From positions 33,215 through 97,214 of the forward strand of contig JBAZFK010000002.1 of assembly GCA_041653395.1 (NCBI GenBank): a stretch of 64,000 nucleotides of DNA, written 5' to 3'. The position numbers and the translations under genes are program-made. Under the pieces are notes generated by a model, which saw nothing but the letters and a program-made list of their open reading frames with translations, was not told the DNA's origin and searched no databases. The stretch comes from Candidatus Nanoarchaeia archaeon. Lineage in GTDB: Archaea; Nanobdellota; Nanobdellia; Tiddalikarchaeales; Tiddalikarchaeaceae. Positions 1 to 64,000 of this stretch are shown one piece after another. Each line of letters opens with the position of its first letter. Positions within the stretch are counted from its first letter, which is position 1.

Positions 1-199
1 GTGTTGGATTGGAATATGAATCCTTGCTTTTAGGGTCAAATCTGCTTTTTCCGGATAGCACTATTTTATTATTTGAAAATGTTTTAATATGGGAATTTTT
101 TGACGAAACTCCAGAATAATAACCTATTAAAATAAGCTTTTTTAAATATCTTTTAATATCTTCAGGATCATTTTTATGTTTTCCCCTAACTAGTGACAT
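1..199 (-). CDS. possible 5' portion of a hypothetical protein. The open frame runs off the window start and begins at the ATG at 199
   Basis: 66 stop-free codons from ATG (plus-strand CAT at 197-199) to position 1. No recognisable motif. Confidence 0.2.
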   Translation of the reverse strand, partial: MSLVRGKHKNDPEDIKRYLKKLILIGYYSGVSSKNSHIKTFSNNKIVLSGKSRFDPKSKDSYSNPT

Positions 200-311
200 G
201 CCAATTTTTTTTCCCTGCTCAAAATTAAGGTCAGAAGAAGCATTTTCGCCAATAACTCTTTTAAGCTCTTTGCTAAGAAACTCATGCACTTTTATTGGAA
301 TTATAACCATT

Positions 312-836
312 TCAATTTTGTTTTTTGATTCTGAACTCACAGCAATCATCACCTCTTGCCAAGCATTTTACTTCATTGCATAAAAACCCCTTATATTCCG
401 AATAGCTTAGTATTTTTTTAATAAACCCTTCAATAAAGCTGCATACACAATAATTTTTTATTGAATGGTTTTTTGATTGCAATGTCCACTCACAAGTCAA
501 TATTGCAGAATCCTCACTCAATTTCAGACTTTTCATTTTAATCCATTTTCTTTGCTCTGCAAATTCTGTAAATTCCTTTATTATTCCTACATAGTTCTTG
601 TTTCTTATTTTTCTTTCTTTTGCCATTAATTCAGCGCTCATTTCTCCATAATTAAAAAAAAGTAAAAGCGCAGCTTTTCCAGTATATTTTTCTAGTATTT
701 CCTGACTCAATGAAAATGTTTCAACTCTCATGATTCTTGAATTCTTGAATTTGTTAAAACTGTTTTTTAAAACAGCTGTGGAAGCATCCAAGAAAAAATC
801 TAAACTTATGACTTTTTCAACAAAATCCAAATTCAT
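312..836 (-). CDS. hypothetical protein, possibly V4R-like with a C-terminal Cys cluster
   Basis: 174-aa ORF. C-terminal CxxxxxC...CC pattern. Weak resemblance only. Confidence 0.35.
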   Translation of the reverse strand: MNLDFVEKVISLDFFLDASTAVLKNSFNKFKNSRIMRVETFSLSQEILEKYTGKAALLLFFNYGEMSAELMAKERKIRNKNYVGIIKEFTEFAEQRKWIKMKSLKLSEDSAILTCEWTLQSKNHSIKNYCVCSFIEGFIKKILSYSEYKGFLCNEVKCLARGDDCCEFRIKKQN

Positions 837-869
837 ACATTAATTTAATGTTACTAATAAATTATAAAC

Positions 870-2114
870 TTATTGAAAAAAATTGCTTAAAACCAAATTT
901 CTAACCTCAATATGCCTGTTAATATTTTTTAAATATAATTTATCATCATAACCTTTGAATTCTTCAAGGTATCCTTTTTCATAAGATTTATACAAATATT
1001 CATCATGATATTTTAATATTTTGCTTGAAATTATTTTATCAATAAAATTAATTCTTTTGTGTCTTGAATAAGTAATTGAATCTATTCCATTTCCTGCTCC
1101 GCCAGGTATAAAAATTATTGGCTTAAAACCTTTCTCAATCAATATTTTTTGCCTATACAAATTTTCGGCATTTTGTGGCATTTTTGTTTGAAGCATTCTA
1201 GTGTTTTTATTAGATTTAAGGATTGATTCAAGTAGGCTTTTAAAGAATGAATCCTTGGTACAGTTTGAAAAATCCAAATAAGATGAATTGTCATTAATGT
1301 TTTTTAATGCATAAGCCCACTCATTTTCTTGGGTTCTAAATGCCTGCTTTGTTTGGTAAAACAATGCATCAACCGGTTCGGCTTTTAAAATCTGAACATG
1401 GCTTTTTATTTCTTTATATTCTTGAGGCATTTTAACTTTTGGAGGACTTATTCCCGCAAATGATGAAACCCTTTCAGCCAAAGGAAAGACTTCAGCCAAA
1501 GAACAATTATCCTTTCTCAAAGGCCTATTGTCTTCACAAGTTATTTCATCTTTTCTGTAATAATGATTCCTGTCAAACATGCATGCATCCAAATCCCCTT
1601 TAAATTCCTTAAACTTGAATTTTGGAGTCTGTATAAGTATATGATTTGGAGCATATCCTATTGGAAAAGCATCTGTTGCAGCAGTATGGGATAAAACTTG
1701 GGGAGAAAATATTATTGGCTCAGCAATAACTCTATAAATCTTAGGATTATTCAAAAACTCCAAAACAGCATTGCTTAAATAATCCCCCATTGATAAAGTA
1801 TAATTTTTTTTCTCTTTTCTTGCGCTAATTGTATTTACCAAGGCTTTGATTTCAAGTTCATTTCCTTCTAAATATCCCATTAATGAAGAAAGAGGAGTGT
1901 TATTTTTTTCTATATAATCCCAAAAAACGGATTTGGAATGGTTTTTGGTTGAGTTGATAATTTCTTTAGGATGATATACAAAATCATGAGGATAAAACCC
2001 TCTCCCTTTTTTAGGATTAAAAAAATATCCATCTCTATAGATTTCTGAAACTCGCAAGGAATATTCATTGACATTATTTTCATCTAATCTAGTTACCTTA
2101 ATAACATCTTTCAC
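870..2114 (-). CDS. hypothetical protein
   Basis: 414-aa ORF with coding-like composition. No confident motif. Confidence 0.45.
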   Translation of the reverse strand: MKDVIKVTRLDENNVNEYSLRVSEIYRDGYFFNPKKGRGFYPHDFVYHPKEIINSTKNHSKSVFWDYIEKNNTPLSSLMGYLEGNELEIKALVNTISARKEKKNYTLSMGDYLSNAVLEFLNNPKIYRVIAEPIIFSPQVLSHTAATDAFPIGYAPNHILIQTPKFKFKEFKGDLDACMFDRNHYYRKDEITCEDNRPLRKDNCSLAEVFPLAERVSSFAGISPPKVKMPQEYKEIKSHVQILKAEPVDALFYQTKQAFRTQENEWAYALKNINDNSSYLDFSNCTKDSFFKSLLESILKSNKNTRMLQTKMPQNAENLYRQKILIEKGFKPIIFIPGGAGNGIDSITYSRHKRINFIDKIISSKILKYHDEYLYKSYEKGYLEEFKGYDDKLYLKNINRHIEVRNLVLSNFFQ

Positions 2115-2260
2115 TTATAATATGTATATAATTCTATTTAAATATTCTTTTATTTTTGGACTTTTTAAAAACGAACAAAAAAAACAGAAAAGAATTTTAC
2201 AAGTTTATTCTTAAAGATTCATAAAAAACTATAAAAACCAAGAGATAATTAGTTTAATTC

Positions 2261-2659
2261 ATGGCAACAATACTAATTGTTGATGATGACGAAAAAATAA
2301 GGGCAGTATTGGAGATTTTTTTGAAATCAAAAAATCACAAAATATTAAGCGCTGATAATGGAAAAATTGCAATAAATGTTTTAAAAAAAATGCAGCAAAT
2401 GCCTGATTTAATAATTATGGATGTAATGATGCCCGAACTTGATGGATATAGCACAAGTAGAATAATAAGAAAAGAGATAACAAAAACAGTTCCAATATTA
2501 TTCTTAACAGTTAGGGATTCAAGTAATGATTTAGTGACCGGCTTTGATGCAGGTGGCACTGAATTCATGACAAAGCCTTTTGAATATGAAAAACTTGAAG
2601 CAGTAATTAAAAAGCTTTTATCCTCACCATCCAGCCAAAAAAGAATAATGAGATATTAA
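2261..2659 (+). CDS. response regulator receiver (CheY-like REC) protein
   Basis: LIVDDDE acidic pocket, phospho-acceptor context IIMDVMMPELDG, downstream T (LTVRD) and K (MTKPF) of the REC fold. Stop overlaps the start of the kinase gene (TAAATG). Confidence 0.85.
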   Translation: MATILIVDDDEKIRAVLEIFLKSKNHKILSADNGKIAINVLKKMQQMPDLIIMDVMMPELDGYSTSRIIRKEITKTVPILFLTVRDSSNDLVTGFDAGGTEFMTKPFEYEKLEAVIKKLLSSPSSQKRIMRY

Positions 2660-4348
2660 ATGAAAAATGATTCCGACTTTGAAAAAGTAAATAAGATACT
2701 AAAATCTTTAATTCAAGGAAAAGATATAAAAATTGAAGACACCAAAAATGAAATATATTTTAATCTTAATATAATATCTAAAAAACTTCAGGAAAATAAA
2801 GAAAATCTCAACAAGATAGTTAATTTTAATGAAAAAATAGTTGAAAATGCATTAACAGAATCAAAAGAAAAATTAGCAATAGTTTTCGAATCTTCAAGAG
2901 ATGGAATAGTAATACTTAATAAAAATTCTGAAATAATTGAAATAAACAACAGGCTTACTGAAATAATGGAATACAAAAAAAATGAAATATTAGGCAAAAA
3001 AATCTCACAACTCAAGTCTTTCAAAAAAAATGATTTAAATGAAATGAAGAAAGATTTTTTGGAAATACTCTCAGGGAAAAAATATATTGTAAAAGAATAT
3101 GTAATACACACAAAAAACGGAAAAGAATTAAGCGTTGAAATCCACTCTTCTTCAATAAAAAAAGGGGATGAAGTAACTGGGGTTGCAAGCATTTTAAGGG
3201 ACATAACTGAACAAAAAACTGCAGAAATTGCGCTTAAAAAAAGTGAAGAAAAATTTAAAAACCAATTTCTTTACTATAAAGAAATTGATGATATAAAAAA
3301 TGATTTTATAAGTTTACTGAGTCATGAATTAAAAAGCCCATTAGTTCCAATAATAAGCTATTCTGATTTATTCTTAACAAAAATACTTGGGCCTATAAAC
3401 ACTGAGCAAAAAAAAGCAATATTATCAATTAAAGAAAGTGCTCAAGAATTGCTTAATATGATTGAAGAAATACTTGATATAAGTAGAATAGAAAGAGACA
3501 CAATGAAATATTATTATTCAGATGTTGAAATCAACCAATTAATAAATGAAATTATTAATTCAGAAAAAGGATTTGCTTCAAGTAAAGGATTAAAAATAAT
3601 ATACAAACAAACAAGTAAAAACTTAGTCATTAATACTGACAAGACAAAATTATCAAGAGTTATACATAATTTGTTAAATAATGCCATTAAATTCACAGAA
3701 AAAGGGGGCATAGAAATAAATGTTTTAAAAGAAAAAAATGATTTAATAATAAAAGTAAAAGATTCAGGTATTGGTATTTCTGAGGATAAAAAAGATAAGA
3801 TATTTACAAAATTTTTTCAAATAGATTCATCATTATCAAGAAAATATAAAGGAACAGGAATAGGATTATACAATACTAAAATAGTTGTTGAAAATTTAAA
3901 CGGAAAAATTTCTTTTGAAAGCAAAAAAAACAAGGGAACAACTTTTATTGTCAAACTTCCAATAAAACCAGCCCCCGAAAACAACGTTATTGCAATAATA
4001 GGCGCAAGCCCAAACAAAAGCAGAATGAGCAATAAAGCCATAAGAGCTTATTTAAAAAAAGGATTCAAGGTTTTTCCAATAAACCCCAAATATTCAGAGA
4101 TTGAAGGGCTAAAAGTTTACCCTTCACTTAAAGCCCTTAGCATAAAACCTAAAATAATAAGCGTTTATACAAACCCTGAAATCACTGAAACTTTAATTGA
4201 GGATATTGTAAAAATTGGGCCAAAAAAAGTGTTTTTCAATCCAGGCTCAACAGACAAGCAACTCCTGCAGGAGCTTGACAAAACAAAGCTTAACTATGAA
4301 AGATTATGCAGCATAATGGCATTAGGGGAAAATCCTCAAGATTACTAA
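2660..4348 (+). CDS. sensor histidine kinase (PAS, HisKA, HATPase) with a C-terminal CoA-binding (CoA_binding_2/YccU-like) domain
   Basis: H-box LSHELKSPL, N-box LLNNAIKFT, G1 DSGIGI, G2 GTGIGL. C-terminal ~125 aa IGASPNKSRMSNKAIRAYLKKGFKVFPINPK...GSTD is a typical small CoA-binding Rossmann domain. Confidence 0.8.
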   Translation: MKNDSDFEKVNKILKSLIQGKDIKIEDTKNEIYFNLNIISKKLQENKENLNKIVNFNEKIVENALTESKEKLAIVFESSRDGIVILNKNSEIIEINNRLTEIMEYKKNEILGKKISQLKSFKKNDLNEMKKDFLEILSGKKYIVKEYVIHTKNGKELSVEIHSSSIKKGDEVTGVASILRDITEQKTAEIALKKSEEKFKNQFLYYKEIDDIKNDFISLLSHELKSPLVPIISYSDLFLTKILGPINTEQKKAILSIKESAQELLNMIEEILDISRIERDTMKYYYSDVEINQLINEIINSEKGFASSKGLKIIYKQTSKNLVINTDKTKLSRVIHNLLNNAIKFTEKGGIEINVLKEKNDLIIKVKDSGIGISEDKKDKIFTKFFQIDSSLSRKYKGTGIGLYNTKIVVENLNGKISFESKKNKGTTFIVKLPIKPAPENNVIAIIGASPNKSRMSNKAIRAYLKKGFKVFPINPKYSEIEGLKVYPSLKALSIKPKIISVYTNPEITETLIEDIVKIGPKKVFFNPGSTDKQLLQELDKTKLNYERLCSIMALGENPQDY

Positions 4349-4382
4349 ACAATTTTAAATTATAATAAATACTATAATACTT

Positions 4383-5156
4383 ATGAATAAGGAGCTGGAA
4401 AACAAAATAAAAGAAGATATAAAAAAATCAGGATTTCCGCTGGAAATTGATTCCTCAATTGAGCTAAACAAAAAAGGCTGGAGTGTTGTAAACAGCTCAA
4501 GATATTATGATGAGAACAAGAAAGATTACTCTGAAATAGACATTGTTGCCACAAAAGACCAGGGAATAAAAGGAGTAAAAAATATTCTAATAATTGAATG
4601 CAAAAAATTTAGTGAAGGCCAATGGGTTTTTTTCAAGCAAGAGATAAGCAAGCCAAGCGTTTATAACCTAAACATTGTTGAAAATGGCAGGAATATCTCT
4701 TCATACAGCTGGTTTGACAAGAACTTGATGGCAAATCATCATTATTCAAAAAATCCAGTATGCACATACTCAATAGTTCCCCACACTAAAGGCAAAGGTG
4801 AAGTGAATGAGAAAAAGCAAAGAATGATTTATAATGCAGTAAGCCAAGTTGTCAATGCATTAATGTTTTATTTGATCAGGGACAACAAAATGCTTAATCA
4901 GAACAACATTAATGATATTTACTTATTGTATCCAGTTATTATTTTTGACGGCCCATTATTTTCAGCCCAAATGAAAGATGATGAGATTATATTAAAGGAG
5001 GAGAATCATGTGCAATTGCTTTTCTCGCTGCAGCTGAATACTCCATTTCAGATACAATGGGACTATAAAAGCAGGAAAGTAATAAAACAAAAAAACATCA
5101 TAATAGACATTGTCAAAAAAGAATACTTGAACGAATATCTAAAAAATTTTAATTGA
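4383..5156 (+). CDS. hypothetical protein with a PD-(D/E)xK nuclease-like motif
   Basis: EIDIV...IIECKK arrangement (D...ExK) resembles the restriction-endonuclease-like fold. Confidence 0.4.
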   Translation: MNKELENKIKEDIKKSGFPLEIDSSIELNKKGWSVVNSSRYYDENKKDYSEIDIVATKDQGIKGVKNILIIECKKFSEGQWVFFKQEISKPSVYNLNIVENGRNISSYSWFDKNLMANHHYSKNPVCTYSIVPHTKGKGEVNEKKQRMIYNAVSQVVNALMFYLIRDNKMLNQNNINDIYLLYPVIIFDGPLFSAQMKDDEIILKEENHVQLLFSLQLNTPFQIQWDYKSRKVIKQKNIIIDIVKKEYLNEYLKNFN

Positions 5157-5164
5157 TGATTTTT

Positions 5165-5497
5165 TCAGGCATTAAGCGCTGAAATGTTTGCCACTTTTTC
5201 TTTTTTAGAAACAGTGATAGTGCTTTGCTTTTCAAGGAACCTGTAATATTCTTCAGTTTTTTTGTCGGACAAGTCATATTTTAGCTTAATCCATATTTTT
5301 ATGATTTCGCTAGTTGGCATCATTCCTTGGGTTTCATAATATTTTTGAATGTCAGCTTTAACAATGTTTATTCTTTCAACCTTATTTTCAGCAGGGTTTC
5401 TTCTGCAGAAAATGCAGGTCTTAATTCTGCTGACATTTTTTGGAATATAAGGTATTTTGCATCTTTTGCATCTGACTAAATAATCCCGAAAAACCAT
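5165..5497 (-). CDS. zinc-ribbon hypothetical protein
   Basis: N-terminal CKRCK...CIFC pattern. Confidence 0.4.
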   Translation of the reverse strand: MVFRDYLVRCKRCKIPYIPKNVSRIKTCIFCRRNPAENKVERINIVKADIQKYYETQGMMPTSEIIKIWIKLKYDLSDKKTEEYYRFLEKQSTITVSKKEKVANISALNA

Positions 5498-5558
5498 ACT
5501 TAAAGATTACAGAATTCTTTATAAAAAGCTTTCGCAAAAAATTGTTACTCCTTAACAA

Positions 5559-6128
5559 TTAATATATGCCTTTTATGGAAATATCCTTTAAAGTGTATTT
5601 ATTTATTAAATGTTTAACCCTATTTACAATCTCTTTATTTGCCAACTCCCCTTTTGAGACATTAATAGTTATGCGCACTTTTTTTGAAAACAATAAAGAA
5701 ACTTTGTTCGAAAAATCCTGCACTGAAAAAAATTTATCAAAATTATTGATCTTAAGAAATACTGAAGCAAATAAGTCTGATGAATAACTCGCTTTTTGAT
5801 TCTTAATGATAAAAATGGATGCATCTATAACCTCTTTCCATTCAATCAAGCCGAATTTGCTGAAAATTCCACTGCTGTTTATAACTAATGCAGGAACCTT
5901 TTTTTTCATATTATTTAATGCTTTAATACTTGTAATAAAAAGAGGCAAGCCTCCAAGTATTAACATTATTGAAAATACATACTCTGCAATTGCAATTGGC
6001 AAACTATAAACTATTGAATTACACTTTGAAATTATCAAAAAACTTCCTAGAACTATTAACATTATAGAGGCTAAAAAATAAAAAAAACTGTTTATATTAT
6101 ACTCAATAATTAATTCATCATTATCCAT
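5559..6128 (-). CDS. hypothetical membrane protein
   Basis: multiple hydrophobic helices. Confidence 0.4.
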   Translation of the reverse strand: MDNDELIIEYNINSFFYFLASIMLIVLGSFLIISKCNSIVYSLPIAIAEYVFSIMLILGGLPLFITSIKALNNMKKKVPALVINSSGIFSKFGLIEWKEVIDASIFIIKNQKASYSSDLFASVFLKINNFDKFFSVQDFSNKVSLLFSKKVRITINVSKGELANKEIVNRVKHLINKYTLKDISIKGIY

Positions 6129-6235
6129 TCATTTTTTTAATTACTAATAATATATAAATAAGTATTGCAAAAAATGTTACCACTCACTAATTAAACAACA
6201 CCTTTTTTAAAAAAATAAATGCTAATATATTTATA

Positions 6236-6916
6236 ATGAATCATTATTACGAAAAAGTTTTGCATTCAATGAAAAATACTAAAAGATATGAATCAAGAAT
6301 AGGATGCCTTCACGAAGCCCTGCCATGCCACTGCTTTTCATTAATAGAGCTAGCTGAGCTTTATCACTCAAAATATGAGCTTAATTTAGATGTTAATGTC
6401 GCAAAAAACATTGCGCAAAATCATGATTTAGGTGAGTATTTGAAAGGAGACATTGATGCTGGAAAAATAGCTCATGGCAAAGTTTCTGAAAAAGAAAAGC
6501 ATGAACAAGAACTAGCTGCATGGGCTGAGATTAAAAAATTAGTTCCTGAAAAATTATACGAACAAAAATATGCTTATTGGGAAATGTTTGAAAAATTAGA
6601 CACATTAGAAGCAAAATATGTGAAATCACTTGACAAATTAGAAGCAATCTTATACATGTGCGAGATTGGAGCTGAAGGTTTTATCAATAAAGAAATTGAC
6701 AACGCTTGCGGAATGGATGAAAAAGACTATGATTTAACTGCCAAGTATATGGATGAAGCTTTTAATAATTTTTTATTAGCAATTAAAATTAAAGAAAATC
6801 CAGGTGATTTGAATGGCTTTTTAGGAGAGTTAAAACATGTCAAAGAAAAATTAAAACTAATCTATGAAAAAGTCAAAGCTCCATGGAAAGAAGAATACAA
6901 TTATGGAATGGAATAA
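6236..6916 (+). CDS. HD-domain phosphohydrolase (YfbR-like)
   Basis: H...HD...D spacing: LHEALPCH ... AQNHDLGE ... D. Confidence 0.55.
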   Translation: MNHYYEKVLHSMKNTKRYESRIGCLHEALPCHCFSLIELAELYHSKYELNLDVNVAKNIAQNHDLGEYLKGDIDAGKIAHGKVSEKEKHEQELAAWAEIKKLVPEKLYEQKYAYWEMFEKLDTLEAKYVKSLDKLEAILYMCEIGAEGFINKEIDNACGMDEKDYDLTAKYMDEAFNNFLLAIKIKENPGDLNGFLGELKHVKEKLKLIYEKVKAPWKEEYNYGME

Positions 6917-7109
6917 ATTATTAAATATCTCCTAATTAATCTAAACATATGGCAATAAACAAGGAATGGCATCTAAAGAATAAGATGCCTGATAAAGCAA
7001 CATTTGAGCAAAGGCTGAAATGGCATATTGAGCACAACAATAATTGCTCATGCCACCCAGGGCTGCCGAAAAAACTAGTGCAAGAGGCAAAAAAGAAAGG
7101 TGTAAAGAT

Positions 7110-7460
7110 ATGAATAATTTAGTTGATGAATACATTGGCAAGCAAAACTCCATGCAAAAAAAGATACTGAAAGAATTAAGAGAATTAATCAAGAAATCTT
7201 TGCCTACTATTAGTGAAGAAATGAAAGGTGGTGTACCATGTTATGGAGTCAGCCCAAAAACACCCTATGGCATTTGCTACATTGTGGGATTAAAAGACCA
7301 TGTTAACATTGGATTCTTAACAATCAATTTGAACTCTGAAGAGCTTAAATTATTAAAAGGCAACGGCAAAACAATGAGACCTATAGAAATTAACTCCTTA
7401 AAAGAGCTAAATAAGGAAGAGATTACAAAATTATTACAATCTGTAAATAAAAAAAATTAA
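7110..7460 (+). CDS. DUF1801 (YdhG-like) domain protein
   Basis: Start adjusted to the internal ATG at 7110 (MNNLVDEY) preceded by aaaggtg. Matches the conserved YdhG-like core. The longer 7044 start overlaps an antisense ORF. Confidence 0.5.
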   Translation: MNNLVDEYIGKQNSMQKKILKELRELIKKSLPTISEEMKGGVPCYGVSPKTPYGICYIVGLKDHVNIGFLTINLNSEELKLLKGNGKTMRPIEINSLKELNKEEITKLLQSVNKKN

Positions 7461-7469
7461 TTAACCAAA

Positions 7470-7742
7470 TTACTTGGTTAATTTTTTAGCGCTATTTTCA
7501 AGCAACAAAGCCATTTTTTTCAAATTATTAGAAACATCTGACTTGATTTTTTTAATAGCCTTTCCTTCAGAGTACTTAATCTTGATTTTTCCAAACTGGG
7601 TTGTCAAATTATTCTTTAAGATATTATATTCTTTCTCTAATTTTTTTATATTATTCTTAATTTCTGCTTCTTTAGGATTTGGCTTAATTGTTTTTTTGCC
7701 TAAAACTTTTTTTTTAATCATTGTTTTCTTTTTAGTAACCAT
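7470..7742 (-). CDS. lysine-rich small hypothetical protein
   Basis: 90 aa, about 30% Lys, coiled-coil like. Confidence 0.35.
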   Translation of the reverse strand: MVTKKKTMIKKKVLGKKTIKPNPKEAEIKNNIKKLEKEYNILKNNLTTQFGKIKIKYSEGKAIKKIKSDVSNNLKKMALLLENSAKKLTK

Positions 7743-7781
7743 AGATAAAATAAGCAGTTGTTAATATTTAAATTTAATTAA

Positions 7782-8156
7782 TTATTTTATTTTATCTGAA
7801 AAATCAAGTTGATAATCAGGAATGCCTAAAGATAATCCATACTTAATGACATTATTATACTCATTTTTAGTTCTATTAATTTTGAAGACTTTATTTTTAA
7901 AAATAATAAAATGAATTAAGTCATTTTTGAAATCACTATACCAGTTGTGCTCATAATCTAATGACTCGCTTAATTTTTTAGCAACTAAATCAGCAAATTT
8001 TTCTTTAACAAGTATTGTGTGCAGAGTCCACTTTTTAATCCAAGGAGTCTTGTGCTCACTAGTAACTTTTTCAACTTTAGTGTCAATAATTTTAATTAAT
8101 TTAAGGACTCCTTTATTATCTAAGCTTTCTTCAATAATTACTCCAATAAAATCCAT
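7782..8156 (-). CDS. hypothetical protein
   Basis: 124-aa ORF immediately downstream of radA, 2-nt gap. Confidence 0.4.
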   Translation of the reverse strand: MDFIGVIIEESLDNKGVLKLIKIIDTKVEKVTSEHKTPWIKKWTLHTILVKEKFADLVAKKLSESLDYEHNWYSDFKNDLIHFIIFKNKVFKINRTKNEYNNVIKYGLSLGIPDYQLDFSDKIK

Positions 8157-8158
8157 TA

Positions 8159-9193
8159 TTAATCCCTTATGCCTTCAGGAGTTACTCTAAAGACGCATTC
8201 AGCTTCTGGCAAGCAGGGTGAGTCTATCATTCTTGCAACCCTTTTGTCGCCCTTGCTTTTTCTTAAATATACTCTAAAAGTGCTAGCATGGCCCACAATA
8301 TTTCCTCCAATAGCAGCAGTTGGGTCACCAAAGAAAACATCAGGCCTGCTCATAACCTGATTAGTAATATAAACAGCTAGATTATACCTATCTGATAATC
8401 TTTGTAAATCATGCAAGTGTCTGTTAAGCTTTTGCTGCCTGTCTGCCAGTGTGCCTCGTCCAGCGTACTCGCTTCTAAATAAGCCCATTAGGCTGTCAAC
8501 AATAACCAATTTTACTGGAACTTTTTCCTTTTCAATTAAATCGCTGACTCTTTCAACTAACAGCATTTGATGATCAGAAGAGTAAGCTCTTGCAACTTTA
8601 ATTTTGCTTAGTGCAGTTTTAACATCCATTCCTAAGCTCTCAGCTAATTGCACTATTCTTTCAGGCCTGAAAGTATTTTCAGTGTCAATGATTACAGCAT
8701 AACCATCTAACCCTCCCTTATCTTTAGGCAGCTGAACATTTAATGCCAATTGAAGAGCTATCTGTGTCTTTCCTGAGCCGAATTGGCCAAAACACTCAGT
8801 TAAAGCTTGGGTTTCAATTCCTCCTCCAAATAAATTATTCAGCTCAACGCTCTGGAATTTAATCTTTCCAATTTCATCCCTTCTTGCAAGCAAAGTGTCC
8901 CCTCCAATGAAACCCATTTTAAGAGCGCTTCTTGCAGCAGTTATAATCTTAGTAGCAGTAGCTGAGCCTAGCTCTGTTGCTTCAGCAATTAATGAAGCTG
9001 GAGTTACAGCTATGCTCATTAAATCATTAAATCCTGCTTCCCTTAGTTTTTCAGCAGTTTTTTCGCCAACACCAGGCAGTTCTTCAATGCATTTAATGTC
9101 TGATTTTACCTCATCGCTTCTTTCATCAAGCTCTTTTTCAATGCATTCAGGATCATTTTCTTCAATTACTTCAGCAGTATCTTTTTTTTTCAT
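8159..9193 (-). CDS. radA: DNA repair and recombination protein RadA
   Basis: N-terminal HhH LPGVGEKTAEKLREAGF, Walker A GQFGSGKTQ, and RadA/Rad51-type core through C-terminal FRVTPEGI. Confidence 0.95.
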   Translation of the reverse strand: MKKKDTAEVIEENDPECIEKELDERSDEVKSDIKCIEELPGVGEKTAEKLREAGFNDLMSIAVTPASLIAEATELGSATATKIITAARSALKMGFIGGDTLLARRDEIGKIKFQSVELNNLFGGGIETQALTECFGQFGSGKTQIALQLALNVQLPKDKGGLDGYAVIIDTENTFRPERIVQLAESLGMDVKTALSKIKVARAYSSDHQMLLVERVSDLIEKEKVPVKLVIVDSLMGLFRSEYAGRGTLADRQQKLNRHLHDLQRLSDRYNLAVYITNQVMSRPDVFFGDPTAAIGGNIVGHASTFRVYLRKSKGDKRVARMIDSPCLPEAECVFRVTPEGIRD

Positions 9194-9313
9194 AAAAGAA
9201 TAGTATCAGATGTTTATTAAAATCCTTTTGGATAACCTTTCCCCTAATATTTTAAGGAGATTTAAGGAATCTTTATCTTAAATATTATTTAAATAAGATT
9301 TATTCAATATATT

Positions 9314-10432
9314 ATGAGTACTTTAGAAAAATTAAGAATCTTAGGCGAGGCTGGAAAATATGATATTTGCGCAAGCAGCTCAAGCAAAAGAGCAACATCC
9401 ACCACAGGAATAGGCAATCCATCAAGCCCAGGAATATGCAATAGTTTCACTCCGGACGGCAGGTGCATAACATTATTTAAAGTTTTATTTTCCAATTCTT
9501 GCACGCATGACTGCAAATATTGCCAAAATAGCAATAATTGCAATAAGCAAAAAGCCATATTTGAACCTGAAGAATTAGCAAAAATTTTCATGAACTTATA
9601 TGTTAAAAATTATGTTGAAGGATTTTTTTTAAGCAGCGGAATAATAAAAAATGCAGATTATACAATGGAATTAATGCTAGATTGCGTCAGATTACTTCGA
9701 AGTAAATACTTATACAATGGATATATTCATCTTAAAATTATTCCAGGAGCAAGCAGGGAAAAAATCAAGCAAGCAGCAGAATTAGCAGATAGATTAAGCC
9801 TTAACCTAGAAGTTCCAAACAAATCAAGCATGAGAGAGATAAGCACTGTAAAAGACTACAAATTAGACATAATCAAAAGGTTCAGATACATGAAAAAATT
9901 AGACTTGCCCAGTGGCTCAACAACACAATTTGTTGTAGGAAGCGCTGATGACACTGATTATAGAATAATGAAAAGGGTTAACTGGATGTATAGCAATATG
10001 AACCTAAAAAGAGCATATTTTAGCGCTTTTATCCCAATAAAAAACACAGCTTTTGAAAATAAGATAAAAGAGAAATTAGACAGGGAGCATAGGCTTTACC
10101 AGACTGATTTCTTGATGAGAAAATATAATATTGGATTCTCAGAGATAAAGCAAATTTTTGAAGATGAAATGATGCCTCATGAGGACCCTAAAATATTGCT
10201 AGCAAATAAGCTTTTAAAAAAAGCTGTCAATATAAACTCAGACAATTATGATTTACTCTTGAAAGTTCCAGGTATTGGTCCAATCAGCGCAAAAAGAATT
10301 ATTGATTGCAGAAAAAATGCAAAAATAAAAAGCATTGATGCTTTGAAGCAATTAGGGGTTATTGTAAAAAGAGCAAGAAACTATATTGAAATCAATAATA
10401 ATTACCAGTCAAAAATAGGTGAATATAATTGA
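9314..10432 (+). CDS. radical SAM protein with C-terminal HhH, putative DNA modification/repair radical-SAM family (TIGR03916-like)
   Basis: CTHDCKYC (Cx3Cx2C) cluster. C-terminal VPGIGPISAKRII helix-hairpin-helix. Paired with a DUF4130-like gene. Confidence 0.65.
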   Translation: MSTLEKLRILGEAGKYDICASSSSKRATSTTGIGNPSSPGICNSFTPDGRCITLFKVLFSNSCTHDCKYCQNSNNCNKQKAIFEPEELAKIFMNLYVKNYVEGFFLSSGIIKNADYTMELMLDCVRLLRSKYLYNGYIHLKIIPGASREKIKQAAELADRLSLNLEVPNKSSMREISTVKDYKLDIIKRFRYMKKLDLPSGSTTQFVVGSADDTDYRIMKRVNWMYSNMNLKRAYFSAFIPIKNTAFENKIKEKLDREHRLYQTDFLMRKYNIGFSEIKQIFEDEMMPHEDPKILLANKLLKKAVNINSDNYDLLLKVPGIGPISAKRIIDCRKNAKIKSIDALKQLGVIVKRARNYIEINNNYQSKIGEYN

Positions 10433-10863
10433 TAATGTATCATCACATGATTGCATATACAAGACTAGAATATTCAAGCAAAGAAATACTTTATGCTAAG
10501 CTTCCCGATGAGTTTAATCCATTAATCATTAATCATTTTTCAAACAAATTTCCTTTATTTTACATAATGCTTGAGCATAAAAACAAAACTTATGTCTTAA
10601 AAAATAATGAAAATCTCAAAGTGTACAGTGAAAAAGTTGAAAACATTTTAAAAAAATATAATTCTTTCTTGCCTGACTCTTTTGAATTATCAGAGGATTC
10701 AAAAGAAGTTTGGAGCACTTTTTATGATTCCCAATATATTAAGCAAAGAAGGAATGTTAAATTATTCCATCATTTCATCCCAAAAAAGCTCAAAAATCTG
10801 GGAATATTAAATAAGGAGTTTGAAAGCATTAAAAAAAACAAGAAATTGAATGAGTTAATTTAA
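10429..10863 (+). CDS. DUF4130-like protein (partner of the DNA-modification radical SAM protein)
   Basis: 4-nt overlap with upstream gene. C-terminal W..FY.S..I..RRN.KL....IP signature resembles TIGR03915/DUF4130. Confidence 0.5.
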   Translation: MIMYHHMIAYTRLEYSSKEILYAKLPDEFNPLIINHFSNKFPLFYIMLEHKNKTYVLKNNENLKVYSEKVENILKKYNSFLPDSFELSEDSKEVWSTFYDSQYIKQRRNVKLFHHFIPKKLKNLGILNKEFESIKKNKKLNELI

Positions 10864-10897
10864 AAAAAAATAAAATAAAAAACAATTTTAAATATTT

Positions 10898-11371
10898 TTA
10901 AATAGATACAGTACAATATTCTGATTGCACTATTCCGTTTACATCAGTTTTAAGCTGGTATCTAGTTCCATTCATTATTGATGGAAACTCTGTGTCTGCA
11001 TCAAAAGTTATAGTTCCAATGCTGCTCATTCCACTAGTTCCTAAAGCTGTTGATAAACTTTTTATAGTACTATCTAATTCTACTCCAGTTGAATCTAACA
11101 ACTTAATTAAGAATATTTCAGTAGTTGAAATATCTGATAATCCATTGTTTCTTAATTGTATAGTAATGTTCGCACTTTTGTTACAAGTTAAACTTACTAT
11201 GCTGTATTGTATATTACCCATTTGTGTTGTTGATTCGATTCCTTGAGCTGAACTTGCTTCTAAATTAGCTTGTAGTCCGTTAACCCAGTACCATGCTGTT
11301 GCACTTACTGCAATTGTAAGCATGATAAGCAGAATTACAGAAATTACAGGCGTAATAGTTTTATTCATCAT
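10898..11371 (-). CDS. archaeal type IV pilin-like protein (class III signal peptide)
   Basis: N-terminus MMNKTITPVISVILLIMLTIAVSATAWYW matches the archaeal pilin/DUF1628 N-terminal motif. Ser/Thr-rich remainder. Confidence 0.55.
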   Translation of the reverse strand: MMNKTITPVISVILLIMLTIAVSATAWYWVNGLQANLEASSAQGIESTTQMGNIQYSIVSLTCNKSANITIQLRNNGLSDISTTEIFLIKLLDSTGVELDSTIKSLSTALGTSGMSSIGTITFDADTEFPSIMNGTRYQLKTDVNGIVQSEYCTVSI

Positions 11372-11421
11372 ATTTTAAAAAAAGATGTTCATGATTTATA
11401 AAGATTTTTCTAGAAAACAAT

Positions 11422-11574
11422 TTAAGGCTTAAATACTCCGCAATGACATTTTTTATTAAAAACGAACTCATAGCAAGGGCATTTAGTGTTTAATTTGCAT
11501 AAACAATTTCCATCATTGTCAAAAACATCTTTTAACAGCTTGAAATTAATCTTAAAACCTTCATACTCTTCCAT
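11422..11574 (-). CDS. small Cys-rich protein (three CxC pairs), putative metal-binding
   Basis: 50-aa ORF not in the track. Start overlaps the stop of the upstream methyltransferase gene (TAATG). CLC..CPC..CHC. Confidence 0.3.
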   Translation of the reverse strand: MEEYEGFKINFKLLKDVFDNDGNCLCKLNTKCPCYEFVFNKKCHCGVFKP

Positions 11575-12317
11575 TAATCAGTCACCTCTATTTTCCTAAA
11601 GCACATAATGAATCCAGTATGGCCAAGCATGTCAAACTTTGGATGGCACACCAAATCATTAACATCCCACTCCCTTAATATTAGCTCAAAAACATGGTCT
11701 AATTTAAATTTTTTTGTTGAGAACTCTTTTTGGCTAAGAGTCAATTGAGTTGTATTAGGCACATAAACAGTCAATCTTGAGCCGTTCTTTAACAAGCTAC
11801 TAATTTTGTCAGAGTAATCCCAAGGGTTAGGCAAGTCAATATTTATAGCATCAAATAACTTCCTTGAAGAATACTCCTTTAACTCTTTGTTAATGACTTC
11901 AATGTTTTCAAAACCGAACAAACTAGCATTATTTTTTATTATATTGCAAAACTTTTCATTCTTTTCAACGCTAACAATCCTGCCTTTTGCTCCAACGATG
12001 TTGGCAAAAAAGCAGCTAATAGAGCCGCTGCCTCCTCCACAGTCAAGAACCCTGAAACCTTGCATTAAACCTAGCTGCGATGCAATGAATCCTGCATCTT
12101 TTAAAGTGATTATTTGAGGGCCTCTTTTAATGCTGAACAATAAATCCTTAAAATCAGGTTTTTTAATCAAAAAACTTTTGCCTTTATGAGTCCTAATTAA
12201 ACCTTCATTAATGGAATTATATTCCTCCTTTTTTATCAATCCATAATTAATGTTTAAATCCTGATCAATCTTATCAGAATAGATTTTCTTGTACTCATCA
12301 TTCAATAAAAGTTTCAT
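11574..12317 (-). CDS. class I SAM-dependent methyltransferase, TrmI (tRNA m1A) family-like
   Basis: GFRVLDCGGGSGSIS motif I. Size and layout resemble TrmI/Gcd14. Confidence 0.55.
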   Translation of the reverse strand: MKLLLNDEYKKIYSDKIDQDLNINYGLIKKEEYNSINEGLIRTHKGKSFLIKKPDFKDLLFSIKRGPQIITLKDAGFIASQLGLMQGFRVLDCGGGSGSISCFFANIVGAKGRIVSVEKNEKFCNIIKNNASLFGFENIEVINKELKEYSSRKLFDAINIDLPNPWDYSDKISSLLKNGSRLTVYVPNTTQLTLSQKEFSTKKFKLDHVFELILREWDVNDLVCHPKFDMLGHTGFIMCFRKIEVTD

Positions 12318-12547
12318 TTCATTAAACCTATAATATACAGTATTAGCAAGAATAATGCAGCCAAGCCTAAAGTAATATAAGAGATTAAATTAATAATTCC
12401 AAATACATTAATTTCTTTTTTTGGAATAATCAAATCTTCAGGCAAAGAAGTGATTGCTTTAGGAGCAGAGTTAACTGTACTCTCTTGTGAACTCATAGGC
12501 TCAATAGAGGGATTCTCAATGCTGTCAATTAAATCATCCTGTTGCAT
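12314..12547 (-). CDS. small tail-anchored membrane protein
   Basis: 77 aa with a C-terminal TM helix. ATGA overlap with the downstream gene. Confidence 0.3.
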   Translation of the reverse strand: MQQDDLIDSIENPSIEPMSSQESTVNSAPKAITSLPEDLIIPKKEINVFGIINLISYITLGLAALFLLILYIIGLMK

Positions 12548-12581
12548 AACTATTTTAATCCCTCGCTTCTTTTTAATATTT

Positions 12582-13205
12582 ATGAAAATAATTTACGAGC
12601 CGGTGAAATTTAAAGTTAATACAAAAAAATTGCTGGAAGCATTGAAAAACCACAAAAACTGCTTTATAACTTATACTGCGCAGTACGCGCACTTATTCAA
12701 GGAGTTGAGAAATTCGGCATTAGTTCTAGGGTGCAATGTCAAAAAAACAAAGAGTTTCAAAGGCAAAACAATCATATTTGTTGGAGATGGAGTGTTTCAT
12801 GCATTAATGATTAAAAAGGAAAATTTAAGCAAGAAAGTCATAATACTTAACCCTAAAGACTTGACTGAAAAAGAAGTGCTTGAAAGCGATGTTAAAAACT
12901 TCATTAACAGGGAATTCATTGCTTTGGAAAGATTAAAGCATGCAAAAAACGTCGGAATAATTGCAAGCACTAAGCCTGGGCAGGAAAGGATAAAAGCCTG
13001 CGAGCTTATTAAAAAAAAGCTTGAAGCTCAAGGAAAAATCGTATACTTATTCATTGCTGACTCAATCAACCCTGAAGAATTCATGAATTATTCAGGATTG
13101 GATATTTTAATCAATACTGCATGCCCAAGAATTGGCTTAGATGACTATTCTAAATTCAATAAGCCAGTAATTAACTATGAATTAGTCTTATCCAAGTATT
13201 TTTAA
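12582..13205 (+). CDS. diphthamide synthase Dph2-like protein (short)
   Basis: FVGDGVFHAL and NTACPRIG motifs are typical of Dph2. Start moved to the internal ATG (MKIIYEPVKF) to avoid overlap with the divergent gene. The protein is short for Dph2, so it may be partial or degenerate. Confidence 0.4.
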   Translation: MKIIYEPVKFKVNTKKLLEALKNHKNCFITYTAQYAHLFKELRNSALVLGCNVKKTKSFKGKTIIFVGDGVFHALMIKKENLSKKVIILNPKDLTEKEVLESDVKNFINREFIALERLKHAKNVGIIASTKPGQERIKACELIKKKLEAQGKIVYLFIADSINPEEFMNYSGLDILINTACPRIGLDDYSKFNKPVINYELVLSKYF

Positions 13206-13745
13206 TATTAATGAAAACACTGGAGGGATTATTAAATTGTCATTAATATCAGTGAATAATTCAACAGCTGTAAGAAGAATTCCAGTCAATAAAGCAACAA
13301 GTTTTCCATAACCTGACAGGTAAACAATCAAAAAGCATGAAAATAAAAAAGCGCTTGAGCCTTCAACAGTCTTTTTCTTATACAGCTTGTTCTTTCCATG
13401 AACTCCAAAAATTGTGGCAAGCCCATCGCAAACCCCTAAAACCAAAGCTGATAATGCAACTATCTGCTGCTCAAAAAAAATGCTGGACAAGAATATGCTT
13501 AAAACATAATAAAAAGATGCTTCAATTCCTTCACCTTCCCTGCCAATAGTTTTAATCAAATACTCAATCCAGCCAATTTGTATCTTCTTTCTCCTTATGA
13601 TTATTATGCAAACTCCAAAAATCAGCATTGAAATCATTACTAATTGGTAAAAATTTTTATAACTAAACATGATAAGCATATAAAAAAATACTCCCCACAA
13701 GATATGCCAAACTTTCCTTTTAATTTCAATCCAGTTGATTTTCAT
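13188..13745 (-). CDS. CdsA-family CTP transferase membrane protein (CarS or dolichol-kinase-like)
   Basis: CDGLATIFGVHGKNKLYKKKTVEGS matches the CdsA motif DxxAyfvG..GK.KL...KTwEG. Multi-TM. Confidence 0.55.
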   Translation of the reverse strand: MKINWIEIKRKVWHILWGVFFYMLIMFSYKNFYQLVMISMLIFGVCIIIIRRKKIQIGWIEYLIKTIGREGEGIEASFYYVLSIFLSSIFFEQQIVALSALVLGVCDGLATIFGVHGKNKLYKKKTVEGSSAFLFSCFLIVYLSGYGKLVALLTGILLTAVELFTDINDNLIIPPVFSLILKILG

Positions 13746-13796
13746 ACTTGTAAAAATTATTAATCCATTGTTTTTAAATCTTTTTTAGCTTAAGCC

Positions 13797-14369
13797 TTAA
13801 ATTAGCTTAACAAAAGAGATTAAAAGAGTTCCAGCAGTAGGTATTAATAAGTTGTCATCTATTGGGCTGAAAAGCTCAAGAGCTGTTAAAACTAGCGAAA
13901 CCCCTAAAGATGACATTATTGAATTCATTCCAATAATCAAAATCAGGTAGCTAGTTGTGAAAAAGGCAATAGTGCCTGAAAAAGTCTTGTTTTTATAAAT
14001 TTTATACCTAGAGTTTATCCCTATTATTGTTGCCAAGCCATCGCTTACCCCTAATATTAACACGCTAATTGCTGAATATTCCCTTGGAAATGGAAAAATT
14101 AGTGATAACAACATTCCAATAAAATAATTCATTGCACCCATTCCAACCTCCATTGGCCTTCCGAAATTAAGCAAGAATGATTCAATTAACCTGAACTTGA
14201 AACCCTTGAGAATTAAGAGCCTTATGATAATTCCTATGCAAATGATTCCAGTCAAAAAAGTCACCAAATAAATTTTTCTGATGTTAAAAATCATAACAGA
14301 CATGGCTATTCCAAGAAGCATGTGAAATATTTTCCTTTTATACTCAAATTGCATAAAATTAAAAAACAA
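13797..14369 (-). CDS. CdsA-family CTP transferase membrane protein, paralog of the upstream gene
   Basis: SDGLATIIGINSRYKIYKNKTFSGT. Paralogous to 13188..13745. Confidence 0.55.
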   Translation of the reverse strand: MFFNFMQFEYKRKIFHMLLGIAMSVMIFNIRKIYLVTFLTGIICIGIIIRLLILKGFKFRLIESFLLNFGRPMEVGMGAMNYFIGMLLSLIFPFPREYSAISVLILGVSDGLATIIGINSRYKIYKNKTFSGTIAFFTTSYLILIIGMNSIMSSLGVSLVLTALELFSPIDDNLLIPTAGTLLISFVKLI

Positions 14370-14388
14370 AGCAAGTTTTTATAAAATT

Positions 14389-15369
14389 ATGTTATTAATA
14401 GTTCAGTTCAAAAAAGAGCTTAAAGAATTCGTAAAAAAAGAGATTCAGCCCTTCTGCAAATCAATCAAAGACTTGGATGGCTCCAGATTGCTCGTTGATT
14501 CAGACTATAAAGAGCTAATTATTAATTCATTCTTGCCTGAAAAGATATGCTTATTAGTACTGGAATTTTTAAGCATAAAAAACATTAATGCTAATTTTAA
14601 GAATTACCTGAAAAGCGATGAATCATTCAAAGTGAAATGCAGCGAAAAGCAAATTTGCATAGAATTAGGCCAAATCATAAAGGATTCAGCAAATGCCCAG
14701 GTTTCATTGGACAATCCTGACAAAACTTTTTTTGTTGAAAAAATAAGCGAAAACTATTACTGCTATTTGGACATTGCCGGGGCTGACAACTTAATCAAAA
14801 GAGGTTACTCAACAAACAACAATGAATTCATAACAGCAGATTACTGCAAAGCAATGGTTGATTACTCAGGATACAGTGACAATGGAAACCTGCTAGATGC
14901 TTTCAGCCATGAAGGTTACATAATAATAGAATGCGCATTAAAGCTGCTTAAAGTTGGGCCAGCTTATTTCAATTCAAAAAATTATGATTTTGAAATTTTA
15001 GAGCCAAAAGTCAAGCCGCTGAAGAATAAACTATTCTGCTATTCTGATTCAATGGCTGACTTGAAATTTGCAAAGCAAAATGCGAAGCTGTCAAAAACAT
15101 CCAAATTCATAGAATTCGGTTTCAGCACACTAAATGACATTGACTATACTTTAAAGGAAGATAAATTTGACTATTTTGTTTCAGCGCTCCCAAAAAACAT
15201 TGACATGGAAAAGTTTTTCTTCCAAATGGATTATATAATGAAAAAGAAATGCACAATAGTAATATTAACAAATCAGGAGATAGCCGGCAAATTTGAAGAA
15301 TTCAGCTTTAAAATAACAGGAAGCATAAAATGCAATGATAAAATCATGATTAAGCTAGTGAGACAATGA
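14389..15369 (+). CDS. hypothetical protein, possibly a degenerate THUMP/methyltransferase-like protein
   Basis: The layout resembles Trm11-type enzymes, but motifs I and IV are degenerate (LLDAFSHEGYIIIE). Low-confidence product. Confidence 0.35.
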   Translation: MLLIVQFKKELKEFVKKEIQPFCKSIKDLDGSRLLVDSDYKELIINSFLPEKICLLVLEFLSIKNINANFKNYLKSDESFKVKCSEKQICIELGQIIKDSANAQVSLDNPDKTFFVEKISENYYCYLDIAGADNLIKRGYSTNNNEFITADYCKAMVDYSGYSDNGNLLDAFSHEGYIIIECALKLLKVGPAYFNSKNYDFEILEPKVKPLKNKLFCYSDSMADLKFAKQNAKLSKTSKFIEFGFSTLNDIDYTLKEDKFDYFVSALPKNIDMEKFFFQMDYIMKKKCTIVILTNQEIAGKFEEFSFKITGSIKCNDKIMIKLVRQ

Positions 15370-16103
15370 AACCTAAATTAAGCCAAATATTCCTGAAAGA
15401 TGAATCAGTCCTGAAAAAAATTGCAGAGACTATAAATGCAACAAAAAAAGACACTGTGTTTGAAATAGGCCCAGGAAAGGGAGCTTTGACAAAATACCTT
15501 GTAAACAATGCAAGAAAAGTTATTGCCTGCGAGATAGACAAATCATTAATCCCATATATTAATGGTTTAGGAGCAGAGATAATAAATAAAGACTTCTTAG
15601 ATTTAGCAATACCTAATAAAGTGACTCTTATAGTTGGAAATATTCCATATCATCTTAGCGGCAAGATTACTGAGAAAATTTTAAGGGAGAAAAAAAGATG
15701 CGTTATACTTTACCAAAAAGAGTTCGCCCAAAGAATAATAGGAAAACCAGGCACCAAGGATTACTCAAGATTAACAGTTCTTGCGAATCACTTGTCAACC
15801 CCAAAGATTAAGCTAATAGTTTCAAAGCAAAGCTTTAATCCTAAGCCTAAAGTTGACAGCGCATTAGTAGAATTTTTGCCAACAGGCAATGATTATAATG
15901 AAGGCTTTTTCAGATTCATAAAAACTTTGTTCGAGTTCAAAAATAAGAGCGTCAAGAATGCGCTTATCTATGGAAGAAGGGAATGGACTAATGAATTAGA
16001 CAAGAGAAAATTGAAAGACAAAGTCAGCAAGTGCACTGACAAGAAAGTAGTGACTTTAAGCATACCTGAACTATTAAAAGAATATGAGAACTTCAGAAAT
16101 TAA
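15366..16103 (+). CDS. ksgA: 16S rRNA (adenine1518/1519-N6) dimethyltransferase KsgA/Dim1
   Basis: QIFLKD, EIGPGKGALT motif I, GNIPYHLS motif IV. Confidence 0.9.
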   Translation: MKPKLSQIFLKDESVLKKIAETINATKKDTVFEIGPGKGALTKYLVNNARKVIACEIDKSLIPYINGLGAEIINKDFLDLAIPNKVTLIVGNIPYHLSGKITEKILREKKRCVILYQKEFAQRIIGKPGTKDYSRLTVLANHLSTPKIKLIVSKQSFNPKPKVDSALVEFLPTGNDYNEGFFRFIKTLFEFKNKSVKNALIYGRREWTNELDKRKLKDKVSKCTDKKVVTLSIPELLKEYENFRN

Positions 16104-16454
16104 TCCTGGTATCCAGTCCTTGCATTGTCATGGTTGAACGTATTCCAAATATTGTTAGAAGCGCTCATCATTCCCTGCCTGATATTGGCAATTTCTTCAT
16201 TGTCAATGTTAATTATCTCAATTAATCCGTCATAGTCAATATCATCAATTATGAACATCTGCCCAGGGCAATACCCTGTGTAGTCAAAATATAACTCTTC
16301 TCCCGAATAGTTTAACACCTGGAAAGTGTCAAGATTAATAATATTACACTGATGACTGGAGTGATAGACTTCATTAAGAGTGAATAATAATTAGATTATT
16401 TATAAAATTACTCAAAAAAAAGGTTTTTATACTCTTAAATAATAATTTATAGCT

Positions 16455-17309
16455 ATGAATATTTTTAATAATAAAACAAATGTTGAGAAAATAGAGAAGA
16501 ATTTTGAAACCAAAAAAATGGAAAATCATGAAGTATTTCATGAATTAAACATAAGAGGCCAGGATCCTGAATTGCTTAGAACACAGGTTTTAGAGCTGCT
16601 TGAAGCAATGGATTATGATATTACTATTAATAAATTCGCAAAGTTCGAGGATTCGGAATTTGAGAATATTTTCCAGGCAGGAAGGTTAAAGCCTTTAAGA
16701 GCAGTGCTTCATGCGCAAAAAAGAGTGCAAACAGGCTCAAAATATCCATGGTTATGGAAGCTGATAGGTATAATAGGGCTAGTTTCATTGACAATATTTT
16801 TCCTACCAAATGAATCAATAAGTGCCTTGAATGTAACTTTAAACAAAACTTATTTTCTTATCTTAAGTATAATATTACTTTTAATCAGCATTTTAATCTG
16901 GATAACCAGAAAGTTTGACACAATAAATATTTGGTTCAAATCCAGCGGAATCTACAATGTTGAGGATAAAACAAGCGATTTTAAAATAATACTAAGCGGA
17001 GAATCAACAAGCAAGATTTTAAAATCAAAGCTAGACAATGAAATAACCCAAGTTTTCAGCCTGATAAGCTCAAAATATGTTAAGTCAAGGGACAATGAAG
17101 AAAGGTCATTGCTTGATTTGCCAAGAAGCTCCAAAAACTTGGATGTTAAAATAATAAAAGAGATAAATCAGATAGAAAATGATTCAAAAAATTTGGACTC
17201 AAGGCTTGCAAACAAGGACATTACTGAAAAAACTTATGTTGAACTGAAGGAAAAATTCAGCCAAAGAAAGCTTAAGCTTGAAACAATACTTGATTTAATA
17301 AACGCTTAA
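16455..17309 (+). CDS. hypothetical membrane/coiled-coil protein
   Basis: two central TM helices and a C-terminal coiled coil. Confidence 0.4.
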   Translation: MNIFNNKTNVEKIEKNFETKKMENHEVFHELNIRGQDPELLRTQVLELLEAMDYDITINKFAKFEDSEFENIFQAGRLKPLRAVLHAQKRVQTGSKYPWLWKLIGIIGLVSLTIFFLPNESISALNVTLNKTYFLILSIILLLISILIWITRKFDTINIWFKSSGIYNVEDKTSDFKIILSGESTSKILKSKLDNEITQVFSLISSKYVKSRDNEERSLLDLPRSSKNLDVKIIKEINQIENDSKNLDSRLANKDITEKTYVELKEKFSQRKLKLETILDLINA

Positions 17310-17312
17310 GCC

Positions 17313-17750
17313 ATGAACAAAAAAACCCAAGTTCAAGCAATCAGGGAAGTTTTTCAATTCGGAATAGGGGTAATATTTTTGGTTTCAATTTTTTATTTCT
17401 TGTACAACTTCTTAATACCACAAATTCAAGATTATGCCCTTGGATTGCAGCTTAATAATGTTGCAGAGCATGCGAATTATCTCATTTCAGAATTTTATCA
17501 ATCAAGCAGCCAATCATTAAGCTCATTTGCTGAAGGCAAATACTTAATGCCTGAAAAACTAGGGGACTATTCTTATTCAGTATTTTTCAGCGGCAATGAA
17601 ATCTGCTCTTTAATACAAGACTTAAACATTGAAAGATGCGTTTTTATGCTTATTGATTCCTCCTATCAAGGTTTTTTTTATAGTGGAGGAGAAATGAAAA
17701 TCAGCATTAACTACACTGAAAGCAGTTCAAATATTATGATTGGAAACTAA
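17313..17750 (+). CDS. hypothetical membrane protein
   Basis: N-terminal TM helix. Confidence 0.4.
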   Translation: MNKKTQVQAIREVFQFGIGVIFLVSIFYFLYNFLIPQIQDYALGLQLNNVAEHANYLISEFYQSSSQSLSSFAEGKYLMPEKLGDYSYSVFFSGNEICSLIQDLNIERCVFMLIDSSYQGFFYSGGEMKISINYTESSSNIMIGN

Positions 17751-18025
17751 AAAATAATACGAAGCAGCAGCGCTATCAATAACAAAATTATTGCCAATTT
17801 TATGAATTTGAAAGCGAATTTTCCGATAAAATAACCAAGGCTTAAGCCTATTATCACTGCAATCAAGCCTGAATTATCAGAGCTTAAAAACTTGTCAGCA
17901 TAATTAGAATACCATGGCTTAATTATAGAATCATTCACTAATGTTTCATTGTATGAATAATTTAATTCATCGCAAAAAGCAATGCTGCTTAAAAAAATGA
18001 ATGAAAAAAGAATCAAACGCTTCAT
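17747..18025 (-). CDS. small secreted/membrane hypothetical protein
   Basis: signal peptide plus a C-terminal TM helix. Confidence 0.35.
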   Translation of the reverse strand: MKRLILFSFIFLSSIAFCDELNYSYNETLVNDSIIKPWYSNYADKFLSSDNSGLIAVIIGLSLGYFIGKFAFKFIKLAIILLLIALLLRIIF

Positions 18026-18588
18026 ATTACAAATAACCTATATTTATCCTCCTCATTAAGCTCTATTTTTATTCGTTTTATTATAAGCTCTTTAGGGTTA
18101 GGAATTGAAGGAACTCTTGAAGAGATATCCTCAAAGCTTTTAAATAAAGCTTCCTGCCTGGCATCTAAGATTGCCCACATGTGCTTGTTTCCAATCCCTG
18201 GCAATAACTCTAACTGGTGCAATCTCTTGCTAATAGGCCCTGATTTGTTAAAAAAATTAATCCATTTCTCGCTGCTTTCTTCAATGATTTTATTAATAGC
18301 CAAATCCAGATTCATTCTTGCAGTGCTTGTGAGCTTTGAATAAGGAATCTTTCCTGAAACATGATGAATCTCATCCCTTTTGTCATTCCCAATATAAACA
18401 TTGCTTAATGGAGCTAAACTGACATCTTTTTTAGGTATTACTTCAAGCAAAAACAAATGGCTCTTTCCAATCACTTGCCCAACAGGCATTCTTCTGTTTT
18501 CCATAGGATAACCATTTGATAAATAATCAAGAACTATTGCATAGTCCTCTTTTAATACAGGTTTTTGGAAATTGTTTGGTGGAATCAT
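18022..18588 (-). CDS. DUF655 family protein (OB fold plus HhH)
   Basis: C-terminal LPGIGNKHMWAILDAR HhH. Conserved archaeal position downstream of L21e-RpoF. Confidence 0.55.
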   Translation of the reverse strand: MIPPNNFQKPVLKEDYAIVLDYLSNGYPMENRRMPVGQVIGKSHLFLLEVIPKKDVSLAPLSNVYIGNDKRDEIHHVSGKIPYSKLTSTARMNLDLAINKIIEESSEKWINFFNKSGPISKRLHQLELLPGIGNKHMWAILDARQEALFKSFEDISSRVPSIPNPKELIIKRIKIELNEEDKYRLFVI

Positions 18589-18625
18589 AGTTAATCAGCT
18601 CTCCTTATTAAAGGAATTATTTGTA

Positions 18626-18961
18626 TTATAAATTAGGTTTTACTACTTCAAATACTTTTTCAATTTCCTCATCACTGAAAGGAATTAAACTCATCTGCAA
18701 AACAACCCTTAATTCATCAATGCTTGCAGGAAGAATATCAATAATTTTAACAATTAAGTCATCTTGCAGTTTAATATTATTCAAATTTTTCAAATCCTCT
18801 TTTAATTTCAAAGCCTTATCTGCCTTAAGCTTTTTATAATTGCCAGTATGCTCTTTTGTAAGCTTTTGCTCCATTTCCAAATCCTTCCTTTCGCTAAGGA
18901 TTTTTTTAATCTCAGCTTTAGTCACATACTCTTCGTTTATTAATTTATAATTCATAATCAA
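18626..18961 (-). CDS. rpoF: DNA-directed RNA polymerase subunit F (Rpo4)
   Basis: Size, the LP.SIDELRVV...SDEEIEKV C-terminal pattern, and the conserved position after L21e. Confidence 0.55.
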   Translation of the reverse strand: MIMNYKLINEEYVTKAEIKKILSERKDLEMEQKLTKEHTGNYKKLKADKALKLKEDLKNLNNIKLQDDLIVKIIDILPASIDELRVVLQMSLIPFSDEEIEKVFEVVKPNL

Positions 18962-19252
18962 TCACAACTTTTTCAGATGAACTGGCAAAACCATCACATC
19001 TTTTTCCTTATTCATATCTTTTACCCTAACCCTATAAGCGTTTCCTCTTTTTTCAACAATTATTCCAGTCTTATTCAAGAACCTTTTATGGATAAGATTC
19101 TTTTTAACCATTGGCTCAATCTTAACCAAAACATTGTCCCCAATTTCATAGTTTTTTAACTGCTTAACAATGCTAACTTTTCCCTTATTTCTAGGAGTTC
19201 TGGTTAATATTTTTCTGCATCCAGACTGCTTTCCATGGCTTCTTTTTGGCAT
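18962..19252 (-). CDS. rpl21e: 50S ribosomal protein L21e
   Basis: MPKRSHGKQSGCRKILTRTPRNKG...N-terminus typical of L21e. Confidence 0.85.
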   Translation of the reverse strand: MPKRSHGKQSGCRKILTRTPRNKGKVSIVKQLKNYEIGDNVLVKIEPMVKKNLIHKRFLNKTGIIVEKRGNAYRVRVKDMNKEKDVMVLPVHLKKL

Positions 19253-19253
19253 C

Positions 19254-19409
19254 TCATTTCACCTTTTTTTTCAATTCATCAATAGTATGTATCTTTTGAC
19301 AATTACAGCATATTTTAAATACTTTTTTGCCAACCCTTAAGTAAGTGCCGTTAATCTTGCCAATCAAACCCTCTTTGATTTCTTTTTTGCAAAGATCGCA
19401 CTTGCTCAT
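19254..19409 (-). CDS. small zinc-ribbon protein (CxxC...CxxC), hypothetical
   Basis: 51-aa ORF not in the track, MSKCDLCKKEI...KICCNCQK. Ends 2 nt before the L21e start. Confidence 0.3.
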   Translation of the reverse strand: MSKCDLCKKEIKEGLIGKINGTYLRVGKKVFKICCNCQKIHTIDELKKKVK

Positions 19410-19724
19410 TTAAAATTAAAAATAAAACCCAGCCCTTTAAAAAGATTTACATAACTTGACTTTGGACAATCGGCATAAACATTGCGCCAAATTAAAAACG
19501 TAGCTGCTGTTTAGTAATATTTTTAAACAGATTTTTTTCTATTATTAATTATGAAAGAAACTCAAGATAATCAAGACTTAAGCAAATTAGAGGCAATAAT
19601 TCTTGATGAAAAACTTGAGATACAAGCAAAGGATTAAGCAAAAATTTCATTTAAACCCCAGCCAAATAAATTACTACTATAAAATAGTAATATTTATAAA
19701 AAGATTTTTTTCTAATAATTTTTT

Positions 19725-20828
19725 ATGAGTGGACTACTTGAATCAATAATTAAATCAAAAAGTGTCAAATTAACATATGAATTTGTTTCTTCTGAAGGAT
19801 TTCCCATGAAAGTAAATAATGAATGGGTTCTTGAATACTTGCCTGATTCTGAAGTGTTTTGCTTTCATGATGGAGGAAGATACTATTTTGATGCCAAAAA
19901 TGGAAATTATTTAGGGCAAACAACACCAAAATTAAACAAAAAAACAAATACTTATTTTAAAACTCCGCAAAAGCTTAATGGAGATGCAGCAAATAAATTC
20001 ATACAAATCTATGATACATTGCTGAAATCAATAGTTGATGTTGGGATAAAAGCAAAAAAAGCAGGATATTTTAAAAATGATATCAGCAATGAATGCGGAG
20101 AATTTTTGGGAAAAATGAGAGAAGAAAGAAGCAATATCTTTTACTATCTTTTAGAGAATGCATACAATGATTACAGCAAAGGGATTGAATGGAATAAATC
20201 TTCACTTTCCGGAAATGAAGAGATAAATTTGTATAAAGGATTCAAAGATGACGAGCAAGTATTCGGAATCAAGCTATCAGGGAAACATTTTGATAACAGA
20301 AAAAAATCAGTAATTCCATTATTTGCTTCAAACCAAACAAGGTATAATTTAGAGGATATAAAAACTATTACAGAGGATGTTTTAGGTCCTGAATGCGATG
20401 ATGTAAAAAATGCATCATTACTTTCAATAGTGAACTTAGAAAAAATACTTTCAAGCTTTAAGCCAAGCATTAAAGAAGAAGATAAAAAACAGCTATTAAT
20501 AAATAAATTATCAAAAATGTATAAGCAAAACAAAGCCTATTCTAAAGAGCTTTTAAGCGAAACTCCAACACTCACACAAAACGAAATGGCTGAATACAAA
20601 ACAAGCTATGAGTTTTATAAGCAAAGAGCTTCATTAAGTTTATTAAAAAGTGTTTTAGTAATAGATAATTGCCGTGAAATAGTTGACGAAAAAGTTGAAA
20701 AAAAATCCACCTCTGCATCTTCAAAAAAAGGTGGAATTAAAGGCCCTGCATTAAATGGCGCGCAGAAAAACTTTAAAGAATGCCTAAATGAATTGAAAGG
20801 AGTATTAGGGAAAATAAAAGTTGACTAA
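19725..20828 (+). CDS. hypothetical protein
   Basis: 367 aa, no recognisable motif. Confidence 0.45.
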   Translation: MSGLLESIIKSKSVKLTYEFVSSEGFPMKVNNEWVLEYLPDSEVFCFHDGGRYYFDAKNGNYLGQTTPKLNKKTNTYFKTPQKLNGDAANKFIQIYDTLLKSIVDVGIKAKKAGYFKNDISNECGEFLGKMREERSNIFYYLLENAYNDYSKGIEWNKSSLSGNEEINLYKGFKDDEQVFGIKLSGKHFDNRKKSVIPLFASNQTRYNLEDIKTITEDVLGPECDDVKNASLLSIVNLEKILSSFKPSIKEEDKKQLLINKLSKMYKQNKAYSKELLSETPTLTQNEMAEYKTSYEFYKQRASLSLLKSVLVIDNCREIVDEKVEKKSTSASSKKGGIKGPALNGAQKNFKECLNELKGVLGKIKVD

Positions 20829-20836
20829 TCAAAGTT

Positions 20837-22171
20837 TTACATTAATCCCTTGAATTTTGACAAGTCAAAATTCTTTTCAAGCATCTTAAGCTTTCTGGGA
20901 TTAATTTTACTGCTTAACTTGCCAATCTGCCTGAAACTGTCAAGCAACGCCTTGACATCAGCTTCGCTAACACCTGCTCCGAAAGCAATTCTTTGAATCC
21001 TGGTTCCTGAAATCATCTTAGGATTAGTCAACTCCTTATAAGTCATGCTTGAAAGTATTGGCTCAAACTTTTTCAGCTTACTTTCCTGCATGCCTAATAA
21101 TTCATTTGACACTTTTCCGGAAACTCCTGGAATAAGATTAACAACGCTTGAAAGGCTTCCCATCTTCTTAATGCCTTTTAATTGGTCATAAAAATCAATC
21201 AAGTTAAACTCTCCGCTAAAAAACTTCTCAGAAGCTTTCTTTGCATCCTCTTCGCTGAAAGCCTCCTGCGCTTTTTTTAATAATGCATTCAAATCTCCTA
21301 AACCCAATAATCTGCTGATAAAACCTTTATTGTCAAACTCCTCAAAATCATCAACTTTTTCACCAGTTCCAATAAAAACAATAGGAGAATCAGACTCAAA
21401 GCAAGCTGTAAGAACGCCGCCACCTTTTGCAGTGCCATCCATCCTAGTGATAATAACGTTTTTGACATTAACTAATTCCTTAAAGGTTTTAGCCTGAAGC
21501 TTTGCACTTTGCCCAATATCAGCAGGAAGAACTAAAATGCTTTCAGTAGGCCTAAACTCCCTTTTAATCTCCTTAATTTCCTTAGCTAATTCCTTGTCCA
21601 AAGCGTCCCTTCCTGCGCTGTCAGCAATAATGATATCAAACTTATTCAATTCTTTGTCAAATTTTTTAATAACATCACTAGGATTCTTCAAAGACTCATC
21701 AACAAAAACTGGAACCTGAATCCTGTCACCTAACTGCCTTAACTGCTCCCTTGCAGCAGCCCTGAAAGTGTCAAGGCCAAGCAAAGCAACCTTGAAACCC
21801 CTTTTTTTGTAATACTTTGCCAATTTAGCGCTAGTAGTAGTTTTTCCAGAACCAAATAGTCCAACTAATAAAATCTTGTAAGGCTTCTCATTAATATTCA
21901 AAGACTTGCCTTTTCCAACAATCTTGGTTAGCTCATCATAAATAACATAAATGAACTGCTCTTTTACAGTGAACTTTAATCCTTTCTCTTCCTTAACCCT
22001 TTTTTTAACATGCTCAATGAACGAGAAAGCTAAGATTGGCTCAACATCGCTAGCAATCAAAGTCTTAGACAAATCCCTTAAAATGCTGTCTAATAACTCG
22101 TCATCAAAATGGCTAGTGCCTTCAATTCTCTTAATAATGCTTTTCAAAGCATTCTCAAAACCGCCAAGCAT
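20837..22171 (-). CDS. srp54: signal recognition particle protein SRP54
   Basis: GLFGSGKTTT, DSAGRD, C-terminal Met-rich M domain. Confidence 0.95.
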   Translation of the reverse strand: MLGGFENALKSIIKRIEGTSHFDDELLDSILRDLSKTLIASDVEPILAFSFIEHVKKRVKEEKGLKFTVKEQFIYVIYDELTKIVGKGKSLNINEKPYKILLVGLFGSGKTTTSAKLAKYYKKRGFKVALLGLDTFRAAAREQLRQLGDRIQVPVFVDESLKNPSDVIKKFDKELNKFDIIIADSAGRDALDKELAKEIKEIKREFRPTESILVLPADIGQSAKLQAKTFKELVNVKNVIITRMDGTAKGGGVLTACFESDSPIVFIGTGEKVDDFEEFDNKGFISRLLGLGDLNALLKKAQEAFSEEDAKKASEKFFSGEFNLIDFYDQLKGIKKMGSLSSVVNLIPGVSGKVSNELLGMQESKLKKFEPILSSMTYKELTNPKMISGTRIQRIAFGAGVSEADVKALLDSFRQIGKLSSKINPRKLKMLEKNFDLSKFKGLM

Positions 22172-22276
22172 GACTTAGATTAACAAATCATTTTTTTTAA
22201 AACTTGCTTAACAAAGAAATAACCCCTGAGCAGAGACAAAAAGGTTTTTAAAGAGAATATATTCTTATAAGGAACT

Positions 22277-22888
22277 ATGGCTAATGAATATTTTAAATTA
22301 AATGATTCAACTAAAGAAAAATCAAAAAATCTAGCTTACGGAGTAGTTGGCTCAGCACTGTCAACAATTCTGCTATTCGGAGTTAACCCAATATTAGGAT
22401 TAATAAGCTATGCTTTAACAGGGGGAGTGACTTTAGGGAAATACGTAAAAGACAAATCCTCAACCAAAGATATAGTGAATGAATATTTTTCAAGCGTTGA
22501 AGCAGATGATGATCTTGAATTAATAATTGACAAAAAAGGAAGACTGCAAACAGACCTTCCTAATTATCTATCAAAACCCATACAAAATTACATAAACACT
22601 AACGGGCTCACATCAGACTATAACTTAATAATAAGAAAAAATAATAACGGAAAATATAATATAGGTCACAAGCACTCAACCTGCTTAGGGAATTATATTT
22701 TATCCCCCGACTTTGACATAAAAACTGTGAAAAATTACTCTAACACTCGCCAGAACACTCAAGCAAACAGCGGGCAAAATAATCAAAGCGCAACAAACAC
22801 AAAAAGAAGGGAAGCGCTAAGAAGAATGAGACACAAACTTATACCTGCTCATAGAGATCCAGCAGGTGATGCAGCAAGAGATTTTTAA
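22277..22888 (+). CDS. hypothetical membrane protein
   Basis: two N-terminal TM helices, Asn/Gln-rich middle, basic C-terminus. Confidence 0.4.
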   Translation: MANEYFKLNDSTKEKSKNLAYGVVGSALSTILLFGVNPILGLISYALTGGVTLGKYVKDKSSTKDIVNEYFSSVEADDDLELIIDKKGRLQTDLPNYLSKPIQNYINTNGLTSDYNLIIRKNNNGKYNIGHKHSTCLGNYILSPDFDIKTVKNYSNTRQNTQANSGQNNQSATNTKRREALRRMRHKLIPAHRDPAGDAARDF

Positions 22889-22903
22889 AGAGGTGAAAAA
22901 AAA

Positions 22904-23365
22904 ATGGTTTTAAACTATAAAGGAAGTGATTTAGAAACAGCACTTATAGAAGGTGAATATACCTATGGTGTGGGTAATACTGTTCCTGATAAAGTTTATG
23001 GAGCTATTCCAGATCCAGCACCAGGAATTAACGGAGGAGGCGTATTTACTCCATTAACTTACGGGCTAGCAGATGCTAATGCAAACACAGTTCTTAAAGT
23101 TACATTAGAAGGCGCAACTTACATAAACGCAGCAACTTTAATGTATCAAATGTCCTATATTGCCAAGTATATAACCTTTAATGAAAAGTTACCAACTGAC
23201 GGTGAAATAACTTCAGCAACAAATAAATATACTTTAGATATTCAAAAGAAATCAAAAGAATTATTTGATGAGTTTTCAAAACAAAGTACTGAAAACAAAT
23301 CAGAACAAATTGAAAAGGATATTGAAAAAATAAAACAAGTTATTACAGAAAGTCCACACTTTTAA
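22904..23365 (+). CDS. hypothetical protein, family A short form
   Basis: Its N-terminal ~115 aa are paralogous to 23403..24638: shared GGVFTP, YGL..ANA, NAATLM.QMS. Confidence 0.45.
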   Translation: MVLNYKGSDLETALIEGEYTYGVGNTVPDKVYGAIPDPAPGINGGGVFTPLTYGLADANANTVLKVTLEGATYINAATLMYQMSYIAKYITFNEKLPTDGEITSATNKYTLDIQKKSKELFDEFSKQSTENKSEQIEKDIEKIKQVITESPHF

Positions 23366-23402
23366 TTTTTTTTAATTTTTAATTTTTTTTTAGGTAAAGA
23401 TA

Positions 23403-24638
23403 ATGGTATATATTCATAAAAATACGGATTTGGAACAGGCTTTAATACAAGGTTTTAATACTTTGGGTCCTGGCAATGCTATTCCAAATAAGGTTTATGG
23501 AATTATTCCTAATCCATCTCCAAGAATTAGGAGTGGAGGAGTATTTACTCCAGGGTTATACGGATTAGTAAGTGCTAATGCAGGCACTATTCTTCAAGTT
23601 GTATTGGAGAATCAGACTTATTTAAATGCAGCAACTTTAATGAATCAAATGTCTTTTATTAATAAATATCTTATATTTAGAGAAGAATTGCCAAATGATA
23701 ATGATATAGCCTCTAATCAAAATAATAATACAGTTTTTATACATAAACAAGCATGTGATTTATTTGATATCTATGGACCTCAGATTGTTGCACCTGTGCC
23801 TGTTCCAATTCCTGCACCCATCCCTGCTCCAGTTTTAATTAACAGATGTAATAGAACTGCATTAAATACTTATATTTTTGATCCTTTAAATCAAGCAGTA
23901 GTTGGAAATCCTATTCAAGGAAATTTAAGGGTTCATTTAAATGCTATTGGAACTCCAGTAGATTTTGGAATAATTCGCGGATCTAAAAAAATTAATTATT
24001 TAGAAAATAATTTAATAATCTATGATCAATTAAGAGGTGCAGCTGCTGTTCCAGTTAATACTGCTCTTGAAAATTCAGGAAGATTTGATGCTTATTTCTT
24101 TAATGGAATTATAAGTATTGATGGAAGAGTTCTTCCAGCAGGAAATGATTTTAGGCAAAATTTCTGCCCACAAAACAACCCATTTAACATGACTAATTTA
24201 GGGCAAATTCAAAATTTATTTAATACTGTTTATACTCCACTTAGAATTGCAGGAGTAAAAGTTCAAGATATAGCTCAAACAATCAGGGCTGTAACTAATC
24301 CAGTAATTACAACACATGCAAGAAAAATTTCAGCTAACTTATTTAGTGTACCAACTATTAACCCTAATGAATATAACCAATATTATTGCATTTTTTCAGA
24401 AGACAGAGCACTACCAAATAATGCTGCAATTTTGAATAACTTACAAGTTGTTAATGCAGGAAGAAAAGTAAGGCATGACATTTTAAGAAATCTTAATACT
24501 CCTAATTTAATATTTAACCATAAAGAAGACCCTTATTCAAGTACTGCAATTACAACATATTATCATCATATTTTAAATACTTTTGAAACAATGTACCAAT
24601 ATGAAAGAATTAATGGATTTAATAGCATTGTTTGGTAA
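23403..24638 (+). CDS. hypothetical protein, family A long form with Pro-rich linker and an Asn/Thr-rich C-terminal domain
   Basis: N-terminal domain paralogous to 22904..23365. APVPVPIPAPIPAPV linker. C-terminal ~260 aa beta-rich. Confidence 0.45.
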   Translation: MVYIHKNTDLEQALIQGFNTLGPGNAIPNKVYGIIPNPSPRIRSGGVFTPGLYGLVSANAGTILQVVLENQTYLNAATLMNQMSFINKYLIFREELPNDNDIASNQNNNTVFIHKQACDLFDIYGPQIVAPVPVPIPAPIPAPVLINRCNRTALNTYIFDPLNQAVVGNPIQGNLRVHLNAIGTPVDFGIIRGSKKINYLENNLIIYDQLRGAAAVPVNTALENSGRFDAYFFNGIISIDGRVLPAGNDFRQNFCPQNNPFNMTNLGQIQNLFNTVYTPLRIAGVKVQDIAQTIRAVTNPVITTHARKISANLFSVPTINPNEYNQYYCIFSEDRALPNNAAILNNLQVVNAGRKVRHDILRNLNTPNLIFNHKEDPYSSTAITTYYHHILNTFETMYQYERINGFNSIVW

Positions 24639-24643
24639 AATTT

Positions 24644-25546
24644 TTATTTGGTGATTATTTTCTCAATTATTTCAGCTTTATTAAATTCTTTCAAATCCTT
24701 ATATTCTTGGCCTGTGCCTAAGAATAGTATTGGTTTTTTGACGCTGTAGCTTGCTGAAATTATAGCCCCACCCTTGGTGTCAACATCAGCTTTTGATAAT
24801 ATTAAGTAATCAATGCCTATTTCAGCGTTGAACTTGTCAACTTGAAGTGTAACATCAGCTCCAGTGATTGAGTCAGCAACGAAGATGCATGAATCAGGCA
24901 TTATAACGCGCTTCATTTTTTTTAATTCATCCATTAAATTAGAGTTGGACTGAAGCCTTCCTGCAGTGTCAATGATTACTACATCAATATTGTTCTTTTC
25001 TGCATGCTTTTTTGCATCATATGCAATGCTGGTTGAGTCAGAGCCGTACTCAGAGCTTATTAGCTCAACACCTAATTTGTCAGCATGAGCCCTTAATTGC
25101 TCAATGCTTGCAGCCCTGAAAGTGTCGCAAGCTGCAAGCAAAACGCTTAATTTTTTTGCCTTGAAATAATTAACAAGCTTCCCTATAGTGGTTGTTTTGC
25201 CGCTGCCGTTGACTCCAATAATCATTATTATATATGGCTTTTTTGCCTTGATTTTTTTCAAAAACTCGCCAGGAACTTCCTCAATCAATACATTATCAAG
25301 CGTGCTTTTCAATGAGTCATTGATGACTTTTTTCAAATCTTTTTTAACGCTTTTTCCAACTAGCTCCAGCTTCAAATTCTTCTTGATTTTACTAACCACT
25401 TCCGAGCTGACATTGCTTTGTAGAAGATTAAGCTCTATATCAAAGAAGATTTTTTCAAAATCTTTCTCATTCATCACTTTTTGTGTAAAAACTTTCTCAA
25501 CTTTGTTGATTGCTTCGCTTATCTTTTTTTTAAAAAACTCAAACAC
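24644..25546 (-). CDS. ftsY: signal recognition particle receptor FtsY
   Basis: GVNGSGKTTTIGKL, DTAGRLQ, NG-domain layout. Confidence 0.9.
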   Translation of the reverse strand: MFEFFKKKISEAINKVEKVFTQKVMNEKDFEKIFFDIELNLLQSNVSSEVVSKIKKNLKLELVGKSVKKDLKKVINDSLKSTLDNVLIEEVPGEFLKKIKAKKPYIIMIIGVNGSGKTTTIGKLVNYFKAKKLSVLLAACDTFRAASIEQLRAHADKLGVELISSEYGSDSTSIAYDAKKHAEKNNIDVVIIDTAGRLQSNSNLMDELKKMKRVIMPDSCIFVADSITGADVTLQVDKFNAEIGIDYLILSKADVDTKGGAIISASYSVKKPILFLGTGQEYKDLKEFNKAEIIEKIITK

Positions 25547-25553
25547 TTCAGAT

Positions 25554-26033
25554 TCACTTCTTGCTTCTTTTTTCTTTCTTTTGAAGCTCTTCTAGTTCAT
25601 CTTTTTTTTCATTTTCTTCTTCATTAGTCAATCCGATTAGTTCATGCTCAAGCTTCTTCAATTTGTCAGTAATCTTACCTGCTTCCTCATTGAATCTGGC
25701 TAATAATGAATCAGCTTCATCAATCCTTTCCTTGATGTATTTGTCGCACTCCTCTGAATTCTTTTCAATGATTATTTTATTGCCTATGCCTATCAAGGCC
25801 TTGTCAGGATCTTTAATGTAAACTTTAAGCATTAATCCTTCGCTTAAAGGCATGACCATTTCCTGATTAGGCTTGGCTTTTTTAACCTGGCTTATTATTT
25901 CAAGAGCTGATTTGAATTCAGCCATTCTGGAATTAACCTCCTGATTCTGGGCATCAATACTTTCAAGCTCCTGCCTAAGCATCTCGAATTCGGATGATTT
26001 TTCTTCAATTATTTCTCTTCTGTTATTTTTCAT
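25554..26033 (-). CDS. pfdA: prefoldin alpha subunit
   Basis: coiled-coil / beta hairpin / coiled-coil layout and the conserved position next to ftsY. Confidence 0.55.
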   Translation of the reverse strand: MKNNRREIIEEKSSEFEMLRQELESIDAQNQEVNSRMAEFKSALEIISQVKKAKPNQEMVMPLSEGLMLKVYIKDPDKALIGIGNKIIIEKNSEECDKYIKERIDEADSLLARFNEEAGKITDKLKKLEHELIGLTNEEENEKKDELEELQKKEKRSKK

Positions 26034-26680
26034 TTCATTAATTCCTCCAAAGCCATTATTTCACTTCCATTCATCTCTTTTGAAATAATTATTCCATGCT
26101 TATTTTTTACAAAACCAGCCTTAATAATCGGGCTGCTGCCATTAACAGTGCCTAATTCTAACTCGATTTTAAAAAACTCCTTGATTTTTTCAATCTCATT
26201 GTCCCTTGCCTGCTTATTAATAAGCCCTTTTTTGCTAAAAACAATCAAGTTTGCTCCAACAGTTTCTATGCTTGCAATCTTTGATTTCATAACCTCTAAT
26301 CCTAAATCTTCCAATTGTTTTAGTGCTGAATCCTCAAAGTTAGGGTTAACAAGAGCTTTATTTTTATAAACAACAATATTATTGCCTAAAGCATTGGATT
26401 TAGTGTCAATTATTGCAATTTTTAGCTTCATCTTTTCAAGCTCCTTAAGGGAGTCTTTGCTTATCCCTTTAGGCACTAATAATAATTCCTCATTTCCTGC
26501 CAAGAATATGCCGTTAACGCTGGAGTTCATAACATCCGCTTTAATAATTTCTGTCTTAAGCTCATTCTTTATTGTTTTAATGACCTCATCGCTGGTTATT
26601 CTTGGAACAACAGTGAACTTATCTGTTGAATAAAAAAACAGTCCAATATTGGGGTTTCCTAAAAAATTAATTATTTGCAT
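26030..26680 (-). CDS. eif6: translation initiation factor 6 (aIF6)
   Basis: MQIINFLGNPNIGLF and the pentameric-repeat pattern. Confidence 0.85.
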   Translation of the reverse strand: MQIINFLGNPNIGLFFYSTDKFTVVPRITSDEVIKTIKNELKTEIIKADVMNSSVNGIFLAGNEELLLVPKGISKDSLKELEKMKLKIAIIDTKSNALGNNIVVYKNKALVNPNFEDSALKQLEDLGLEVMKSKIASIETVGANLIVFSKKGLINKQARDNEIEKIKEFFKIELELGTVNGSSPIIKAGFVKNKHGIIISKEMNGSEIMALEELMK

Positions 26681-26682
26681 AA

Positions 26683-27162
26683 TTATAACTTGTTTAAATT
26701 TTTATCAAATTTAGCCACTGGTTTTTTTATAGCTTCATCTTTGACTTTTTTTGTTGAATTTATTTCTTCTTTTTTATCAGCTTTAATATTATCCTCTTTT
26801 TTTGATTCAGCAGTTAACTCCTCAAGAGATTTTTCTTTTTCCTTATCTTTCTTATCAGCCTTTTTTTCAACTTCAATCCTTAAAGGCTTTCCTTCAAGGT
26901 TAACAAAGGCTTTTCCGCTTTTTAATTTTTGAACAAAAACGCTTACTTTAGTTGGAGGATTCTTGATGCCTCTATTCCATACTGCATTGTTTAACTCTTC
27001 GCCAATTAAAACATCGCCTTTTTTAGCCCTTGTATTCTTTTCAATGAATTGCTTAATAGTGACAATAGCCCTTTTGCTTCTTTCATCACTAGGGGCTTTA
27101 AGCCCGTTCTTTTTTAGCCTTATTACATATTTTCTTGTTTCAAAATCCTTCATTATACTCAC
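26683..27162 (-). CDS. rpl31e: 50S ribosomal protein L31e
   Basis: YVIRLKK...APSDERSKRAI...LNNAVWNRGIKNPP. Confidence 0.8.
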   Translation of the reverse strand: MSIMKDFETRKYVIRLKKNGLKAPSDERSKRAIVTIKQFIEKNTRAKKGDVLIGEELNNAVWNRGIKNPPTKVSVFVQKLKSGKAFVNLEGKPLRIEVEKKADKKDKEKEKSLEELTAESKKEDNIKADKKEEINSTKKVKDEAIKKPVAKFDKNLNKL

Positions 27163-27347
27163 CTATTGATTCCTATCTTAGTTTTTCTCCAGTTCCTTCT
27201 CATCTTAGGGTTAAGAGTCCAGCTGCTGACATGAACCCCTCTTTTTAAGCCGTATTTTTTAACAATAATCCATCTAGGAGCAACTCTGTTCTTTTTCATT
27301 GCGCTTTCTAGCTTAGCTTTTAATGAGCCGAATTTATTTTTTGTCAT
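27159..27347 (-). CDS. rpl39e: 50S ribosomal protein L39e
   Basis: KKNRVAPRWIIVK...RRNWRKTKI. Confidence 0.8.
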   Translation of the reverse strand: MTKNKFGSLKAKLESAMKKNRVAPRWIIVKKYGLKRGVHVSSWTLNPKMRRNWRKTKIGINR

Positions 27348-27771
27348 TTTTTATCACTTTATAAGCAGTATTATCCATTAATTTCATTGCTTTAGGGGTT
27401 AATTCTCTTCCTTTTCTTTTTCCTCTCATAACTTTTTTAAGCAACCCCTCATCCTCTAATTGCTGCATAATAACCCTAATAATTTTTCCAGAGCCTTTAA
27501 AGGCTTTTTCTTGCCTTGTTCCCCTGTTTTTTCTTGAACCATACTTAGTTCTTAGCCTTGAAACTCCTTTTGGTCCGTGAACATAAATATACCTTAAAAT
27601 GCTGGCAGTTCTTATATGCCAAAAATCCTCTTGAGTTGGAGATTTTTCCTTGCTAACTGAAGTCTTAACAAACATTGCCCACTGGGGAGCAGCAATCTTT
27701 GGAAACTCCTTTAATTCAACCTTTAAAGCATCAATAAATTTGTTCGCATCCGCATCAAATACATTAACCAT
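27334..27771 (-). CDS. rps19e: 30S ribosomal protein S19e
   Basis: PQWA..VKT...DFWHIRTASILRYIY...GV..LRTKYG. Confidence 0.8.
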   Translation of the reverse strand: MVNVFDADANKFIDALKVELKEFPKIAAPQWAMFVKTSVSKEKSPTQEDFWHIRTASILRYIYVHGPKGVSRLRTKYGSRKNRGTRQEKAFKGSGKIIRVIMQQLEDEGLLKKVMRGKRKGRELTPKAMKLMDNTAYKVIKNDKK

Positions 27772-27895
27772 ATTAACACAAAAAACTATTATTATTTTAA
27801 AAACTTTCCTATTAACAAGCTAAAATAATGTTTTTAACAGGCATAAGACTTCATTTTTAAAAACTTTTTTAAATCAAAACTTGCTTGTAATTGTT

Positions 27896-28057
27896 ATGTC
27901 TGAAAAAAGGTTGCCTTCCAGTTCTGGAGGAATAATGCAATATTATGATGATTATAAGACTAATTTTTCAGTAACTCCTATGCATGTAATAATAGCTACA
28001 GGAGTGCTTGTTGTTTTAGTCATACTGTTTAATTTCATAAACCCTTTCGGTTTTTAA
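27896..28057 (+). CDS. preprotein translocase Sec61-beta (archaeal SecG) subunit
   Basis: 53-aa ORF not in the track. SSSGGIMQYYDD motif followed by a single C-terminal TM helix. Confidence 0.6.
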   Translation: MSEKRLPSSSGGIMQYYDDYKTNFSVTPMHVIIATGVLVVLVILFNFINPFGF

Positions 28058-28102
28058 GAGACTCTTAAAAGTTTTTAAAATATTAAGTAATTATTTTAGT
28101 TA

Positions 28103-29419
28103 ATGGAATCATTTTTCAGCCCGAAAACAATTGCGCTAATAGGGGCAAGCAACAAGAAAGGAAAGATTGGAAATGATATATTCAATAATCTTAAAGTTTC
28201 TAAATCAAAAATTATTCCTGTTAATATCAATAAAGAAAAGATTATGGGCCAAAAATCTTACGAGAAAGTGAGTGATTATTCTGGAAAAATTGACTTGGCA
28301 ATAATTGTCATACCTGCAAAATTTGTTTTGGAGGTTTTAAAAGAATGCGGTGAAAAAAAAATAAAGTCAGCAATTATAATAAGCGCTGGTTTTGGAGAAG
28401 TGGGCAATAAAGAGCTTGAAGCTCAGGTTTTTGACCTTTGCAAAAACTATAATATTAAGCTTTTAGGCCCCAATTGCTTAGGCATACTTAATATAAACAA
28501 TAACTTAAATGCCAGTTTTTACAAAGGAAGAATACTTAAGGGAGGTATTTCATTCGTTTCGCAGTCGGGAGCAATAGGTGTTTCAGTTTTGGATAAGTCA
28601 GCAAGTGAAAATATTGGTTTCAGCAAATTCATCAGTGTTGGAAACATGCTTAACACTGATTTTTCTGACTGCATAAAATATTTGAGCAAGGATAAGGATA
28701 CAAAAGTTATTTGTTTATATATTGAAGGGATTAAGGATGGTGAAAGCTTCATTAAAGCAGTAAAAAGCTGCAAAAAGCCAATAATTACCCTGAAAGCAGG
28801 ATTTACAATTACTGCAATGAAAGCGATTTCCAGCCATACTGGAAGCTTGGCGGGAAATAGCAGGATTTATGACAGCATATTCAGGCAATTCGGAATAATT
28901 AAGGTTAATAACCTTAGTGAAATGTTTAATCTTGCAAAATATTTAAGCAATAATCCTATGCCAAAATCAAGAAATGTTTGCATAATAACTAATGCTGGAG
29001 GAATGGGAGTTCTTTGCAGCGATGCCTGCGAAAGCAACGGCTTAACAGTTGCAAAATTGCCTGATGCGGTTGAAAAAGAAATAAGCACATTTCTTCCAAA
29101 TCACTGGAACAAAAGCAACCCTATTGATATTTTAGGCGATGCTTTAGCTGACAGGTATGCTTTGGCATTAAAAACTTTGTCAGGCAAAAAATTTTATGAC
29201 ATATTATTGGTTATTCTTACTCCTCAAAGCAACACTGAAGTTGAAAAAAGCATGAAAGCATTGATTAATTTCAAAGCAAAGAATCATAGCATAGCCATTT
29301 TTTCATGCTTTGTTGGCGGAGAAAAAATTGATAAAGCATTAAAATTGGCTAATAGGCACAATATTATCAATTTTGATGAGCCTTATTTTTTTGCAAAATC
29401 CGTATCAAAATTATTCTAA
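28103..29419 (+). CDS. acetyl-CoA synthetase (ADP-forming) alpha subunit, CoA-binding plus CoA-ligase domains
   Basis: KTIALIGASNKKGKIG CoA-binding start, GPNCLGI, QSGA, phospho-His context SHTGSLAG. Confidence 0.75.
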   Translation: MESFFSPKTIALIGASNKKGKIGNDIFNNLKVSKSKIIPVNINKEKIMGQKSYEKVSDYSGKIDLAIIVIPAKFVLEVLKECGEKKIKSAIIISAGFGEVGNKELEAQVFDLCKNYNIKLLGPNCLGILNINNNLNASFYKGRILKGGISFVSQSGAIGVSVLDKSASENIGFSKFISVGNMLNTDFSDCIKYLSKDKDTKVICLYIEGIKDGESFIKAVKSCKKPIITLKAGFTITAMKAISSHTGSLAGNSRIYDSIFRQFGIIKVNNLSEMFNLAKYLSNNPMPKSRNVCIITNAGGMGVLCSDACESNGLTVAKLPDAVEKEISTFLPNHWNKSNPIDILGDALADRYALALKTLSGKKFYDILLVILTPQSNTEVEKSMKALINFKAKNHSIAIFSCFVGGEKIDKALKLANRHNIINFDEPYFFAKSVSKLF

Positions 29420-30022
29420 ATTTATCCTTGCATCAACCAAGAAATAAGCATTGCCTGAAAAAATCACAGGGTTTAAGTCCATCTCCAAAATTTTTTCTGC
29501 AATTGCTAAATCTCCTATTTTTATCAGTAATTCAGCTAATTTTTCCTTATCAATGCCAGAATTTCCCCTAAAGCCTTCCAGTATTTTTTTGAACTTTAAT
29601 TCATCAATCATGCCATAAGCATCTTTCTTGTTTAATGGAGCCTTTCTGAAGCTCACATCCTTAATTAATTCAACAAAGACTCCGCCTATGCCAAGCATCA
29701 CCATCCTGCCAAAAACTTCATCATTGCTGATTCCTAAAATTAATTCTGTTCCTTTTTTTTGCTCCTGCAGCACAATAGTTTTTGACAGTTTCTTAAGGGA
29801 ATTATAAGCTTTTAGCAGGTCTTTTTTGTCAAGTATGTTCAAAAACAAGCCTCCAACATCACTTTTATGCGAGTATTTTTCGCTGCTAATCTTGATAACC
29901 ACAGGCTTAGTTAGCCTGTCAAATGCTGAAAGCAATTCGTTCTTGTTTGAGCATTCGTAAAATTCAGCCAGGTCAAAATTCCTTGTTTTCATGAACCTCA
30001 ATGAATCGCTTAAGTTTAGCAT
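29411..30022 (-). CDS. acetyl-CoA synthetase (ADP-forming) beta subunit, ATP-grasp domain
   Basis: ATP-grasp fold motifs, convergent with the alpha subunit gene. Confidence 0.65.
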   Translation of the reverse strand: MLNLSDSLRFMKTRNFDLAEFYECSNKNELLSAFDRLTKPVVIKISSEKYSHKSDVGGLFLNILDKKDLLKAYNSLKKLSKTIVLQEQKKGTELILGISNDEVFGRMVMLGIGGVFVELIKDVSFRKAPLNKKDAYGMIDELKFKKILEGFRGNSGIDKEKLAELLIKIGDLAIAEKILEMDLNPVIFSGNAYFLVDARINLE

Positions 30023-30095
30023 AATAGATAAATTAATTATTTAATCATTTTAAAACATTACTTTTAAAAATAAATACTAATCTAATTATTCTTAT

Positions 30096-30170
30096 GGTCC
30101 GTTAGCTCAGCTTGGATAGAGCGCCTGCCTTCTAAGCAGGAGGTCGTGGGTTCAAATCCCATACGGACCA
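30096..30170 (+). tRNA. tRNA-Arg (anticodon TCT)
   Basis: Cloverleaf: acceptor ggtccgt/acggacc, anticodon stem cctgc/gcagg, loop cTTCTaa, T-loop ttcaaat. Confidence 0.85.
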
Positions 30171-30646
30171 ATAGTTGACAATCTGGGGAATAAATACCAA
30201 GAAATTTCTTCAACTGTTTTATGAGTTCTTGATTCAATGTTTTTTATTAAAGATTCAATATCTTCCCATTTCCATCCGGTTCTAAAATTAATTTTATCTA
30301 GATTCAAATTAGGTGATGTGCTGATTAGATAATTATTTGCATAGTTGTGGGGGTCTTGTATAAAAAAGCTTTGATGGGCTTCAATCACTTCATGGGCAAG
30401 CATAGGCTTTCTGAATTCCGTAAAATAAATATTGCCTTCTTTCAGCAAATCAACGCATTTTTTTGAATAAATTATGGATAAGCATGTGATTTTTTCATTA
30501 AAATCATAAGTTGCAACATAATTCATGTTTACCTTATCTGAAATGTTCATAGGACCTAGTTCTATTGTTTTAAAATAAGAATTCGCATATTTTTTGTTAA
30601 ACTCATTCAATAATTCTAGCTCAGAGTCTATTAAACAGGATTCCAT
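30152..30646 (-). CDS. hypothetical protein (its 3' end overlaps the tRNA by about 19 nt)
   Basis: 164-aa ORF. The overlap with the tRNA lowers confidence in the exact stop. Confidence 0.35.
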   Translation of the reverse strand: MESCLIDSELELLNEFNKKYANSYFKTIELGPMNISDKVNMNYVATYDFNEKITCLSIIYSKKCVDLLKEGNIYFTEFRKPMLAHEVIEAHQSFFIQDPHNYANNYLISTSPNLNLDKINFRTGWKWEDIESLIKNIESRTHKTVEEISWYLFPRLSTIGPYGI

Positions 30647-30691
30647 GAGTTATTCTTTAAATCTTTATTTTTTTAAAGCTTTACTTTATCA

Positions 30692-30934
30692 TTATTCTGG
30701 AATATATACTATTGTTTTATCATTGTCTTGTTTAATAGCATAGTTTATTGAAAATTCATCATTTTCAGTATAAAACTTTACTTTTAGCAAGGAGTCTGTA
30801 TGAATTCCATCTGTGCTTCCAATATTTTGTATTTTATATGAAACTTCACAACCTTTTTCTTTAGCTGCATGTTTCATGAATCCGATTGTCTCTTCTAAAG
30901 ACAATTCTTTTATTTTAATTTCATTGGTGTTCAT
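30692..30934 (-). CDS. small hypothetical protein
   Basis: 80-aa ORF. Confidence 0.3.
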   Translation of the reverse strand: MNTNEIKIKELSLEETIGFMKHAAKEKGCEVSYKIQNIGSTDGIHTDSLLKVKFYTENDEFSINYAIKQDNDKTIVYIPE

Positions 30935-31004
30935 GAGTAATAACTGAAGAAATTCTCTTTAAAAATGTTACTATCTATTAGTGACAAATACTTGCAACTG
31001 TTAA

Positions 31005-31517
31005 TCAATCATAAACATTCATGTTCAGCCTTTCCATTAATTTCTCTTTTATTGAATTAAGCTCTTCCATATAAAGTGCAGCATAAGTCAAAAGCTTTGA
31101 CTGATAATTAGTCCTTAAATAGATTGGCAGAATCATTTTAGTAAAAGAATTTCTTCTCCAAGTTTTAGTGTAGTCAAGTTCAATATTATATTTTATTACA
31201 AATATACCCATTACAGTGTCTCCAGCAATTCTGTAAGCATTTGTTGACAAAATAAAGGAGATTCTTGCAAAATCATCAATGTTTTTATAGGCAACCCAAT
31301 CCCATAACATAGTCTTGGCTGTCTGGTCTATATCTGTCTGAGTGAATGAGGTTTCAGTGCATTTTAATCCCCATTTTTCAATCAAATCATTGTAAAAATT
31401 TATATAAAAATCACTTATTTTCATTATGCTTCCTTTATTTTTAATTGTAAGCCAGTTAATATTGATTATTATTGGCTCATCTGGTTTTGCATCCTCAACC
31501 ATTTGCTTAAAATTCAT
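31005..31517 (-). CDS. hypothetical protein
   Basis: 170-aa ORF. Confidence 0.4.
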   Translation of the reverse strand: MNFKQMVEDAKPDEPIIININWLTIKNKGSIMKISDFYINFYNDLIEKWGLKCTETSFTQTDIDQTAKTMLWDWVAYKNIDDFARISFILSTNAYRIAGDTVMGIFVIKYNIELDYTKTWRRNSFTKMILPIYLRTNYQSKLLTYAALYMEELNSIKEKLMERLNMNVYD

Positions 31518-31596
31518 AGATTAAATATTGTCATCCTTTAATTAAAAAAGTTATGAATAAATAATTCTTATAAAACCTAGAATATTAAAAATTTGT

Positions 31597-32133
31597 ATGG
31601 TTTATGAGGTTGAAATCAGAAGCTTTATCTCTAAAGACGAATATTCAGAGCTGATTAATTTTTTTGATAAGCACGCCAACTTTTTAAGCGAGAGCGACCA
31701 AGAAACCCATTACTTTGACTGCAATAAGGATTTAAGGATTCAAAAAAATAACAATTACTCAAAGATTTGGCTTAAATTAGGAAAAATGCATGATGAAAAA
31801 AGAAAAGAGATAGAGCTCATGCTAAAAAAAGAGGATTTTTCTAAAGCTCAGGAATTGTTTAATGAGTTAGGGTTTAATGTTAAAATAAAATGGTTAAGGA
31901 AAAGGCGCGAATATGAATGGGGAGAATTCAGCGTCTGCATAGATTACACAAAAGGATATGGTTACATTATTGAGGTTGAAAAGCTCTGCGAAGAAAAAGA
32001 CAAGGATTATTATGAAAACCTGATCAAATCAAAGTTTGATGAGCTTAATGTAAAAATTACTTCTAAGGAAGAGTTTAGCCAAAAGTTCAATGATTATGAA
32101 AAGAATTGGAAATCATTAATTAACAAGAATTAG
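31597..32133 (+). CDS. CYTH-domain protein (CyaB / thiamine-triphosphatase-like)
   Basis: N-terminal YEVEIR..F and alternating acidic pattern typical of CYTH. Size about 178 aa. Confidence 0.45.
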   Translation: MVYEVEIRSFISKDEYSELINFFDKHANFLSESDQETHYFDCNKDLRIQKNNNYSKIWLKLGKMHDEKRKEIELMLKKEDFSKAQELFNELGFNVKIKWLRKRREYEWGEFSVCIDYTKGYGYIIEVEKLCEEKDKDYYENLIKSKFDELNVKITSKEEFSQKFNDYEKNWKSLINKN

Positions 32134-32174
32134 TTAAGTTTTAAAAAACCTGATTTTCTATTTTTATTTGTCAA

Positions 32175-32321
32175 GAGTCCGTGGCTCAGCTTGGATAGAG
32201 CGACTGCCTCCTAAAAAATTGTGATGATGAGAAGGTCAACTGAAAATTATGTGATGAGACTGACCTACCCTGAGTTTTTGGAGATAGCAGTAGGTCGGGG
32301 GTTCAAATCCCCTCGGGCTCG
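32175..32321 (+). tRNA. tRNA-Arg (anticodon CCT) with a ~72-nt intron at the canonical 37/38 position (exon 1 about 32175-32213, exon 2 about 32286-32321)
   Basis: acceptor gagtccg/cgggctc, D-arm gctc/gagc, anticodon stem actgc...gcagt split by the intron, loop cuCCUaa, T-arm ggggg ttcaaat cccct. Confidence 0.8.
32221..32273 (+). ncRNA. box C/D sRNA embedded in the tRNA-Arg(CCT) intron
   Basis: C gtgatga (32221-27), 12-nt guide, D' ctga (32240-43), 7-nt spacer, C' gtgatga (32251-57), 12-nt guide, D ctga (32270-73). Confidence 0.6.
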
Positions 32322-32344
32322 CTTATTAATATTATAAGTTTTAG

Positions 32345-32400
32345 TTTCCCCCAGGGCTTTGCCTTGCAAAGGGCTGGTTCTAAATCCCCTCGGGCTCGCT
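32345..32400 (+). other. tRNA-trailer element A: conserved hairpin with GG/GG internal loop plus a degenerate copy of the tRNA 3' T-arm/acceptor strand
   Basis: tttcccc CAGggctttgc ctt gcaaagggCTGg ttctaaatcccctcgggctcgct. One of three copies in the window. Confidence 0.6.
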
Positions 32401-32591
32401 TATTATTAAATTAATTCATTAACATAAGTTGTCAATATTTGAGTTGTCTTGAAGGATTTTCCAAAGTACTGCTCGATATTAAAAGCTGCATATTTTTGCA
32501 TAATTTATTTATAATGATTTATTTTTAAAAAACTATATGACATCTTTTGAGTAGTGAAATATTTAAATTGCAGCCAATTAATTATTAAACA

Positions 32592-32954
32592 ATGGAAAAG
32601 AAGAATTATTTGATGATAATAATAGCAATCGTTATTTTTGGGATAATAATGTCTTTGGCTTACAGCGGAATTTTAGGATTTATCAACATAATCCCCTCCA
32701 ATGATGAGATTTCCACAAGCCAGCTTTTGGCAGAATGCGGAAGAGCTGCTTCTTTATATACCACCATAAAAACAGAGGCCAATAGGAAGAATTTTTGCTG
32801 CACAACTCTTGATTTAAACGGCAATGATATGATTGACAGCAATGAATATTGCGCAAAAATTTATGACAAAAACATTGAAGGAAACAGTGCTGCAATGCTG
32901 TGCAGCAGCCCAGTAAATTATTACAGTAATTATTCGGAGTGTGAAAACAAATGA
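32592..32954 (+). CDS. secreted Cys-rich small protein
   Basis: N-terminal TM/signal helix and 8 Cys in the mature part. Confidence 0.4.
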   Translation: MEKKNYLMIIIAIVIFGIIMSLAYSGILGFINIIPSNDEISTSQLLAECGRAASLYTTIKTEANRKNFCCTTLDLNGNDMIDSNEYCAKIYDKNIEGNSAAMLCSSPVNYYSNYSECENK

Positions 32955-33100
32955 TTGATGGAGTTATATTATTAATGGTTTTTGTGTTCATATTCTCATT
33001 CATTGCAGCATATTTTTTTCTAGATGACAGGAATTCGAATCGCGTGCTTTTAAAATCCTTTTTTTCAAGCTTGGTGATATTTTTAGCAATACTTTTTTTT

Positions 33101-33748
33101 CTAATAATTAGCTAATAGCAATGAAGCACTAAATGGCAGTGTGAAATCGTCTATTTTGCTAGGGCTTATTAGTTCAACAACTGAAATTATGAAGCTTATT
33201 GCCAAAGCTTTCATTGAAAATCCGAAAAATGATGATATTATCATTAAGTTTGATATTAGCATTGCAAGCGAGCCTTCAAAAGTCCTGTTATTTCCCAATA
33301 TTGAAAAAACGTTTTTTCCGTAGTTTTTACCTATAATTGCAGCCAAAGGGTCCGATACTATTAATACTAATGCGCTTATTAATGGAACAATATTGTCATT
33401 GGTTACTATTGAAAAAAGTATCAGGTAAGTTATGGAGACTCCGTAAAGCGCTGGGCCTTGCAGGTAATTTTTTTCAAACTCATCATTCATTGAATAAAAC
33501 ACATGTTTTAGCAAAGGGGTTGATTTTCTTGACAAAAAAACTATCAATGTGATTATTGATGAGGCAATAAAATAAAGCCATTTATTGCTAGCAAAAAACA
33601 ATGAGATTATGCTTAATCCTGAGAAGAAATGAATAATCATTCTTGCAGTTCTTTTCCCTATCTTCTTTTTTTTGTACAAAACTATCGGGACTGCATAAAC
33701 AATTGCTATATATATTGAAACTAATAATATAATGATTAAGTCATTCAT
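33101..33748 (-). CDS. CdsA-family CTP transferase membrane protein (third paralog)
   Basis: SDPLAAIIGKNYGKNVFSILGNNRTFEGS motif. Multi-TM. Confidence 0.5.
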   Translation of the reverse strand: MNDLIIILLVSIYIAIVYAVPIVLYKKKKIGKRTARMIIHFFSGLSIISLFFASNKWLYFIASSIITLIVFLSRKSTPLLKHVFYSMNDEFEKNYLQGPALYGVSITYLILFSIVTNDNIVPLISALVLIVSDPLAAIIGKNYGKNVFSILGNNRTFEGSLAMLISNLMIISSFFGFSMKALAISFIISVVELISPSKIDDFTLPFSASLLLANY

Positions 33749-33812
33749 AGGTTATTCTGTGAACTTAGGGAATTATAAAATTTTTTAATGAGCAATTGTT
33801 CAATTATTTAAT

Positions 33813-33886
33813 GGGCTTATAGTATAACTTGGATAGTACAGTGGCCTTCGGAGCCGAAAATCAGGGTTCAAATCCCTGTAAGCCCT
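33813..33886 (+). tRNA. tRNA-Arg (anticodon TCG)
   Basis: acceptor gggctta/taagccc, anticodon arm gtggc cTTCGga gccga (one mismatch), T-arm caggg ttcaaat ccctg. Confidence 0.75.
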
Positions 33887-33907
33887 TTAGAGTTTTTTTT
33901 GTTTAAA

Positions 33908-33961
33908 TTTCCCCTGGGGCTTTGCTTACAGCAAAGGGCCAGTTCTAAATCCCTGTAAGCC
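33908..33961 (+). other. tRNA-trailer element B (same family as 32345..32400)
   Basis: tttcccc TGGggctttgc ttaca gcaaagggCCAg ttctaaatccctgtaagcc. The outer stem covaries with elements A and C. Confidence 0.6.
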
Positions 33962-34022
33962 TTCAGACTCCAAGATTTTTTAGAAAAATTATTTAAATAA
34001 AAAGATTGAATAGATTACTATA

Positions 34023-34496
34023 ATGGGCAAAAAAAATGATGAATGCAAGGATTGCATTGAAAACATGAAAAAGTTTGAAGAGCTGAAAAAGGATTACGTT
34101 TTGCTTAATAATCAATTAAGGCTGCTTCAGGCAGATTTTGACAACTACAAAAAAAGGGTTATTAAAGAAAAAATTGACTTGTCTGATTTGTCAAAAACAG
34201 AATTAATACTTGATTTATTGCCTGATTTGGAGGCTTTCAAAAAAGCCAGCGAGTTAAGCAAGGAAGAGGGTTTTAAATTATTATATAAAAATTTCATGAA
34301 AGTGCTGGCAAAAGCAGGGCTAAAAGAGATTAAATGCGTTGGCGAAAAATTTGACATTAATTTGCATGAGGCAATGCTTTCTGTTAGGGATGAAACCAAA
34401 GAGGATGGAATAATAATTGATGAAATAGAAAAAGGCTACACTTTCAATGATAAATTAATCAAGCCAAGCAAAGTGATTGTGAATAAGAAACAATAA
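34023..34496 (+). CDS. grpE: nucleotide exchange factor GrpE
   Basis: LRLLQADFDNYKKR, LLPDLEAF, FD...HEAM, C-terminal beta domain. Confidence 0.85.
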   Translation: MGKKNDECKDCIENMKKFEELKKDYVLLNNQLRLLQADFDNYKKRVIKEKIDLSDLSKTELILDLLPDLEAFKKASELSKEEGFKLLYKNFMKVLAKAGLKEIKCVGEKFDINLHEAMLSVRDETKEDGIIIDEIEKGYTFNDKLIKPSKVIVNKKQ

Positions 34497-34528
34497 CTTT
34501 ATTAATATCACTCCTTTATGTTATTTTT

Positions 34529-35008
34529 ATGATTTTTGAAGATTTTAAAAAGAAGCATTCTGATTTAGGGCTTACTGACAAGGATTTCAAGGAGTTTTAT
34601 TGCTTAATTTCTAATTACATACTTTTGAGGATTTTTCCAAATGAGAATGATTTTTATATGGTGACTGGGGAGGATGCTGACTCTTACTTTGACTATTTTG
34701 CCAGAGGGCTGCTTATAATAAAGGACAAATTTCATGTCAAGTTCAACAAGAAATTTTACGAGGCTTTGAACTTCATAATCTCTTATAATCAAACTTTTCA
34801 TTATACAGTTCTTTTTAATGAATTGGATGTTGATATCAAAAAAGAGATTATTAACTATGTGTCTATTAACAAGAAGAAATACAGGATGCCTTATTTGGTC
34901 AGGAATTTCTTGACCGAGCTAATCTATTGCTTTGAGCCTGAAAGGCTTGTAAAAATAGAGATGTACAAAAGCTTTGTAAATTCAAACGGGAAATACTTGT
35001 TTGATTGA
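34529..35008 (+). CDS. hypothetical protein between grpE and dnaK
   Basis: 159-aa ORF. Confidence 0.4.
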   Translation: MIFEDFKKKHSDLGLTDKDFKEFYCLISNYILLRIFPNENDFYMVTGEDADSYFDYFARGLLIIKDKFHVKFNKKFYEALNFIISYNQTFHYTVLFNELDVDIKKEIINYVSINKKKYRMPYLVRNFLTELIYCFEPERLVKIEMYKSFVNSNGKYLFD

Positions 35009-35143
35009 GCTACAACAAGTTTTATAAAAACATTTTATTCTTATATCTGCTACATGGGAAAGTACTCTGAAAGCCTTGATGAGATAATTACTAAGGAAGA
35101 TGAAACTCATAAATAATATATGGGCTTGCCTATAATTTAATCT

Positions 35144-35236
35144 ATGTTGGCATTTTACCACAACATTTATAAATAACTATTGTTGGTATATTACACTAAC
35201 AATAAATGTTGGTGTCAAACACTAACAATAAATGGT
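35144..35236 (+). promoter_or_regulatory. dnaK upstream region: TATA-like box tttataaata and alternating inverted repeats ttgttggt / cactaacaa / tgttggtg / cactaacaa
   Basis: Repeated half-sites, 8-9 nt with 4-6 nt spacers, within 100 nt of the dnaK start. Candidate operator for a heat-shock regulator. Confidence 0.4.
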
Positions 35237-35244
35237 GATAATTA

Positions 35245-37161
35245 ATGGCAAGAACAATAGGTATTGATTTAGGAACAACAAAATGCTGTATGGCATATAT
35301 TGAAGGCGGAAGGCCTCAAGTAATTCCAACCTCAGAAGGAGACAGAATAATGCCTTCAATGGTTGCGTTCACAAAAGAAGGGGAAAGATTAATCGGAACA
35401 CCTGCAAAAAGGCAGGCAGTTGTAAATGCTGAAAACACAGTATTTCACATTAAAAGATTCATGGGAAGAAAATATAATGACCCAGCAATCAAATTCGACT
35501 TAACTCATGCCCCTTATAAAATAGTTAAAGCTCCAAATGGAGATGTAAGGGTTGAGCTTAAAGGAAAGCAATACTCACCACCAGAGATAAGCGCAATGCT
35601 TCTCAGCAAATTAAAAAAAGACGCTGAAGCCTTCTTAGCTGAAGAGGTTGACAGCGCAGTAATAACTGTTCCAGCATATTTTAATGACTCCCAAAGGCAA
35701 GCAACAAAGCAGGCAGGAGAGATAGCAGGGCTTAAAGTTTTAAGAATAATAAATGAACCAACAAGCGCAAGCTTAGCCTACGGATTAGACAAAAAAGGAA
35801 GCAAAAAAATAGCAGTCTATGACTTAGGAGGAGGAACCTTTGATATAAGCATACTAGAATTAAGCGACGGAATCTTCGAAGTCAAATCAACAAACGGAGA
35901 CACCCACTTAGGAGGAGCTGACTGGGACCAAAGAATAATGGACTACATTGTTGAAGAATACAAAAAAAAGCACAATATTGACTTATCAAAAGACAAAACA
36001 GCCATTCAAAGGCTAAAAGAAGCTGCTGAAAAAGCAAAAATAGAGCTTTCAACAACAACTAACACTGAGATTAATATTCCATATATTACAATGGTGGATG
36101 GCAATCCAATTCATGTGAATATGCAGCTATCAAGAGCTAAATTTGAGGATTTGGTGAAAGATTTGCTTGAAAAAACAGTAAGCCCTTGCGAAAAAGCAAT
36201 CAAGGATGCAGGAATAACAAAATCGCAAATTGATGAAATAATATTAGTTGGTGGACCAACAAGAACCCCATCAATCTATGAAAAAGTCAAGAAATTTTTC
36301 GGAAAAGAGCCTAACAAAGGAGTTAACCCTGATGAAGTTGTTGCAGTAGGAGCAGCAATACAAGCAGGAGTGCTAGGAGGAGAAATAAAAGATGTATTAT
36401 TGTTAGATGTTACTCCATTAAGCTTAGGAATTGAAACCTTAGGAGGAATATTTACAAAAATGATTGACAGAAACACCACTGTTCCAATCAAAAAAAGCCA
36501 AGTCTACAGTACTGCAGCTGACAACCAGCCAGCAGTAAGCATACACGTGCTTCAAGGAGAAAGGCCAATGTCAGCAGACAACCATTCTCTTGGAAGATTT
36601 GACTTAGTCGGAATACCTCCAGCCCCAAGAGGAATACCACAAATAGAGGTAACCTTTGACATTGATGCAAATGGAATAATCAATGTCAGCGCGAAAGACT
36701 TAGGAACCGGAAAACAGCAGGCAATAAGCATCAAATCCTCAACAGGACTTAGTGACTCAGAGATTGAAAGAATGAAAGAACAGGCAAAGCAATACGAAGA
36801 GGATGACAGGAAAAAAGCTGAGCAAGTTGAAATATTAAACAAAGCTGAAACAATGACTTACACTGTTGAAAAAACCATAAAAGAAATGGGAGACAAAATG
36901 GACGCTGACACAAAGAAGAATTTGGAAGAAAAATCCGCAGAATTAAAAGCAGTTATTCCAAGCGAGAATCTTGAAGATATAAAGAAAAAAATGGAAGAAC
37001 TAGAAACAATGATTCAGGAATTCACAACAAAACTTTACCAAAAAGCTGCAGCTGAACAGCAAGCCCAACAACCTAATGAAGAAAAGGCAAAGAAACCAAA
37101 AAAAGACAACAAGAACTCAGAAGATGAAGTAGTTGATGGAGACTTTGAGGAAAAGAAATAA
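35245..37161 (+). CDS. dnaK: molecular chaperone DnaK (Hsp70)
   Basis: [10 protein letters not shown]-type start, DLGGGTFD, full Hsp70 NBD and SBD. Confidence 0.97.
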
Positions 37162-37231
37162 AAATTTCTTTTCTTTTTTCTTATTTTTTTTATTAACTTT
37201 TTTAAATAAAGGAAGAGTGAACTGAATTATT

Positions 37232-38365
37232 ATGCCTAAAAATTATTATGAAACATTAGGAGTTAGCAAGGATGCAAGCCAAGAAGAGATAAAAAAAGCT
37301 TACAGAAAAATGGCAATGAAATACCACCCTGATGTCAATAAAGAGAAAGGTGCAGAGGATAAGTTCAAGGAACTAAACGAAGCTTTCAGCGTGATAGGTG
37401 ATGAATCTAAAAGGCAGCAATATGACATGTTCGGCACCACTAGGGACCAGCAAAACCAGGGAGGATTCCAGCAAGGAGCTCAAGGAGGATTTAATGGAGC
37501 AGGATTTGAGGACATGTTCGGAGGCTTTGAAGATATCTTCGGCAGCTTCTTTGGCCAAAGAAGCCATAGGCAAGAAGATGAATCAGGCGAAGATTTAAGG
37601 TACGACTTAGAGATAGAGTTAGAGGAGGTTTACTTTGGGGCAGAAAAAGAGATAAGCTATTATGCTTATGTTGAATGCAGCAAGTGCGACGGCTCAGGAG
37701 CGAGCAATAAATCAAAAATACATGTTTGCAGCACTTGCCACGGCAAAGGATTTATAACCCAAATGGTGAATTTAGGGCCAATAAGAATGCAAAACCAAGG
37801 AGTATGCCCAACCTGCAGAGGAAAAGGTAAAACAATAAAAGATCCTTGCAGCCAATGCGATGGAAAAGGCAGAATAAAAGATAAAGTAAAAATTAAGGTA
37901 AAAATACCCAAAGGGATAAACGAAGGGCAAAGAATAAAGATTAAAGGAAAAGGAAACGCCGCAAAAAACAACAATGCTCCAGGAGACTTATATGTATTTA
38001 TCAGCATTAAGGAGCATTCCAGATTTGAAAGATACAATGAAAACCTTCTAACAACTGTTGATATAAATTTCACGCAAGCAGTGCTTGGAGACAAAGTAAG
38101 CATTAAAACTTTTGACTCAGAAGTCATGCTAAAAATACCTGCAGGCACTCAGCCAAACACTGTATTCAGGTTAAGAGATAAAGGACTTCCAATACTTAAT
38201 CATGATGATTTCGGAGACTTGCTTGTAAAAGTGAACATTGTAGTCCCGACAAAACTAAGCAGCAAAGAAAAGGAGTTGATACAAGAATTGTCAGAGCTTG
38301 AAGGCAAAAAAAACAATACAAGAAAAGGATTCTTTGAACGCTTAAAGGAAGAGTTCAACAAATAA
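37232..38365 (+). CDS. dnaJ: molecular chaperone DnaJ
   Basis: J domain with HPD (KYHPDVN), Gly/Phe-rich region, four CxxCxGxG zinc-finger repeats. Confidence 0.95.
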
Positions 38366-38398
38366 AAATATAAAACCTAATAATTTATTAAATTATTA

Positions 38399-39028
38399 AT
38401 GATTAAGGAATTCTGCATGTACAATAAATCAATAAATGATTTAAAAAAAGCGATTAGTTTAGACAAAAAATTAGTGATTACTGATATCTGGAGCGATTTA
38501 AAAAATTATAAAGAGATAGAATCTTTACTGTTAAGCAATGGATTTAAGCTGAACTATAAAAGGCCTGTTTTTTACAAAAAAGTCAGCGTTCCTGAAAAAT
38601 CAAAGCTGATTTTTAAGACTGAAAAAAAAATAATCAAAGGATTGTTTTTTGAAATGCTTAAAAAAACTGAAAATGCTGACTTTTTAAGCTGGAAAGAAAC
38701 CCCTGCCAAAGGATTTAGGGAGATTTATTCACCTGTCAAGGAATGGAACTTATGCGCTTACAATGAATCAAATAAGCTAATAGGTTTTTTCACTTTAGAA
38801 CATAATAAAATAGGGTATGGAACTTTTTTATTAATTTATATTAAGGATGAATTCAGGGGAAAAAATTATGCAATTGAATTGCTAAAAAAAGCTGAGGAGT
38901 TGTTCATGAAATCAGGAATAAGGGACTGGTATGAATCATCCCATGAATCAAACACTGCAATGATTAAAACATTTATTAGATATGGTTTTATTCACAAACG
39001 AGACTTAATGTTTTTTATAAGAAATTAA
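38399..39028 (+). CDS. GNAT-family N-acetyltransferase-like protein
   Basis: C-terminal GYGTFLL...RGKNYAIELLKKAEE acetyl-CoA-binding-like core. Confidence 0.4.
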   Translation: MIKEFCMYNKSINDLKKAISLDKKLVITDIWSDLKNYKEIESLLLSNGFKLNYKRPVFYKKVSVPEKSKLIFKTEKKIIKGLFFEMLKKTENADFLSWKETPAKGFREIYSPVKEWNLCAYNESNKLIGFFTLEHNKIGYGTFLLIYIKDEFRGKNYAIELLKKAEELFMKSGIRDWYESSHESNTAMIKTFIRYGFIHKRDLMFFIRN

Positions 39029-39528
39029 TCAGTTTCATCAGTCTTGCCTTTTAACAGCTCAAACTTTTTCTTTAATTCATTCATCAAATCATTATGGGAA
39101 GGCTTATCATTAATAGGCAATTCAGTGTTATTTTGGATAATTGGAGCTTTTGGAGGGGGAGGTGGCAAGGGAGGATTATTTGCTGGTTTAACTGGATTAT
39201 ATAAATCAGTCAATAATCCAATAGCCATGCTTCTTACCGAGTCCTTTTCAGCAGCATTTGAAAGACTCTCTTTTGGCAAAACAGTCTCTAAATTATTAAT
39301 TTGAGTTTCAATAAGAGCATATTTATTCTCCAATGAATAAACTCTCTGGTCTAATGAGTTAACTTGAGTGTATAAGTCGCTGAATTTTTCATCAAGGTAT
39401 CCTGCCATGCTTATTATGTTTTTAGCAATCAACTCTATTGTTTCTTCAAGATAAACAAGTTTTATGCGAGTCTCATCATCATTAGAGCTGGAATTCAAAG
39501 CATCAATTAAACCAGAACCTTCTCCCAT
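39025..39528 (-). CDS. hypothetical coiled-coil protein with PPLPPPPPK tract
   Basis: 167-aa ORF. Confidence 0.4.
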   Translation of the reverse strand: MGEGSGLIDALNSSSNDDETRIKLVYLEETIELIAKNIISMAGYLDEKFSDLYTQVNSLDQRVYSLENKYALIETQINNLETVLPKESLSNAAEKDSVRSMAIGLLTDLYNPVKPANNPPLPPPPPKAPIIQNNTELPINDKPSHNDLMNELKKKFELLKGKTDETD

Positions 39529-39718
39529 AATAACTTATAATGTCTCTGAAAACTTATATACTTTTTTCAAACAAAAAATTATATAAATATAACAGGCTAA
39601 TTTAAATCTATAAACATGAAGCCAAGTACTATTTTAATAAGAGAAAGCAAAGCTTTAGTCTTATTAGTCAAGTATTAGGTTTCACTTTTTTAAAAATTTT
39701 TTTGCAGGTGAAACAATA

Positions 39719-40027
39719 ATGAACAGTGATAACTATAAAAAAAATAAGATAAAAAACTTGGAAGAGCAATTAATCAATAAAGGTATAAACGAGTGTTTCA
39801 TAACTTCGGTTTACGAAGTGAACAATAATCCAATACAAACTTTCAGGAATATCTACCTTGAACTTAAAAAAAATGAGCAATCTGTGCAGAGCTATAATTC
39901 ATTAGAGCTTGAGCTTATTAAAAAAGGTGTTAAAGAAAATACAATAAATGTTTTAAAGAGAGCTTTAAAAGACTACATTAAATATATGGGCCTTTTGAAA
40001 AAAATTTATGAAAAATACAAGAGTTAG
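39719..40027 (+). CDS. small hypothetical protein
   Basis: 102-aa ORF. Confidence 0.35.
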   Translation: MNSDNYKKNKIKNLEEQLINKGINECFITSVYEVNNNPIQTFRNIYLELKKNEQSVQSYNSLELELIKKGVKENTINVLKRALKDYIKYMGLLKKIYEKYKS

Positions 40028-40028
40028 A

Positions 40029-40361
40029 TTATTGTTTTTTTGATTCTATTTTTTTTATCTGCTTAACACATTTTTTAAGGCTTTGTGTGTAAACATTGAA
40101 AGTTTCATGGAAATAGTTGAATGAAATCAAAGGATTTGTTTGGCTTAGCACATAAAAGACTGCAGCATTTGCAACAGTATTGTATTGCCTTTGATGAGTA
40201 ATGCTTGCGTAATAATCAGAGATTATGCCTTTAATTTTAGATAATTGAGCCTCGTCTTTCAGGTTAAAATCCTCACAAGTAACCAAAGCAATTTCGTAGG
40301 TTTTTTTAATGTGATTGTTCAATAATTCACCCAAATCCTTTAAAATTGCATCTTTTACCAT
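40029..40361 (-). CDS. small hypothetical protein
   Basis: 110-aa ORF. Confidence 0.35.
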   Translation of the reverse strand: MVKDAILKDLGELLNNHIKKTYEIALVTCEDFNLKDEAQLSKIKGIISDYYASITHQRQYNTVANAAVFYVLSQTNPLISFNYFHETFNVYTQSLKKCVKQIKKIESKKQ

Positions 40362-40425
40362 AATTTAATAGTAAATTATTCTATTTAAAAAACTTATTAA
40401 AAACCCAAATCTCATTAATATTTAT

Positions 40426-40499
40426 GCCCCTGTAGTATAGCTTGGATAGAACAAGAGATTGCGGATCTTTAGACCCGGGTTCAAATCCCGGCAGGGGCA
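40426..40499 (+). tRNA. tRNA-Arg (anticodon GCG)
   Basis: acceptor gcccctg/caggggc, anticodon arm agaga uuGCGga ucuuu (one G-U), T-arm ccggg ttcaaat cccgg. Confidence 0.7.
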
Positions 40500-40550
40500 T
40501 TGGAAGAAAGGTGTAACACCCTAGTCTTTGCTTTATAAATAACTTTGGAG
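40487..40550 (+). repeat. att-like direct repeat copy 1: tRNA-Arg(GCG) 3' end plus 51 nt of trailer
   Basis: 64 nt nearly identical to 43029..43092 (1 mismatch). The first 14 nt are also at 49753..49766. Confidence 0.6.
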
Positions 40551-40600
40551 ATAAATTAATTTAAATTATAAATATATTGTAACTAAAGAAGTATTAATTA

Positions 40601-40681
40601 AATACTAATATCTACTAAAATGTACTAAATTAGTAGATACTTTTATAAATACTAATTTGCATTAAATTAGTAGATAACTAT
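40601..40681 (+). promoter_or_regulatory. Fic promoter/operator: perfect TATA box tttataaata flanked by palindromes (t)cTACTAAaTTAGTAga
   Basis: Palindrome copies at about 40621-40639 and 40661-40679. Related copy downstream of the gene at 42020-42044. Confidence 0.45.
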
Positions 40682-41990
40682 GAATATTCCTGAATTTCCA
40701 AAAGAAAAATTAGTATCTCCCAATGAAATAATGCCTTTTCTAAGTGATAAAAAATTAATGGAAATTATAAAAAAATTTAATGAAGAATACATCCCTTTTG
40801 AAAAACTAAAAAGAAAAGTTTTGCCTAAGGAAGTAAATGTTGAGCAATTGTGGACTATAATGAAAATCTTCAGAAGAAGCAATTATAAAACTGTTAAAAT
40901 AAAAAGTTATGAATTTAATTATTCCTTAAATGATGATTTTCAAAGCAAAATTCATAATTTAGACATGAGCTGCGGAGGAAAATCATTAAACATTAATTTT
41001 CCGCATATAAGCAGCCAAGAGAAAGAAAGATACATTATTAGCTCTTTAATGGAGGAAGCCATTGCATCAAGTCAGCTTGAAGGAGCATCAACAACCAGGA
41101 AAGTGGCAAAAGAAATGCTTAGAAGCAACGCAAAACCAAAATCTTATTCAGATAAAATGATACTCAATAATTATAATACTATGCAAGAAATAGTCAAAAT
41201 GAAGGATGAAAATCTCACAATGAATATGATTTTAAAAATTCATAAATTAATAACTAAAGGCACATTAGAAAGTGAAAAAATGGAAGGTTCTTTTAGGGAT
41301 ACCGATGAAATTGTGGTGGGTGACCCTATAAATATTGAAATAATTTATCATCATCCGCCTAAAAATAGTGAAATAAAAGAGCTTATTGAAGTATTATGTT
41401 ATTTTATAAACAATGATTCAGAATTTATTCATCCGATAATAAAAGCAATAATGCTTCATTTTTTTATAGGTTATATACATCCTTTTTATGACGGAAATGG
41501 AAGAACAGCAAGGGCCTTATTTTATTGGTATATCATAAAGAAAGGATATTGGTTATTTGAATACATGTCTGTTTCAAGGATAATATTAAGGTCAAAAGTT
41601 GATTATGGTATGGCTTATTTATATACTGAACATGATGAAAATGACTTGAATTATTTTATAAAATATAATATTGACTGCATAGAAGAAGCTGTAAAAAATA
41701 CGGAAGAATATATATTAAAAAAACAAAGAGAACAAAGAGAACTTCTTAATATAATACAGCAAACAAAGGGGCTGAATTTAAGGCAAGCTGAAATAATTAA
41801 GGATGCAGCAAAAAATAAAAAACCAATAATAATAAATGAAGTAATAAACACTTTTGGAGTAACTTATCAGACAGCAAGAACTGATCTTTTAGGTTTAGAA
41901 AAAAAAGGATTTTTATCAAAAATTAAGATACAAAAAATGTTCATTTTTAAACTAAATGAAGATAAATTTAAAGAAATAATAAATAAATAG
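40680..41990 (+). CDS. Fic/Doc family protein (AMPylase), class II with N-terminal inhibitory helix motif, C-terminal wHTH
   Basis: Fic motif HPFYDGNGRTARAL. Inhibitory S-x-x-x-E-G (SSQLEG) motif about 120 aa upstream. C-terminal HTH-like segment. Confidence 0.85.
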   Translation: MNIPEFPKEKLVSPNEIMPFLSDKKLMEIIKKFNEEYIPFEKLKRKVLPKEVNVEQLWTIMKIFRRSNYKTVKIKSYEFNYSLNDDFQSKIHNLDMSCGGKSLNINFPHISSQEKERYIISSLMEEAIASSQLEGASTTRKVAKEMLRSNAKPKSYSDKMILNNYNTMQEIVKMKDENLTMNMILKIHKLITKGTLESEKMEGSFRDTDEIVVGDPINIEIIYHHPPKNSEIKELIEVLCYFINNDSEFIHPIIKAIMLHFFIGYIHPFYDGNGRTARALFYWYIIKKGYWLFEYMSVSRIILRSKVDYGMAYLYTEHDENDLNYFIKYNIDCIEEAVKNTEEYILKKQREQRELLNIIQQTKGLNLRQAEIIKDAAKNKKPIIINEVINTFGVTYQTARTDLLGLEKKGFLSKIKIQKMFIFKLNEDKFKEIINK

Positions 41991-42148
41991 TTTATAAGCC
42001 TCATTCAAATACTAATATTTACTAATATCTACTAAATTAGTATTTAAGCATCATTTCTCTTTTCATGTGCCCTAAGGCTTTGAAAAGCAGTTTTTCTTTA
42101 TGGTTTATCTTTGTAGCAATTATGAAAGACTCTCGGGAACTAGCATCT

Positions 42149-42880
42149 TTATTGTGAAGATTTTTTTATAAGAGATTTTAAAAAAGAATATTCTTTTTGT
42201 AATTCACTAATATAATCCTTATTTTCAAAGGGAATCACACTCTCAATTATTGTTGGAATATTAGGGACTAAATGAGAAATCATCTCTTTTTGCTGTGTTA
42301 TATAAATAGGATAATGCTGTTGTTCATCTTTGCCATGTTTTTTATAACCGCTAACATGAATTTCTTTTATTGAATTATTATAATTTTTTAACAAATTATT
42401 AGATAAATTCATATTTTTATCAACAATATAATCATGAGTTAAGTCAAGGACTAGCTTATGATTATTTTCTATTATCTTAATAATTTCATCTAATTTATAA
42501 CCAAAACCATCTTTTCTTCCAATATTTTCAAATAAAAATGGCAGGTCATAATCTTTGAATATGTTCCAATCATCCACAATATCAGAATGAATTATAATAT
42601 TATCAAATTTGAAAATCTTATTGTATTTAACAATAGTATTTAATAATTTTCTTGTTTCAACATTATTTGCATATCTTAATTCTTCAGATGAATGCAATGA
42701 AACATAATTAAACTTTTTAAGCTTATTAATATCTAAAATATTTAATAATTCAATTCTGTAATTAAAAAGTGCGCATAATTCAATGGCATTGCAACCCGTT
42801 GAACTTATTGCATCAACCGCTTCATTGGACAAAGGTTCCAAATGTTTATATAAACTTCCAGTGCTAAAACCCAAAATCAT
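42149..42880 (-). CDS. sugar phosphate isomerase/epimerase (xylose isomerase-like TIM barrel) family protein
   Basis: N-terminus MILGFSTGSL...AIEL matches the family start. Length 243 aa. Confidence 0.45.
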   Translation of the reverse strand: MILGFSTGSLYKHLEPLSNEAVDAISSTGCNAIELCALFNYRIELLNILDINKLKKFNYVSLHSSEELRYANNVETRKLLNTIVKYNKIFKFDNIIIHSDIVDDWNIFKDYDLPFLFENIGRKDGFGYKLDEIIKIIENNHKLVLDLTHDYIVDKNMNLSNNLLKNYNNSIKEIHVSGYKKHGKDEQQHYPIYITQQKEMISHLVPNIPTIIESVIPFENKDYISELQKEYSFLKSLIKKSSQ

Positions 42881-43010
42881 TTAAAATAAGAATAAATCGG
42901 TATTTAAATATTTATTTAATATTGCTTTAGGGAGTAATAATAATTATTTAAATAAGGAGTTATAAATAATAAAATTGTTTTTATTTATATTTAATAAAAA
43001 ATAGGGGCAG

Positions 43011-43092
43011 TTAACCTTTTCTTTGTCGCCCGGCAGGGGCATTGGAAGAAAGGTGTAACGCCCTAGTCTTTGCTTTATAAATAACTTTGGAG
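43011..43092 (+). repeat. att-like direct repeat copy 2, with element-side arm ttaaccttttct
   Basis: cccggcaggggcattggaagaaaggtgtaacGccctagtctttgctttataaataactttggag. Arm motif shared with copy 3. Confidence 0.6.
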
Positions 43093-43470
43093 GTATTTAA
43101 ATTTATGAAAGACGCATGGGAATTGCACCATTACTATGAAGACTTAGAAAGAAAAGTAAAAAGCAGTTATTATTCAAAATATTATTTAACAATGTTTGGA
43201 GTAGTAAACGAATTCATTTTTTTATTAAGTAAATTTGTTGCACTTATTAATAAAGAAAATTTAAAGGGCTGGTTTAGTTCTGTTAAAAAATGCTCATCAA
43301 TGAAAAAAACAATAAAAGAGTTTTTACCTTTAACTGAATTAATATTAAATAGTAGAACTCCTGAAATTATGTTTGATTCATGCGAAAAATTATGGAAAAA
43401 CTGCAATGAATTAGCTAATAATAAACAAGTAGAAATAAAAAATGTAAATAATTTAAAAGAAATAATTTAA
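43087..43470 (+). CDS. hypothetical protein
   Basis: 127-aa ORF starting inside att copy 2. Confidence 0.35.
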   Translation: MEVFKFMKDAWELHHYYEDLERKVKSSYYSKYYLTMFGVVNEFIFLLSKFVALINKENLKGWFSSVKKCSSMKKTIKEFLPLTELILNSRTPEIMFDSCEKLWKNCNELANNKQVEIKNVNNLKEII

Positions 43471-43519
43471 TTAAAACACAATAAATAGTTTTTTAAAAAG
43501 AATTTTTTCAAGTTAATTT

Positions 43520-44800
43520 ATGGGAAAACATAAAACTTTGGATTTTAAGTATTATACTTTAGATAATGGTTTAATAGTTGCTTATAAAAAAACAGGGAAT
43601 AATACTGTTTCAATAGACTTAAATGTTGGAAGCGGTTCATTAACTGAAAAAGATAATGAAAAAGGATTATGCCATTTGTTGGAGCATTGTTTATATAATG
43701 GAGCAACTGCAAAATATGATGTCTCCCAATTAAGTGAAATTAAGTCAAATTTTGGATACACTAATGCTTTTACTGCAGTTAAACCAATATGTTTTTCAGG
43801 AGAAATGCTAAAAGAAGATGCTGAAATTTATTTAGATTTTATATCTCAGGTCGCTTTTAATTCAAGATTTGATGAATCTACTTTAAATCAGGAGAAAGAA
43901 AGAGTTTTAAGGGAGATTTCAGACAGAAAAATAAACATTTCATCTGAGCATATTCAATTATTTGATAAGGCTTTTTTTGGAGATTTGAAGAATGCTTACA
44001 ATGTTTTAGGAGATGAAGAAACTGTAAAAAATGCTTCAGTTATTGATTTAAACAATATATATGGTAGAAATTTTAATGCAAGCAATATGGGTTTGTTTCT
44101 TTATGGAGGATTGCCAGATAATATAGAAAATCTTATTAAAACCTATTTTGGAGGATATCCTAAAGGAAAAAGATTTATGTTTAATACCCAAAAATATACA
44201 CCTAATCCTACTGAATCATTTCTTTATTTTAAAGTGCCTTATTTTTTAAATAAAGAAAATCCTAAATTAAGCAGCGCTGAACTAAATTTAAGAGTTATTG
44301 CCCCAAATTCAGATGAAAAATATTTCTATGAAATGCAAATACTAAATGATATACTTGGAAATTCTTATAATTGCCTTCTTTTTAATGAAATAAGCAAAAA
44401 AAAAGGATTGGCATATAACATAAATTCAAAATTTATTGAGTCCCAATATAATTTTATAAGCATATCTGGCATGGTTTCTGCAATGAAATATGAAGAAGCA
44501 ACCTCTTCAATATTTGATATATTTTCAAAGTTAAGAAGTGAATTAATACCTGAAGATTTATTAATAAAAAATATAAAGAGCAACAAGTTTCAGCTTTCAA
44601 AAATTTACGAATCAAACCAAGGCAATATTAATATGATGAAGGCAAATATTTATGATAATTTTGACATAAATGATGTATTTGATATTATGAAAAATATTAA
44701 TTCAGAAAGCATAAGGGAAGCCGCCAATATTTATTTGCCTGAAAATATTAATGACAAAAAGTATACCTTAATGATAAGAAGCCCATTTGATGAAAAATAA
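43520..44800 (+). CDS. M16-family (pitrilysin/insulinase-like) zinc peptidase-like protein
   Basis: Inverted zinc motif HLLEH near the N-terminus and a downstream Glu region. Two-domain size. Confidence 0.55.
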   Translation: MGKHKTLDFKYYTLDNGLIVAYKKTGNNTVSIDLNVGSGSLTEKDNEKGLCHLLEHCLYNGATAKYDVSQLSEIKSNFGYTNAFTAVKPICFSGEMLKEDAEIYLDFISQVAFNSRFDESTLNQEKERVLREISDRKINISSEHIQLFDKAFFGDLKNAYNVLGDEETVKNASVIDLNNIYGRNFNASNMGLFLYGGLPDNIENLIKTYFGGYPKGKRFMFNTQKYTPNPTESFLYFKVPYFLNKENPKLSSAELNLRVIAPNSDEKYFYEMQILNDILGNSYNCLLFNEISKKKGLAYNINSKFIESQYNFISISGMVSAMKYEEATSSIFDIFSKLRSELIPEDLLIKNIKSNKFQLSKIYESNQGNINMMKANIYDNFDINDVFDIMKNINSESIREAANIYLPENINDKKYTLMIRSPFDEK

Positions 44801-44825
44801 AATTTTTATTTTAAAAAAACTTATT

Positions 44826-45080
44826 TTATAACTTTTTTTCTTGCATTTTTTCTAAAAATATTTGCCCTTCTCTTTCTATATCATAATCATTAATTCCATC
44901 ACTAAATTTTCTATATTCGATAAAATGTATATTTTCTAATTTTTTTAAAATGTTTTTTAATTCAATTTCATTAAATTTTGATTTATTTAATAATTCATTA
45001 AAAGTAATACCTTTGCATGCTTTTTTATTAATAATTTTTAAAATTCTTATTTCTTTAACATTTAACTTTAAAAGTTCCAT
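44826..45080 (-). CDS. small hypothetical protein, possibly wHTH
   Basis: 84-aa ORF. Confidence 0.3.
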   Translation of the reverse strand: MELLKLNVKEIRILKIINKKACKGITFNELLNKSKFNEIELKNILKKLENIHFIEYRKFSDGINDYDIEREGQIFLEKMQEKKL

Positions 45081-45101
45081 AAAATTATGATTACTTCAAT
45101 A

Positions 45102-45380
45102 TTAATATTTCTTTCTTTTCATCTTAAATTCTTCATTTTTTCTTTTTACATATTCTATTATTTCAATAGGCACTCTTTTGTCTATGTATCTGATGATTTC
45201 AGGCCTGACTTTGCCGTTTACTCTTATGCTCATTGCTACATAGTAGTAGACTCCGAGTTTTCCGTTTTTTAGTGTGACTATTTTCTTTTTTATATACATA
45301 AAAAATATTGGGATTAAAGAAATATTTAAGCAACTATTTTTTGCAAATAAAGAATAAGAATGTTTCTTTAAAATTGTCAA
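45102..45380 (-). CDS. small basic hypothetical protein
   Basis: 92-aa ORF overlapping the 3' end of the methyltransferase gene. Uncertain. Confidence 0.25.
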   Translation of the reverse strand: MTILKKHSYSLFAKNSCLNISLIPIFFMYIKKKIVTLKNGKLGVYYYVAMSIRVNGKVRPEIIRYIDKRVPIEIIEYVKRKNEEFKMKRKKY

Positions 45381-46074
45381 AAAATGAATATTTTTTATTG
45401 TGTATTATTTTATTTTTTGGAATTAGGGTTATTTCACTAAATCCTGCTTTTTTTAATTTATTAATGTAATAATTAGGCATTGCAAAATGAGCATATAAAT
45501 CTTTGCCGTAATCATTCCAGTGCAAGTCACCAAAATATTTCTCGTTATTTTTTACTCCAAATATTTTTTTTAAGTAAAATGAAAAAAGCTTTTTAATCCA
45601 AATATTCCAATATTTAAACCCTTTACCTGGATATAAAAAAGTGTGGGTTGTGAAGACAAAATATCCTCCTTTTTTCAATGATTTTGACACATTATTTAAA
45701 GACTTTTGAATATCATCTGGAGAGATATGTTCAATACCATTAAAAGAGAATAAAGCATTATCAAAAAAGTTTTCAGGATAATCTATTTCAGTTAAACTAA
45801 TTGTTTCAAATTCAATATTTATTTTATTCTTTTTAGCATTATTCTTAGCAATTTTAATCATTGAAGGAGTAATATCAATTGCATAAACTTTATTGCCTTT
45901 TTTTGCCAATGGAATTGAGGTTCTTCCTCCACCGCAACCAATATCAAGTATTTTGGACCCTTTTTTAAATAATTTATTAAATAATTTCTCTTCTTCGGGC
46001 CATAAACCTATTTTAGAATAAATATCTTGTGCCTTCTTCGTACTATAACCTTCAGTGATTTCCTTTGAGTCCAT
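45334..46074 (-). CDS. class I SAM-dependent methyltransferase (small-molecule/UbiE-like)
   Basis: ILDIGCGGGRTSIPLAKKG motif I, acidic loop, FSFNGIEH. Confidence 0.7.
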   Translation of the reverse strand: MDSKEITEGYSTKKAQDIYSKIGLWPEEEKLFNKLFKKGSKILDIGCGGGRTSIPLAKKGNKVYAIDITPSMIKIAKNNAKKNKINIEFETISLTEIDYPENFFDNALFSFNGIEHISPDDIQKSLNNVSKSLKKGGYFVFTTHTFLYPGKGFKYWNIWIKKLFSFYLKKIFGVKNNEKYFGDLHWNDYGKDLYAHFAMPNYYINKLKKAGFSEITLIPKNKIIHNKKYSFFDNFKETFLFFICKK

Positions 46075-46110
46075 ATTAGTTATTTAATTAAAAGTAATTT
46101 ATAACTGTTT

Positions 46111-46251
46111 CTTTGTATTCTTATTGTTCTAAATTGCGGATTTACGGATTTGCTAAATTGAAGGCTTGCTGTTTAATTTTGTTCGCTTTTAACAAATTCG
46201 CGACTCGCGAATTTCTTATTTTTGCATAAAATAAACAATCAAGCCTTACTG
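46111..46251. repeat. about 140-bp nested long inverted repeat, MITE-like or large hairpin
   Basis: Arms ttgcggattt / aaatccgcaa and aaggcttg / caagcctt, plus a central perfect palindrome aaattcgcgaCtcgcgaattt (46174-46194). Confidence 0.5.
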
Positions 46252-46362
46252 CTAAGAAATCCGCAAATACGAGAAAATAAAGTGTAAGATTTGTAAAAAA
46301 TTAATTAATAAATATTTTCCATAGCATTCTATACTCCATAGGATGTTGGATAATATTTTTAA

Positions 46363-46539
46363 TTATTCATTCTTTTTTTCAATGCTCATTATTTCTTCAG
46401 GAGCATTTGTGAATACTATTATACTATTGCATTTTGAGCATTGCATCACATAAGTTGCACATATCAATTTAGCATTTGAGGTTAATGCTTTGTTGCTTAT
46501 ATTTATTTCATTTCCGCAATTGTTGCATTTTATTGGCAT
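46363..46539 (-). CDS. small zinc-ribbon protein
   Basis: 58-aa ORF not in the track. CNNC ... CSKC. 7 nt downstream of the 46530..46940 gene. Confidence 0.35.
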   Translation of the reverse strand: MPIKCNNCGNEINISNKALTSNAKLICATYVMQCSKCNSIIVFTNAPEEIMSIEKKNE

Positions 46540-46940
46540 GATTTTTCACCTGAACAATATTGTACTTCTTTTTTTCTGTAAGGAATAGTTATAACTGATT
46601 TTATTACTGTTTCTTTTTTTGTTTCTTCATTAAATCTTGCCATATTAAGAGAATAATCAAGATTTATTAAAAATTTTACAAATTCATTTTTAGTATTTAA
46701 CTTATAAAGTATCATGTTTCCTTTTTTTTCACTAATTAATACTTTTTGTTTTACTAAATCATCACATATTTGTTGTAATGTTGTTCTTGATACTTTAGTT
46801 TCGTTGTTAATTTCTACTTTTGAGTAGCTTCCAAAAAGGTTTTCTATAAAGAAATCAATAACTTTAATTTTTGGAGATTCTCCTAAATATTCTAATAATA
46901 AACTTGCCATAATATCAACCTTAACTAATAAATAAGACAA
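46530..46940 (-). CDS. winged-helix DNA-binding protein (putative transcriptional regulator)
   Basis: N-terminal wHTH-like segment. Start possibly at an internal Met. Confidence 0.4.
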   Translation of the reverse strand: MSYLLVKVDIMASLLLEYLGESPKIKVIDFFIENLFGSYSKVEINNETKVSRTTLQQICDDLVKQKVLISEKKGNMILYKLNTKNEFVKFLINLDYSLNMARFNEETKKETVIKSVITIPYRKKEVQYCSGEKSCQ

Positions 46941-46966
46941 AGGTATTTATAAAAGTATGGTCATAT

Positions 46967-47296
46967 TTGTCCAATTATTGGACAATGTTTTTAAATAATC
47001 TCTTTTTTAAAAAACATATGGAATTATCAAAAGATGACCTTGAAGCGCAGATAGTGTGGAAATTATTTCACAATGGAAAATTTGGAAAAGGCCATTTTAC
47101 TGAAGAAACTATTCTGAAAGGTATTCCCAAGAATATGTGGGGAGATGCAAGAGCAACAATAAAAGACTTAATAAAAAAAGATATTATTCAATACAAAGAC
47201 CATGATCATGGAGGAGCATATTCACTAAACAATCAAAACAAAATTTTATGGAAAGATATAATTGACAAGAAAATGAAAGAATTGGGAATAATTTAA
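46967..47296 (+). CDS. small hypothetical protein
   Basis: 109-aa ORF. Confidence 0.4.
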   Translation: MSNYWTMFLNNLFFKKHMELSKDDLEAQIVWKLFHNGKFGKGHFTEETILKGIPKNMWGDARATIKDLIKKDIIQYKDHDHGGAYSLNNQNKILWKDIIDKKMKELGII

Positions 47297-47366
47297 TACC
47301 TCATTTATATATTTCTTTGTTCCTAATCTTTTCATGCTTTCAGTTAATAATGAGCAATTGACTGAA

Positions 47367-48317
47367 TTATTGGATTTTTTCAAAAGTTTCTACGAATTTA
47401 TCAGGACCTGATTTTATTAATTCTTTTACTTTTTCATTTCCCAATTTTTCGCTTATATCTTTCCACATAACATACCCTACATGATATATTGGGCCGTTTC
47501 CATTGTAAAGAACATTATTAAGATTCTTTGAAAAATTAGAGCTAGGATCATTTAATGCTGATTCAAGGTTTATAAAAAGATTTTTAGCGCTCTCTTTTGA
47601 CATTATGTAGTCGCTTTTTTTAATTTTATCAACTATTTCGAAATTTGTTAATTCATCCTTGATTAATCCAAGAATTATCTCTTGCCATAATTTTTTTTCT
47701 TTAAGAACCTCATAATATGCATCGTAATGCTCTGATTCTATGAATGTTGCCAAGCCTTCGCCAAAAAGCGTTTCTTTAAAATGATTTTCTGATTTAGTGT
47801 ATCCAATCTGATCCAAGTATAAATGGCTTGCTTCATGTGAAACCATGGATTCTAATGATTTTAAAGCCTGCTCTATTCCTTTCTTTTTTAATTCCTGCAT
47901 AGTTATTTCTTTAGGTTTAGGCATTTTCATTATTTGATGGTATAAGTGTGTGAAGTTTATTCCAAAAGAATTATCTCCAATTATTCTTGCAGAAGTTCCT
48001 ATATCTGCTAAGAATACTATTTCAGGAGATTTATAGTTCATATTAGGCATTGCTGATTTAGCAGTGTTTAATCCTTTAATTATTGCTTTTTCATATTTGC
48101 TTTCCAATATGTCTCTAAAAATGTATCCTTGAATCATTCTTTTTTCAGGGTTTAATTCTGATAAATATTTATAAAATTCGCAGTCAACAGTTTTATCTAA
48201 AAAACCGATTCTGCCTTCAGATTTAAGCTTTTTTTCAAGAACTGGCAAAACATTTGAAATATCTGAATGGTAAGCCTCTAAAATGCTGCTTATTTCATCT
48301 TTTATTACAAATTCCAT
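47367..48317 (-). CDS. HExxH-motif protein, putative zinc-dependent peptidase
   Basis: MVSHEASHLYLD plus downstream GEGLATFIESE. Possible third ligand. Confidence 0.45.
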   Translation of the reverse strand: MEFVIKDEISSILEAYHSDISNVLPVLEKKLKSEGRIGFLDKTVDCEFYKYLSELNPEKRMIQGYIFRDILESKYEKAIIKGLNTAKSAMPNMNYKSPEIVFLADIGTSARIIGDNSFGINFTHLYHQIMKMPKPKEITMQELKKKGIEQALKSLESMVSHEASHLYLDQIGYTKSENHFKETLFGEGLATFIESEHYDAYYEVLKEKKLWQEIILGLIKDELTNFEIVDKIKKSDYIMSKESAKNLFINLESALNDPSSNFSKNLNNVLYNGNGPIYHVGYVMWKDISEKLGNEKVKELIKSGPDKFVETFEKIQ

Positions 48318-48567
48318 AATAATTAACAGGAAAAAATCTCTTTAAATATGTTTCTTAATTTTTAAAATAATAAAAAAAAGTTTATAAATAGATTATTTTC
48401 ATTTAGTTTATTATGGATAATGATATTGTTTCTAAAAAAATAAAGAATGCTCTTTTAAAGCTAGGGATTAATGAAGAGGATAAGATTGAAAATATATTAA
48501 AAGATTATAATTCTTGCGCAAATAAAAAATTTTTTAGGGATATTCAAAGGATTCTTATATTGGCGCT

Positions 48568-48981
48568 TTGATTTATAATTATTATAAACCTTTAATTAAT
48601 ATGGAATCAGTGTCAAGTGCAGTTAATTGTAGCGTTTTTTATTTAAAAAATGCATATTCCAGGTATTTAAGGGAAGAATATGTAATTCGAAAACCTAGAA
48701 ATAATTCTCTGGATGAAGTAATAAATTTTTACTCAAAAGATTTTTCAATCAATAAAGAATCTTTTATAAAAAAGCTTGAAAGTTTCACTAAGCCAAAATA
48801 TGAATTGGCAGTAAAAAGCATAAATAATGGCAATAAAGGAGCTATAGCTGCCTCCATTTATTTATTCACTGAAGACAAAATTCATGATAACCAAACAAAA
48901 ATATCCAGGCTTGTAGGAGTCACGGAAGTAACATTAAAAAATTGGGTGAAAAAAATAAAACCTAAATATTATAAAAGATAA
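48568..48981 (+). CDS. HTH DNA-binding protein
   Basis: C-terminal ISRLVGVTEVTLKNWVKK helix-turn-helix. Start may be an internal Met. Confidence 0.4.
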   Translation: MIYNYYKPLINMESVSSAVNCSVFYLKNAYSRYLREEYVIRKPRNNSLDEVINFYSKDFSINKESFIKKLESFTKPKYELAVKSINNGNKGAIAASIYLFTEDKIHDNQTKISRLVGVTEVTLKNWVKKIKPKYYKR

Positions 48982-49148
48982 TTCTAATAAAAAAAATACT
49001 AGATTATTACCTTATGAATGAAAAATTAAAGCAATTTTTCCAACCCTGGGAACTAAAACTAATAGAGATAATAGAAGAAGCTAAGAAAGAGAAGACAAAA
49101 AAGATAAAATTGAAATTAAAAATACATTATTGGAATAAATTAAATTAA

Positions 49149-49586
49149 TTATTTTTTAGCTAAGCTTTCACTTAAAGTTTCGTTTGGAAAGTATATTAAT
49201 ACTTTTTCGGTTTTGAATTCAATCATTTCATATTCTTTTCTAATTATTACTTTTAAATTATTATATTTTTTTTTGAAAAATTCATAATTATTCACTTTAA
49301 AATCTGGTGCACCCCTTTGTGTGCGTGTTTCATCATAAATTCTTATTTTTATTAAATTTAAAGGTCCATAAATAGTTTTAATTGGAATATTTAACCTAAA
49401 TATTTCTCCAGTTTTAACAGAGTCTATTAATTTACTAACTTTTTTTATTTCTTCTAGTAGTTTTTTTCTTTCAACTTCATCTTTTGGAAAAATATCAACA
49501 AAATCAATTAATAATTTTTCGGATATTACATTTTTAATTGCATTATTTGTTTCTTTAACAATTTCATTAACAATCTCATTTATCAT
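49149..49586 (-). CDS. hypothetical protein
   Basis: 145-aa ORF. Confidence 0.4.
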   Translation of the reverse strand: MINEIVNEIVKETNNAIKNVISEKLLIDFVDIFPKDEVERKKLLEEIKKVSKLIDSVKTGEIFRLNIPIKTIYGPLNLIKIRIYDETRTQRGAPDFKVNNYEFFKKKYNNLKVIIRKEYEMIEFKTEKVLIYFPNETLSESLAKK

Positions 49587-49734
49587 TCTTTAAACTATTA
49601 ATAGTTACTATAAAATTTTTTCTTTTTAACAAAAAATAAGTATTCTATTAATAGAAAATTCGGGAAAAGTTTATATAAAATCTCTGCCTCACTTAATCTT
49701 TGTAAATAAAAAAACGAGCAAAAATTAAGGGTGA

Positions 49735-49766
49735 TTGACCTTTTCTCAGACTCCCGGCAGGGGCAT
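49735..49766 (+). repeat. att-like repeat copy 3: element-side arm plus 14-nt tRNA-Arg(GCG) 3' core
   Basis: ttgaccttttctcagactcccggcaggggcat vs copy 2 ttaaccttttctttgtcgcccggcaggggcat. Confidence 0.55.
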
Positions 49767-49801
49767 AGAATCTTTATTAAAATATAAGAGTAACTTGAAT
49801 A

Positions 49802-49972
49802 ATGATGAATTTGCTTAAGAGTTTGATACTTGAAGAGGAGCGTAAAGGAAAATGCATTGTTTGCTACAGGGTTTTGGAGAATGAAGACTTATTCTGCATT
49901 GATAATGATAAGAAAGCCTGTTTTTGCTGCAATAATTGCAGGATTGAATGGCTAATGAAAAATAATAAATAA
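49802..49972 (+). CDS. small Cys-rich (TRASH/zinc-ribbon-like) protein
   Basis: 56-aa ORF not in the track. CIVC...C...CFCCNNC. Confidence 0.3.
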   Translation: MMNLLKSLILEEERKGKCIVCYRVLENEDLFCIDNDKKACFCCNNCRIEWLMKNNK

Positions 49973-50020
49973 TGCTGATTTAAGCAGATTTTTAAATAAA
50001 AAATCTTCAATATATTAATT

Positions 50021-50539
50021 ATGAATTTAAGCAATTATTGCGCTGAATTATCCAGATGGCTGCCTACAAAATATCATCCTGAAGTATATTTTGTTGGAGG
50101 AGTATTATTAAACAGGCAAATAACTGATGTTGATATCTTTGTTTATGGAAAACATGCTTCAGCTATAGAGATGAAGCTTTATGGTAAGTTTTTTTCAGAC
50201 AATAAGGAGCTTGAAGTCTTAACTTCTTTGTCAACAGATGATTTTGAAGACTCAAAGGGTAATAATTTAACTGAGTATATCCTTACTCAAGGACTAACCA
50301 AAAATATTTCAAGCTTCGGATTTAATAGATTAACTGTTGAGGGCTTGTTTTTGTCAAAGCTTGCAGCTTTTGAGCAGAGAGGGGATGAAACCTTAAAGGA
50401 TTTGGCTGATATTGAGTTTCTTCTTAAAAGATTTGAGAATAAAATTCCAGAAACTCTTATAACTATTATGAATGATTTTGATTTACATGAAACTTACTTA
50501 AGGATTGAAGAGTATGGCCAAAGATTCGACTATTATTAA
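50021..50539 (+). CDS. hypothetical protein
   Basis: 172-aa ORF. Confidence 0.4.
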   Translation: MNLSNYCAELSRWLPTKYHPEVYFVGGVLLNRQITDVDIFVYGKHASAIEMKLYGKFFSDNKELEVLTSLSTDDFEDSKGNNLTEYILTQGLTKNISSFGFNRLTVEGLFLSKLAAFEQRGDETLKDLADIEFLLKRFENKIPETLITIMNDFDLHETYLRIEEYGQRFDYY

Positions 50540-50605
50540 CACCCTTAATATATGTTTAAATAAGTATAATAAACTATATAAATCATAAGTTTTTATAATT
50601 ACACC

Positions 50606-50893
50606 ATGGGGGAAGAGAAAAGGAATAATCTAGTTAACTTATTTTTAAGAAATAAACCAGCATTTATTCTTATGAAAATACATGCTTGCTCAAGCAAATG
50701 CTACGCAAGCAACATCGCAAAAGAAGTTGACTGCACTTACTCCCATACAGTTAGGATTATCCAGCAATTAGAAAAGGAAGGGCTATTGACATTTGACAAA
50801 GCAGGAAGAATAAAGACTATAATTTTAACAAAGAAAGGAAAAGATATTTCAGAGAACTTAAAAAAACTAATGACTTTGTTTCACTTGGAATAA
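50606..50893 (+). CDS. winged-helix transcriptional regulator
   Basis: IAKEVDCTYSHTVRIIQQLEKEGLL recognition-helix plus wing pattern. Confidence 0.5.
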   Translation: MGEEKRNNLVNLFLRNKPAFILMKIHACSSKCYASNIAKEVDCTYSHTVRIIQQLEKEGLLTFDKAGRIKTIILTKKGKDISENLKKLMTLFHLE

Positions 50894-50896
50894 GAC

Positions 50897-51334
50897 TTAC
50901 CTAATTTCATCAATTTTTTCGCAGTATTCAAGTATCCTGTTAATTGAAGGCTCAATGAACTCTTGGATTATCTCTTTTTTGAACAACTCCTTTAAGCTCA
51001 TGAATTCAAAAATTCTGTAGCCGTAATCAGTTCTTTCAATCAAACCATAATCCTTAAGCCTTAATAAGTGCCTTCTTATATTATTAGGAGTCCCTCCGTC
51101 ATAATCTTTAAATGTTTTAATTATTAAATCAATGGGCAAATATTCATTGTTTTTGGCTGAAACAACGAAACTGTAAAATATCTCACTTATTATATCCCTT
51201 CCGTCTCCTGTTTGCAAAAGCCCTGTTGATATCAAGAATTTTCTGCATAGTTCCTTTAAATTTTCATCGCTTGGTTTTTCAAATCGCCTTAGAGTAATTT
51301 CGCTTAAAGGCTTATCATTGAACACCTTTTTCAT
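50897..51334 (-). CDS. winged-helix transcriptional regulator
   Basis: NNIRRHLLRLKDYGLIERTDYGYRI wHTH pattern. Confidence 0.45.
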   Translation of the reverse strand: MKKVFNDKPLSEITLRRFEKPSDENLKELCRKFLISTGLLQTGDGRDIISEIFYSFVVSAKNNEYLPIDLIIKTFKDYDGGTPNNIRRHLLRLKDYGLIERTDYGYRIFEFMSLKELFKKEIIQEFIEPSINRILEYCEKIDEIR

Positions 51335-51368
51335 AATCTTTTAATATAACACAGTATTATTTAATATT

Positions 51369-51719
51369 ATGGCTCAAGTGTCAACTGATAAGCTAATTAT
51401 AGGAGCTTCACTGATTTTCTTTGTAGGAATCTTTGTATTCGCAATAATTTTCAAGGCATTGACATTAATAGGCAGCGTGGAGGATTCAATAAGCGTGCTG
51501 GTTGGAAATGACCCTGAATCAATAGGTTACTATGTTGAAGTTTTCAGGATTTTGCCATGGATACTTGGATTTTTGTATGTTATTTTTGTAGGGGGAATAA
51601 TCTATGTGGTTGTTGCCAAAGGAAAGAAAGAGGAAGAGCCTCAAGAGATTGGGTTATTTGGAGAGAATCCCTCAGAAACAGTGGATGAGACTTTTGAGGA
51701 TATTTTTTATAAGAATTAA
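51369..51719 (+). CDS. small membrane protein
   Basis: two TM helices, acidic C-terminus. Confidence 0.4.
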   Translation: MAQVSTDKLIIGASLIFFVGIFVFAIIFKALTLIGSVEDSISVLVGNDPESIGYYVEVFRILPWILGFLYVIFVGGIIYVVVAKGKKEEEPQEIGLFGENPSETVDETFEDIFYKN

Positions 51720-52762
51720 GCGCAATAATAATAGCTTAGCCATTCAATCATTAGTATATAGATTGGGGATAAAATTATGTCGTTTCTTTTGCCTTCTTTG
51801 CTGAAAGTGATGAAACTTGAAGGATCAATAACTATTATCCTGTTTTTGTCAAATTTTTCAGAGATCATTAAATGCATTTCATTAAACCTGTTCATTGCTT
51901 GAACGCTTACAAATTGTTCAATTGGTTTTAAAAGAATCCACATTTGGTTTAAATTCTTAACCAAATACTCTTCAAGTATTAAGTTAATGAATTCTTCAGA
52001 CTGGACAGCGCAGCTTACTAATTTGCACTGCTCTAAAAACTGTATTTGGGCAGCTTTCTTGCATGAAGGGTACCTTGGGCCGTCACCTATAAAAAAAAGC
52101 ATTGGGATGTTTAATTCTTTAATCTTTTTAGAGGATTCAATGCACCACTCATGAAAGCTTTTGCTTTTGCTTAAGGCATTGAAATAAACAGGCAAATCAA
52201 CTAATTGGGACATTAATAAGGGTTCAATATTGATTTTATCCTCTAGTGAGTAAATAATAATAGTATTTAATACTGATAGGAAAGTGTTTGATGTTGTAGT
52301 GCTAGGAATAGTGATTGTTTCATTCTTTACTGGAATAAAAATCTCGTAGTTCTTATAGCCTTTAAGGCTTGAATAGATGCTGTCTTTGTCTCTGCTTTCA
52401 AGCTGAGTAATAATGATTATTGTTGCATTCTTTTTCTTTACCTCCTTAATTGCGTCAAGGATGTCAATATTTTTTCCCCTAACAGTTAAAAAAATCACTA
52501 AGGACTCCTTGCTTATTGATTCTGGAGTGTAATTCGCAAGAACTCTAGCATTGTAAACCTCGAATTTTTTGTCAGAATAAGCGTCAATTAAGTATTTTGA
52601 AATCAGTGGAATTATGAACTTATCCCCTTCTCCGCTGACTATGACATTGCTTGCAGAGTTAAGCATTCCAGCTAATTTTTTTAATTGCTCCTCATTTTCA
52701 GTGGAAATTCTTATTTTTTCATCCTGCATTTCCAGCAGTTTTTTCAAATCAGCAGATTTCAT
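51716..52762 (-). CDS. SIS-domain protein (sugar isomerase/aminotransferase-like)
   Basis: two SIS-like Rossmann segments (VIVSGEGDKFI..., LFFIGDGPRYP). Confidence 0.45.
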   Translation of the reverse strand: MKSADLKKLLEMQDEKIRISTENEEQLKKLAGMLNSASNVIVSGEGDKFIIPLISKYLIDAYSDKKFEVYNARVLANYTPESISKESLVIFLTVRGKNIDILDAIKEVKKKNATIIIITQLESRDKDSIYSSLKGYKNYEIFIPVKNETITIPSTTTSNTFLSVLNTIIIYSLEDKINIEPLLMSQLVDLPVYFNALSKSKSFHEWCIESSKKIKELNIPMLFFIGDGPRYPSCKKAAQIQFLEQCKLVSCAVQSEEFINLILEEYLVKNLNQMWILLKPIEQFVSVQAMNRFNEMHLMISEKFDKNRIIVIDPSSFITFSKEGKRNDIILSPIYILMIEWLSYYYCA

Positions 52763-52793
52763 AATTTAACATTATAAATCTATTATTAATAAA

Positions 52794-54092
52794 TTATTCT
52801 TTTTTCTTTTTTTGCTCTTTCTTCTTGGAATAAACCCTGAAATGATAATTTATTGGGTTCTTTATAGTTTCGCAAATGCTGTCTTTTTTGCACACTCCCA
52901 AATCCTGATAATACATTAAGTTGTCGCAATTAGGAGCTAAATATTCAGTTGATTTAAGGTTCCAATTAATTTGAGTTTTAACATATGATTCTTTTAAGGG
53001 CTCAGAGTTTTTGCTGTTCCATTCATTAATTATTTGCTCAATCTCTTCCTTTGAATAATTAGCGCTTTTGAAATAATTAATAAGTATAAACAATGCTCTT
53101 TTTTTGCCGTCTTCTAAGCCTTTCAATATTATCTTAATGCAAGGAGGGTACTTCTCAGGAGGTATTTTTTCATAATTTTTTTCAAAAACCTTTCTTTTGA
53201 AAACAGGCTCTGAAATTTTTTCTTCAATTTTTTTGGAAAAATCAAAGGCTTGCATGAATAATTCATTTGCTTCATTGGCAAAAGCTTTATCTCTTTGTAT
53301 AAAAGGCAGTATTTTTTTCACATTCTTAGGCTTAGCTTTTTCAGTTTCAAACCCCTCTATTTCATCTTTTTTTATTGGAACAGAAACCAGCCCTTTTTTT
53401 TCATTAATGCTGTAAGGCATTCTTATCAAATGCCTTGAAGATAAAGCTGCTGCATCAATTTCAAGAACAGAGTATGGATTAAATTCCTCCCCTTCAAATA
53501 ACTCTTTTTCGGATTTCGAAGTTTTGTCCATTATTTGCTCTACTGAATTGAGCTCAAGAATCATTTCTGACAGCTTTTTTCGCACAAAGGCTCTCAGATA
53601 AGACGCTATTTTTTGCGCAGCTTCAGGGAAAAGCTTTTCAACACCTAAGCCGTTCACTGTTTTTGGAAAGCATTCATAAGGAACTGCTATATGAAACCCT
53701 GAGCCTCCGCTGTATTTTACTGCATAATTTTTTATGCCATGATATTCTAATGCGTGGCATAATAGCTTTGCGCAAATTTTTGCATAATCAAACACTTTTG
53801 TGTCAATATCTATTATTAAGTCCCACCCTATTCTTAGCTCATCCATTTCAATCTTCGTGTTTGTTGCATTAAGGCTCATTGGATTTTTCCATCTTTCAAC
53901 GCTCATATGAAAGCTTACTGCACCATTCCTGACTTGGTCAATTATTTCCTGCTTATACATTAGAATTGACGGCCTCTGCCCGAAGAATCCTTTAAAAAAC
54001 ATTGTTGCAACTTCCCTGTCCTTTCCCTGGCTGATAAGCTCTGCCAAGATGTCATCATTATTGTAATATTTAAGCAGTTCGGCAATATTCAT
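52794..54092 (-). CDS. priS: DNA primase small subunit PriS (archaeo-eukaryotic primase)
   Basis: AEP motif I LIIDIDTK, motif II YSGGSGFHIAVP, PriS-like N-terminus, C-terminal Cys cluster. Confidence 0.7.
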   Translation of the reverse strand: MNIAELLKYYNNDDILAELISQGKDREVATMFFKGFFGQRPSILMYKQEIIDQVRNGAVSFHMSVERWKNPMSLNATNTKIEMDELRIGWDLIIDIDTKVFDYAKICAKLLCHALEYHGIKNYAVKYSGGSGFHIAVPYECFPKTVNGLGVEKLFPEAAQKIASYLRAFVRKKLSEMILELNSVEQIMDKTSKSEKELFEGEEFNPYSVLEIDAAALSSRHLIRMPYSINEKKGLVSVPIKKDEIEGFETEKAKPKNVKKILPFIQRDKAFANEANELFMQAFDFSKKIEEKISEPVFKRKVFEKNYEKIPPEKYPPCIKIILKGLEDGKKRALFILINYFKSANYSKEEIEQIINEWNSKNSEPLKESYVKTQINWNLKSTEYLAPNCDNLMYYQDLGVCKKDSICETIKNPINYHFRVYSKKKEQKKKKE

Positions 54093-54191
54093 TAAGTAGT
54101 TTGTTATAAGTTATTGAGTTAAAAGTTTTTATTTACTCAAAGTAGTAGTGATTTTAAGCGAAAAGAGCAATAAAAACAAAGGTTTTGCCAA

Positions 54192-56264
54192 TTACCTTAA
54201 ATACACTTTTTTTATAGCAGAAACTGATAAATTAAGGTTTTCTAAGAATTTTTTCGCATTTTTTGAATTATCAATGTCTTTTGAGAAAATTTTAGAGTCA
54301 ACTTCATTAATCTCAAGAGGCAGTTTGAAGTCAAATGCAGAATAATCATATAATGGCAATATTTTTCCATTCACTATACTAATGTAACCTTTATTTGTCA
54401 AATCCTTTAGTATAAAATCAAGGTCTTGGAATGAATAATTAAGGGCATTGAATAAGTAGGCAATGTTTGTCTGGCCTTTAGACATTATTAAATCAATCAC
54501 TGATTTAGATTTAGGACTAAAATTTGCATAAAATTCAGCTTCTTTTATTTTATTGTTTTCAATGTTTAATATTTTGCTTGCGTTTTCATTGATTAATAAA
54601 GAATATTCTTTGCTTGCCTGCATCACTTTTGCCAAATAAGCAGGAGTTAATTTATTTGAATTGTTAAGGTTTATTATTTCAATCTTCATTAAGTTTTTAG
54701 ATTCTTCTTCTTTTTCAATTATTTTTTTCTCAGCCACAACCTCATTTTTTTCAATTATTTGCTTTTCTGGCTTTATTTGCTTAATTGGCTCAATTATTTT
54801 TCTCTCTGCCTTTAACTTTTTTTCAGCAATGTATTCAGCTTCAGCCTTGAATGACACGCTTTTCCCTCCATGCAATGATTTTTTCACCCTAATGCGAGCA
54901 ATTAAAGGCCTTGGGCTTGCGCCAATTATTAATGCAGTTCCTATTGCAATGTTAGGTATATCATTTATTACATTAATATTAAGGTTTTCTGCACTGCTGC
55001 TTATTGCCTTAATATCATTAGGGTTTGTTACTTTATGGATTATTTGGGTATTACATTGGCTTAAAACATTCTTGTCAATTCTTGCAGGCCTTTGGGTTAC
55101 AACCCCTAAACCTAAGCCGAATTTTCTTCCTTCGCTTGCAATATTTCTTAAAATATAACTTGAGGGGCTTTCTCCGAAGCTTCTTTCAGGGCAGAAATTA
55201 TGAGCTTCTTCAACTATTAAAAAAAGAGGCGGAATCAACGATTTCTTCCTTTTTTCGAATAAGTCGCTGCATAATTTTGCAACTATTATTTTCTGAATCT
55301 CAGGATCAACGCCTTTAAGGTTAATAAGCGAAGCTTTTCCTGGAGTAACAAGGGATTCAACATTTACTGGATGCTTTGAAAAAATGCCTAAATTTTCCAA
55401 AAAATCAATGCAAGAATAAAGCCCATATTTGGCATTAGAATTAACCTCATCAATGCTTGCTTTAATATCAGCTAAATCATATTCCAAATTGTCCTTTTTT
55501 GCCTCAGAAATAGCATTGTATAGTATTCCTAGCTGCGTGCCTCCTATTTTGATAGGGGTAAGCATTGAGATTTCATGTGCTGACAAGCTGCTTATGTTTA
55601 TGGATAAGGGTATTGCTTCAGGATTAACAATAATATCTGGACTGTATTCAATAATCTTATCCTTGAAGCCTTTGGCTGAAACATCAAAATCCTTCATTTT
55701 ATCAAGCTCTGCAGGGTTATCATTAGGATATTTAAGGCTTGAATATTCTCCATGAGGGTCAATTATTACTATTGGTATGCCTTGCTCTAATAATTCTTCA
55801 ACAATTACTCCTAAAGTATAGCTTTTTCCAGCTCCTGTTTTTGCTAAAACTGCCAAATGCTTTGTTATTAATTTTTTTGCATCAATTTTCACTTTTATAG
55901 AGTTATAATTGTCAAGCATTCCTAAATACAAGCCTTCATTTTTGTCAAGCTCTAAGATTTTCTTAATAAATTCATCATCTGCTTTATAAATCTCAATGCC
56001 ACTGCTAATAGTTGTTTTTGGAACTTTAAGCAATCCTTCATTGTCTTTATAACCAATTACTTCGCAAGTGCAGGTGATTACATTGTTTTCATTGCTTAAA
56101 TCATTAACTTGGCATAATACAAAGCCAACTTCATCATGGTATAATTTTATATAATCAAACTTTTTCACTTTTCCTTGGGCTGTGAATGAAAAATTATTAG
56201 TGCTTATTTTTCCGCTTACAACTCCTAAGAAATCAACCATGTCATTAATGTTAAAATCCAACAT
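54192..56264 (-). CDS. HerA-like (FtsK/HerA superfamily) ATPase with N-terminal HAS-barrel and a ~200-aa C-terminal extension
   Basis: Walker A LAKTGAGKS, Walker B IVEEAH, VVTQRPARIDKNVLSQCNTQIIHKVTN motif. The extra C-terminal domain after the Lys-rich linker is not typical of canonical HerA. Confidence 0.7.
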   Translation of the reverse strand: MLDFNINDMVDFLGVVSGKISTNNFSFTAQGKVKKFDYIKLYHDEVGFVLCQVNDLSNENNVITCTCEVIGYKDNEGLLKVPKTTISSGIEIYKADDEFIKKILELDKNEGLYLGMLDNYNSIKVKIDAKKLITKHLAVLAKTGAGKSYTLGVIVEELLEQGIPIVIIDPHGEYSSLKYPNDNPAELDKMKDFDVSAKGFKDKIIEYSPDIIVNPEAIPLSINISSLSAHEISMLTPIKIGGTQLGILYNAISEAKKDNLEYDLADIKASIDEVNSNAKYGLYSCIDFLENLGIFSKHPVNVESLVTPGKASLINLKGVDPEIQKIIVAKLCSDLFEKRKKSLIPPLFLIVEEAHNFCPERSFGESPSSYILRNIASEGRKFGLGLGVVTQRPARIDKNVLSQCNTQIIHKVTNPNDIKAISSSAENLNINVINDIPNIAIGTALIIGASPRPLIARIRVKKSLHGGKSVSFKAEAEYIAEKKLKAERKIIEPIKQIKPEKQIIEKNEVVAEKKIIEKEEESKNLMKIEIINLNNSNKLTPAYLAKVMQASKEYSLLINENASKILNIENNKIKEAEFYANFSPKSKSVIDLIMSKGQTNIAYLFNALNYSFQDLDFILKDLTNKGYISIVNGKILPLYDYSAFDFKLPLEINEVDSKIFSKDIDNSKNAKKFLENLNLSVSAIKKVYLR

Positions 56265-56276
56265 TTTTAAGTTTTA

Positions 56277-56960
56277 TTAGTACTCTATTATTTTGGTTGC
56301 TACAGTGTCTTTAACCTGGTTTTTCAAAGGAGAGCTTATTGAAATCACTCTTTTAATTTTCAAAGCATCAAATCTTGATAAATTAACCAACTCTTCGCTA
56401 AATCCTGCTTTTCTCGCATTCAACAACACTGCATCATTATTGTTTAATACTACAAAAGGCTCTGAGCATTTTTTTAAAAAAGATTTGGAATAAAGCAAGG
56501 TTATGTTATGAATAGGGTTTATTTCATAGTAAATTATTCCATTCTTTGAGTAGCTTTTTTTGAACCTTTTAAAGATGCCTAACTCATTTATTACCTGCAA
56601 TGCATTGTCTTTAAACATAACAGTCTTGTCTAAAGAGCTGTAGAATAATTTCTCAGGCTCAAATAAGTACTGGGCTAAGTGATTAATAAAGGAGTAAATA
56701 TTAGTATTTTTATTAGCTATCACTAATTCAATAAACCTTAGTTTGGAATCATCCTTCATCCAATCAGGAAAATCATACTGGTTAATTATTGCTAATTTAT
56801 AATCTTTTATTCTGAAAAAATTAGGCTCATCATACATTTTAGCAATTAATAAAATATCTTCATTGCTTTCATACTGCCTTAATATTGCAGAAGGGTTAAA
56901 ATGCTTAATTACAGCGCTAAGCATAACCTCTTCAGCATTATCTGTGAAAAATACAATCAT
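56277..56960 (-). CDS. hypothetical protein co-oriented with the HerA-like gene
   Basis: 227-aa ORF, 12-nt gap to the HerA-like start. No NurA motifs seen. Confidence 0.4.
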   Translation of the reverse strand: MIVFFTDNAEEVMLSAVIKHFNPSAILRQYESNEDILLIAKMYDEPNFFRIKDYKLAIINQYDFPDWMKDDSKLRFIELVIANKNTNIYSFINHLAQYLFEPEKLFYSSLDKTVMFKDNALQVINELGIFKRFKKSYSKNGIIYYEINPIHNITLLYSKSFLKKCSEPFVVLNNNDAVLLNARKAGFSEELVNLSRFDALKIKRVISISSPLKNQVKDTVATKIIEY

Positions 56961-57064
56961 TAAATTAATAAAGGAAGTTTATTTATAAAGAGAATTGGAT
57001 AAAACTTCCCCTAATGCTCTATTAAAAATAAATATTTATATCTTATTAATCAAAATTAAGTATA

Positions 57065-57472
57065 TTAGTATCCTGTTTGTATATAAATTAATTCACCGCA
57101 AACACCACAAAAATGATATGTTCCTTTATAATCATCTGTAACTTTACTCATGTTAACAAGAGATTCAGTGTGCCCTTTTATGATACCGCAATTACTACAT
57201 TCATAAATATCCCATCGAAAATGTTTAAAATCCTGGATTCCATTATTATCTATAGTATAATAAATAAAACGATAAGTGCCAATATCTAAACAATCTTTTT
57301 TTAAGAATCCAATACCATTATATTCCTTTTTTATTAAATCGTCAAGTGATTTAAAAATAGTGCAGTTATTCCTGCTACATTCGAGCTTGTTTTTAACATT
57401 AATAATAACTATTTTAACTTCATTATCAATATGATCAAAAACATTCATCAGATTGTTGAATGTATTAATCAT
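57065..57472 (-). CDS. zinc-ribbon hypothetical protein
   Basis: CSNC ... CGVC pairs. Confidence 0.4.
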   Translation of the reverse strand: MINTFNNLMNVFDHIDNEVKIVIINVKNKLECSRNNCTIFKSLDDLIKKEYNGIGFLKKDCLDIGTYRFIYYTIDNNGIQDFKHFRWDIYECSNCGIIKGHTESLVNMSKVTDDYKGTYHFCGVCGELIYIQTGY

Positions 57473-57528
57473 TTAAATAGATTAACAAAAATAAATTTTC
57501 CCCAATCATTTAATAAAAAAATTGATTT

Positions 57529-57574
57529 GAGTCTGCCCGGATGAGCCCTTTGCTTCGCAAAGCCCTCGGGGAAA
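57529..57574 (-). other. tRNA-trailer element C (same family as 32345 and 33908), downstream of tRNA-Pro on the minus strand
   Basis: tRNA-sense: tttcccc GAGggctttgc gaa gcaaagggCTC atccgggcagactc. Outer stem gag/ctc covaries. Confidence 0.6.
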
Positions 57575-57590
57575 CTCAATTAAATTTATT

Positions 57591-57664
57591 TGAGTCTGCC
57601 CGGATTTGAACCGGGGCCACAAGGTCCCAAACCTCGAATCCTAACCAAGCTAGACTACAGACCC
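57591..57664 (-). tRNA. tRNA-Pro (anticodon TGG)
   Basis: Reverse complement gives acceptor gggtctg/cagactc, anticodon arm cgagg uuUGGga ccuug, T-arm ccggt ttcaaat ccggg. Confidence 0.8.
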
Positions 57665-57751
57665 AAATAATATTTTATATCAATTTTAGTGCTTTTAAAT
57701 ATTACTTTTTTATGATAATAAAAAAGATTAAAAAACAAGCAGTTTATATAA

Positions 57752-58402
57752 TTGGTTATGGGGGATGATTTAATTACTTACCAGAAGATTCGTGAGATTC
57801 AAAGGGATGAAAGAAGCAACACAACATTATGCAAATTGCCAGAAAACCTCCTAGAAATGATTCAATCTTATTTGACTGAAAAAAAGAACTTTTTAGAAAA
57901 GAATTCGGATGAGCACAACATTTTTTCAATGGACAAATTTTCAAGAGCTGAATATGAATTCAAAAACACTAAAGTAAGCATACAAAACATTTTTGACATA
58001 AGGCATAAAAAAATAATAGAAAAAGCCTTCCAAGTCTCAAAAAATAACATGAAAATGAAAGACACAACAAACATGCTTTATTTTGAAACAAGAATCTTTT
58101 TGCAATTAATAGATTTATTTGATAACTATAATAATAACTGCATAAATGCCCTAATAACCAATAAAAAGCCCATATTTGAGTTTTTTAGCACTAAAGATGA
58201 AGGGCAATCTTTAAAAATAGACAAAGATTTTTTAAATAAAGAAAAAGATAAAAAGCTTATAAAAATAATAAATGATGTTCCCTTATTCATATGGGAAGAT
58301 AACAGCAAATTCGGTCCATATAAACCAGAAGATATGGTATTTTTGCCTGATAAAATAAGCGAATTATTAGTTAAGCAAAAAATGGCCCAAGAAGTAGAGT
58401 GA
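57752..58402 (+). CDS. hypothetical protein, possibly a GINS subunit (Gins51-like)
   Basis: N-terminal YQKIREIQRDERSNTTLCKLPENLLEMIQSYL resembles the GINS A-domain start. Unverified. Confidence 0.35.
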   Translation: MVMGDDLITYQKIREIQRDERSNTTLCKLPENLLEMIQSYLTEKKNFLEKNSDEHNIFSMDKFSRAEYEFKNTKVSIQNIFDIRHKKIIEKAFQVSKNNMKMKDTTNMLYFETRIFLQLIDLFDNYNNNCINALITNKKPIFEFFSTKDEGQSLKIDKDFLNKEKDKKLIKIINDVPLFIWEDNSKFGPYKPEDMVFLPDKISELLVKQKMAQEVE

Positions 58403-58409
58403 AAAAAAA

Positions 58410-58721
58410 ATGAAAATACCAAAAAGCATAATGCATTATTGCCCCACATGCAAAAAGCATACTTTACAGAATATTATTCAAAATAAAAGCGGAAAAAAAA
58501 GAGGTTCAATGACCCAAGGTGCAAGAAGGCATGAAAGAAGGGGAGGAATACATGGATATGGAGGATTCCCAAGACCTCAGCCGGAAAAAAGCCCAAGGCA
58601 CAGGAAGAAAACCACTAAAAGGATTGACATGAGGCTTGAATGCTTAACCTGCAAGAAGAAATCAACATTAGTGAATACTTTCAGGATTAAAAAGTTTGAA
58701 ATAGTAAAAACAGGTGTATAA
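58410..58721 (+). CDS. rpl44e: 50S ribosomal protein L44e
   Basis: YCPTCKKHT ... CLTCKK zinc ribbon and Arg/Lys-rich core. Confidence 0.85.
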   Translation: MKIPKSIMHYCPTCKKHTLQNIIQNKSGKKRGSMTQGARRHERRGGIHGYGGFPRPQPEKSPRHRKKTTKRIDMRLECLTCKKKSTLVNTFRIKKFEIVKTGV

Positions 58722-58899
58722 AAATATGAAAAAGAATTCGTCTAATTTTTTAAAAGTGAAATGCAATAAATGCAAAAATGAGCAAATAATCTTCAATAAG
58801 CCCAGTACTCAAGTGAAATGCTTGGTGTGCGGCGAAGAGCTAGGCAAACTATCTGGCGGAAAAATAAAGCTTAACTCAAAGCCTTTGAGCAATTATTGA
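58714..58899 (+). CDS. rps27e: 30S ribosomal protein S27e
   Basis: FLKVKCNKCKNEQIIFNKPSTQVKCLVCGEEL. Confidence 0.85.
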   Translation: MYKNMKKNSSNFLKVKCNKCKNEQIIFNKPSTQVKCLVCGEELGKLSGGKIKLNSKPLSNY

Positions 58900-58910
58900 A
58901 AAATTAAAAA

Positions 58911-59690
58911 ATGGTTTATTACAAAAAATCCGGATTCCCTGGAATAAAAGACATAGTATTATGCAAAGTTAAAAAAATTCTCCCCCATAGCGTTTTTGTT
59001 GAATTAGTTGAATATGAAAATAAGGAAGGCATGATTCACATAAGCGAACTGTCAAACAGGTGGACAAGAAACATAAACGAAATAGTTACACTGAACAGCA
59101 TTATTGTTTGCAGAGTTGAAAAAATTGACCAATTAAAAGGCTATATTGATTTAAGCAAAAAAAGAGTGACAAGCGGGGAAGAGAAAGCAAAAAAAGATGA
59201 GATGCAAAACGAAATCCACATTGAGAAAATCATAGAGCATGCGCTGAAAAAAAACAGCATGACTTTAAAAGAATTTTACGAAAAGCAAGGATACAAATTA
59301 ATCGAAGAATACGGCTCACTTCATAACTTTTATGAATACTATTTAGAAGACCCTAAAACATTAAATGAGCTTGAATTCAGCAAGAAAATAATAGAAAGCA
59401 TCAAGGAATCTTTCGAGTCTTTGATTCAAAAAAACAGGGTTAATCAAAAAAAAAAAATAAAAATCTATGCAAATGGAGAAAAAGGGCTTAAAAATTTAAA
59501 AGAATTCGTAGCTGAATTGCTTAAAATACCGGATGAAGACAGCAAAATGAGCATAAAATATATGAATTCTCCTGAATACTTAGTTTCAATAAACAGCAGT
59601 TCTTACAAAAAAGCTGACATTTTCTTTGACAAAGTACTGGCAAAAATGAAAGAATTAAGCAAAAAATTAGATATAAGCGTGCTGCCATGA
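58911..59690 (+). CDS. eif2a: translation initiation factor 2 alpha subunit (aIF2-alpha)
   Basis: S1 domain GMIHISELS..RW, helical and alpha-beta domains. Confidence 0.85.
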   Translation: MVYYKKSGFPGIKDIVLCKVKKILPHSVFVELVEYENKEGMIHISELSNRWTRNINEIVTLNSIIVCRVEKIDQLKGYIDLSKKRVTSGEEKAKKDEMQNEIHIEKIIEHALKKNSMTLKEFYEKQGYKLIEEYGSLHNFYEYYLEDPKTLNELEFSKKIIESIKESFESLIQKNRVNQKKKIKIYANGEKGLKNLKEFVAELLKIPDEDSKMSIKYMNSPEYLVSINSSSYKKADIFFDKVLAKMKELSKKLDISVLP

Positions 59691-59836
59691 TTCATTATTG
59701 CCTAAAATGCAAAGAATACACTTTGCTTGACACCTGCAGCATCTGCAGTGCAAAAACAACAGTAAAAAAGCCAGCAAAATTCAGCATAAGCAAGGATTAT
59801 TCAAAGCAAAGGCTTAAATCAAAGGGATACTTATGA
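59687..59836 (+). CDS. nop10: H/ACA RNP protein Nop10
   Basis: 49-aa ORF not in the track: MIHYCLKCKEYTLLDTCSICS. ATGA overlaps with both neighbours. Conserved position. Confidence 0.7.
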   Translation: MIHYCLKCKEYTLLDTCSICSAKTTVKKPAKFSISKDYSKQRLKSKGYL

Positions 59837-60594
59837 ATGAGTGCAGCATAAAATGGATAAAAAGGGCTGATTTGGCAGGAGCTAATGTTATTTTAGGCAT
59901 TCCTGGAATCGGAAACGTCTCCAATTTAACTGTTGATTACTTGATTAAGAAATTAAACGCTGAATTAATATGCAAGATTGAATCGATTTATTTGCCAAAT
60001 ATTGCATTAATAACTCCTGAGTCTACGCTTTTGCTTCCGTCTTATGAATTATATTTAAAAAAAATTAAGTCAAAAAAAATAGTTTTTTTAAAAAGCAATT
60101 ATGCTCCAATCAATGAGTATTATAATTATAAATTAACTGATTTTTTAAGCGCTTTTTTAAAAAAGCAAAAAATAAGCCAGGTTTTGACTATTGCAGGAAT
60201 AGCTTACAAGGAAATGCCTAAAACCATTAAGCTTCATGCTGCAACTAATGATTTAAGGCTAAGGAAAAAATTGGAAAAAACAGGGCTGATATTTGATGGA
60301 AACAAAAGCGTTAATTTAATAATAGGCTCAGCAGGATTACTATTAACGTCTTGCAGCAATTTTAAAATCCCAGGTGCCTGCATCTTGGCTTCAACTTTCG
60401 GCCACCCCCAGCATTTAGGAATTAAAGAGAGCAGGGAAGTGATTAATTTCCTAAACAACTATTTTGATTTAAAAATGGACATCTCTGATTTAGATAAAGA
60501 AATAAAGAAAATAAATGCTGAAATCAAAAAAATTGAATTAAGCAATAAAATTGATGAAGAATCAAGCCAAAGAATGAGCAGATATATTGGATAA
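59833..60594 (+). CDS. PAC2 (proteasome assembly chaperone) family protein
   Basis: ILGIPGIGNVSNLTVDYLI N-terminal motif. Conserved position after nop10. Confidence 0.55.
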   Translation: MNECSIKWIKRADLAGANVILGIPGIGNVSNLTVDYLIKKLNAELICKIESIYLPNIALITPESTLLLPSYELYLKKIKSKKIVFLKSNYAPINEYYNYKLTDFLSAFLKKQKISQVLTIAGIAYKEMPKTIKLHAATNDLRLRKKLEKTGLIFDGNKSVNLIIGSAGLLLTSCSNFKIPGACILASTFGHPQHLGIKESREVINFLNNYFDLKMDISDLDKEIKKINAEIKKIELSNKIDEESSQRMSRYIG

Positions 60595-60597
60595 ACC

Positions 60598-61695
60598 TTA
60601 ACCTGTTCCGTAAACTACTGCTCCAAAGCCGTTTCCGCCAAAATCCTGAGAATAAGAATAATCAATTCTTGCCTGAATATTAAGCTCAGTGTCATACTCA
60701 ACAGTTCTTGCGCCGAACCTTAAAACATTAATCTTTGTGAAACCCTTAGTCATCCATAATACTCTTTTTTGCATAGTAGTCTGATCAATCAAGGAGTTAA
60801 TATTAGCTGATGTTGATCCTTGCTGAGTTTCTAATAAAAGCCCGCATAAATCATTAAAGCCGTACTCATTTCCATAATTCTCAATTTTCTTGAATTCCAC
60901 ATAGTAATAGTCATAAAAATCCATTGAACCTGGTTGAATATCAAACCTTTCAGGATTCAAAGTTTCAGAGGTTACTTTAATCCAAGGAGAATTAGGCTCT
61001 AAGGCATCATAAAATATTAATTCTTTAGGGACTCCTAAGACTAATGACTTAATGTAGTTGTCCGAATAGTATGAGTTATCATAATAATCAACTACTCCTG
61101 TGTATTCATTGTAAAGAACTAAATTGACTGTGAAATTCTTAGTCTGATTGTTAGGTAAAGTGGTTACTGATTCATAGCTAGTGTCAAAGTATAGTTTAAT
61201 AGGGCTTTTTGAAGACTCAGAATAGGTGGGAATATAAGTCCTGTCACCCGGAGTTTTTAACAAAATAGTTTTAAGGGCAGTTGAATAAGTTTCATAATAA
61301 GTCCTTACTTTTATATCATTTAATACCAATACTTCTCCAACCCCTAATCTTGGAGCTGTTAATTCCCATTCAAAAGTATTGCTCCTGTTAGGCTGAATGA
61401 ATTCAATATAATCATAGTCTATTGTTGGATTCAAATCATCAGCATTGATTAAAACAGCCATTATATTGTTAAAATAAACCTCAGCAAGATTAATTAAATT
61501 AAGAGTTAGCTTAGTCATTTCACCGCTAAAAATAGTGCTTCTTCTTATTGCTAGATTATCAGTAACCATTATGCTAAGGTTCAAAATTTGGGCAGTTTCT
61601 AAATCATTAGCTGACTGCCTTTGAGTAGTTGTTTGAGTGCATCCTGAAGCTATAATAATTAGTAAAAAAAAAAATGAATAAAGACTCTTATTCAT
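60598..61695 (-). CDS. putative lipoprotein / cell-surface protein
   Basis: signal peptide plus lipobox-like IIASGC. Thr/Asn/Tyr-rich. Confidence 0.5.
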   Translation of the reverse strand: MNKSLYSFFFLLIIIASGCTQTTTQRQSANDLETAQILNLSIMVTDNLAIRRSTIFSGEMTKLTLNLINLAEVYFNNIMAVLINADDLNPTIDYDYIEFIQPNRSNTFEWELTAPRLGVGEVLVLNDIKVRTYYETYSTALKTILLKTPGDRTYIPTYSESSKSPIKLYFDTSYESVTTLPNNQTKNFTVNLVLYNEYTGVVDYYDNSYYSDNYIKSLVLGVPKELIFYDALEPNSPWIKVTSETLNPERFDIQPGSMDFYDYYYVEFKKIENYGNEYGFNDLCGLLLETQQGSTSANINSLIDQTTMQKRVLWMTKGFTKINVLRFGARTVEYDTELNIQARIDYSYSQDFGGNGFGAVVYGTG

Positions 61696-62591
61696 TGCGC
61701 TTTCACCACTGTTAACACTAGATCAGAAACAGGCTTTAAGCAAATAGTGTAATTAATAGTATTAAGGAAATAAGTCTCTAATTCTGATTCAAGAGTCTTT
61801 GATACATTTATTCTGAAACCAAATTGGGAATTAGCATAAACTGTTGTTCCAGTTGCTGGAAACTCGCAAGCGCTTATTCCGCTAGACCTGGCCCTGCAAT
61901 AATTATCTAACCCTATTGTTGTGTTTTTAATCCTTGTTGAACCCTGCAAAGCCCTTAAATTTAAGTCTGTTGAATCAATTTCAAATAATCCATAGCTTAA
62001 AGATTGATCATCTATTGATGTATAATTAGTTAATCCCTGGAAATTATTGTTATAATCATAAGTAATAGTTATATCTAATGAATTAAAGTCTTGCTTTGCA
62101 TTAATCCCCCTTAAATTGCTGAAAGTTATTATCATAGGCCCTACATCAGATGTTGAATAGTCAACTTCGCTGGTTGAAGGAGTCTCTGGAGCAACCCTAA
62201 AATATGCTTTTTTATCCTGGGAGTAATCAAAACAAATGACTGGCCTAAAAACATAGTTTTTTGCAGCAACCCCTGGAGAGGATAATACATCAATAATCCA
62301 TGTTCCTGTTGCTGTAGGGCTAATTTCACTAGGCCCATCTATTCTGAAATCAACTCCTGAAAAAGTCGGCTCAAGCCTCACTTGAAGATTTTCCAAAGAT
62401 TTTTCATAATAATTAGTAATGCTCATTGTAAGCACTGCAGAATCTCCCTGCCTGATAGATAAAGGATTAAGATTATAAGCAAAATTTATTACCCCTGTTG
62501 GAATCACTGGCTCATTAGTAGCTCCATCATCAGTGCATCCGCTTAAAAGAATTATTGCTCCTATTAAAAAAATTATTTTATTCTTCATCAT
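61692..62591 (-). CDS. putative lipoprotein / cell-surface protein
   Basis: signal peptide ILLSGC lipobox. 4-nt overlap with the downstream gene. Confidence 0.5.
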   Translation of the reverse strand: MMKNKIIFLIGAIILLSGCTDDGATNEPVIPTGVINFAYNLNPLSIRQGDSAVLTMSITNYYEKSLENLQVRLEPTFSGVDFRIDGPSEISPTATGTWIIDVLSSPGVAAKNYVFRPVICFDYSQDKKAYFRVAPETPSTSEVDYSTSDVGPMIITFSNLRGINAKQDFNSLDITITYDYNNNFQGLTNYTSIDDQSLSYGLFEIDSTDLNLRALQGSTRIKNTTIGLDNYCRARSSGISACEFPATGTTVYANSQFGFRINVSKTLESELETYFLNTINYTICLKPVSDLVLTVVKAQ

Positions 62592-62628
62592 TTTTTCACC
62601 ATAGTAATTTTATATTTATCAAACTTTT

Positions 62629-63996
62629 TTAAACTTTGCATATGCTAACAACTCCTTTTACAAAATTAGCTGAAGTGTCTAGTGAGGTTCCTAAAGCTGA
62701 ATTAGCTTCTGCAATGCTATTATAGTCACCAACAATGATTGTTCCCCTTAAGCTGTCCAGGCTTGAAATCTCAATGGCTTGGCCATACTTTATTTCATAA
62801 TCAATTTTCATTACAGGTTTTTTATCAACTTCTTGGTAAAATTGATTATAGTTTTTTGAGCAATCATTAACTCCTGAAACAGATTTAAGATTCATTAAGG
62901 TTGAGATTTGCTCATAATCATCCTTTCTTATTGCTGTTATTTGAGATAATGTGCTGTTTAGCTTAATCATCTCTGAAGTTATCTTACTTCCAGTCAATAA
63001 ACTAATGTTGAAATAATCAGAGCGAACAGGGTTGTTTGGCCCAATATTATTGTCAATTATATAAAACATTAATCTGTCAGTTGAAAGTGTAAGCTGGTCA
63101 GAATAAAGCATAATGAGTGAAAATGCGTTATCCCCTATGTCAAATCTTCTTAAAAATACTGATTCATCCTGATCATAATTCATTAATTTCATATCATAAG
63201 GCATTGTATTAGTGTAAGATGCAGTCAAATAATCATAGTCTTTTAATTGGAAACCTATTAAATCAGAGTCTGAGAAAACATTCACTAATCCTTTTTCAGA
63301 ATCTAAGATGTTAATTTCATTCAATTCTATGAAACTTTTATAATCAATGAATTTGTTAATCTTGTCCACTTTTGTCATAACATCATCCCCTTCTGTTATT
63401 AACTCATGGTTGCTTGAAGCGCTTCTGTCCGAAACGCTTGCTTTTACAGAATAAGGCAAATGATTAACATAATAAGTTTCAGTACTCAAAAGTATATTTA
63501 TAGGGTTATCATAAACTTTTTTCAAAAATCCATCTCTAGGGCTGTATCCTATTTTAATGTTATAAAAATAAGGCTCATAAAATGATTCATTTCTGTAAGT
63601 GATTATTGAGCGGTTCAAAGAATTGAAATTTGAAACAGCAGAATCATTTGTTGAAAAATAAACCACTGCATCTTTTTGCATAGCATCATTGTTTTTGAAA
63701 GTTAAAATAACATTATCCATGTCCGAAGTTGCAGTATAAGTGGAGACTAAATACTGCCAATTAATTGAATTAAGATGATTGTTGGTGGCGTTTAAAGAGC
63801 AATAAATATTGTCTCCGAAAACTATTTTGTATTTTATGTAATGATTGAATACATCCCCTGACTTAAAGCCTACGCTTGAATCAGTCCCAAGAGAATAATA
63901 ATCATGCGAGCCATCCAAATTTAGTTTAAAATAGCCACTTGGTGAGGATTCTCCCCTTGTTAAAAAGTCATCTTTTAGTATTCTTGAATCATTCAA
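62629..63996 (-). CDS. secreted/surface protein, probably 5'-truncated by the window edge
   Basis: No signal peptide at the annotated Met. The frame stays open to the window end. Composition resembles the two downstream genes. Confidence 0.4.
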   Translation of the reverse strand: MNDSRILKDDFLTRGESSPSGYFKLNLDGSHDYYSLGTDSSVGFKSGDVFNHYIKYKIVFGDNIYCSLNATNNHLNSINWQYLVSTYTATSDMDNVILTFKNNDAMQKDAVVYFSTNDSAVSNFNSLNRSIITYRNESFYEPYFYNIKIGYSPRDGFLKKVYDNPINILLSTETYYVNHLPYSVKASVSDRSASSNHELITEGDDVMTKVDKINKFIDYKSFIELNEINILDSEKGLVNVFSDSDLIGFQLKDYDYLTASYTNTMPYDMKLMNYDQDESVFLRRFDIGDNAFSLIMLYSDQLTLSTDRLMFYIIDNNIGPNNPVRSDYFNISLLTGSKITSEMIKLNSTLSQITAIRKDDYEQISTLMNLKSVSGVNDCSKNYNQFYQEVDKKPVMKIDYEIKYGQAIEISSLDSLRGTIIVGDYNSIAEANSALGTSLDTSANFVKGVVSICKV

Positions 63997-64000
63997 AATC

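Follow-up and report, generated by a model that had tools for sequence, protein, structure and literature searches.

A candidate miniature insertion element downstream of tRNA genes in a Nanoarchaeia archaeon

Behind three tRNA genes on a 64-kb stretch of Nanoarchaeia DNA (the window, that is, the whole stretch of 64,000 nucleotides that was analysed) stands a small hairpin, and beyond it the 3' end of the adjacent tRNA is repeated. This arrangement raises the question of whether the hairpin belongs to an RNA made together with the tRNA or is DNA that was inserted beside the gene. A preliminary description, made from the sequence alone, had proposed roles of both kinds.

Three copies in the window

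The window, which is core chromosome of a DPANN archaeon, is AT-rich (G+C ~30%), and the nearest relatives of its proteins are labelled Candidatus Nanoarchaeia. It encodes the housekeeping proteins GINS, L44e, eIF2-alpha, GrpE-DnaK-DnaJ, SRP54, FtsY, RadA, primase, and TrmI. Five tRNA genes are present, three of which are followed by the element: tRNA-Arg(CCT), with an intron at 37/38 (32175..32321, plus strand; Rfam tRNA score of 48.1 bits and reading of the sequence), tRNA-Arg(TCG) (33813..33886, plus strand), and tRNA-Pro(TGG) (57590..57665, minus strand). No element lies downstream of tRNA-Arg(TCT) at 30095 or tRNA-Arg(GCG) at 40425.

The tRNA-Arg(GCG) gene is instead followed by two tandem, repeat-flanked islands of low G+C content, 2.5 kb and 6.7 kb in size. 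Each has a 77-nt left repeat, and their right ends are alike: a small AGG..CCT hairpin leads through TTTCT and a further 6 nt into a copy of the tRNA 3' end. No recognisable integrase was found in either island. The islands demonstrate active integration at tRNA 3' ends in the host genome.

The three copies share the general form TTTCCCC-NN-GGGCTTTGC-loop-GCAAAGGGC-NN(N) and begin 16-23 nt past the tRNA 3' end. In copy A, behind tRNA-Arg(CCT), the first direct repeat, AAATCCCCTCGGGCTCGCTTATTA (32305..32328, plus strand), runs from T-loop A57 to the tRNA 3' end and 7 nt into the trailer. The whole spacer between tRNA and core measures 23 nt (32322-32344); its part beyond the repeat (32329..32344, plus strand) is AT-rich and ends in TTTAG. 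The inserted core (32345..32381, plus strand; 63.9 bits with our covariance model) consists of TTTCCCC (32345-32351), the hairpin (32351-32377), and TTCT (32378-81). In the hairpin, a 4-bp outer stem (32351-54 paired with 32374-77) encloses a GG/GG internal loop (32355-56 and 32372-73), a 6-bp inner stem (32357-62 paired with 32366-71), and the loop CTT. The second repeat (32382..32405, plus strand) is 24 nt long and identical to 32305-32328. The duplicate of the tRNA tail noted in the preliminary description is thus present, but its extent had been understated, as the repeat of copy A continues 7 nt past the discriminator.

Copies B and C have the same layout. Copy B, behind tRNA-Arg(TCG), spans 33908-33967 on the plus strand from core through second repeat. 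Its first repeat is AAATCCCTGTAAGCCCTTTAGAG (33870..33892, plus strand), its core (33908..33946, plus strand; 64.6 bits) contains TTTCCCC, a hairpin with the outer stem CTGG/CCAG and the loop TTACA, and TTCT, and its second repeat, AAATCCCTGTAAGCC-TTCAGA (33947..33967, plus strand), differs from the first by one deletion and one mismatch. Copy C, behind tRNA-Pro(TGG), occupies 57574-57519 on the minus strand. Its first repeat, ATCCGGGCAGACTCAAATAAATTT (57582..57605, minus strand), begins at T-loop A59; its core (57543..57574, minus strand; 58.2 bits) has TTTCCCC and a hairpin with the outer stem GAG/CTC, and the loop GAA gives it the GCGAAGC mini-hairpin motif. The second repeat of copy C, ATCCGGGCAGACTCAAATCAATTT (57519..57542, minus strand), matches the first at 23 of 24 positions.

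The pattern GGGCTTTGC-N3-7-GCAAAGGGC was matched three times in the window, against 0.00 matches expected from 100 shuffles. With filters off, the covariance model likewise returned only these three matches in the window (58-65 bits), the next best scoring 12.7 bits. Both results bear out the original observation of one copy after each of the three tRNA genes. A chance or assembly artefact is ruled out by the shuffles and by the recurrence of the same architecture in independent NCBI, JGI, ENA, and Logan assemblies.

The hairpin and its relatives outside the window

The fold as first drawn, including the stems, the GG/GG loop, and the 3-nt loop of copy A, was correct and is the minimum-free-energy structure both as RNA and as DNA. 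Across copies it comprises an outer stem of 3-4 bp, the GG/GG internal loop, an inner stem of 6 bp, and a loop of 3-5 nt. Compared with shuffled sequences, the folding energy of copies A and C is not exceptional (z about 0 to -1).

Fifteen distinct instances were collected. Besides the three in the window, 12 come from Nanoarchaeia MAGs and metagenome contigs (L016, L128, L031, L120, L122, L123, L124, L126, L157, L161 with two, and L162). A loose genome scan yielded two real Nanoarchaeia MAG loci among the 119 matches listed, the rest being chance bacterial terminator-like hairpins, and a stricter metagenome scan yielded nine contigs. Loci fetched through their GINS and GrpE homologues added four more instances independently of any search pattern. 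Wherever upstream DNA is available (14 loci), the element lies 16-53 nt 3' of a tRNA gene, with no change of orientation from locus to locus. The tRNAs concerned are of at least eight kinds: Arg-CCT, Arg-TCG, Pro, Gln, Lys, Val, Ala, and one intron-containing tRNA.

Two sets of Nanoarchaeia DNA, of 253 kb and 20 kb, were searched with the covariance model, a check that the preliminary description had suggested. All 16 matches in these ~273 kb adjoin tRNAs, and none lies away from them. In two loci (L016 and L121), hairpin, repeat, spacer, hairpin, and repeat follow one another in tandem, which is the product expected of unequal exchange between repeats.

The claimed covariation of the outer stem was confirmed and extended by a fourth stem type; the four types are related by compensatory changes. 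In the alignment, 98% of cells are paired and two outer-stem pairs each occur as three pair types, whereas slid controls collapse. This covariation comes from only about three or four independent lineages. Three of the outer-stem subtypes were each found at several different tRNAs. That the inner stem is invariant among the metagenome matches is partly an artefact, because the exact search patterns demanded that stem, and to cite it for pattern-derived matches would be circular.

Three orthologous loci (L157, L161, and L162) were fetched independently of the hairpin pattern. L161 carries two perfect hairpin copies. In L157, one G.G has become a C-G pair while the other G.G mismatch is kept, an extra closing C-G is present, and the outer stem is of the fourth type. 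In L162, the closing C-G is replaced by T-A and three pairs are added. The counterpart of TTTCCCC is TTTCCGCC in L157 and TTTACCC in L162. The motifs first described as invariant therefore hold within the window but not in the orthologues, in which TTTCCCC (L157, L162) and the GG/GG loop (L157) are altered. Hairpin pairing, by contrast, is maintained by compensatory changes even in the two diverged orthologues L157 and L162.

The loop differs in sequence and length in nearly every copy, from 3-5 nt up to 11 nt in L162. Such variation favours a folded single strand over a double-stranded palindromic site for a dimeric protein; a palindromic operator is unlikely with an arm spacing that ranges over 3-11 nt.

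Flanking repeats, empty sites, and competing readings

Local alignments showed that the repeat starts in the T-loop at every locus and extends beyond the tRNA end into the trailer. It thus behaves as a DNA-level direct repeat around an insert. Its length ranges from 17 to 41 nt across loci (41 nt with two mismatches in L031, 34 nt with one mismatch in L120, 24 nt each in copies A and C, and 17 nt in L157), and the gapped similarity at times reaches the hairpin. The sequence between the repeats opens, on the tRNA side, with 3-50 nt of variable AT-rich DNA; (T)TGAG-TTTCCCC comes next, then the hairpin, and in most cases TTCT. The tRNA gene stays intact, the repeats consisting of its 3' part, and the insert has no coding capacity. 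A second copy of the 14-mer at the tRNA 3' end was found at hairpin loci only, the two tRNA-Arg(GCG) islands excepted; at the diverged locus L162, this copy has decayed beyond one mismatch, with two substitutions in the distal copy.

The match between the 3' tail and the adjacent tRNA, first noted for the window, is true of every locus. The distal copy mirrors even local peculiarities of the T-loop (C54 in L126 and G57 in L128), and both repeat copies follow lineage-specific T-stem changes in L157 and L161, so that both look locally derived. The left edge of the distal copy falls at T-loop positions 56-59 throughout, and every locus carries a small indel at positions 56-58 of this copy: most copies have +T, L161 has +C, L157 has +TT, L031 has +TG, L126 has +C after A57, and the GAG/CTC subtype has lost two A. 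Such an indel would not be expected from conservative site-specific recombination, and it is the feature of the element that most calls for explanation.

At all three tRNA genes, close relatives have orthologous loci without the element, an absence that the preliminary description had itself named as counting against its reading. The tRNA-Pro locus is empty in L129, L131, L132/133, and L134, relatives that share 80-92% GINS identity with the window; there, a T-run follows the tRNA directly, with neither hairpin nor repeat. The tRNA-Arg(CCT) locus is empty in L156, L157, and L159. The tRNA-Arg(TCG) locus is empty in L156, L159, and L163 and filled in the window, L160, L161, L157, and L162. Per genome fragment, 3/5, 1/5, 0/5, and 0/5 tRNA genes are occupied, and presence is patchy on a neighbour-joining tree of GrpE, a single short protein whose tree is indicative only.

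The relation to transcription units also varies. A T-run of seven or more is an archaeal terminator signal, and a run of 7-9 stands between tRNA and hairpin in 6 of 13 loci. In six other loci, the longest T-run before the hairpin is at most 4, so that read-through would take in the element. As T-runs precede the hairpin in only part of the loci, the insertion point ignores the transcription unit. Judged from these comparisons of sequence, the element appears to be an insertion rather than a conserved feature of the pre-tRNA or its trailer. We therefore regard a DNA-level insertion, and not a trailer RNA, as probable.

With moderate confidence, we propose that the element is a non-coding, non-autonomous, miniature tRNA-specific insertion element, with the T-loop as its anchor and a putative recombinase that mobilises it in trans. 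The insert, of about 40 nt, would comprise (T)TGAG-TTTCCCC, the imperfect hairpin, and usually TTCT, placed just downstream of the tRNA gene. The order of tRNA with T-loop, 3' end, and trailer, then insert, then half T-loop, 3' end, and trailer would correspond to the attL-insert-attR of elements that recombine in the T-loop, with the insert reduced to one recognition hairpin. The gene for the recombinase would reside at another place in the genome, or else a virus or plasmid would carry it. We infer a tyrosine integrase with T-loop crossover by default, and alternatively an HUH enzyme acting on single strands. Folded in what is presumably its functional form, single-stranded DNA, the hairpin would serve the enzyme as an obligatory cis-acting site, and this requirement would explain why pairing is kept while the sequence and length of the loop vary. 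Precise loss could occur through recombination between the two repeats, and amplification through unequal crossing-over.

The empty sites, the exclusive association with tRNAs, and the flanking repeats fit the suggestion, already made in the preliminary description, of a tRNA-specific integration module or a hairpin recognised by a recombinase. The opposition drawn there between selection on a fold and an att remnant was a false dichotomy, as repeats resembling att sites or target duplications flank the hairpin. The classical repeat-flanked islands at tRNA-Arg(GCG) lend support, since they reveal use of a tRNA 3' end as an integration site in the same genome. The ~70 window ORFs yielded no gene for an integrase, transposase, HUH enzyme, or reverse transcriptase, and no cargo-bearing or autonomous version appeared in any collection searched. 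Three viral-contig scans and the phage and plasmid BLAST collections gave no hairpin serving as attP on a virus or plasmid; all 21 viral pattern matches were chance matches in GC-rich or coding DNA.

Other observations count against this element moved in trans. Locally derived repeats fit target duplication better than conservative att exchange with a foreign element, and the variation in repeat length is unlike any standard transposase. Moreover, the stems are identical between genomes with GrpE only ~79% identical while the loops differ; together with the compensation in situ in L162, this could point to selection at each locus and a host function rather than a selfish element.

The T-loop start and its indel may instead reflect a new mechanism that reads tRNA structure, which we think unlikely overall. 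An HUH-like enzyme acting on single-stranded DNA might take two hairpins as the two ends, namely that of the T-arm in the tRNA gene and that next to TTTCCCC. Alternatively, reverse transcription might stall at the putatively methylated bases 57/58 of the pre-tRNA T-loop and the enzyme jump templates. Either form would explain both the start at T-loop 56-59 and a variable indel combined with copying of the local tRNA. We know of no integrase, transposase, or MITE system that predicts both the start position and the indel.

It is rather less plausible that the copies are decayed remnants, each made up of an attL, a few bases, and the attR-side arm of a virus, plasmid, or island that has lost its cargo. 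The hairpin would then be an arm-type site, and the small form would not be mobile. The two tandem tRNA-Arg(GCG) islands speak for such an origin, and, by analogy, their right ends are possibly the full-size counterpart of the junction of hairpin, TTCT, and tRNA copy. The regions downstream of tRNA-Pro and tRNA-Arg(TCG) are, in addition, hot spots of gene content in relatives. However, all 14 loci with readable upstream DNA are free of cargo, and independent deletions would not all have stopped so near the hairpin as to leave a gap of only 16-53 nt. Both trailers look native where the repeat reaches the trailer, and neither the metagenome scan nor the covariance search found a loaded version.

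We give little credence to retro-duplication. In this model, reverse transcription of the pre-tRNA would begin in the trailer and stall at the presumably heavily modified T-loop (m1I57/m1A58); the enzyme would then switch to a small hairpin RNA as template, and target priming would fix the chimeric cDNA at the locus. The left edge of the distal copy would suit such a stall, as would a variable indel where the local T-loop is nevertheless copied. The window encodes a TrmI/GCD14-type m1A57/58 methyltransferase (11574-12317), the spacers are T-rich and variable in length, and the repeats of L031 and copy C stop within the native T7 run, the expected 3' end of a primary transcript. The repeats of L123 and L128, however, appear to pass through and beyond a T8-T9 terminator, no reverse transcriptase was found among the window ORFs, and no source gene for the hairpin RNA is known. 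To our knowledge, this pathway has no precedent in archaea.

A hairpin or cruciform kept by the host beside its tRNA genes, either as a barrier to read-through or as a decoy or buffer attachment site that shields these genes from integrating elements, is similarly doubtful. The identity of the stem at ~79% GrpE identity with every loop different is in line with it, as is the retention of the structure in the diverged orthologues L157 and L162, and the tracking of the tRNA by the distal copy in L157 and L161 suggests concerted evolution. Even so, the element is patchy and dispensable, with many empty orthologous sites and unoccupied tRNAs, its position relative to the terminator varies, and the stem invariance is in part a bias of the exact search patterns. 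We know of no protein partner of the hairpin.

Improbable, too, is a functional RNA, with the hairpin and the copied tRNA 3' strand lying in the pre-tRNA trailer and acting as a processed small RNA or as a partner or decoy of the 5' acceptor strand. Compensatory changes that keep pairing, including the one made in situ in L162, would be expected of it. Copies A and C, L031, L120, L122, and L162 have no T-run of 5 or more in the first trailer, and several of these loci have a T-run after the distal copy, so that read-through transcripts would include the element. The trailer RNA and acceptor-strand decoy roles entertained in the preliminary description are nonetheless unsupported, given the empty orthologues, the T7-T9 runs ahead of the hairpin, and the presence of trailer or non-transcribed DNA in the duplicate. 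Two of the five window tRNAs also lack the element, and a conserved promoter position is impossible, as the gap between tRNA and element is only 16 nt at copy C. The gathering threshold of Rfam 15 was passed by tRNAs only, and the hairpin had no match even at E<=10. A bulge-helix-bulge cannot form, since the intron start and the exon-2 start are identical rather than complementary. The folding energy is ordinary relative to shuffles, and the distal copy of L162 has drifted by its two substitutions and so is unconstrained.

Should the element prove to be a miniature form mobilised in trans, few known ones would be as small, and it would be the first to be described in DPANN archaea with tRNA genes as its dedicated target. 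A putative recombinase with specificity for the tRNA T-loop is suggested, one that could be of interest for programmable or site-specific insertion tools, and the indel at T-loop 56-58 offers a concrete, testable clue to mechanism. The element also accounts for the partial tRNA fragments that complicate the annotation of tRNAs in these MAGs, and its filled and empty alleles can be told apart, making it a cheap marker of genome dynamics at the strain level.

Comparison with known systems

In archaea, elements of the pNOB8, SSV, and pT26-2 types cross over in the T-loop and leave attL/attR duplications of tRNA 3' ends. Sublocation classes of tyrosine-integrase crossover in tRNA genes are said to have been set out by Williams in NAR in 2002. 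The present element resembles tyrosine-integrase att sites in that the repeat reaches from within the T-loop through the tRNA 3' end and beyond while the tRNA stays intact. It also leaves a displaced partial copy with a non-functional T-arm, and precise loss and tandem arrays are possible. Unlike integrase elements, it has no integrase and no cargo, the insert being ~40 nt plus a short AT-rich spacer, and the same insert occurs at at least eight tRNAs, each with a matching local repeat. Nor is the segment corresponding to the attL/attR crossover exactly identical, given the indel at 56-58, and both repeat copies look locally derived. Partial tRNA fragments have been described in archaea (PMC9897764, PMC5495485), where they represent ordinary integrated elements (PMC9897764, PMC3293823).

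A second set of likenesses is with REPs and other small mobile sequences. REPs are moved by RAYTs, which are HUH transposases related to those of IS200/IS605; they have a conserved 5' flank, GTAG, and are dispersed genome-wide without flanking duplication, the cognate RAYT gene itself having REPs on its flanks. In common with REPs, the element is an imperfect palindrome of 30-40 nt with a conserved unpaired 5' flank (TTTCCCC in place of GTAG), conserved internal mismatches, a free loop, and stem compensation. It is extragenic just 3' of genes, and recognition as single-stranded DNA, as proposed here, would be shared. It differs from REPs in being tRNA-specific and in its long flanking duplication, and the window holds no RAYT, TnpA, or HUH gene. 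We know of no REPs described in DPANN archaea. A palindrome-associated transposable element (PATE) of the IS200/IS605 type has a subterminal hairpin at each end and inserts 3' of a fixed tetra- or pentanucleotide with no duplication, as opposed to the single hairpin and long flanking repeat here, although the T-loop GTTC could conceivably act as a fixed target of the IS200/IS605 type.

CIMEs are att-flanked remnants moved in trans by the integrase of a related element. Like MITEs and CIMEs, the element is small, non-coding, present in multiple copies, polymorphic for insertion, and dependent on an enzyme in trans. MITEs have terminal inverted repeats and a short target-site duplication of fixed length; here the palindrome lies inside the element, TTTCCCC and (G)TTCT at the two ends lack complementarity, and the duplication is long (17-41 nt) and variable. 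It is more than 10-fold smaller than a CIME and uses many different att sites. Similar to an integron attC site, its hairpin would fold from a single strand and has stems that covary, a loop that varies in length, and certain unpaired bases that are conserved; it stands distally in the inserted unit, beside a G|TT junction. It is, however, much shorter than attC and has neither a cassette ORF nor an integron platform. In attC, with its R''/L'' and L'/R' boxes, GTTRRRY on the 3' side pairs with RYYYAAC on the 5' side; by eye, the flanks here (GTTCTAA on the 3' side and TTTCCCC/variable trailer on the 5' side) showed no pairing of the R''/R' box kind and no consistent complementarity.

Several further candidates were rejected. 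A T-loop intron with a bulge-helix-bulge would need its junctions to pair in a 4-bp helix between two 3-nt bulges, but both read AAATCC... and cannot, and the internal loop is a symmetric GG/GG. An intramolecular triplex (TTTCCC parallel to AAAGGG) has no linker between TTTCCCC and the outer stem. A primer-binding site for tRNA-primed reverse transcription does not suit a copy that is in the tRNA sense, is without CCA, and takes in trailer DNA. A CRISPR repeat or CAST-like homing guide is at odds with units that are single (tandem in L016), form no array, and have loops and 'spacers' of variable length. A casposon-like mini-element would have terminal inverted repeats and a fixed 14-15-bp duplication, neither of which is present.

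Literature searches for such a hairpin combined with a tRNA copy returned no description of one. The element matches no known family and appears to be a moderately novel tRNA-targeted insertion with att-like repeats.

Tandem copies and loops of the hairpin unit

At the starts of two hairpin-bearing contigs, L016 (1-113) and L121 (1-102), the entire unit is doubled in tandem, in the order hairpin, repeat, spacer, hairpin, repeat. Because both contigs begin within the first hairpin, the array may be longer than two units. This tandem array interrupts the assemblies.

In the window (57553-57559, minus strand) and in the hairpin-bearing locus L126, the inner stem together with a GAA loop forms GCGAAGC, the classic motif of an extra-stable DNA mini-hairpin. 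Since the loops of the remaining hairpin copies are unrelated to GAA, this occurrence may be coincidental.

Gene content beside the tRNA genes

Two islands lie in tandem 3' of tRNA-Arg(GCG) (40425-40500), the first spanning about 40.5-43.0 kb of the window and the second about 43.0-49.75 kb, and copies of that tRNA's 3' end (CCCGGCAGGGGCAT) mark their borders. The segments concerned are 40487-40563, 43029-43105, 42996-43042 and 49720-49766. On the left, the islands have a repeat of 77 nt in common (94% identical), and their right ends are alike, with an AGG..CCT hairpin followed by TTTCT and a further 6 nt. The islands have a G+C content of 24-27%. Among their cargo genes, none could be recognised as an integrase; the products include a Fic/DOC+HTH protein, an M16 peptidase, a SAM methyltransferase and a DUF5700 peptidase.

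The stretch downstream of tRNA-Pro, between the tRNA and a conserved 227-aa ORF, is a hot spot of gene content. In the window (56961-57590) it holds a 135-aa ORF, and its contents differ by relative: a 1038-aa BNR-repeat protein, ParE/VapB with an S41 peptidase, a 294-aa ORF, or GrpB with ParE. Neither the window nor the orthologous loci L129, L131, L132 and L134 showed tRNA repeats flanking this stretch.

Some relatives carry an insertion of one or two small ORFs on the minus strand, 141-155 aa long and with no match in Pfam, in the interval from tRNA-Arg(TCG) to grpE (L156, 9006-9907; L159, 9470-9907; L162, 6849-7766); in L162 they are positioned 3' of the hairpin and its repeat. These ORFs are missing from the window and from the orthologous loci L157, L161 and L163.

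A 164-aa ORF (30152-30646, minus strand), which had no match in Pfam or PHROG, runs antisense to tRNA-Arg(TCT) over the final 20 nt of that gene. As a homologue occupies the equivalent position in the relatives L156 and L157, it is probably a conserved gene, not an integrase fragment.

The intron of tRNA-Arg(CCT)

Within tRNA-Arg(CCT) (32175-32321), the intron stretch at 32212-32283 contains the four boxes of a C/D RNA, namely C (TGATGA), D' (CTGA), C' (TGATGA) and D (CTGA), and this C/D-box intron is kept in the orthologous loci L160 and L161. Its match to archaeal C/D-box sRNA models was weak (sR3, 23 bits, E=0.0034) and under the gathering score. The intron likely encodes a C/D guide RNA. 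The classical host of such an intron-encoded guide is the Trp tRNA, whereas the window's candidate resides in an Arg tRNA.

Follow-up and report, generated by a model that had tools for sequence, protein, structure and literature searches.

The window (the whole 64,000-nt stretch of DNA analysed) contains a complete and normal tRNA-Arg(TCG) gene, followed on its 3' side by a short structured element, designated copy B. The gene and the parts of the element were as follows.

33813-33886, + strand: tRNA-Arg(TCG), complete and normal, target gene of copy B (ARAGORN; Rfam tRNA, 57.4 bits)
33870-33892, + strand: direct repeat 1 of copy B (AAATCCCTGTAAGCCCTTTAGAG), read from the sequence
33893-33907, + strand: AT-rich filler (TTTTTTTTGTTTAAA), containing T8
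33908-33946, + strand: conserved core, TTTCCCC + hairpin + TTCT (pattern search; covariance model, 69.1 bits)
33908-33914, + strand: TTTCCCC
33914-33942, + strand: hairpin, an imperfect palindrome (CTGG / GG / CTTTGC, loop TTACA, GCAAAG / GG / CCAG)
33943-33946, + strand: TTCT, a T-loop-like linker
33947-33968, + strand: direct repeat 2 (AAATCCCTGTAAGCC-TTCAGAC), from 33947, the copied tRNA 3' part and trailer

Reading of positions 33400-34500 bore out the sequence of copy B as described in an earlier note, including a T-rich spacer of about 21 nt (33887-33907) with the T8 inside, which separates the tRNA gene from the core. By its sequence, this T8 is likely an archaeal terminator. The hairpin was the minimum-energy DNA fold (-8.9 kcal/mol) and was followed by GTTCTAAAT. 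The loop TTACA was present as claimed, but its length of 5 nt is not fixed, because one more T-A pair can close and leave 3 nt.

Repeat 1 consisted of the T-loop AAAT, the 3' strands of the T-stem and the acceptor stem, the discriminator and 6 nt of the trailer. The two repeats shared an 18-mer match with two mismatches, and repeat 2 differed from repeat 1 by one deletion and two substitutions. The tail matched the local tRNA-Arg(TCG) and not Arg(CCT), as had been noted. Its description as a duplicate of the tRNA 3' strand was correct in that the strand was copied, but it was incomplete: the copied T-loop carried one extra T (TTCTAAAT versus TTCAAAT in the tRNA), the copied acceptor strand was short of one C, and the duplicate extended into the trailer, to about 33968 (TAAGCCC+TTTAGAG versus TAAGCC+TTCAGAC).

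The pattern GGCTTTGC-N3-7-GCAAAGGG matched three times in the window, versus 0.00 matches expected from 100 shuffles, which excluded chance. With the prefix TTTCCCC added to the pattern, exactly the same three sites were matched. These were the copies after Arg-CCT (A), Arg-TCG (B) and Pro-TGG (P), and the features of the other two were as follows.

32175-32321, + strand: tRNA-Arg(CCT), with an intron of 70-odd nt, target of copy A (Rfam tRNA, 48.1 bits)
32329-32405, + strand: copy A, whole (pattern; covariance model)
32329-32344, + strand: filler of copy A
32345-32381, + strand: core of copy A (TTTCCCC, CCAG/GG/CTTTGC, loop CTT, GCAAAG/GG/CTGG, TTCT)
32351-32377, + strand: outer stem pair of copy A (CCAG/CTGG)
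32382-32405, + strand: direct repeat 2 of copy A (AAATCCCCTCGGGCTCGCTTATTA), identical to 32305-32328
57590-57665, - strand: tRNA-Pro(TGG), target of copy P
57519-57589, - strand: copy P, whole (pattern; covariance model)
57575-57589, - strand: trailer and filler of copy P
57543-57574, - strand: core of copy P (TTTCCCC, GAG/GG/CTTTGC, loop GAA, GCAAAG/GG/CTC, A)
57519-57542, - strand: direct repeat 2 of copy P (ATCCGGGCAGACTCAAATCAATTT)

At copy A, AAATCCCCTCGGGCTCG+CTTATTA was present twice, with 24/24 nucleotides identical and the trailer included. The duplicate of copy P also entered the trailer (...CAGACTCAA+ATAAATTT versus ATCAATTT). The continuation of the duplicate past the tRNA into the trailer in A, B and P indicated that a segment of DNA had been duplicated, with no mimicry of a tRNA strand.

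Three of the five tRNA genes in the window thus carried the element. The other two, tRNA-Arg(TCT) and tRNA-Arg(GCG), were without it by sequence reading and by the covariance model. The intron-containing tRNA-Arg(CCT) was missed by ARAGORN and detected by Rfam. At tRNA-Arg(GCG), a 15-nt copy of the tRNA 3' end was found 9.2 kb downstream, bounding an island; the DNA inside this island was missing from the relative L021, and the island end bore no such hairpin.

An exact-pattern scan of 185,579 species genomes (one genome per species) gave matches in only two 'Candidatus Nanoarchaeia' MAGs, at seven loci. A metagenome scan gave nine true loci and one GC-rich chance match inside a gene. Fourteen distinct copies were aligned and served as the basis of a covariance model (R1), which found 26 full-length matches (E<=1e-9) in 190 kb of DNA. 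On manual reading, each of the 26 either adjoined the 3' end of a tRNA gene or belonged to an array situated at the end of a contig. R1 added three array copies truncated at contig ends, and a further one located behind an intron-containing tRNA-Ser(GCT). Diverged copies were present in L023 and in L019/L020.

Altogether, the number of distinct loci that the database scans and the covariance model gave in related Nanoarchaeia was about 17, and every one lay immediately 3' of a tRNA gene. With the three copies in the window, this upheld the earlier claim of a repeated structured element tied to tRNA 3' ends. Eleven tRNA genes served as targets: Arg-CCT, Arg-TCG, Pro-TGG, Gln-CTG, Gln-TTG, Lys-CTT, Val-TAC, Val-GAC, Ala-TGC, Ser-GCT and Met/Ile-CAT. 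The copies at tRNA-Gln included a tandem array with a period of 82 nt and 2.4 copies. Five contigs (L001, L003, L009, L012 and L017) started or stopped inside a unit or its tRNA, which suggests that the arrays break assemblies.

Two patterns gave no match among the viral contigs of IMG/VR, and no match was found in the phage and plasmid collections INPHARED and PLSDB; an origin from a virus or plasmid was rejected on these results. Rfam 15 at the gathering threshold reported only the tRNAs and no family for the element, so a known RNA family was also rejected. At E<=5 there was no convincing Rfam match to the element, the sole row overlapping copy A being a Helicobacter RNA on the antisense strand (E=1.2), far under its gathering score. 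Literature searches found no description of the element.

The conserved part was about 40 nt long and consisted of (T)TGAG-TTTCCCC, an imperfect palindrome with a GG·GG bubble and the T-loop-like GTTCT. TTTCCCC, the inner stem and the bubble were invariant or nearly so, and TTTCCCC together with the bubble-containing hairpin was present in 13 of the 14 aligned copies. In this alignment, 97.9% of the stem cells were paired, with no G·U pairs, and two pairs of the outer stem varied by compensatory change only (CG/UA/GC and AU/GC/UA). The compensatory double change that the earlier note had seen between copy B (CTGG/CCAG) and copy A (CCAG/CTGG) is real and holds across the 14 distinct copies. The inner stem of L023 showed an extra compensatory change, from C-G to T-A.

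The loops were 3-9 nt long and in part specific to a genome, with AATA in one MAG and TTTA in another. Repeat 1 and the core were separated by an AT-rich filler of 2-50 nt, which was conserved neither in length nor in sequence. Across the copies tested, the single-stranded DNA hairpin was the minimum-energy fold (-6 to -9 kcal/mol). The insert measured 45-85 bp and was non-coding.

The right junction fell where the T-loop passes into the T-stem (AAATCC), a sequence common to all tRNA genes. In most copies the hairpin and GTTCT were joined directly to AAATCC. Variants had one or two other extra bases (TG, C or TT), and a Gln copy retained the tRNA's own G57. Off-register joins, with an extra C at Gln and an extra A at Ser, fell within the shared AAATCC block. 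The GAG-class core was without GTTCT and joined directly at U60 (CTCA to TCCGGG); this class was found only at the two tRNAs with a CCGGG T-stem 3' strand, Pro and Val-GAC.

The left junction lay at a variable point 1-20 nt beyond the tRNA end, in the AT-rich trailer. A direct repeat of 17-36 nt, composed of the tRNA 3' part and the trailer, was present at every copy, and the tRNA gene stayed intact. The duplicate contained 4-20 nt of flank from outside the tRNA; Lys and Val-GAC are examples of such copied local DNA, which amounted to about 20 nt at most.

The core class at a given tRNA did not change between genomes (Arg-TCG with TGG, Arg-CCT with CAG, Pro with GAG). A setting of the outer-stem class by the T-stem or acceptor sequence of the tRNA was considered and rejected: no rule emerged except for GAG, and the array at Val-TAC mixed the CAG and TGG classes within otherwise homologous units.

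A strong oligo-T run (T7-T9) lay between the tRNA and the core in about half of the copies by manual count, copy B included. Copies A and P and those at Ala, Val-GAC, Lys and L023 had none. Co-transcription with the tRNA would thus be neither consistently allowed nor consistently prevented. No promoter-like box before the core was consistent across copies. On the opposite strand, CCAGGGGAAAC may resemble archaeal origin-recognition boxes.

Syntenic loci in relatives were retrieved through GrpE homologues. In L018, L019, L021 and L022, the trailer directly followed tRNA-Arg(CCT), with no element, and the window's flank after repeat 2 of copy A aligned with this trailer in L018. At tRNA-Arg(TCG), the element was present in the window, L004, L019/L020 and L023, and absent from L018, L021, L022 and L024. 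Since orthologous tRNA loci of close relatives are without it, the element is an insertion. Upstream of grpE in the element-free relatives, GTTTCTAAAT was seen, which may be a vestige or a chance occurrence in AT-rich DNA.

At tRNA-Pro, the window and one MAG were 100% identical over 135 nt of upstream DNA plus the tRNA. The fillers of the two Pro copies differed by an 18-nt indel and several substitutions, their loops also differed, and the DNA beyond repeat 2 was unrelated, so that synteny stopped there. Judged from these sequences, this is fast turnover.

The tRNA-Gln(CTG) units bore the trailer of the tRNA-Gln(TTG) locus and not their own flank. Whole units thus move between tRNAs that share their 3' half. 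Decay was also seen: L023 had two substitutions in repeat 2 and an altered core, and L005 had a degenerate core. In L005, a gene with an ORF6N domain was flanked by two copies of the repeat, and the degenerate core lay to its right. In three of four genomes, repeat 2 tracked the lineage-specific T-stem base of the tRNA, which would reflect either recent insertion or homogenisation between the repeats.

A Pfam scan of about 70 ORFs in the window found no transposase, integrase, reverse transcriptase or Cas gene, and no cas, TnpB-like or other effector domains. The products were housekeeping proteins (RadA, SRP54, DnaK/DnaJ/GrpE, primase, HerA, TrmI and others). Twenty ORFs near other copies were likewise ordinary neighbours by Pfam, with no recombinase. 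No Y1 transposase or reverse transcriptase was found in 229 kb of partial genomes by a rough phmmer and motif screen, in which the TnpA queries were approximate. According to a preprint, a genome of Pacearchaeales carries a RAYT-type gene (bioRxiv 10.64898/2026.05.13.725050); enzymes of this kind are thus present in the wider group.

The element was compared with known systems. Integrase-mediated integration at tRNA genes duplicates the tRNA 3' part in the att sites, with a T-loop sublocation (Williams 2002, cited in PMC9897764). As in those elements, the target was the tRNA 3' part, the gene remained intact, the repeat ran from the T-loop region to a little beyond the 3' end, presence was variable and tandem repeats were possible; a direct repeat of this type, from the tRNA 3' part, bounded the insert at every copy (17-36 nt). 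Unlike them, the insert was only 45-85 bp, with no coding sequence, integrase or larger body, and the repeat contained local flank and varied in length. Integrase families also have one or few tRNA att sites, whereas here an identical core was found at 11 tRNA genes.

Y1 HUH transposases process the single-strand hairpins of REP/RAYT elements and of IS200/IS605 ends. Those hairpins resemble the present one in being short imperfect palindromes in which a mismatch is conserved, as is a single-stranded motif at the 5' foot. REP/RAYT elements are also extragenic and clustered, with partly genome-specific variants. REP and IS200/IS605 elements, however, make no target duplication and show no tRNA specificity, whereas a duplication was always present here, and REPs occur in hundreds of copies against a few per genome.

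Yeast mitochondrial GC clusters are GC-rich palindromic clusters in an AT-rich genome. Like these and like MITEs, the element is miniature, non-coding and variably present, a GC-rich hairpin module in a very AT-rich genome. It differs from both in targeting strictly tRNA genes. In MITEs, moreover, terminal inverted repeats directly adjoin a short duplication of fixed length, whereas the duplication here is 17-36 nt and one-sided, and the palindrome arms are flanked by TTTCCCC and GTTCT.

At the level of pattern only, the element resembles target-primed insertion of the non-LTR/SINE type, with one precise junction beside a terminal stem-loop, a variable other end, a target duplication of variable length and one or two extra bases at the junction. 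It differs from non-LTR elements and SINEs in having no A-tail and in that the screens detected no reverse transcriptase, and we know of no case of such insertion in archaea.

Extra motifs tens of bases downstream of many tRNA genes are also known. Dictyostelium tRNA genes have a downstream external B box, a second copy of the T-loop box that serves the Pol III factor TFIIIC, which to our knowledge is absent from archaea. In Methanopyrus kandleri, half of the tRNA genes are followed, at a distance of about 10 bp, by a conserved palindrome that was proposed to be a maturation signal (PMC5217627). The location is similar, but both motifs differ in sequence from the present element, and no duplicated acceptor strand and trailer have been reported there. 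None of the compared families has its full set of defining features in this element.

Several other identities were rejected. The attC sites of integrons have paired R''/R' boxes (RYYYAAC ... GTTRRRY); the 3' side of the element contains GTTCTAA, but in a comparison with this consensus by eye there was no complementary 5' box, and only one case of cargo was seen. A CRISPR array, which has different spacers between its repeats, was dismissed because the 'spacers' are identical tails of the neighbouring tRNA and no cas domains were found. Casposons (PMC5137440) have terminal inverted repeats, a Cas1 gene and a fixed duplication of 14-15 bp; no Cas1 was found, and the duplication varied from 17 to 36 nt.

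A tRNA intron, an alternative 3' exon or a split tRNA did not fit, because the tRNA is complete and T-runs lie inside the would-be intron. The archaeal bulge-helix-bulge has two 3-nt bulges split by a 4-bp helix at the exon borders; the element has opposed 2x2 G·G mismatches instead of staggered bulges, and manual inspection found no helix joining the candidate splice sites. An intrinsic terminator was rejected, since no T-run directly follows the hairpin and a terminator scan reported no site at the element. For copy P, RNAfold suggested that TTTCCCC or the 5' flank pairs in the RNA with the tail duplicate; this pairing was rejected, as it did not hold across copies and showed no covariation.

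Taken together, the duplicated flank, the empty sites and the inconstant co-transcription favour an element that acts at the level of DNA. The absence of G·U pairs, of an Rfam match, of a bulge-helix-bulge and of a consistent promoter box argued against an RNA role. The earlier 'trailer element' interpretation found partial support overall. Its implied form, an RNA imitating the 3' strand of the tRNA, was not supported in view of the duplication of non-tRNA flank, the empty orthologous sites, the decayed copies and the T-run in about half of the copies. What is present looks like a previously undescribed miniature mobile DNA element. On balance, copy B is probably a member of a family of selfish, non-coding DNA insertion modules anchored at the T-loop, and not part of the tRNA transcript. 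The G·G bubble, which is conserved and strand-asymmetric, and the 5' single-stranded motif recall, by analogy, the single-stranded DNA hairpins of REP/RAYT elements, IS200/IS605 ends and attC sites.

Such an insertion module could arise as follows. A new module would be copied from an existing copy, after which synthesis or strand transfer would proceed into the target where T-loop/T-stem homology is shared. The second junction would form at an AT-rich break downstream of the tRNA, where the duplication ends. The process may depend on an enzyme acting in trans and recognising the hairpin in single-stranded form (HUH/Y1-type or similar), or it may need no enzyme and proceed by template switching as breaks at tRNA genes are repaired. 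Once in place, the two repeats would permit loss, tandem amplification and homogenisation.

Some observations count against an insertion module. Duplications of variable length between 17 and 36 nt match no standard DNA transposase, the partly genome-specific loops are not directly explained, and no enzyme for an active mechanism was found in the window, near the copies or in the rough screen of 229 kb. A more specific version, an actively mobilised 'safe-harbour' element, is quite doubtful. Here an enzyme supplied in trans would bind both the hairpin and the universal T-loop sequence of tRNA genes, insert the module and regenerate the gene by the long variable duplication; it could be a reverse transcriptase, with target-primed synthesis on pre-tRNA or an R-loop, or an HUH-type single-strand enzyme. 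If true, the element would be the prokaryotic counterpart of tRNA-targeted SINEs and would follow a new targeting rule.

The constant core class per tRNA and the tracking of the T-stem variant by repeat 2 could instead mean that the copies are old and vertically inherited, with the core under selection for a function. The element would then be an RNA or DNA signal of the tRNA gene, acting in 3'-end maturation, in control of termination or read-through, or in other tRNA-linked regulation. The invariance of the stems and TTTCCCC, while the loops, spacers and flanks diverge, is as expected of such a signal; the copies without a strong T-run would be co-transcribed, and the palindrome of Methanopyrus kandleri offers a proposed precedent (PMC5217627). 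Nevertheless, we regard a functional signal as unlikely. The element is dispensable, being absent from orthologous tRNAs of close relatives and from two of the five tRNA genes in the window, and decayed copies exist. T7-T9 separates the tRNA from the core in about half of the copies, B among them, a signal has no need for duplicated local trailer DNA, and the stems contain no G·U pairs and match nothing in Rfam.

The geometry of the repeats, from the T-loop to just past the 3' end, is typical of tRNA att sites, which raises the question of footprints of classical integrase-driven elements. The hairpin would be the arm or end of a family of integrating plasmids or viruses, the tRNA tail the att core, and the body would have been deleted. 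The 9.2-kb island at tRNA-Arg(GCG) is a true island of this geometry, the ORF6N-domain gene of L005 lies between two repeat copies, and ssrA islands of Dehalococcoides reportedly have tandem repeat arrays at a tRNA-like gene. We nevertheless consider this origin rather improbable: one identical hairpin occurs at at least 11 tRNA specificities, the repeats hold up to about 20 nt of host flank that an incoming element does not carry, and many independent, identical deletions to about 50 bp would be needed. The Pfam scans detected no integrase, either in the window or beside the copies elsewhere, no viral contig, phage or plasmid matched, and the end of the 9.2-kb island has no hairpin. A last reading, to which we give very little credence, takes the unit as a guide-RNA-like repeat-spacer for an RNA-guided enzyme, or as a spare att site that diverts integrating elements from the tRNA. 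It draws on the repeat-like hairpin followed by a target-identical segment, the tandem 'repeat-spacer' arrays, the inserted base in the copied T-loop as a possible mark of self and non-self, and the cargo adjoining repeat 2 in L005. Against it, no cas, TnpB-like or other effector was found, the 'spacers' of an array are all identical and match the adjacent gene, the target would be the cell's own essential tRNA gene, and cargo was seen in one case only.

The units are partial-tRNA repeats and can mislead tRNA annotation. They also mark recombination-prone points, as in the loss of synteny right after the Pro copy. If the insertion-module reading is correct, it would describe a distinct lifestyle for tiny selfish DNA in very small, gene-dense archaeal genomes, in which the landing pad is the one sequence that all tRNA genes share and the damage is mended by duplicating the tail of the gene. 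Should an enzyme be involved, its way of inserting DNA at the T-loop while preserving the gene would be an interesting targeting principle. Through these units, the origin of the disrupted tRNA genes of DPANN archaea could also be tied, in a testable way, to the fragile or recombinogenic character of tRNA genes.

Downstream of the tRNA-Val(TAC) gene in L005, a locus of a related archaeon, the duplicated units formed an array that contained a protein-coding gene:
L005 2848-4119, minus strand: tRNA-Val(TAC) array
L005 3091-3960: ORF6N-domain gene within the array

The order was core, repeat, ORF6N-domain gene, degenerate core and repeat, followed by a core-repeat pair and a last pair whose core belongs to another class. 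Next to the ORF6N gene lay a second copy of the roughly 37 nt that precede the tRNA and take in the start of a divergent gene.

Five contigs of related archaea started or ended inside a unit or its tRNA:
L001 1-114
L003 3361-3469
L009 1-115
L012 1248-1304
L017 2098-2239

The repeats of the element probably break short-read assemblies.

A different hairpin was found after tRNA-Arg(CCT) in L023, from another relative:
L023 5373-5440: small hairpin and tRNA-tail copy

The hairpin (TGCAAAT ... ATTTGCG) differs from that of the element, and the tail of the tRNA recurs behind it (CCCCTCGGGCTCGCTTA). This second tail retained the ancestral T71, whereas pair 2:71 of the tRNA itself has changed to U-A. 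This is a second mini-insertion with the same geometry, either unrelated to the element or very decayed.

In three relatives, one or two small orthologous genes, of which one is Cys-rich, occupied the interval between tRNA-Arg(TCG) and grpE:
L018 9006-9907: small gene(s)
L021 9470-9907: small gene(s)
L023 6849-7766: small gene(s)

A Pfam search of these genes gave no match. The window, L019, L022 and L024 lacked them, and the element and the small genes occurred independently of each other. Upstream of grpE, GTTTCTAAAT-like words, similar to the GTTCTAAAT junction of the element, were present in relatives without the element at this position:
L018 ~9940-9960
L021 ~9940-9960
L023 ~7800-7815

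These words could be the vestige of an old copy of the element, or chance occurrences in AT-rich DNA.

A larger insertion was present at tRNA-Arg(GCG):
window 40501-49766: island region at tRNA-Arg(GCG)

The 3' end of this tRNA (TCCCGGCAGGGGCAT) recurs as a 15-nt copy at 49752-49766, 9.2 kb downstream of the gene, and is followed by a small Zn-finger ORF. In L021, only about 900 bp separate the tRNA from this ORF, so the 9.2 kb in the window is an integrated island with the tRNA as its site. Its products are a Fic/DOC-HTH protein, an M16 peptidase, a methyltransferase and unknown proteins. The search for an integrase was negative, and its end has no hairpin core.

The tRNA-Arg(CCT) gene of the window is interrupted by an intron:
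window 32175-32321: tRNA-Arg(CCT), intron 32208-32283

The intron resembles a box C/D guide RNA, with TGATGA, CTGA, TGATGA and CTGA in that order. Its Rfam match, sR3, was weak (E = 0.003, under the gathering score). The intron and its boxes were kept in L018, L019, L021, L022 and L023.

Three other ORFs in the window were recorded:
2660-4348, plus strand: histidine kinase carrying a CoA-binding domain at its C terminus
52794-54092, minus strand: primase, a single 432-aa protein matching both small and large primase subunit families
11574-12317, minus strand: GCD14/TrmI-type tRNA m1A methyltransferase

The kinase and the primase are both unusual fusions. Because of the methyltransferase, the mature tRNA probably carries a methyl group at the T-loop position adjoining the junction of the element, a point that bears on the element only under an RNA-templated mechanism.

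Follow-up and report, generated by a model that had tools for sequence, protein, structure and literature searches.

Two tandem islands at the 3' end of a tRNA-Arg(GCG) gene in a Nanoarchaeia archaeon are probably integrase-deleted remnants of one element family

The stretch of 64,000 nt analysed here (the window), from a Candidatus Nanoarchaeia archaeon, contains an intact tRNA-Arg(GCG) gene followed by two blocks of genes, island 1 and island 2, which are bounded by three copies of a short core sequence (Table 1). Domain searches bore out the gene content listed in the first-pass annotation, i.e. a Fic protein and a weakly matching TIM-barrel protein in island 1, and an M16 peptidase, a methyltransferase, an HExxH protein, wHTH proteins and a Zn-ribbon protein in island 2. 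Recombinase domains, for which the annotation had advised a search, were detected in none of the island ORFs. Genes for replication, conjugation or virions were likewise not found in the islands, and most of the cargo resembled ordinary chromosomal genes. A homologue of the M16 peptidase (63% amino acid identity) was present at a different chromosomal place in the relative L013. Homologues of the TIM-barrel protein, with at most 45% identity, lay among housekeeping genes elsewhere. The segment occupied by the islands, 40501-49766, comprises 9,266 nt with a GC content of ~0.25 versus ~0.32; across 40-50 kb, values of 0.23-0.29 were obtained, compared with ~0.30-0.38 in the flanks.

Table 1. Features of the tRNA-Arg(GCG) locus, with positions counted from the first nucleotide of the window
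Feature	Position	Strand	Evidence
tRNA-Arg(GCG), intact; putative integration target, attB at 3' end	40426..40499	+	ARAGORN, 40425-40500; Rfam RF00005, 58.8 bits
Core copy 1, putative attL of island 1; last 13 nt of tRNA plus T	40487..40500	+	Exact match; empty-site contig L007 collinear to 40500
Right (P') arm of island 1, 50 nt, one A/G difference from island 2 arm	40501..40550	+	Sequence comparison
Fic-domain protein with C-terminal DeoR-like HTH (SoFic-like), island 1	40680..41990	+	Pfam Fic 2e-20, HTH_DeoR 1e-4; PADLOC SoFic 3e-50
TIM-barrel (xylose isomerase-like) protein, island 1	42149..42880	-	Pfam AP_endonuc_2 2e-4, under curated cut-off; PADLOC PDC-M70B 6e-27
Truncated left (P) arm of island 1, ~33 nt	42996..43028	+	Blast to L009/L011 left arms, 85%, E ~4e-8 to 7e-8
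Core copy 2, junction of islands 1 and 2	43029..43042	+	Exact match
Right (P') arm of island 2, putative int promoter region (TTTATAAATA) and RBS (GGAGGT)	43043..43104	+	Also upstream of intact int in L013, L018
int gene remnant, first 20 codons (MKDAWELHHYYEDLERKVKS)	43105..43164	+	tblastn, P0002 residues 1-20, 85% identity, E = 2.5e-6
Fusion ORF, 121 aa (20 int codons plus 101 unrelated codons), island 2	43105..43470	+	Weak KNTase_C/HEPN-like flag, source data only
M16 (insulinase-type) peptidase, island 2	43520..44800	+	Pfam Peptidase_M16 and M16_C, 1e-20 each
Small winged-helix-like regulator, 84 aa, island 2	44826..45080	-	Weak TFIIE_alpha match; PHROG transcriptional regulator 9e-4
Class I SAM-dependent methyltransferase, island 2	45334..46074	-	Pfam Methyltransf_25, 1e-22
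Overlapping genes for a Zn-ribbon protein (58 aa) and a wHTH protein (136 aa), island 2	46363..46940	-	Weak Pfam/PHROG matches only
DUF5700 putative Zn-dependent peptidase (HExxH), island 2	47367..48317	-	Pfam DUF5700, 2e-6
Hypothetical genes, island 2: 52 aa and 137 aa (+), 145 aa (-)	48413..49586	both	No family match or recombinase signature
Left (P) arm of island 2, ~113 nt	49640..49752	+	83-84% identity to L011 and L009 over 154-161 nt
Core copy 3, putative attR; native chromosome from 49767	49753..49766	+	Exact match; empty-site contigs L007/L008

The 14-nt core (CCCGGCAGGGGCAT) was present in exactly three copies in the 64-kb window, at 40487, 43029 and 49753, and no further copy was found there when two mismatches were permitted. 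Shuffled sequences gave 0.04 matches expected by chance, and none of 100 shuffles contained three copies. The core is specific to tRNA-Arg(GCG) within these 64 kb, and a dispersed intergenic motif, which had been named as a possible refutation, is excluded. Sequence comparison also confirmed the repeat structure as first described: copies 1 and 2 have 64 nt in common with a single A-to-G change (94% identity over 77 nt), copy 3 is an exact match of the core, and copies 2 and 3 share the upstream arm TTRACCTTTTCT-N6 within 47 nt of 79% identity. Each island has retained a core and arms at both ends (attL and attR). Core copy 2 is attP-like, being flanked by the P arm of island 1 and the P' arm of island 2. 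Alignments showed that the homology of the island 1 P' arm to that of island 2 ends at the GGAG ribosome-binding site, and that island 1 keeps only ~33 nt of a left arm which measures ~113-115 nt in the family. The ~113-nt left-arm block was conserved among independent elements with differing neighbouring cargo, and the right arm of island 2 was also found in L011 and L021.

In a related strain (contigs L007 and L008), the tRNA core was joined directly to the sequence that begins at 49767 of the window. Contig L007 matched the window at 39866-40500 and then from 49752 onward, with the 15 nt TCCCGGCAGGGGCAT present only once, and L008 showed the same arrangement. This exact empty site, which the annotation had proposed to look for in relatives, identifies 40501-49766 as an insertion delimited precisely by att sites. 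The left flank of the empty contig L007 was 99.84% identical over 640 nt to that of L013, which is occupied and carries an integrase gene (int), and the identity stopped exactly at the core. The locus shows features of a tRNA-targeted element, i.e. an insertion at the tRNA 3' end from 40501, an intact tRNA, flanking cores, a precise empty site and deviant GC. The empty site also revealed that the native tRNA trailer is AGAATCTTTATT..., so that the 51 nt following the tRNA in the window, previously labelled as trailer, are the element's own arm, carrying the integrase promoter and RBS. A GGTG-TAA-CRCC hairpin said to be preserved by the A-to-G change as a G-U pair does exist in this arm. When folded it was, however, no more stable than its shuffled counterparts (z = +0.2 to +1.4), and the variant GGTCAAACGCC of L013/L018 does not preserve the 4-bp stem, so the supposed compensation carries no weight. 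Neither correction affects the conclusion drawn in the first-pass annotation.

An integrase adjoining the att site is missing from the islands of the window and present in the relatives L013 and L018. There, tRNA-Arg(GCG) is followed by the same 60-nt right arm and then by an ORF starting MKDAWTLHHYYEDLE..., and the intact int begins 63 nt past the core. The ORF is complete in L018 and encodes a 385-aa Xer-like tyrosine recombinase, P0002 (PF00589). Motifs resembling the catalytic ones could be read by eye, with no reference alignment, as ...GCRIGE..., ...GKTGVRQV..., NPHSFRHARATH, FGW and VYVHL. The expected R, K, HxxR, W and Y residues thus appear to be present, and P0002 fits the tyrosine recombinase superfamily (PF00589, R-K-HxxR-[HW]-Y). 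Its nearest solved structures were those of XerA (4a8e, 3e-16; 5hxy, 4e-13), which supports a tyrosine recombinase fold. The element was 91.8% identical between L018 and L013, compared with 78% in the host flank, which is in favour of mobility of the family. The statement that no integrase is present at the locus holds for intact genes, but the first 20 codons of this int are preserved at the left end of island 2. Tblastn with 120 family members revealed no further integrase similarity in the 64-kb window. Among the explanations offered earlier for the missing recombinase, decay is directly supported by this remnant.

No int-bearing element was recovered from end to end: the L013 sequence breaks off 842 nt beyond the tRNA and that of L018 450 nt beyond int. 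Use of the 113-nt P arm by the int-bearing form is therefore suggested by L011, in which both arms are linked with int codons. This locus, from another MAG, is a mini-island of 992 nt with both arms, 22 int codons, one NYN-like gene and no intact integrase. In a further relative, L021, the arm and the fusion ORF (98% nucleotide identity) come after the tRNA, with different cargo beyond them and no island 1; the contig is only 651 nt long. Its tRNA body was ~92% identical to that of the window, and the 5' flank could not be aligned. The 446-nt match containing the fusion ORF included ~9 nucleotide changes, and 7 amino acid changes were counted. The start of island 2 at a tRNA without island 1 is as expected if the two islands were acquired separately.

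Taken together, the segment 40501-49766 most probably represents two stacked integrative elements of one family at the 3' end of tRNA-Arg(GCG), i.e. tandem, int-deleted, CIME-like remnants in a member of the Nanoarchaeia (DPANN). The earlier suggestion of two related elements inserted successively is supported by the tRNA-specific repeat, the empty site, the int-bearing relatives and L021. In intact members of the family, a 385-aa Xer-like tyrosine integrase is encoded just past the att site nearest the tRNA; it would recombine the tRNA 3' end with an attP of ~190 bp. Such an attP would comprise ~113 nt of P arm, a core of 14-15 nt matching the end of the tRNA exactly and ~60 nt of P' arm, the latter doubling as int promoter and RBS. 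Strand exchange would take place inside the core, and the arms might serve as integrase-binding sites. Integration would restore the tRNA and duplicate the core, and two integration events would yield three cores. Island 2 would have arrived first and island 1 later, at the tRNA-proximal site, and both would subsequently have lost int, presumably by deletion. Island 2 still has the int promoter, the RBS, 20 codons fused to unrelated sequence and the full P arm, and island 1 only 50 nt of P' in addition to its shortened P arm; both are now carriers of accessory genes. Loss of int appears directly in island 2 only, while in island 1 it is suggested by the arms. As att sites have been kept and the recombination gene lost, the islands can be regarded as CIME-like remnants: attL and attR are retained, despite the P arm of island 1 being shortened to ~33 nt, and the 5' stub at 43105-43164 has its full counterpart in homologous elements. 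Stacking of islands at a tRNA is a well-known route of genomic island formation, represented here by decayed copies whose integrase survives in close relatives.

A second reading, which we consider possible but rather doubtful, is that the int-less islands are working cassettes (CIMEs or mini-islands) that are excised, transferred and re-integrated in trans by the integrase of a related element, provided that arms and core persist, the array and its variable cargo reflecting ongoing cassette traffic. At least four int-less instances (islands 1 and 2, L011 and L021) keep conserved arms, and left arms are 83-85% alike between elements that have unrelated neighbouring genes and host flanks. The arm and fusion ORF shared with L021 are 98% identical despite the divergence of the tRNA body and 5' flank. 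The endpoints of the int deletions, ~43165 in the window and the equivalent of ~43156 in L011, lie within ~10 nt of each other, as if the upstream sequence were required, and a sister lineage from the same samples is polymorphic for an element with int. However, conservation of the right arm may reflect nothing more than promoter function, the L021 contig is short, and the ratio of 7 amino acid changes to ~9 nucleotide changes resembles relaxed constraint. The P arm of island 1 is also much reduced, and a cognate integrase is absent from the 64-kb window. No excision product, circular junction or, within one strain, empty/occupied pair for an int-less element was observed. Contig L003, considered as a repeat-bounded excision product, was rejected: it ends exactly at k=31 repeat nodes, indicating an assembly break.

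Joint arrival of both islands as a composite with an internal att copy, by a single integration and with no successive accretion in this lineage, is improbable. In bacteria, tandems are known to be transferred as pre-formed units (PMC5704250), and both islands were present in every window-like contig recovered (L003-L006, L010). Against this, the left end of island 2 stands directly at the tRNA in L021, and the left arms of the two islands differ in length and divergence.

The right arms of the two islands are identical at 63 of 64 positions and the left arms only ~79% alike. This asymmetry is not obviously expected from two independent arrivals; gene conversion between the copies or a homologous insertion of island 1 could produce it. 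For the latter, circular or linear DNA carrying the 64-nt core and P' arm would have recombined with the attL of resident island 2 by the host RadA pathway, a route to which we assign a small probability. The identity of copies 1 and 2 is unusually long and nearly perfect, and homologous recombination between tandem MGEs has been discussed for archaea (PMC8371274). Identity with relatives is moreover mosaic, switching from 88-90% to 99.4% at 50518, which indicates that homologous exchange occurs at this locus. The end result would be structurally the same as by the site-specific route, so that the two leave equivalent sequences, but the P-arm fragment abutting core copy 2 is predicted by site-specific integration and not required by homologous recombination. 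The remaining earlier suggestion, a recombinase hidden among the hypothetical proteins (e.g. the 137-aa or 145-aa ORF adjoining attR), could draw on several island ORFs without family match but is now unnecessary and highly unlikely, as a canonical tyrosine integrase occupies the expected position in the family and has left a 5' remnant in island 2, the 1-kb L011 island holds only the NYN-like gene, and the ORFs next to the left arm differ among the window, L009 and L011, so that none is a conserved att partner.

Two successive integrations followed by int loss would have parallels in known systems. CIMEs and the accretion model have been defined (PMC5704250), with tandem accretion described for ICESt1/ICESt3-related elements of Streptococcus thermophilus (Pavlovic 2004 and Bellanger 2011, as reviewed in PMC5704250). 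As in those systems, attL and attR border islands that no longer encode an integrase, and related elements adjoin one another at the 3' end of a single target gene with an attP-like hybrid site between them; integration, decay and a second integration at the resident att site would have followed one another. In contrast, the present islands lie in a DPANN archaeon and contain no conjugation or mobilisation genes. Both tandem members here are also without int, leaving no cis-mobilising partner at the locus.

In archaeal MGEs, tandem integration and post-integration loss of int have been documented in a review that gives 0 occurrences for DPANN, Woesearchaeota and Nanoarchaeota (PMC8371274). The family resembles the MGEs with class II (pNOB8-type, non-partitioning) integrases described there in its tRNA 3' end target, the duplicated core and, in the intact relatives, an int that remains whole after integration and adjoins the att site. 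Its integrases have 385-400 aa, a C-terminal Zn ribbon and their closest solved structures in XerA. SSV-type (class I, 'suicidal') elements also use archaeal tRNA targets and can persist without a functional integrase, but their attP lies inside int, which is split by integration into halves at the element ends (PMC7253208). Here, only a 20-codon 5' stub remains and the intact int of the relatives starts 63 nt beyond the core, indicating deletion rather than partition. The SSV-type class was rejected because no ORF of more than 62 aa crosses either reconstituted attP and integration has left the int of L018 whole.

The islands recall integron cassettes as cargo units parted by a repeated recombination site near a fixed chromosomal point. 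An integron was nevertheless rejected, as no integrase, IntI-type or other, is encoded in the window, attC-type imperfect palindromes are lacking, and the repeat corresponds to the 3' end of a tRNA, has asymmetric arms and borders multi-gene units. XerA is a housekeeping chromosome-dimer resolvase with dif as its site of action. Although the XerA resolvases share the tyrosine recombinase fold and gave the best matches among solved structures, the integrases of the present family are strain-polymorphic, ~90 aa longer, and adjoin tRNA genes with variable cargo after them. Paralogous integrases with 72-73% identity were likewise located directly after tRNA-Ser genes, again in favour of mobility of the family.

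The last 13 nt of tRNA-Arg(GCG) and the following T make up a 14-mer, CCCGGCAGGGGCAT, which was found three times in this AT-rich archaeal DNA. No further copy was detected in the 64 kb with two mismatches tolerated, the chance expectation being 0.04 matches. Core copies 1 and 2, which enclose island 1, have 64 nt in common with one A/G difference (77 nt at 94%), and copies 2 and 3, which enclose island 2, share TTRACCTTTTCT-N6 upstream of the core and a 47-nt stretch at 79%. The three core copies with their arms, including the additional upstream arm of copies 2 and 3, were thus confirmed, and the tandem-island interpretation of the first-pass annotation holds. The GC content was 0.23-0.29 between 40 and 50 kb vs approximately 0.30-0.38 in both flanks. 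Three tRNA-Arg genes (TCT, TCG and GCG) are located within 10.4 kb (30095-40499), but the 3' end is repeated for GCG only.

Features of the tRNA-Arg(GCG) locus and neighbouring sites (window coordinates)
Feature	Position	Strand	Remark
tRNA-Arg(GCG)	40426-40499		integration target
Core copy 1	40487 (start)		
Core copy 2	43029 (start)		
Core copy 3	49753 (start)		
Repeats flanking the Fic gene	40608-40676, 42015-42046		three copies of about 30 nt
Left-arm stub of island 1	42996-43028		about 33 nt
Integrase remnant	43105-43164		P0002 residues 1-20
Fusion ORF	43105-43470		121 aa
attP of island 1	42996-43042 joined to 40501 onward		in silico
attP of island 2	49640-49766 joined to 43043 onward		in silico
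Predicted composite attP of both islands	49640-49766 joined to 40501 onward		in silico
Spacer at the M16 locus	35008-35245		237 nt
ORF outside the insertion	49973-50539		172 aa
tRNA-Pro(TGG)	57527-57665 (with the downstream repeat)	-	

Exact-protein look-ups of the flanking genes yielded two short metagenome contigs of a related strain, L007 (ENA ERZ27247358) and L008 (JGI 3300014205). Both carried homologs of two left-flank genes and the tRNA, directly followed by AGAATCTTTATTAAAATATAAG..., i.e. the window sequence from 49767 onward; the attB junction of this empty site consists of the tRNA core and then AGAATCTTTATT. In Blast, L007 3-640 aligned with window 39866-40500 and 626-841 with 49752-49967, and the 15 nt TCCCGGCAGGGGCAT, single in L007, are present in the window at each end of the 9,266-nt insertion. 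Comparison with related genomes, as proposed in the first-pass annotation, therefore revealed empty-site variants with exact boundaries. Since the tRNA is joined directly to 49767 onward in both contigs, the 51 nt previously regarded as native tRNA trailer are part of the element, and that reading had to be abandoned.

Occupied-site contigs identical to the window were observed in three samples (L002-L006, L010), one of which, JGI 3300014205, also contained the empty allele. The left flanks of L007 (empty) and of L013 (occupied and integrase-bearing) were 99.84% identical over 640 nt, ending exactly at the core end; this is a presence/absence polymorphism inside one lineage. Contig L003 (2,538 nt, 40521-43058) was considered as a circular form of island 1, but its ends are the first and last unique 31-mers beside the repeats, indicating an assembly break. 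The ends of L001 and L002 within the tRNA, considered as an excision signal, were due to co-occurring strains with a common tRNA and are uninformative on excision.

Species-representative genomes were scanned for tRNA-Arg(GCG), and all related genome contigs retrieved were labelled Candidatus Nanoarchaeia, Woesearchaeota or Nanoarchaeota. In the MAG contigs L011 and L013 the tRNA was followed by the same right arm (the arm after the core, on the side of the int promoter) as in the window, and L017 showed a diverged version. The arm of L013 runs into an ORF starting MKDAWTLHHYYEDLESKVKS..., which is a tyrosine recombinase to the end of the piece examined. With this ORF as query, 459 hits were obtained in a protein search (E <= 1e-3), almost all being 385-400-aa PF00589 proteins of DPANN-type archaea. 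P0002, which is 98% identical to the L013 ORF, is complete with 385 aa and is encoded on L018 directly after tRNA-Arg(GCG) and the arm. Reading by eye suggested the motifs GCRIGE, GKTGVRQV, HSFRH, FGW and VYVH and a C-terminal CxxC...CxxC ribbon in P0002, and its nearest solved structures were archaeal XerA 4a8e and 5hxy.

When 120 members of this family were compared with the window by tblastn, the first 20 residues of P0002 matched the start of the fusion ORF with 85% identity (E = 2.5e-6), and no other integrase-like sequence was detected in the 64 kb. A weak match at 12570-13106 (24%, E = 0.002) was treated as spurious, as the ORF resembles a diphthamide-synthesis protein by inspection. 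The P0002 match indicates that island 2 retains the int promoter region (TTTATAAATA), the RBS (GGAGGT), the ATG and 20 codons of the integrase gene; beyond these codons the 121-aa ORF is unrelated sequence. Pfam showed no recombinase domain in any island ORF; outside the islands, the lack of other recombinase classes was judged from the family tblastn and visual inspection. The island ends were also joined in silico to reconstitute attP. No ORF crossed the attP of either island, which rules out an SSV-type split integrase and, together with a remnant of the 5' part only, indicates that int was lost by deletion and not by SSV-type gene partition. The claim that the islands are integrase-less is therefore correct for intact genes. 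Of the explanations proposed for this lack (decay, mobilisation in trans or an unrecognised recombinase), the sequence comparisons have largely settled the matter for decay, the decayed element being one with a canonical tyrosine integrase.

A further member of the family also lacked an intact int. L011 (MAG STB_47) carries a 992-nt mini-island between two cores, followed by an unrelated host flank. Its order is tRNA core, right arm, 22 int codons with a stop, one NYN-like gene, a left arm (the arm before the core) of approximately 130 nt, and the second core; the right arm is identical to that of window copy 2. The same left arm and core were found in L009 beside another host flank and with a different neighbouring gene. 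Left arms were 83-85% identical over 138-161 nt (window, L011 and L009) and right arms 88-95% identical (window, L011, L013 and L018). In island 1 the left arm is a stub of the family arm, with approximately 85% identity to L009 and L011, and the right arm ends at the RBS. The reconstructed attP of island 2 comprises about 189 nt (113 + 14 + 62), the left arm of about 113 nt being ATTAATAGAAAATTC...TTGACCTTTTCT, directly 5' of CCCGGCAGGGGCA. A TCTTTG...TAAATAA motif was observed in both arms and might represent putative integrase-binding sites.

The A/G difference between copies 1 and 2 had been taken as a G-U compensation keeping a GGTG-TAA-CRCC hairpin. The hairpin folded no better than shuffled sequence, and the variant in L013 and L018 breaks its fourth pair, so that there is no evidence of constraint and the proposed compensation was not borne out. 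At this position G is the family consensus and A occurs in copy 1 only. Rfam detected only the tRNA over the arms, and a structured RNA was rejected, as the arms did not consistently fold better than shuffles (z = -0.5, -2.4 and -0.1 for three left arms, positive z for the right arms).

Information on the order of events came from L021 (651 nt, ENA ERZ27247358), whose tRNA is a different variant and has another 5' flank. Over the core, the right arm and the entire fusion ORF, L021 is 98% identical to the window (43029-43474), before continuing into different cargo. The left end of island 2 can thus adjoin the tRNA directly without island 1, and int was deleted, giving rise to the fusion ORF, before the window and L021 copies separated. 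In the simplest history, island 2 or its ancestor would have integrated first and lost int, and island 1 would then have entered at the att site next to the tRNA. However, the islands agree at 63/64 positions in their right arms but only to about 79% in their left arms, and island 1 has stub arms only, which fits successive insertion less neatly. Gene conversion, or homologous recombination that brought in island 1 via the 64-nt identity, is an alternative consistent with these features. The L021 variant was the only homolog of the fusion ORF found. Its ORF (L021 201-566) differs at 7/121 aa, mostly C-terminal, with about 9 nt differences over the 446-nt match, a pattern that points to relaxed constraint or to a 3' end derived by recombination.

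Pfam analysis agreed with the cargo described earlier, i.e. a Fic protein and a TIM-barrel enzyme in island 1 and an M16-like peptidase, a methyltransferase, an HExxH protein, HTH regulators and small Cys-rich ORFs in island 2. The Fic protein matched the PADLOC SoFic model (3e-50) and the TIM-barrel protein the PADLOC candidate PDC-M70B (6e-27). Homologs of the latter were at most 45% identical and sited among housekeeping genes in other archaea; look-ups of these homologs revealed no related island or intact ancestor of island 1. A homolog of the M16 peptidase (63% aa, 72% nt identity) is located in L013 at 6213-7535 between a grpE-like gene and dnaK, where the window has only a spacer, indicating that a gene of this type belongs to the chromosome in the sister lineage (L013) and to an island in the window. 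On either side of the Fic gene there are repeats with the palindrome TACTAAATTAGTA, two upstream and one downstream, which could serve as operators for the C-terminal HTH of the Fic protein itself or delimit a smaller cassette.

No viral, conjugative or replicative genes were detected in the islands. A viral origin was rejected: exact patterns of core and right arm, left arm and core, left-arm block and right-arm block all gave zero matches in IMG/VR, protein scans with the 145-aa ORF, the DUF5700 protein and the integrase gave no relative except one weak Zn-ribbon match, and PHROGs gave marginal regulator hits only.

L018 and L013 were 91.8% identical over arm and int but only 78% in the DnaK-DnaJ flank, indicating that the element postdates the divergence of its hosts. 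In the same position after tRNA-Ser(AGA) and tRNA-Ser(TGA), integrases with 72-73% identity to P0002 were found. A truncated 237-aa integrase of this family, directly after tRNA-Ser(TGA), is encoded on the 90-kb contig L022 (9856-20714; JGI 3300035208, Ga0376279_0000106), the sample of which also contained window-identical contigs. A second att copy was absent within 9-10.7 kb of the tRNA-Ser-linked integrases (L019 and L022; 10.7 kb in L022). The cargo of L022 included a reverse transcriptase (RVT_1), a radical SAM/SPASM protein, a glycosyltransferase and methyltransferases. In L019 (10001-18999), genes for an N6/N4 DNA methyltransferase and a ResIII helicase lie downstream of the tRNA-Ser(AGA)-linked integrase P0003 (73% identity), a cargo that resembles restriction-modification. 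In both L019 and L018, the stop codon of int is overlapped by a conserved membrane ORF of 48 aa.

It is conceivable, though we consider it rather improbable, that the conserved att arms, one of about 113 nt and one of about 50-60 nt, on either side of the tRNA-Arg(GCG) core define int-less cassettes of 1-7 kb, moved in trans by the Xer-like integrase of a few autonomous elements in a MITE-like or CIME-like exchange among DPANN archaea with very small genomes. Such an exchange would shuffle ordinary chromosomal genes (M16 peptidase, TIM-barrel enzyme) together with defence genes (SoFic).

The structure corresponds to CIMEs and bacterial tandem accretion (PMC5704250), in which attL and attR are kept and the integration genes lost. 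Tandem integration and loss of int after integration have also been noted in other archaeal groups (PMC8371274); DPANN lineages are absent from this review on archaeal tyrosine recombinases, published in 2021. The P0002-family integrase behaves like the non-partitioning class, unlike the 'suicidal' SSV-type integrases (PMC7253208). The accretion-and-decay mechanism is expected and not new, but DPANN mobile elements are barely characterised, and the locus provides a boundary-resolved example of site-specific gene acquisition in Nanoarchaeia/Woesearchaeota-type DPANN archaea, with att core, both arms, empty site, integrase-bearing relative and decayed derivatives. It shows that tRNA hot spots in these reduced genomes take up accessory and defence-type genes by accretion and decay, as in bacteria and other archaea. 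With its tRNA-Arg and tRNA-Ser specificities, the integrase family could help to delimit islands in DPANN MAGs.

Just outside the insertion, the 172-aa ORF showed a weak AbiEii-type nucleotidyltransferase match; it was missing in the empty-site strain except for the last 30 nt or so (L007 841-873, and L008). Precisely at 50518, the identity of L007 to the window rises abruptly from 88-90% to 99.4%, indicating a recombination breakpoint between lineages. The last 14 nt of tRNA-Pro(TGG), CCGGGCAGACTCAA, are repeated 63 nt downstream, and the repeats enclose 49 nt with a GC-rich hairpin (GGGCTTTGC-GAA-GCAAAGGGC). From its sequence, this resembles an att-type duplication, the second in the window and at another tRNA, of which almost the entire interior has been deleted.
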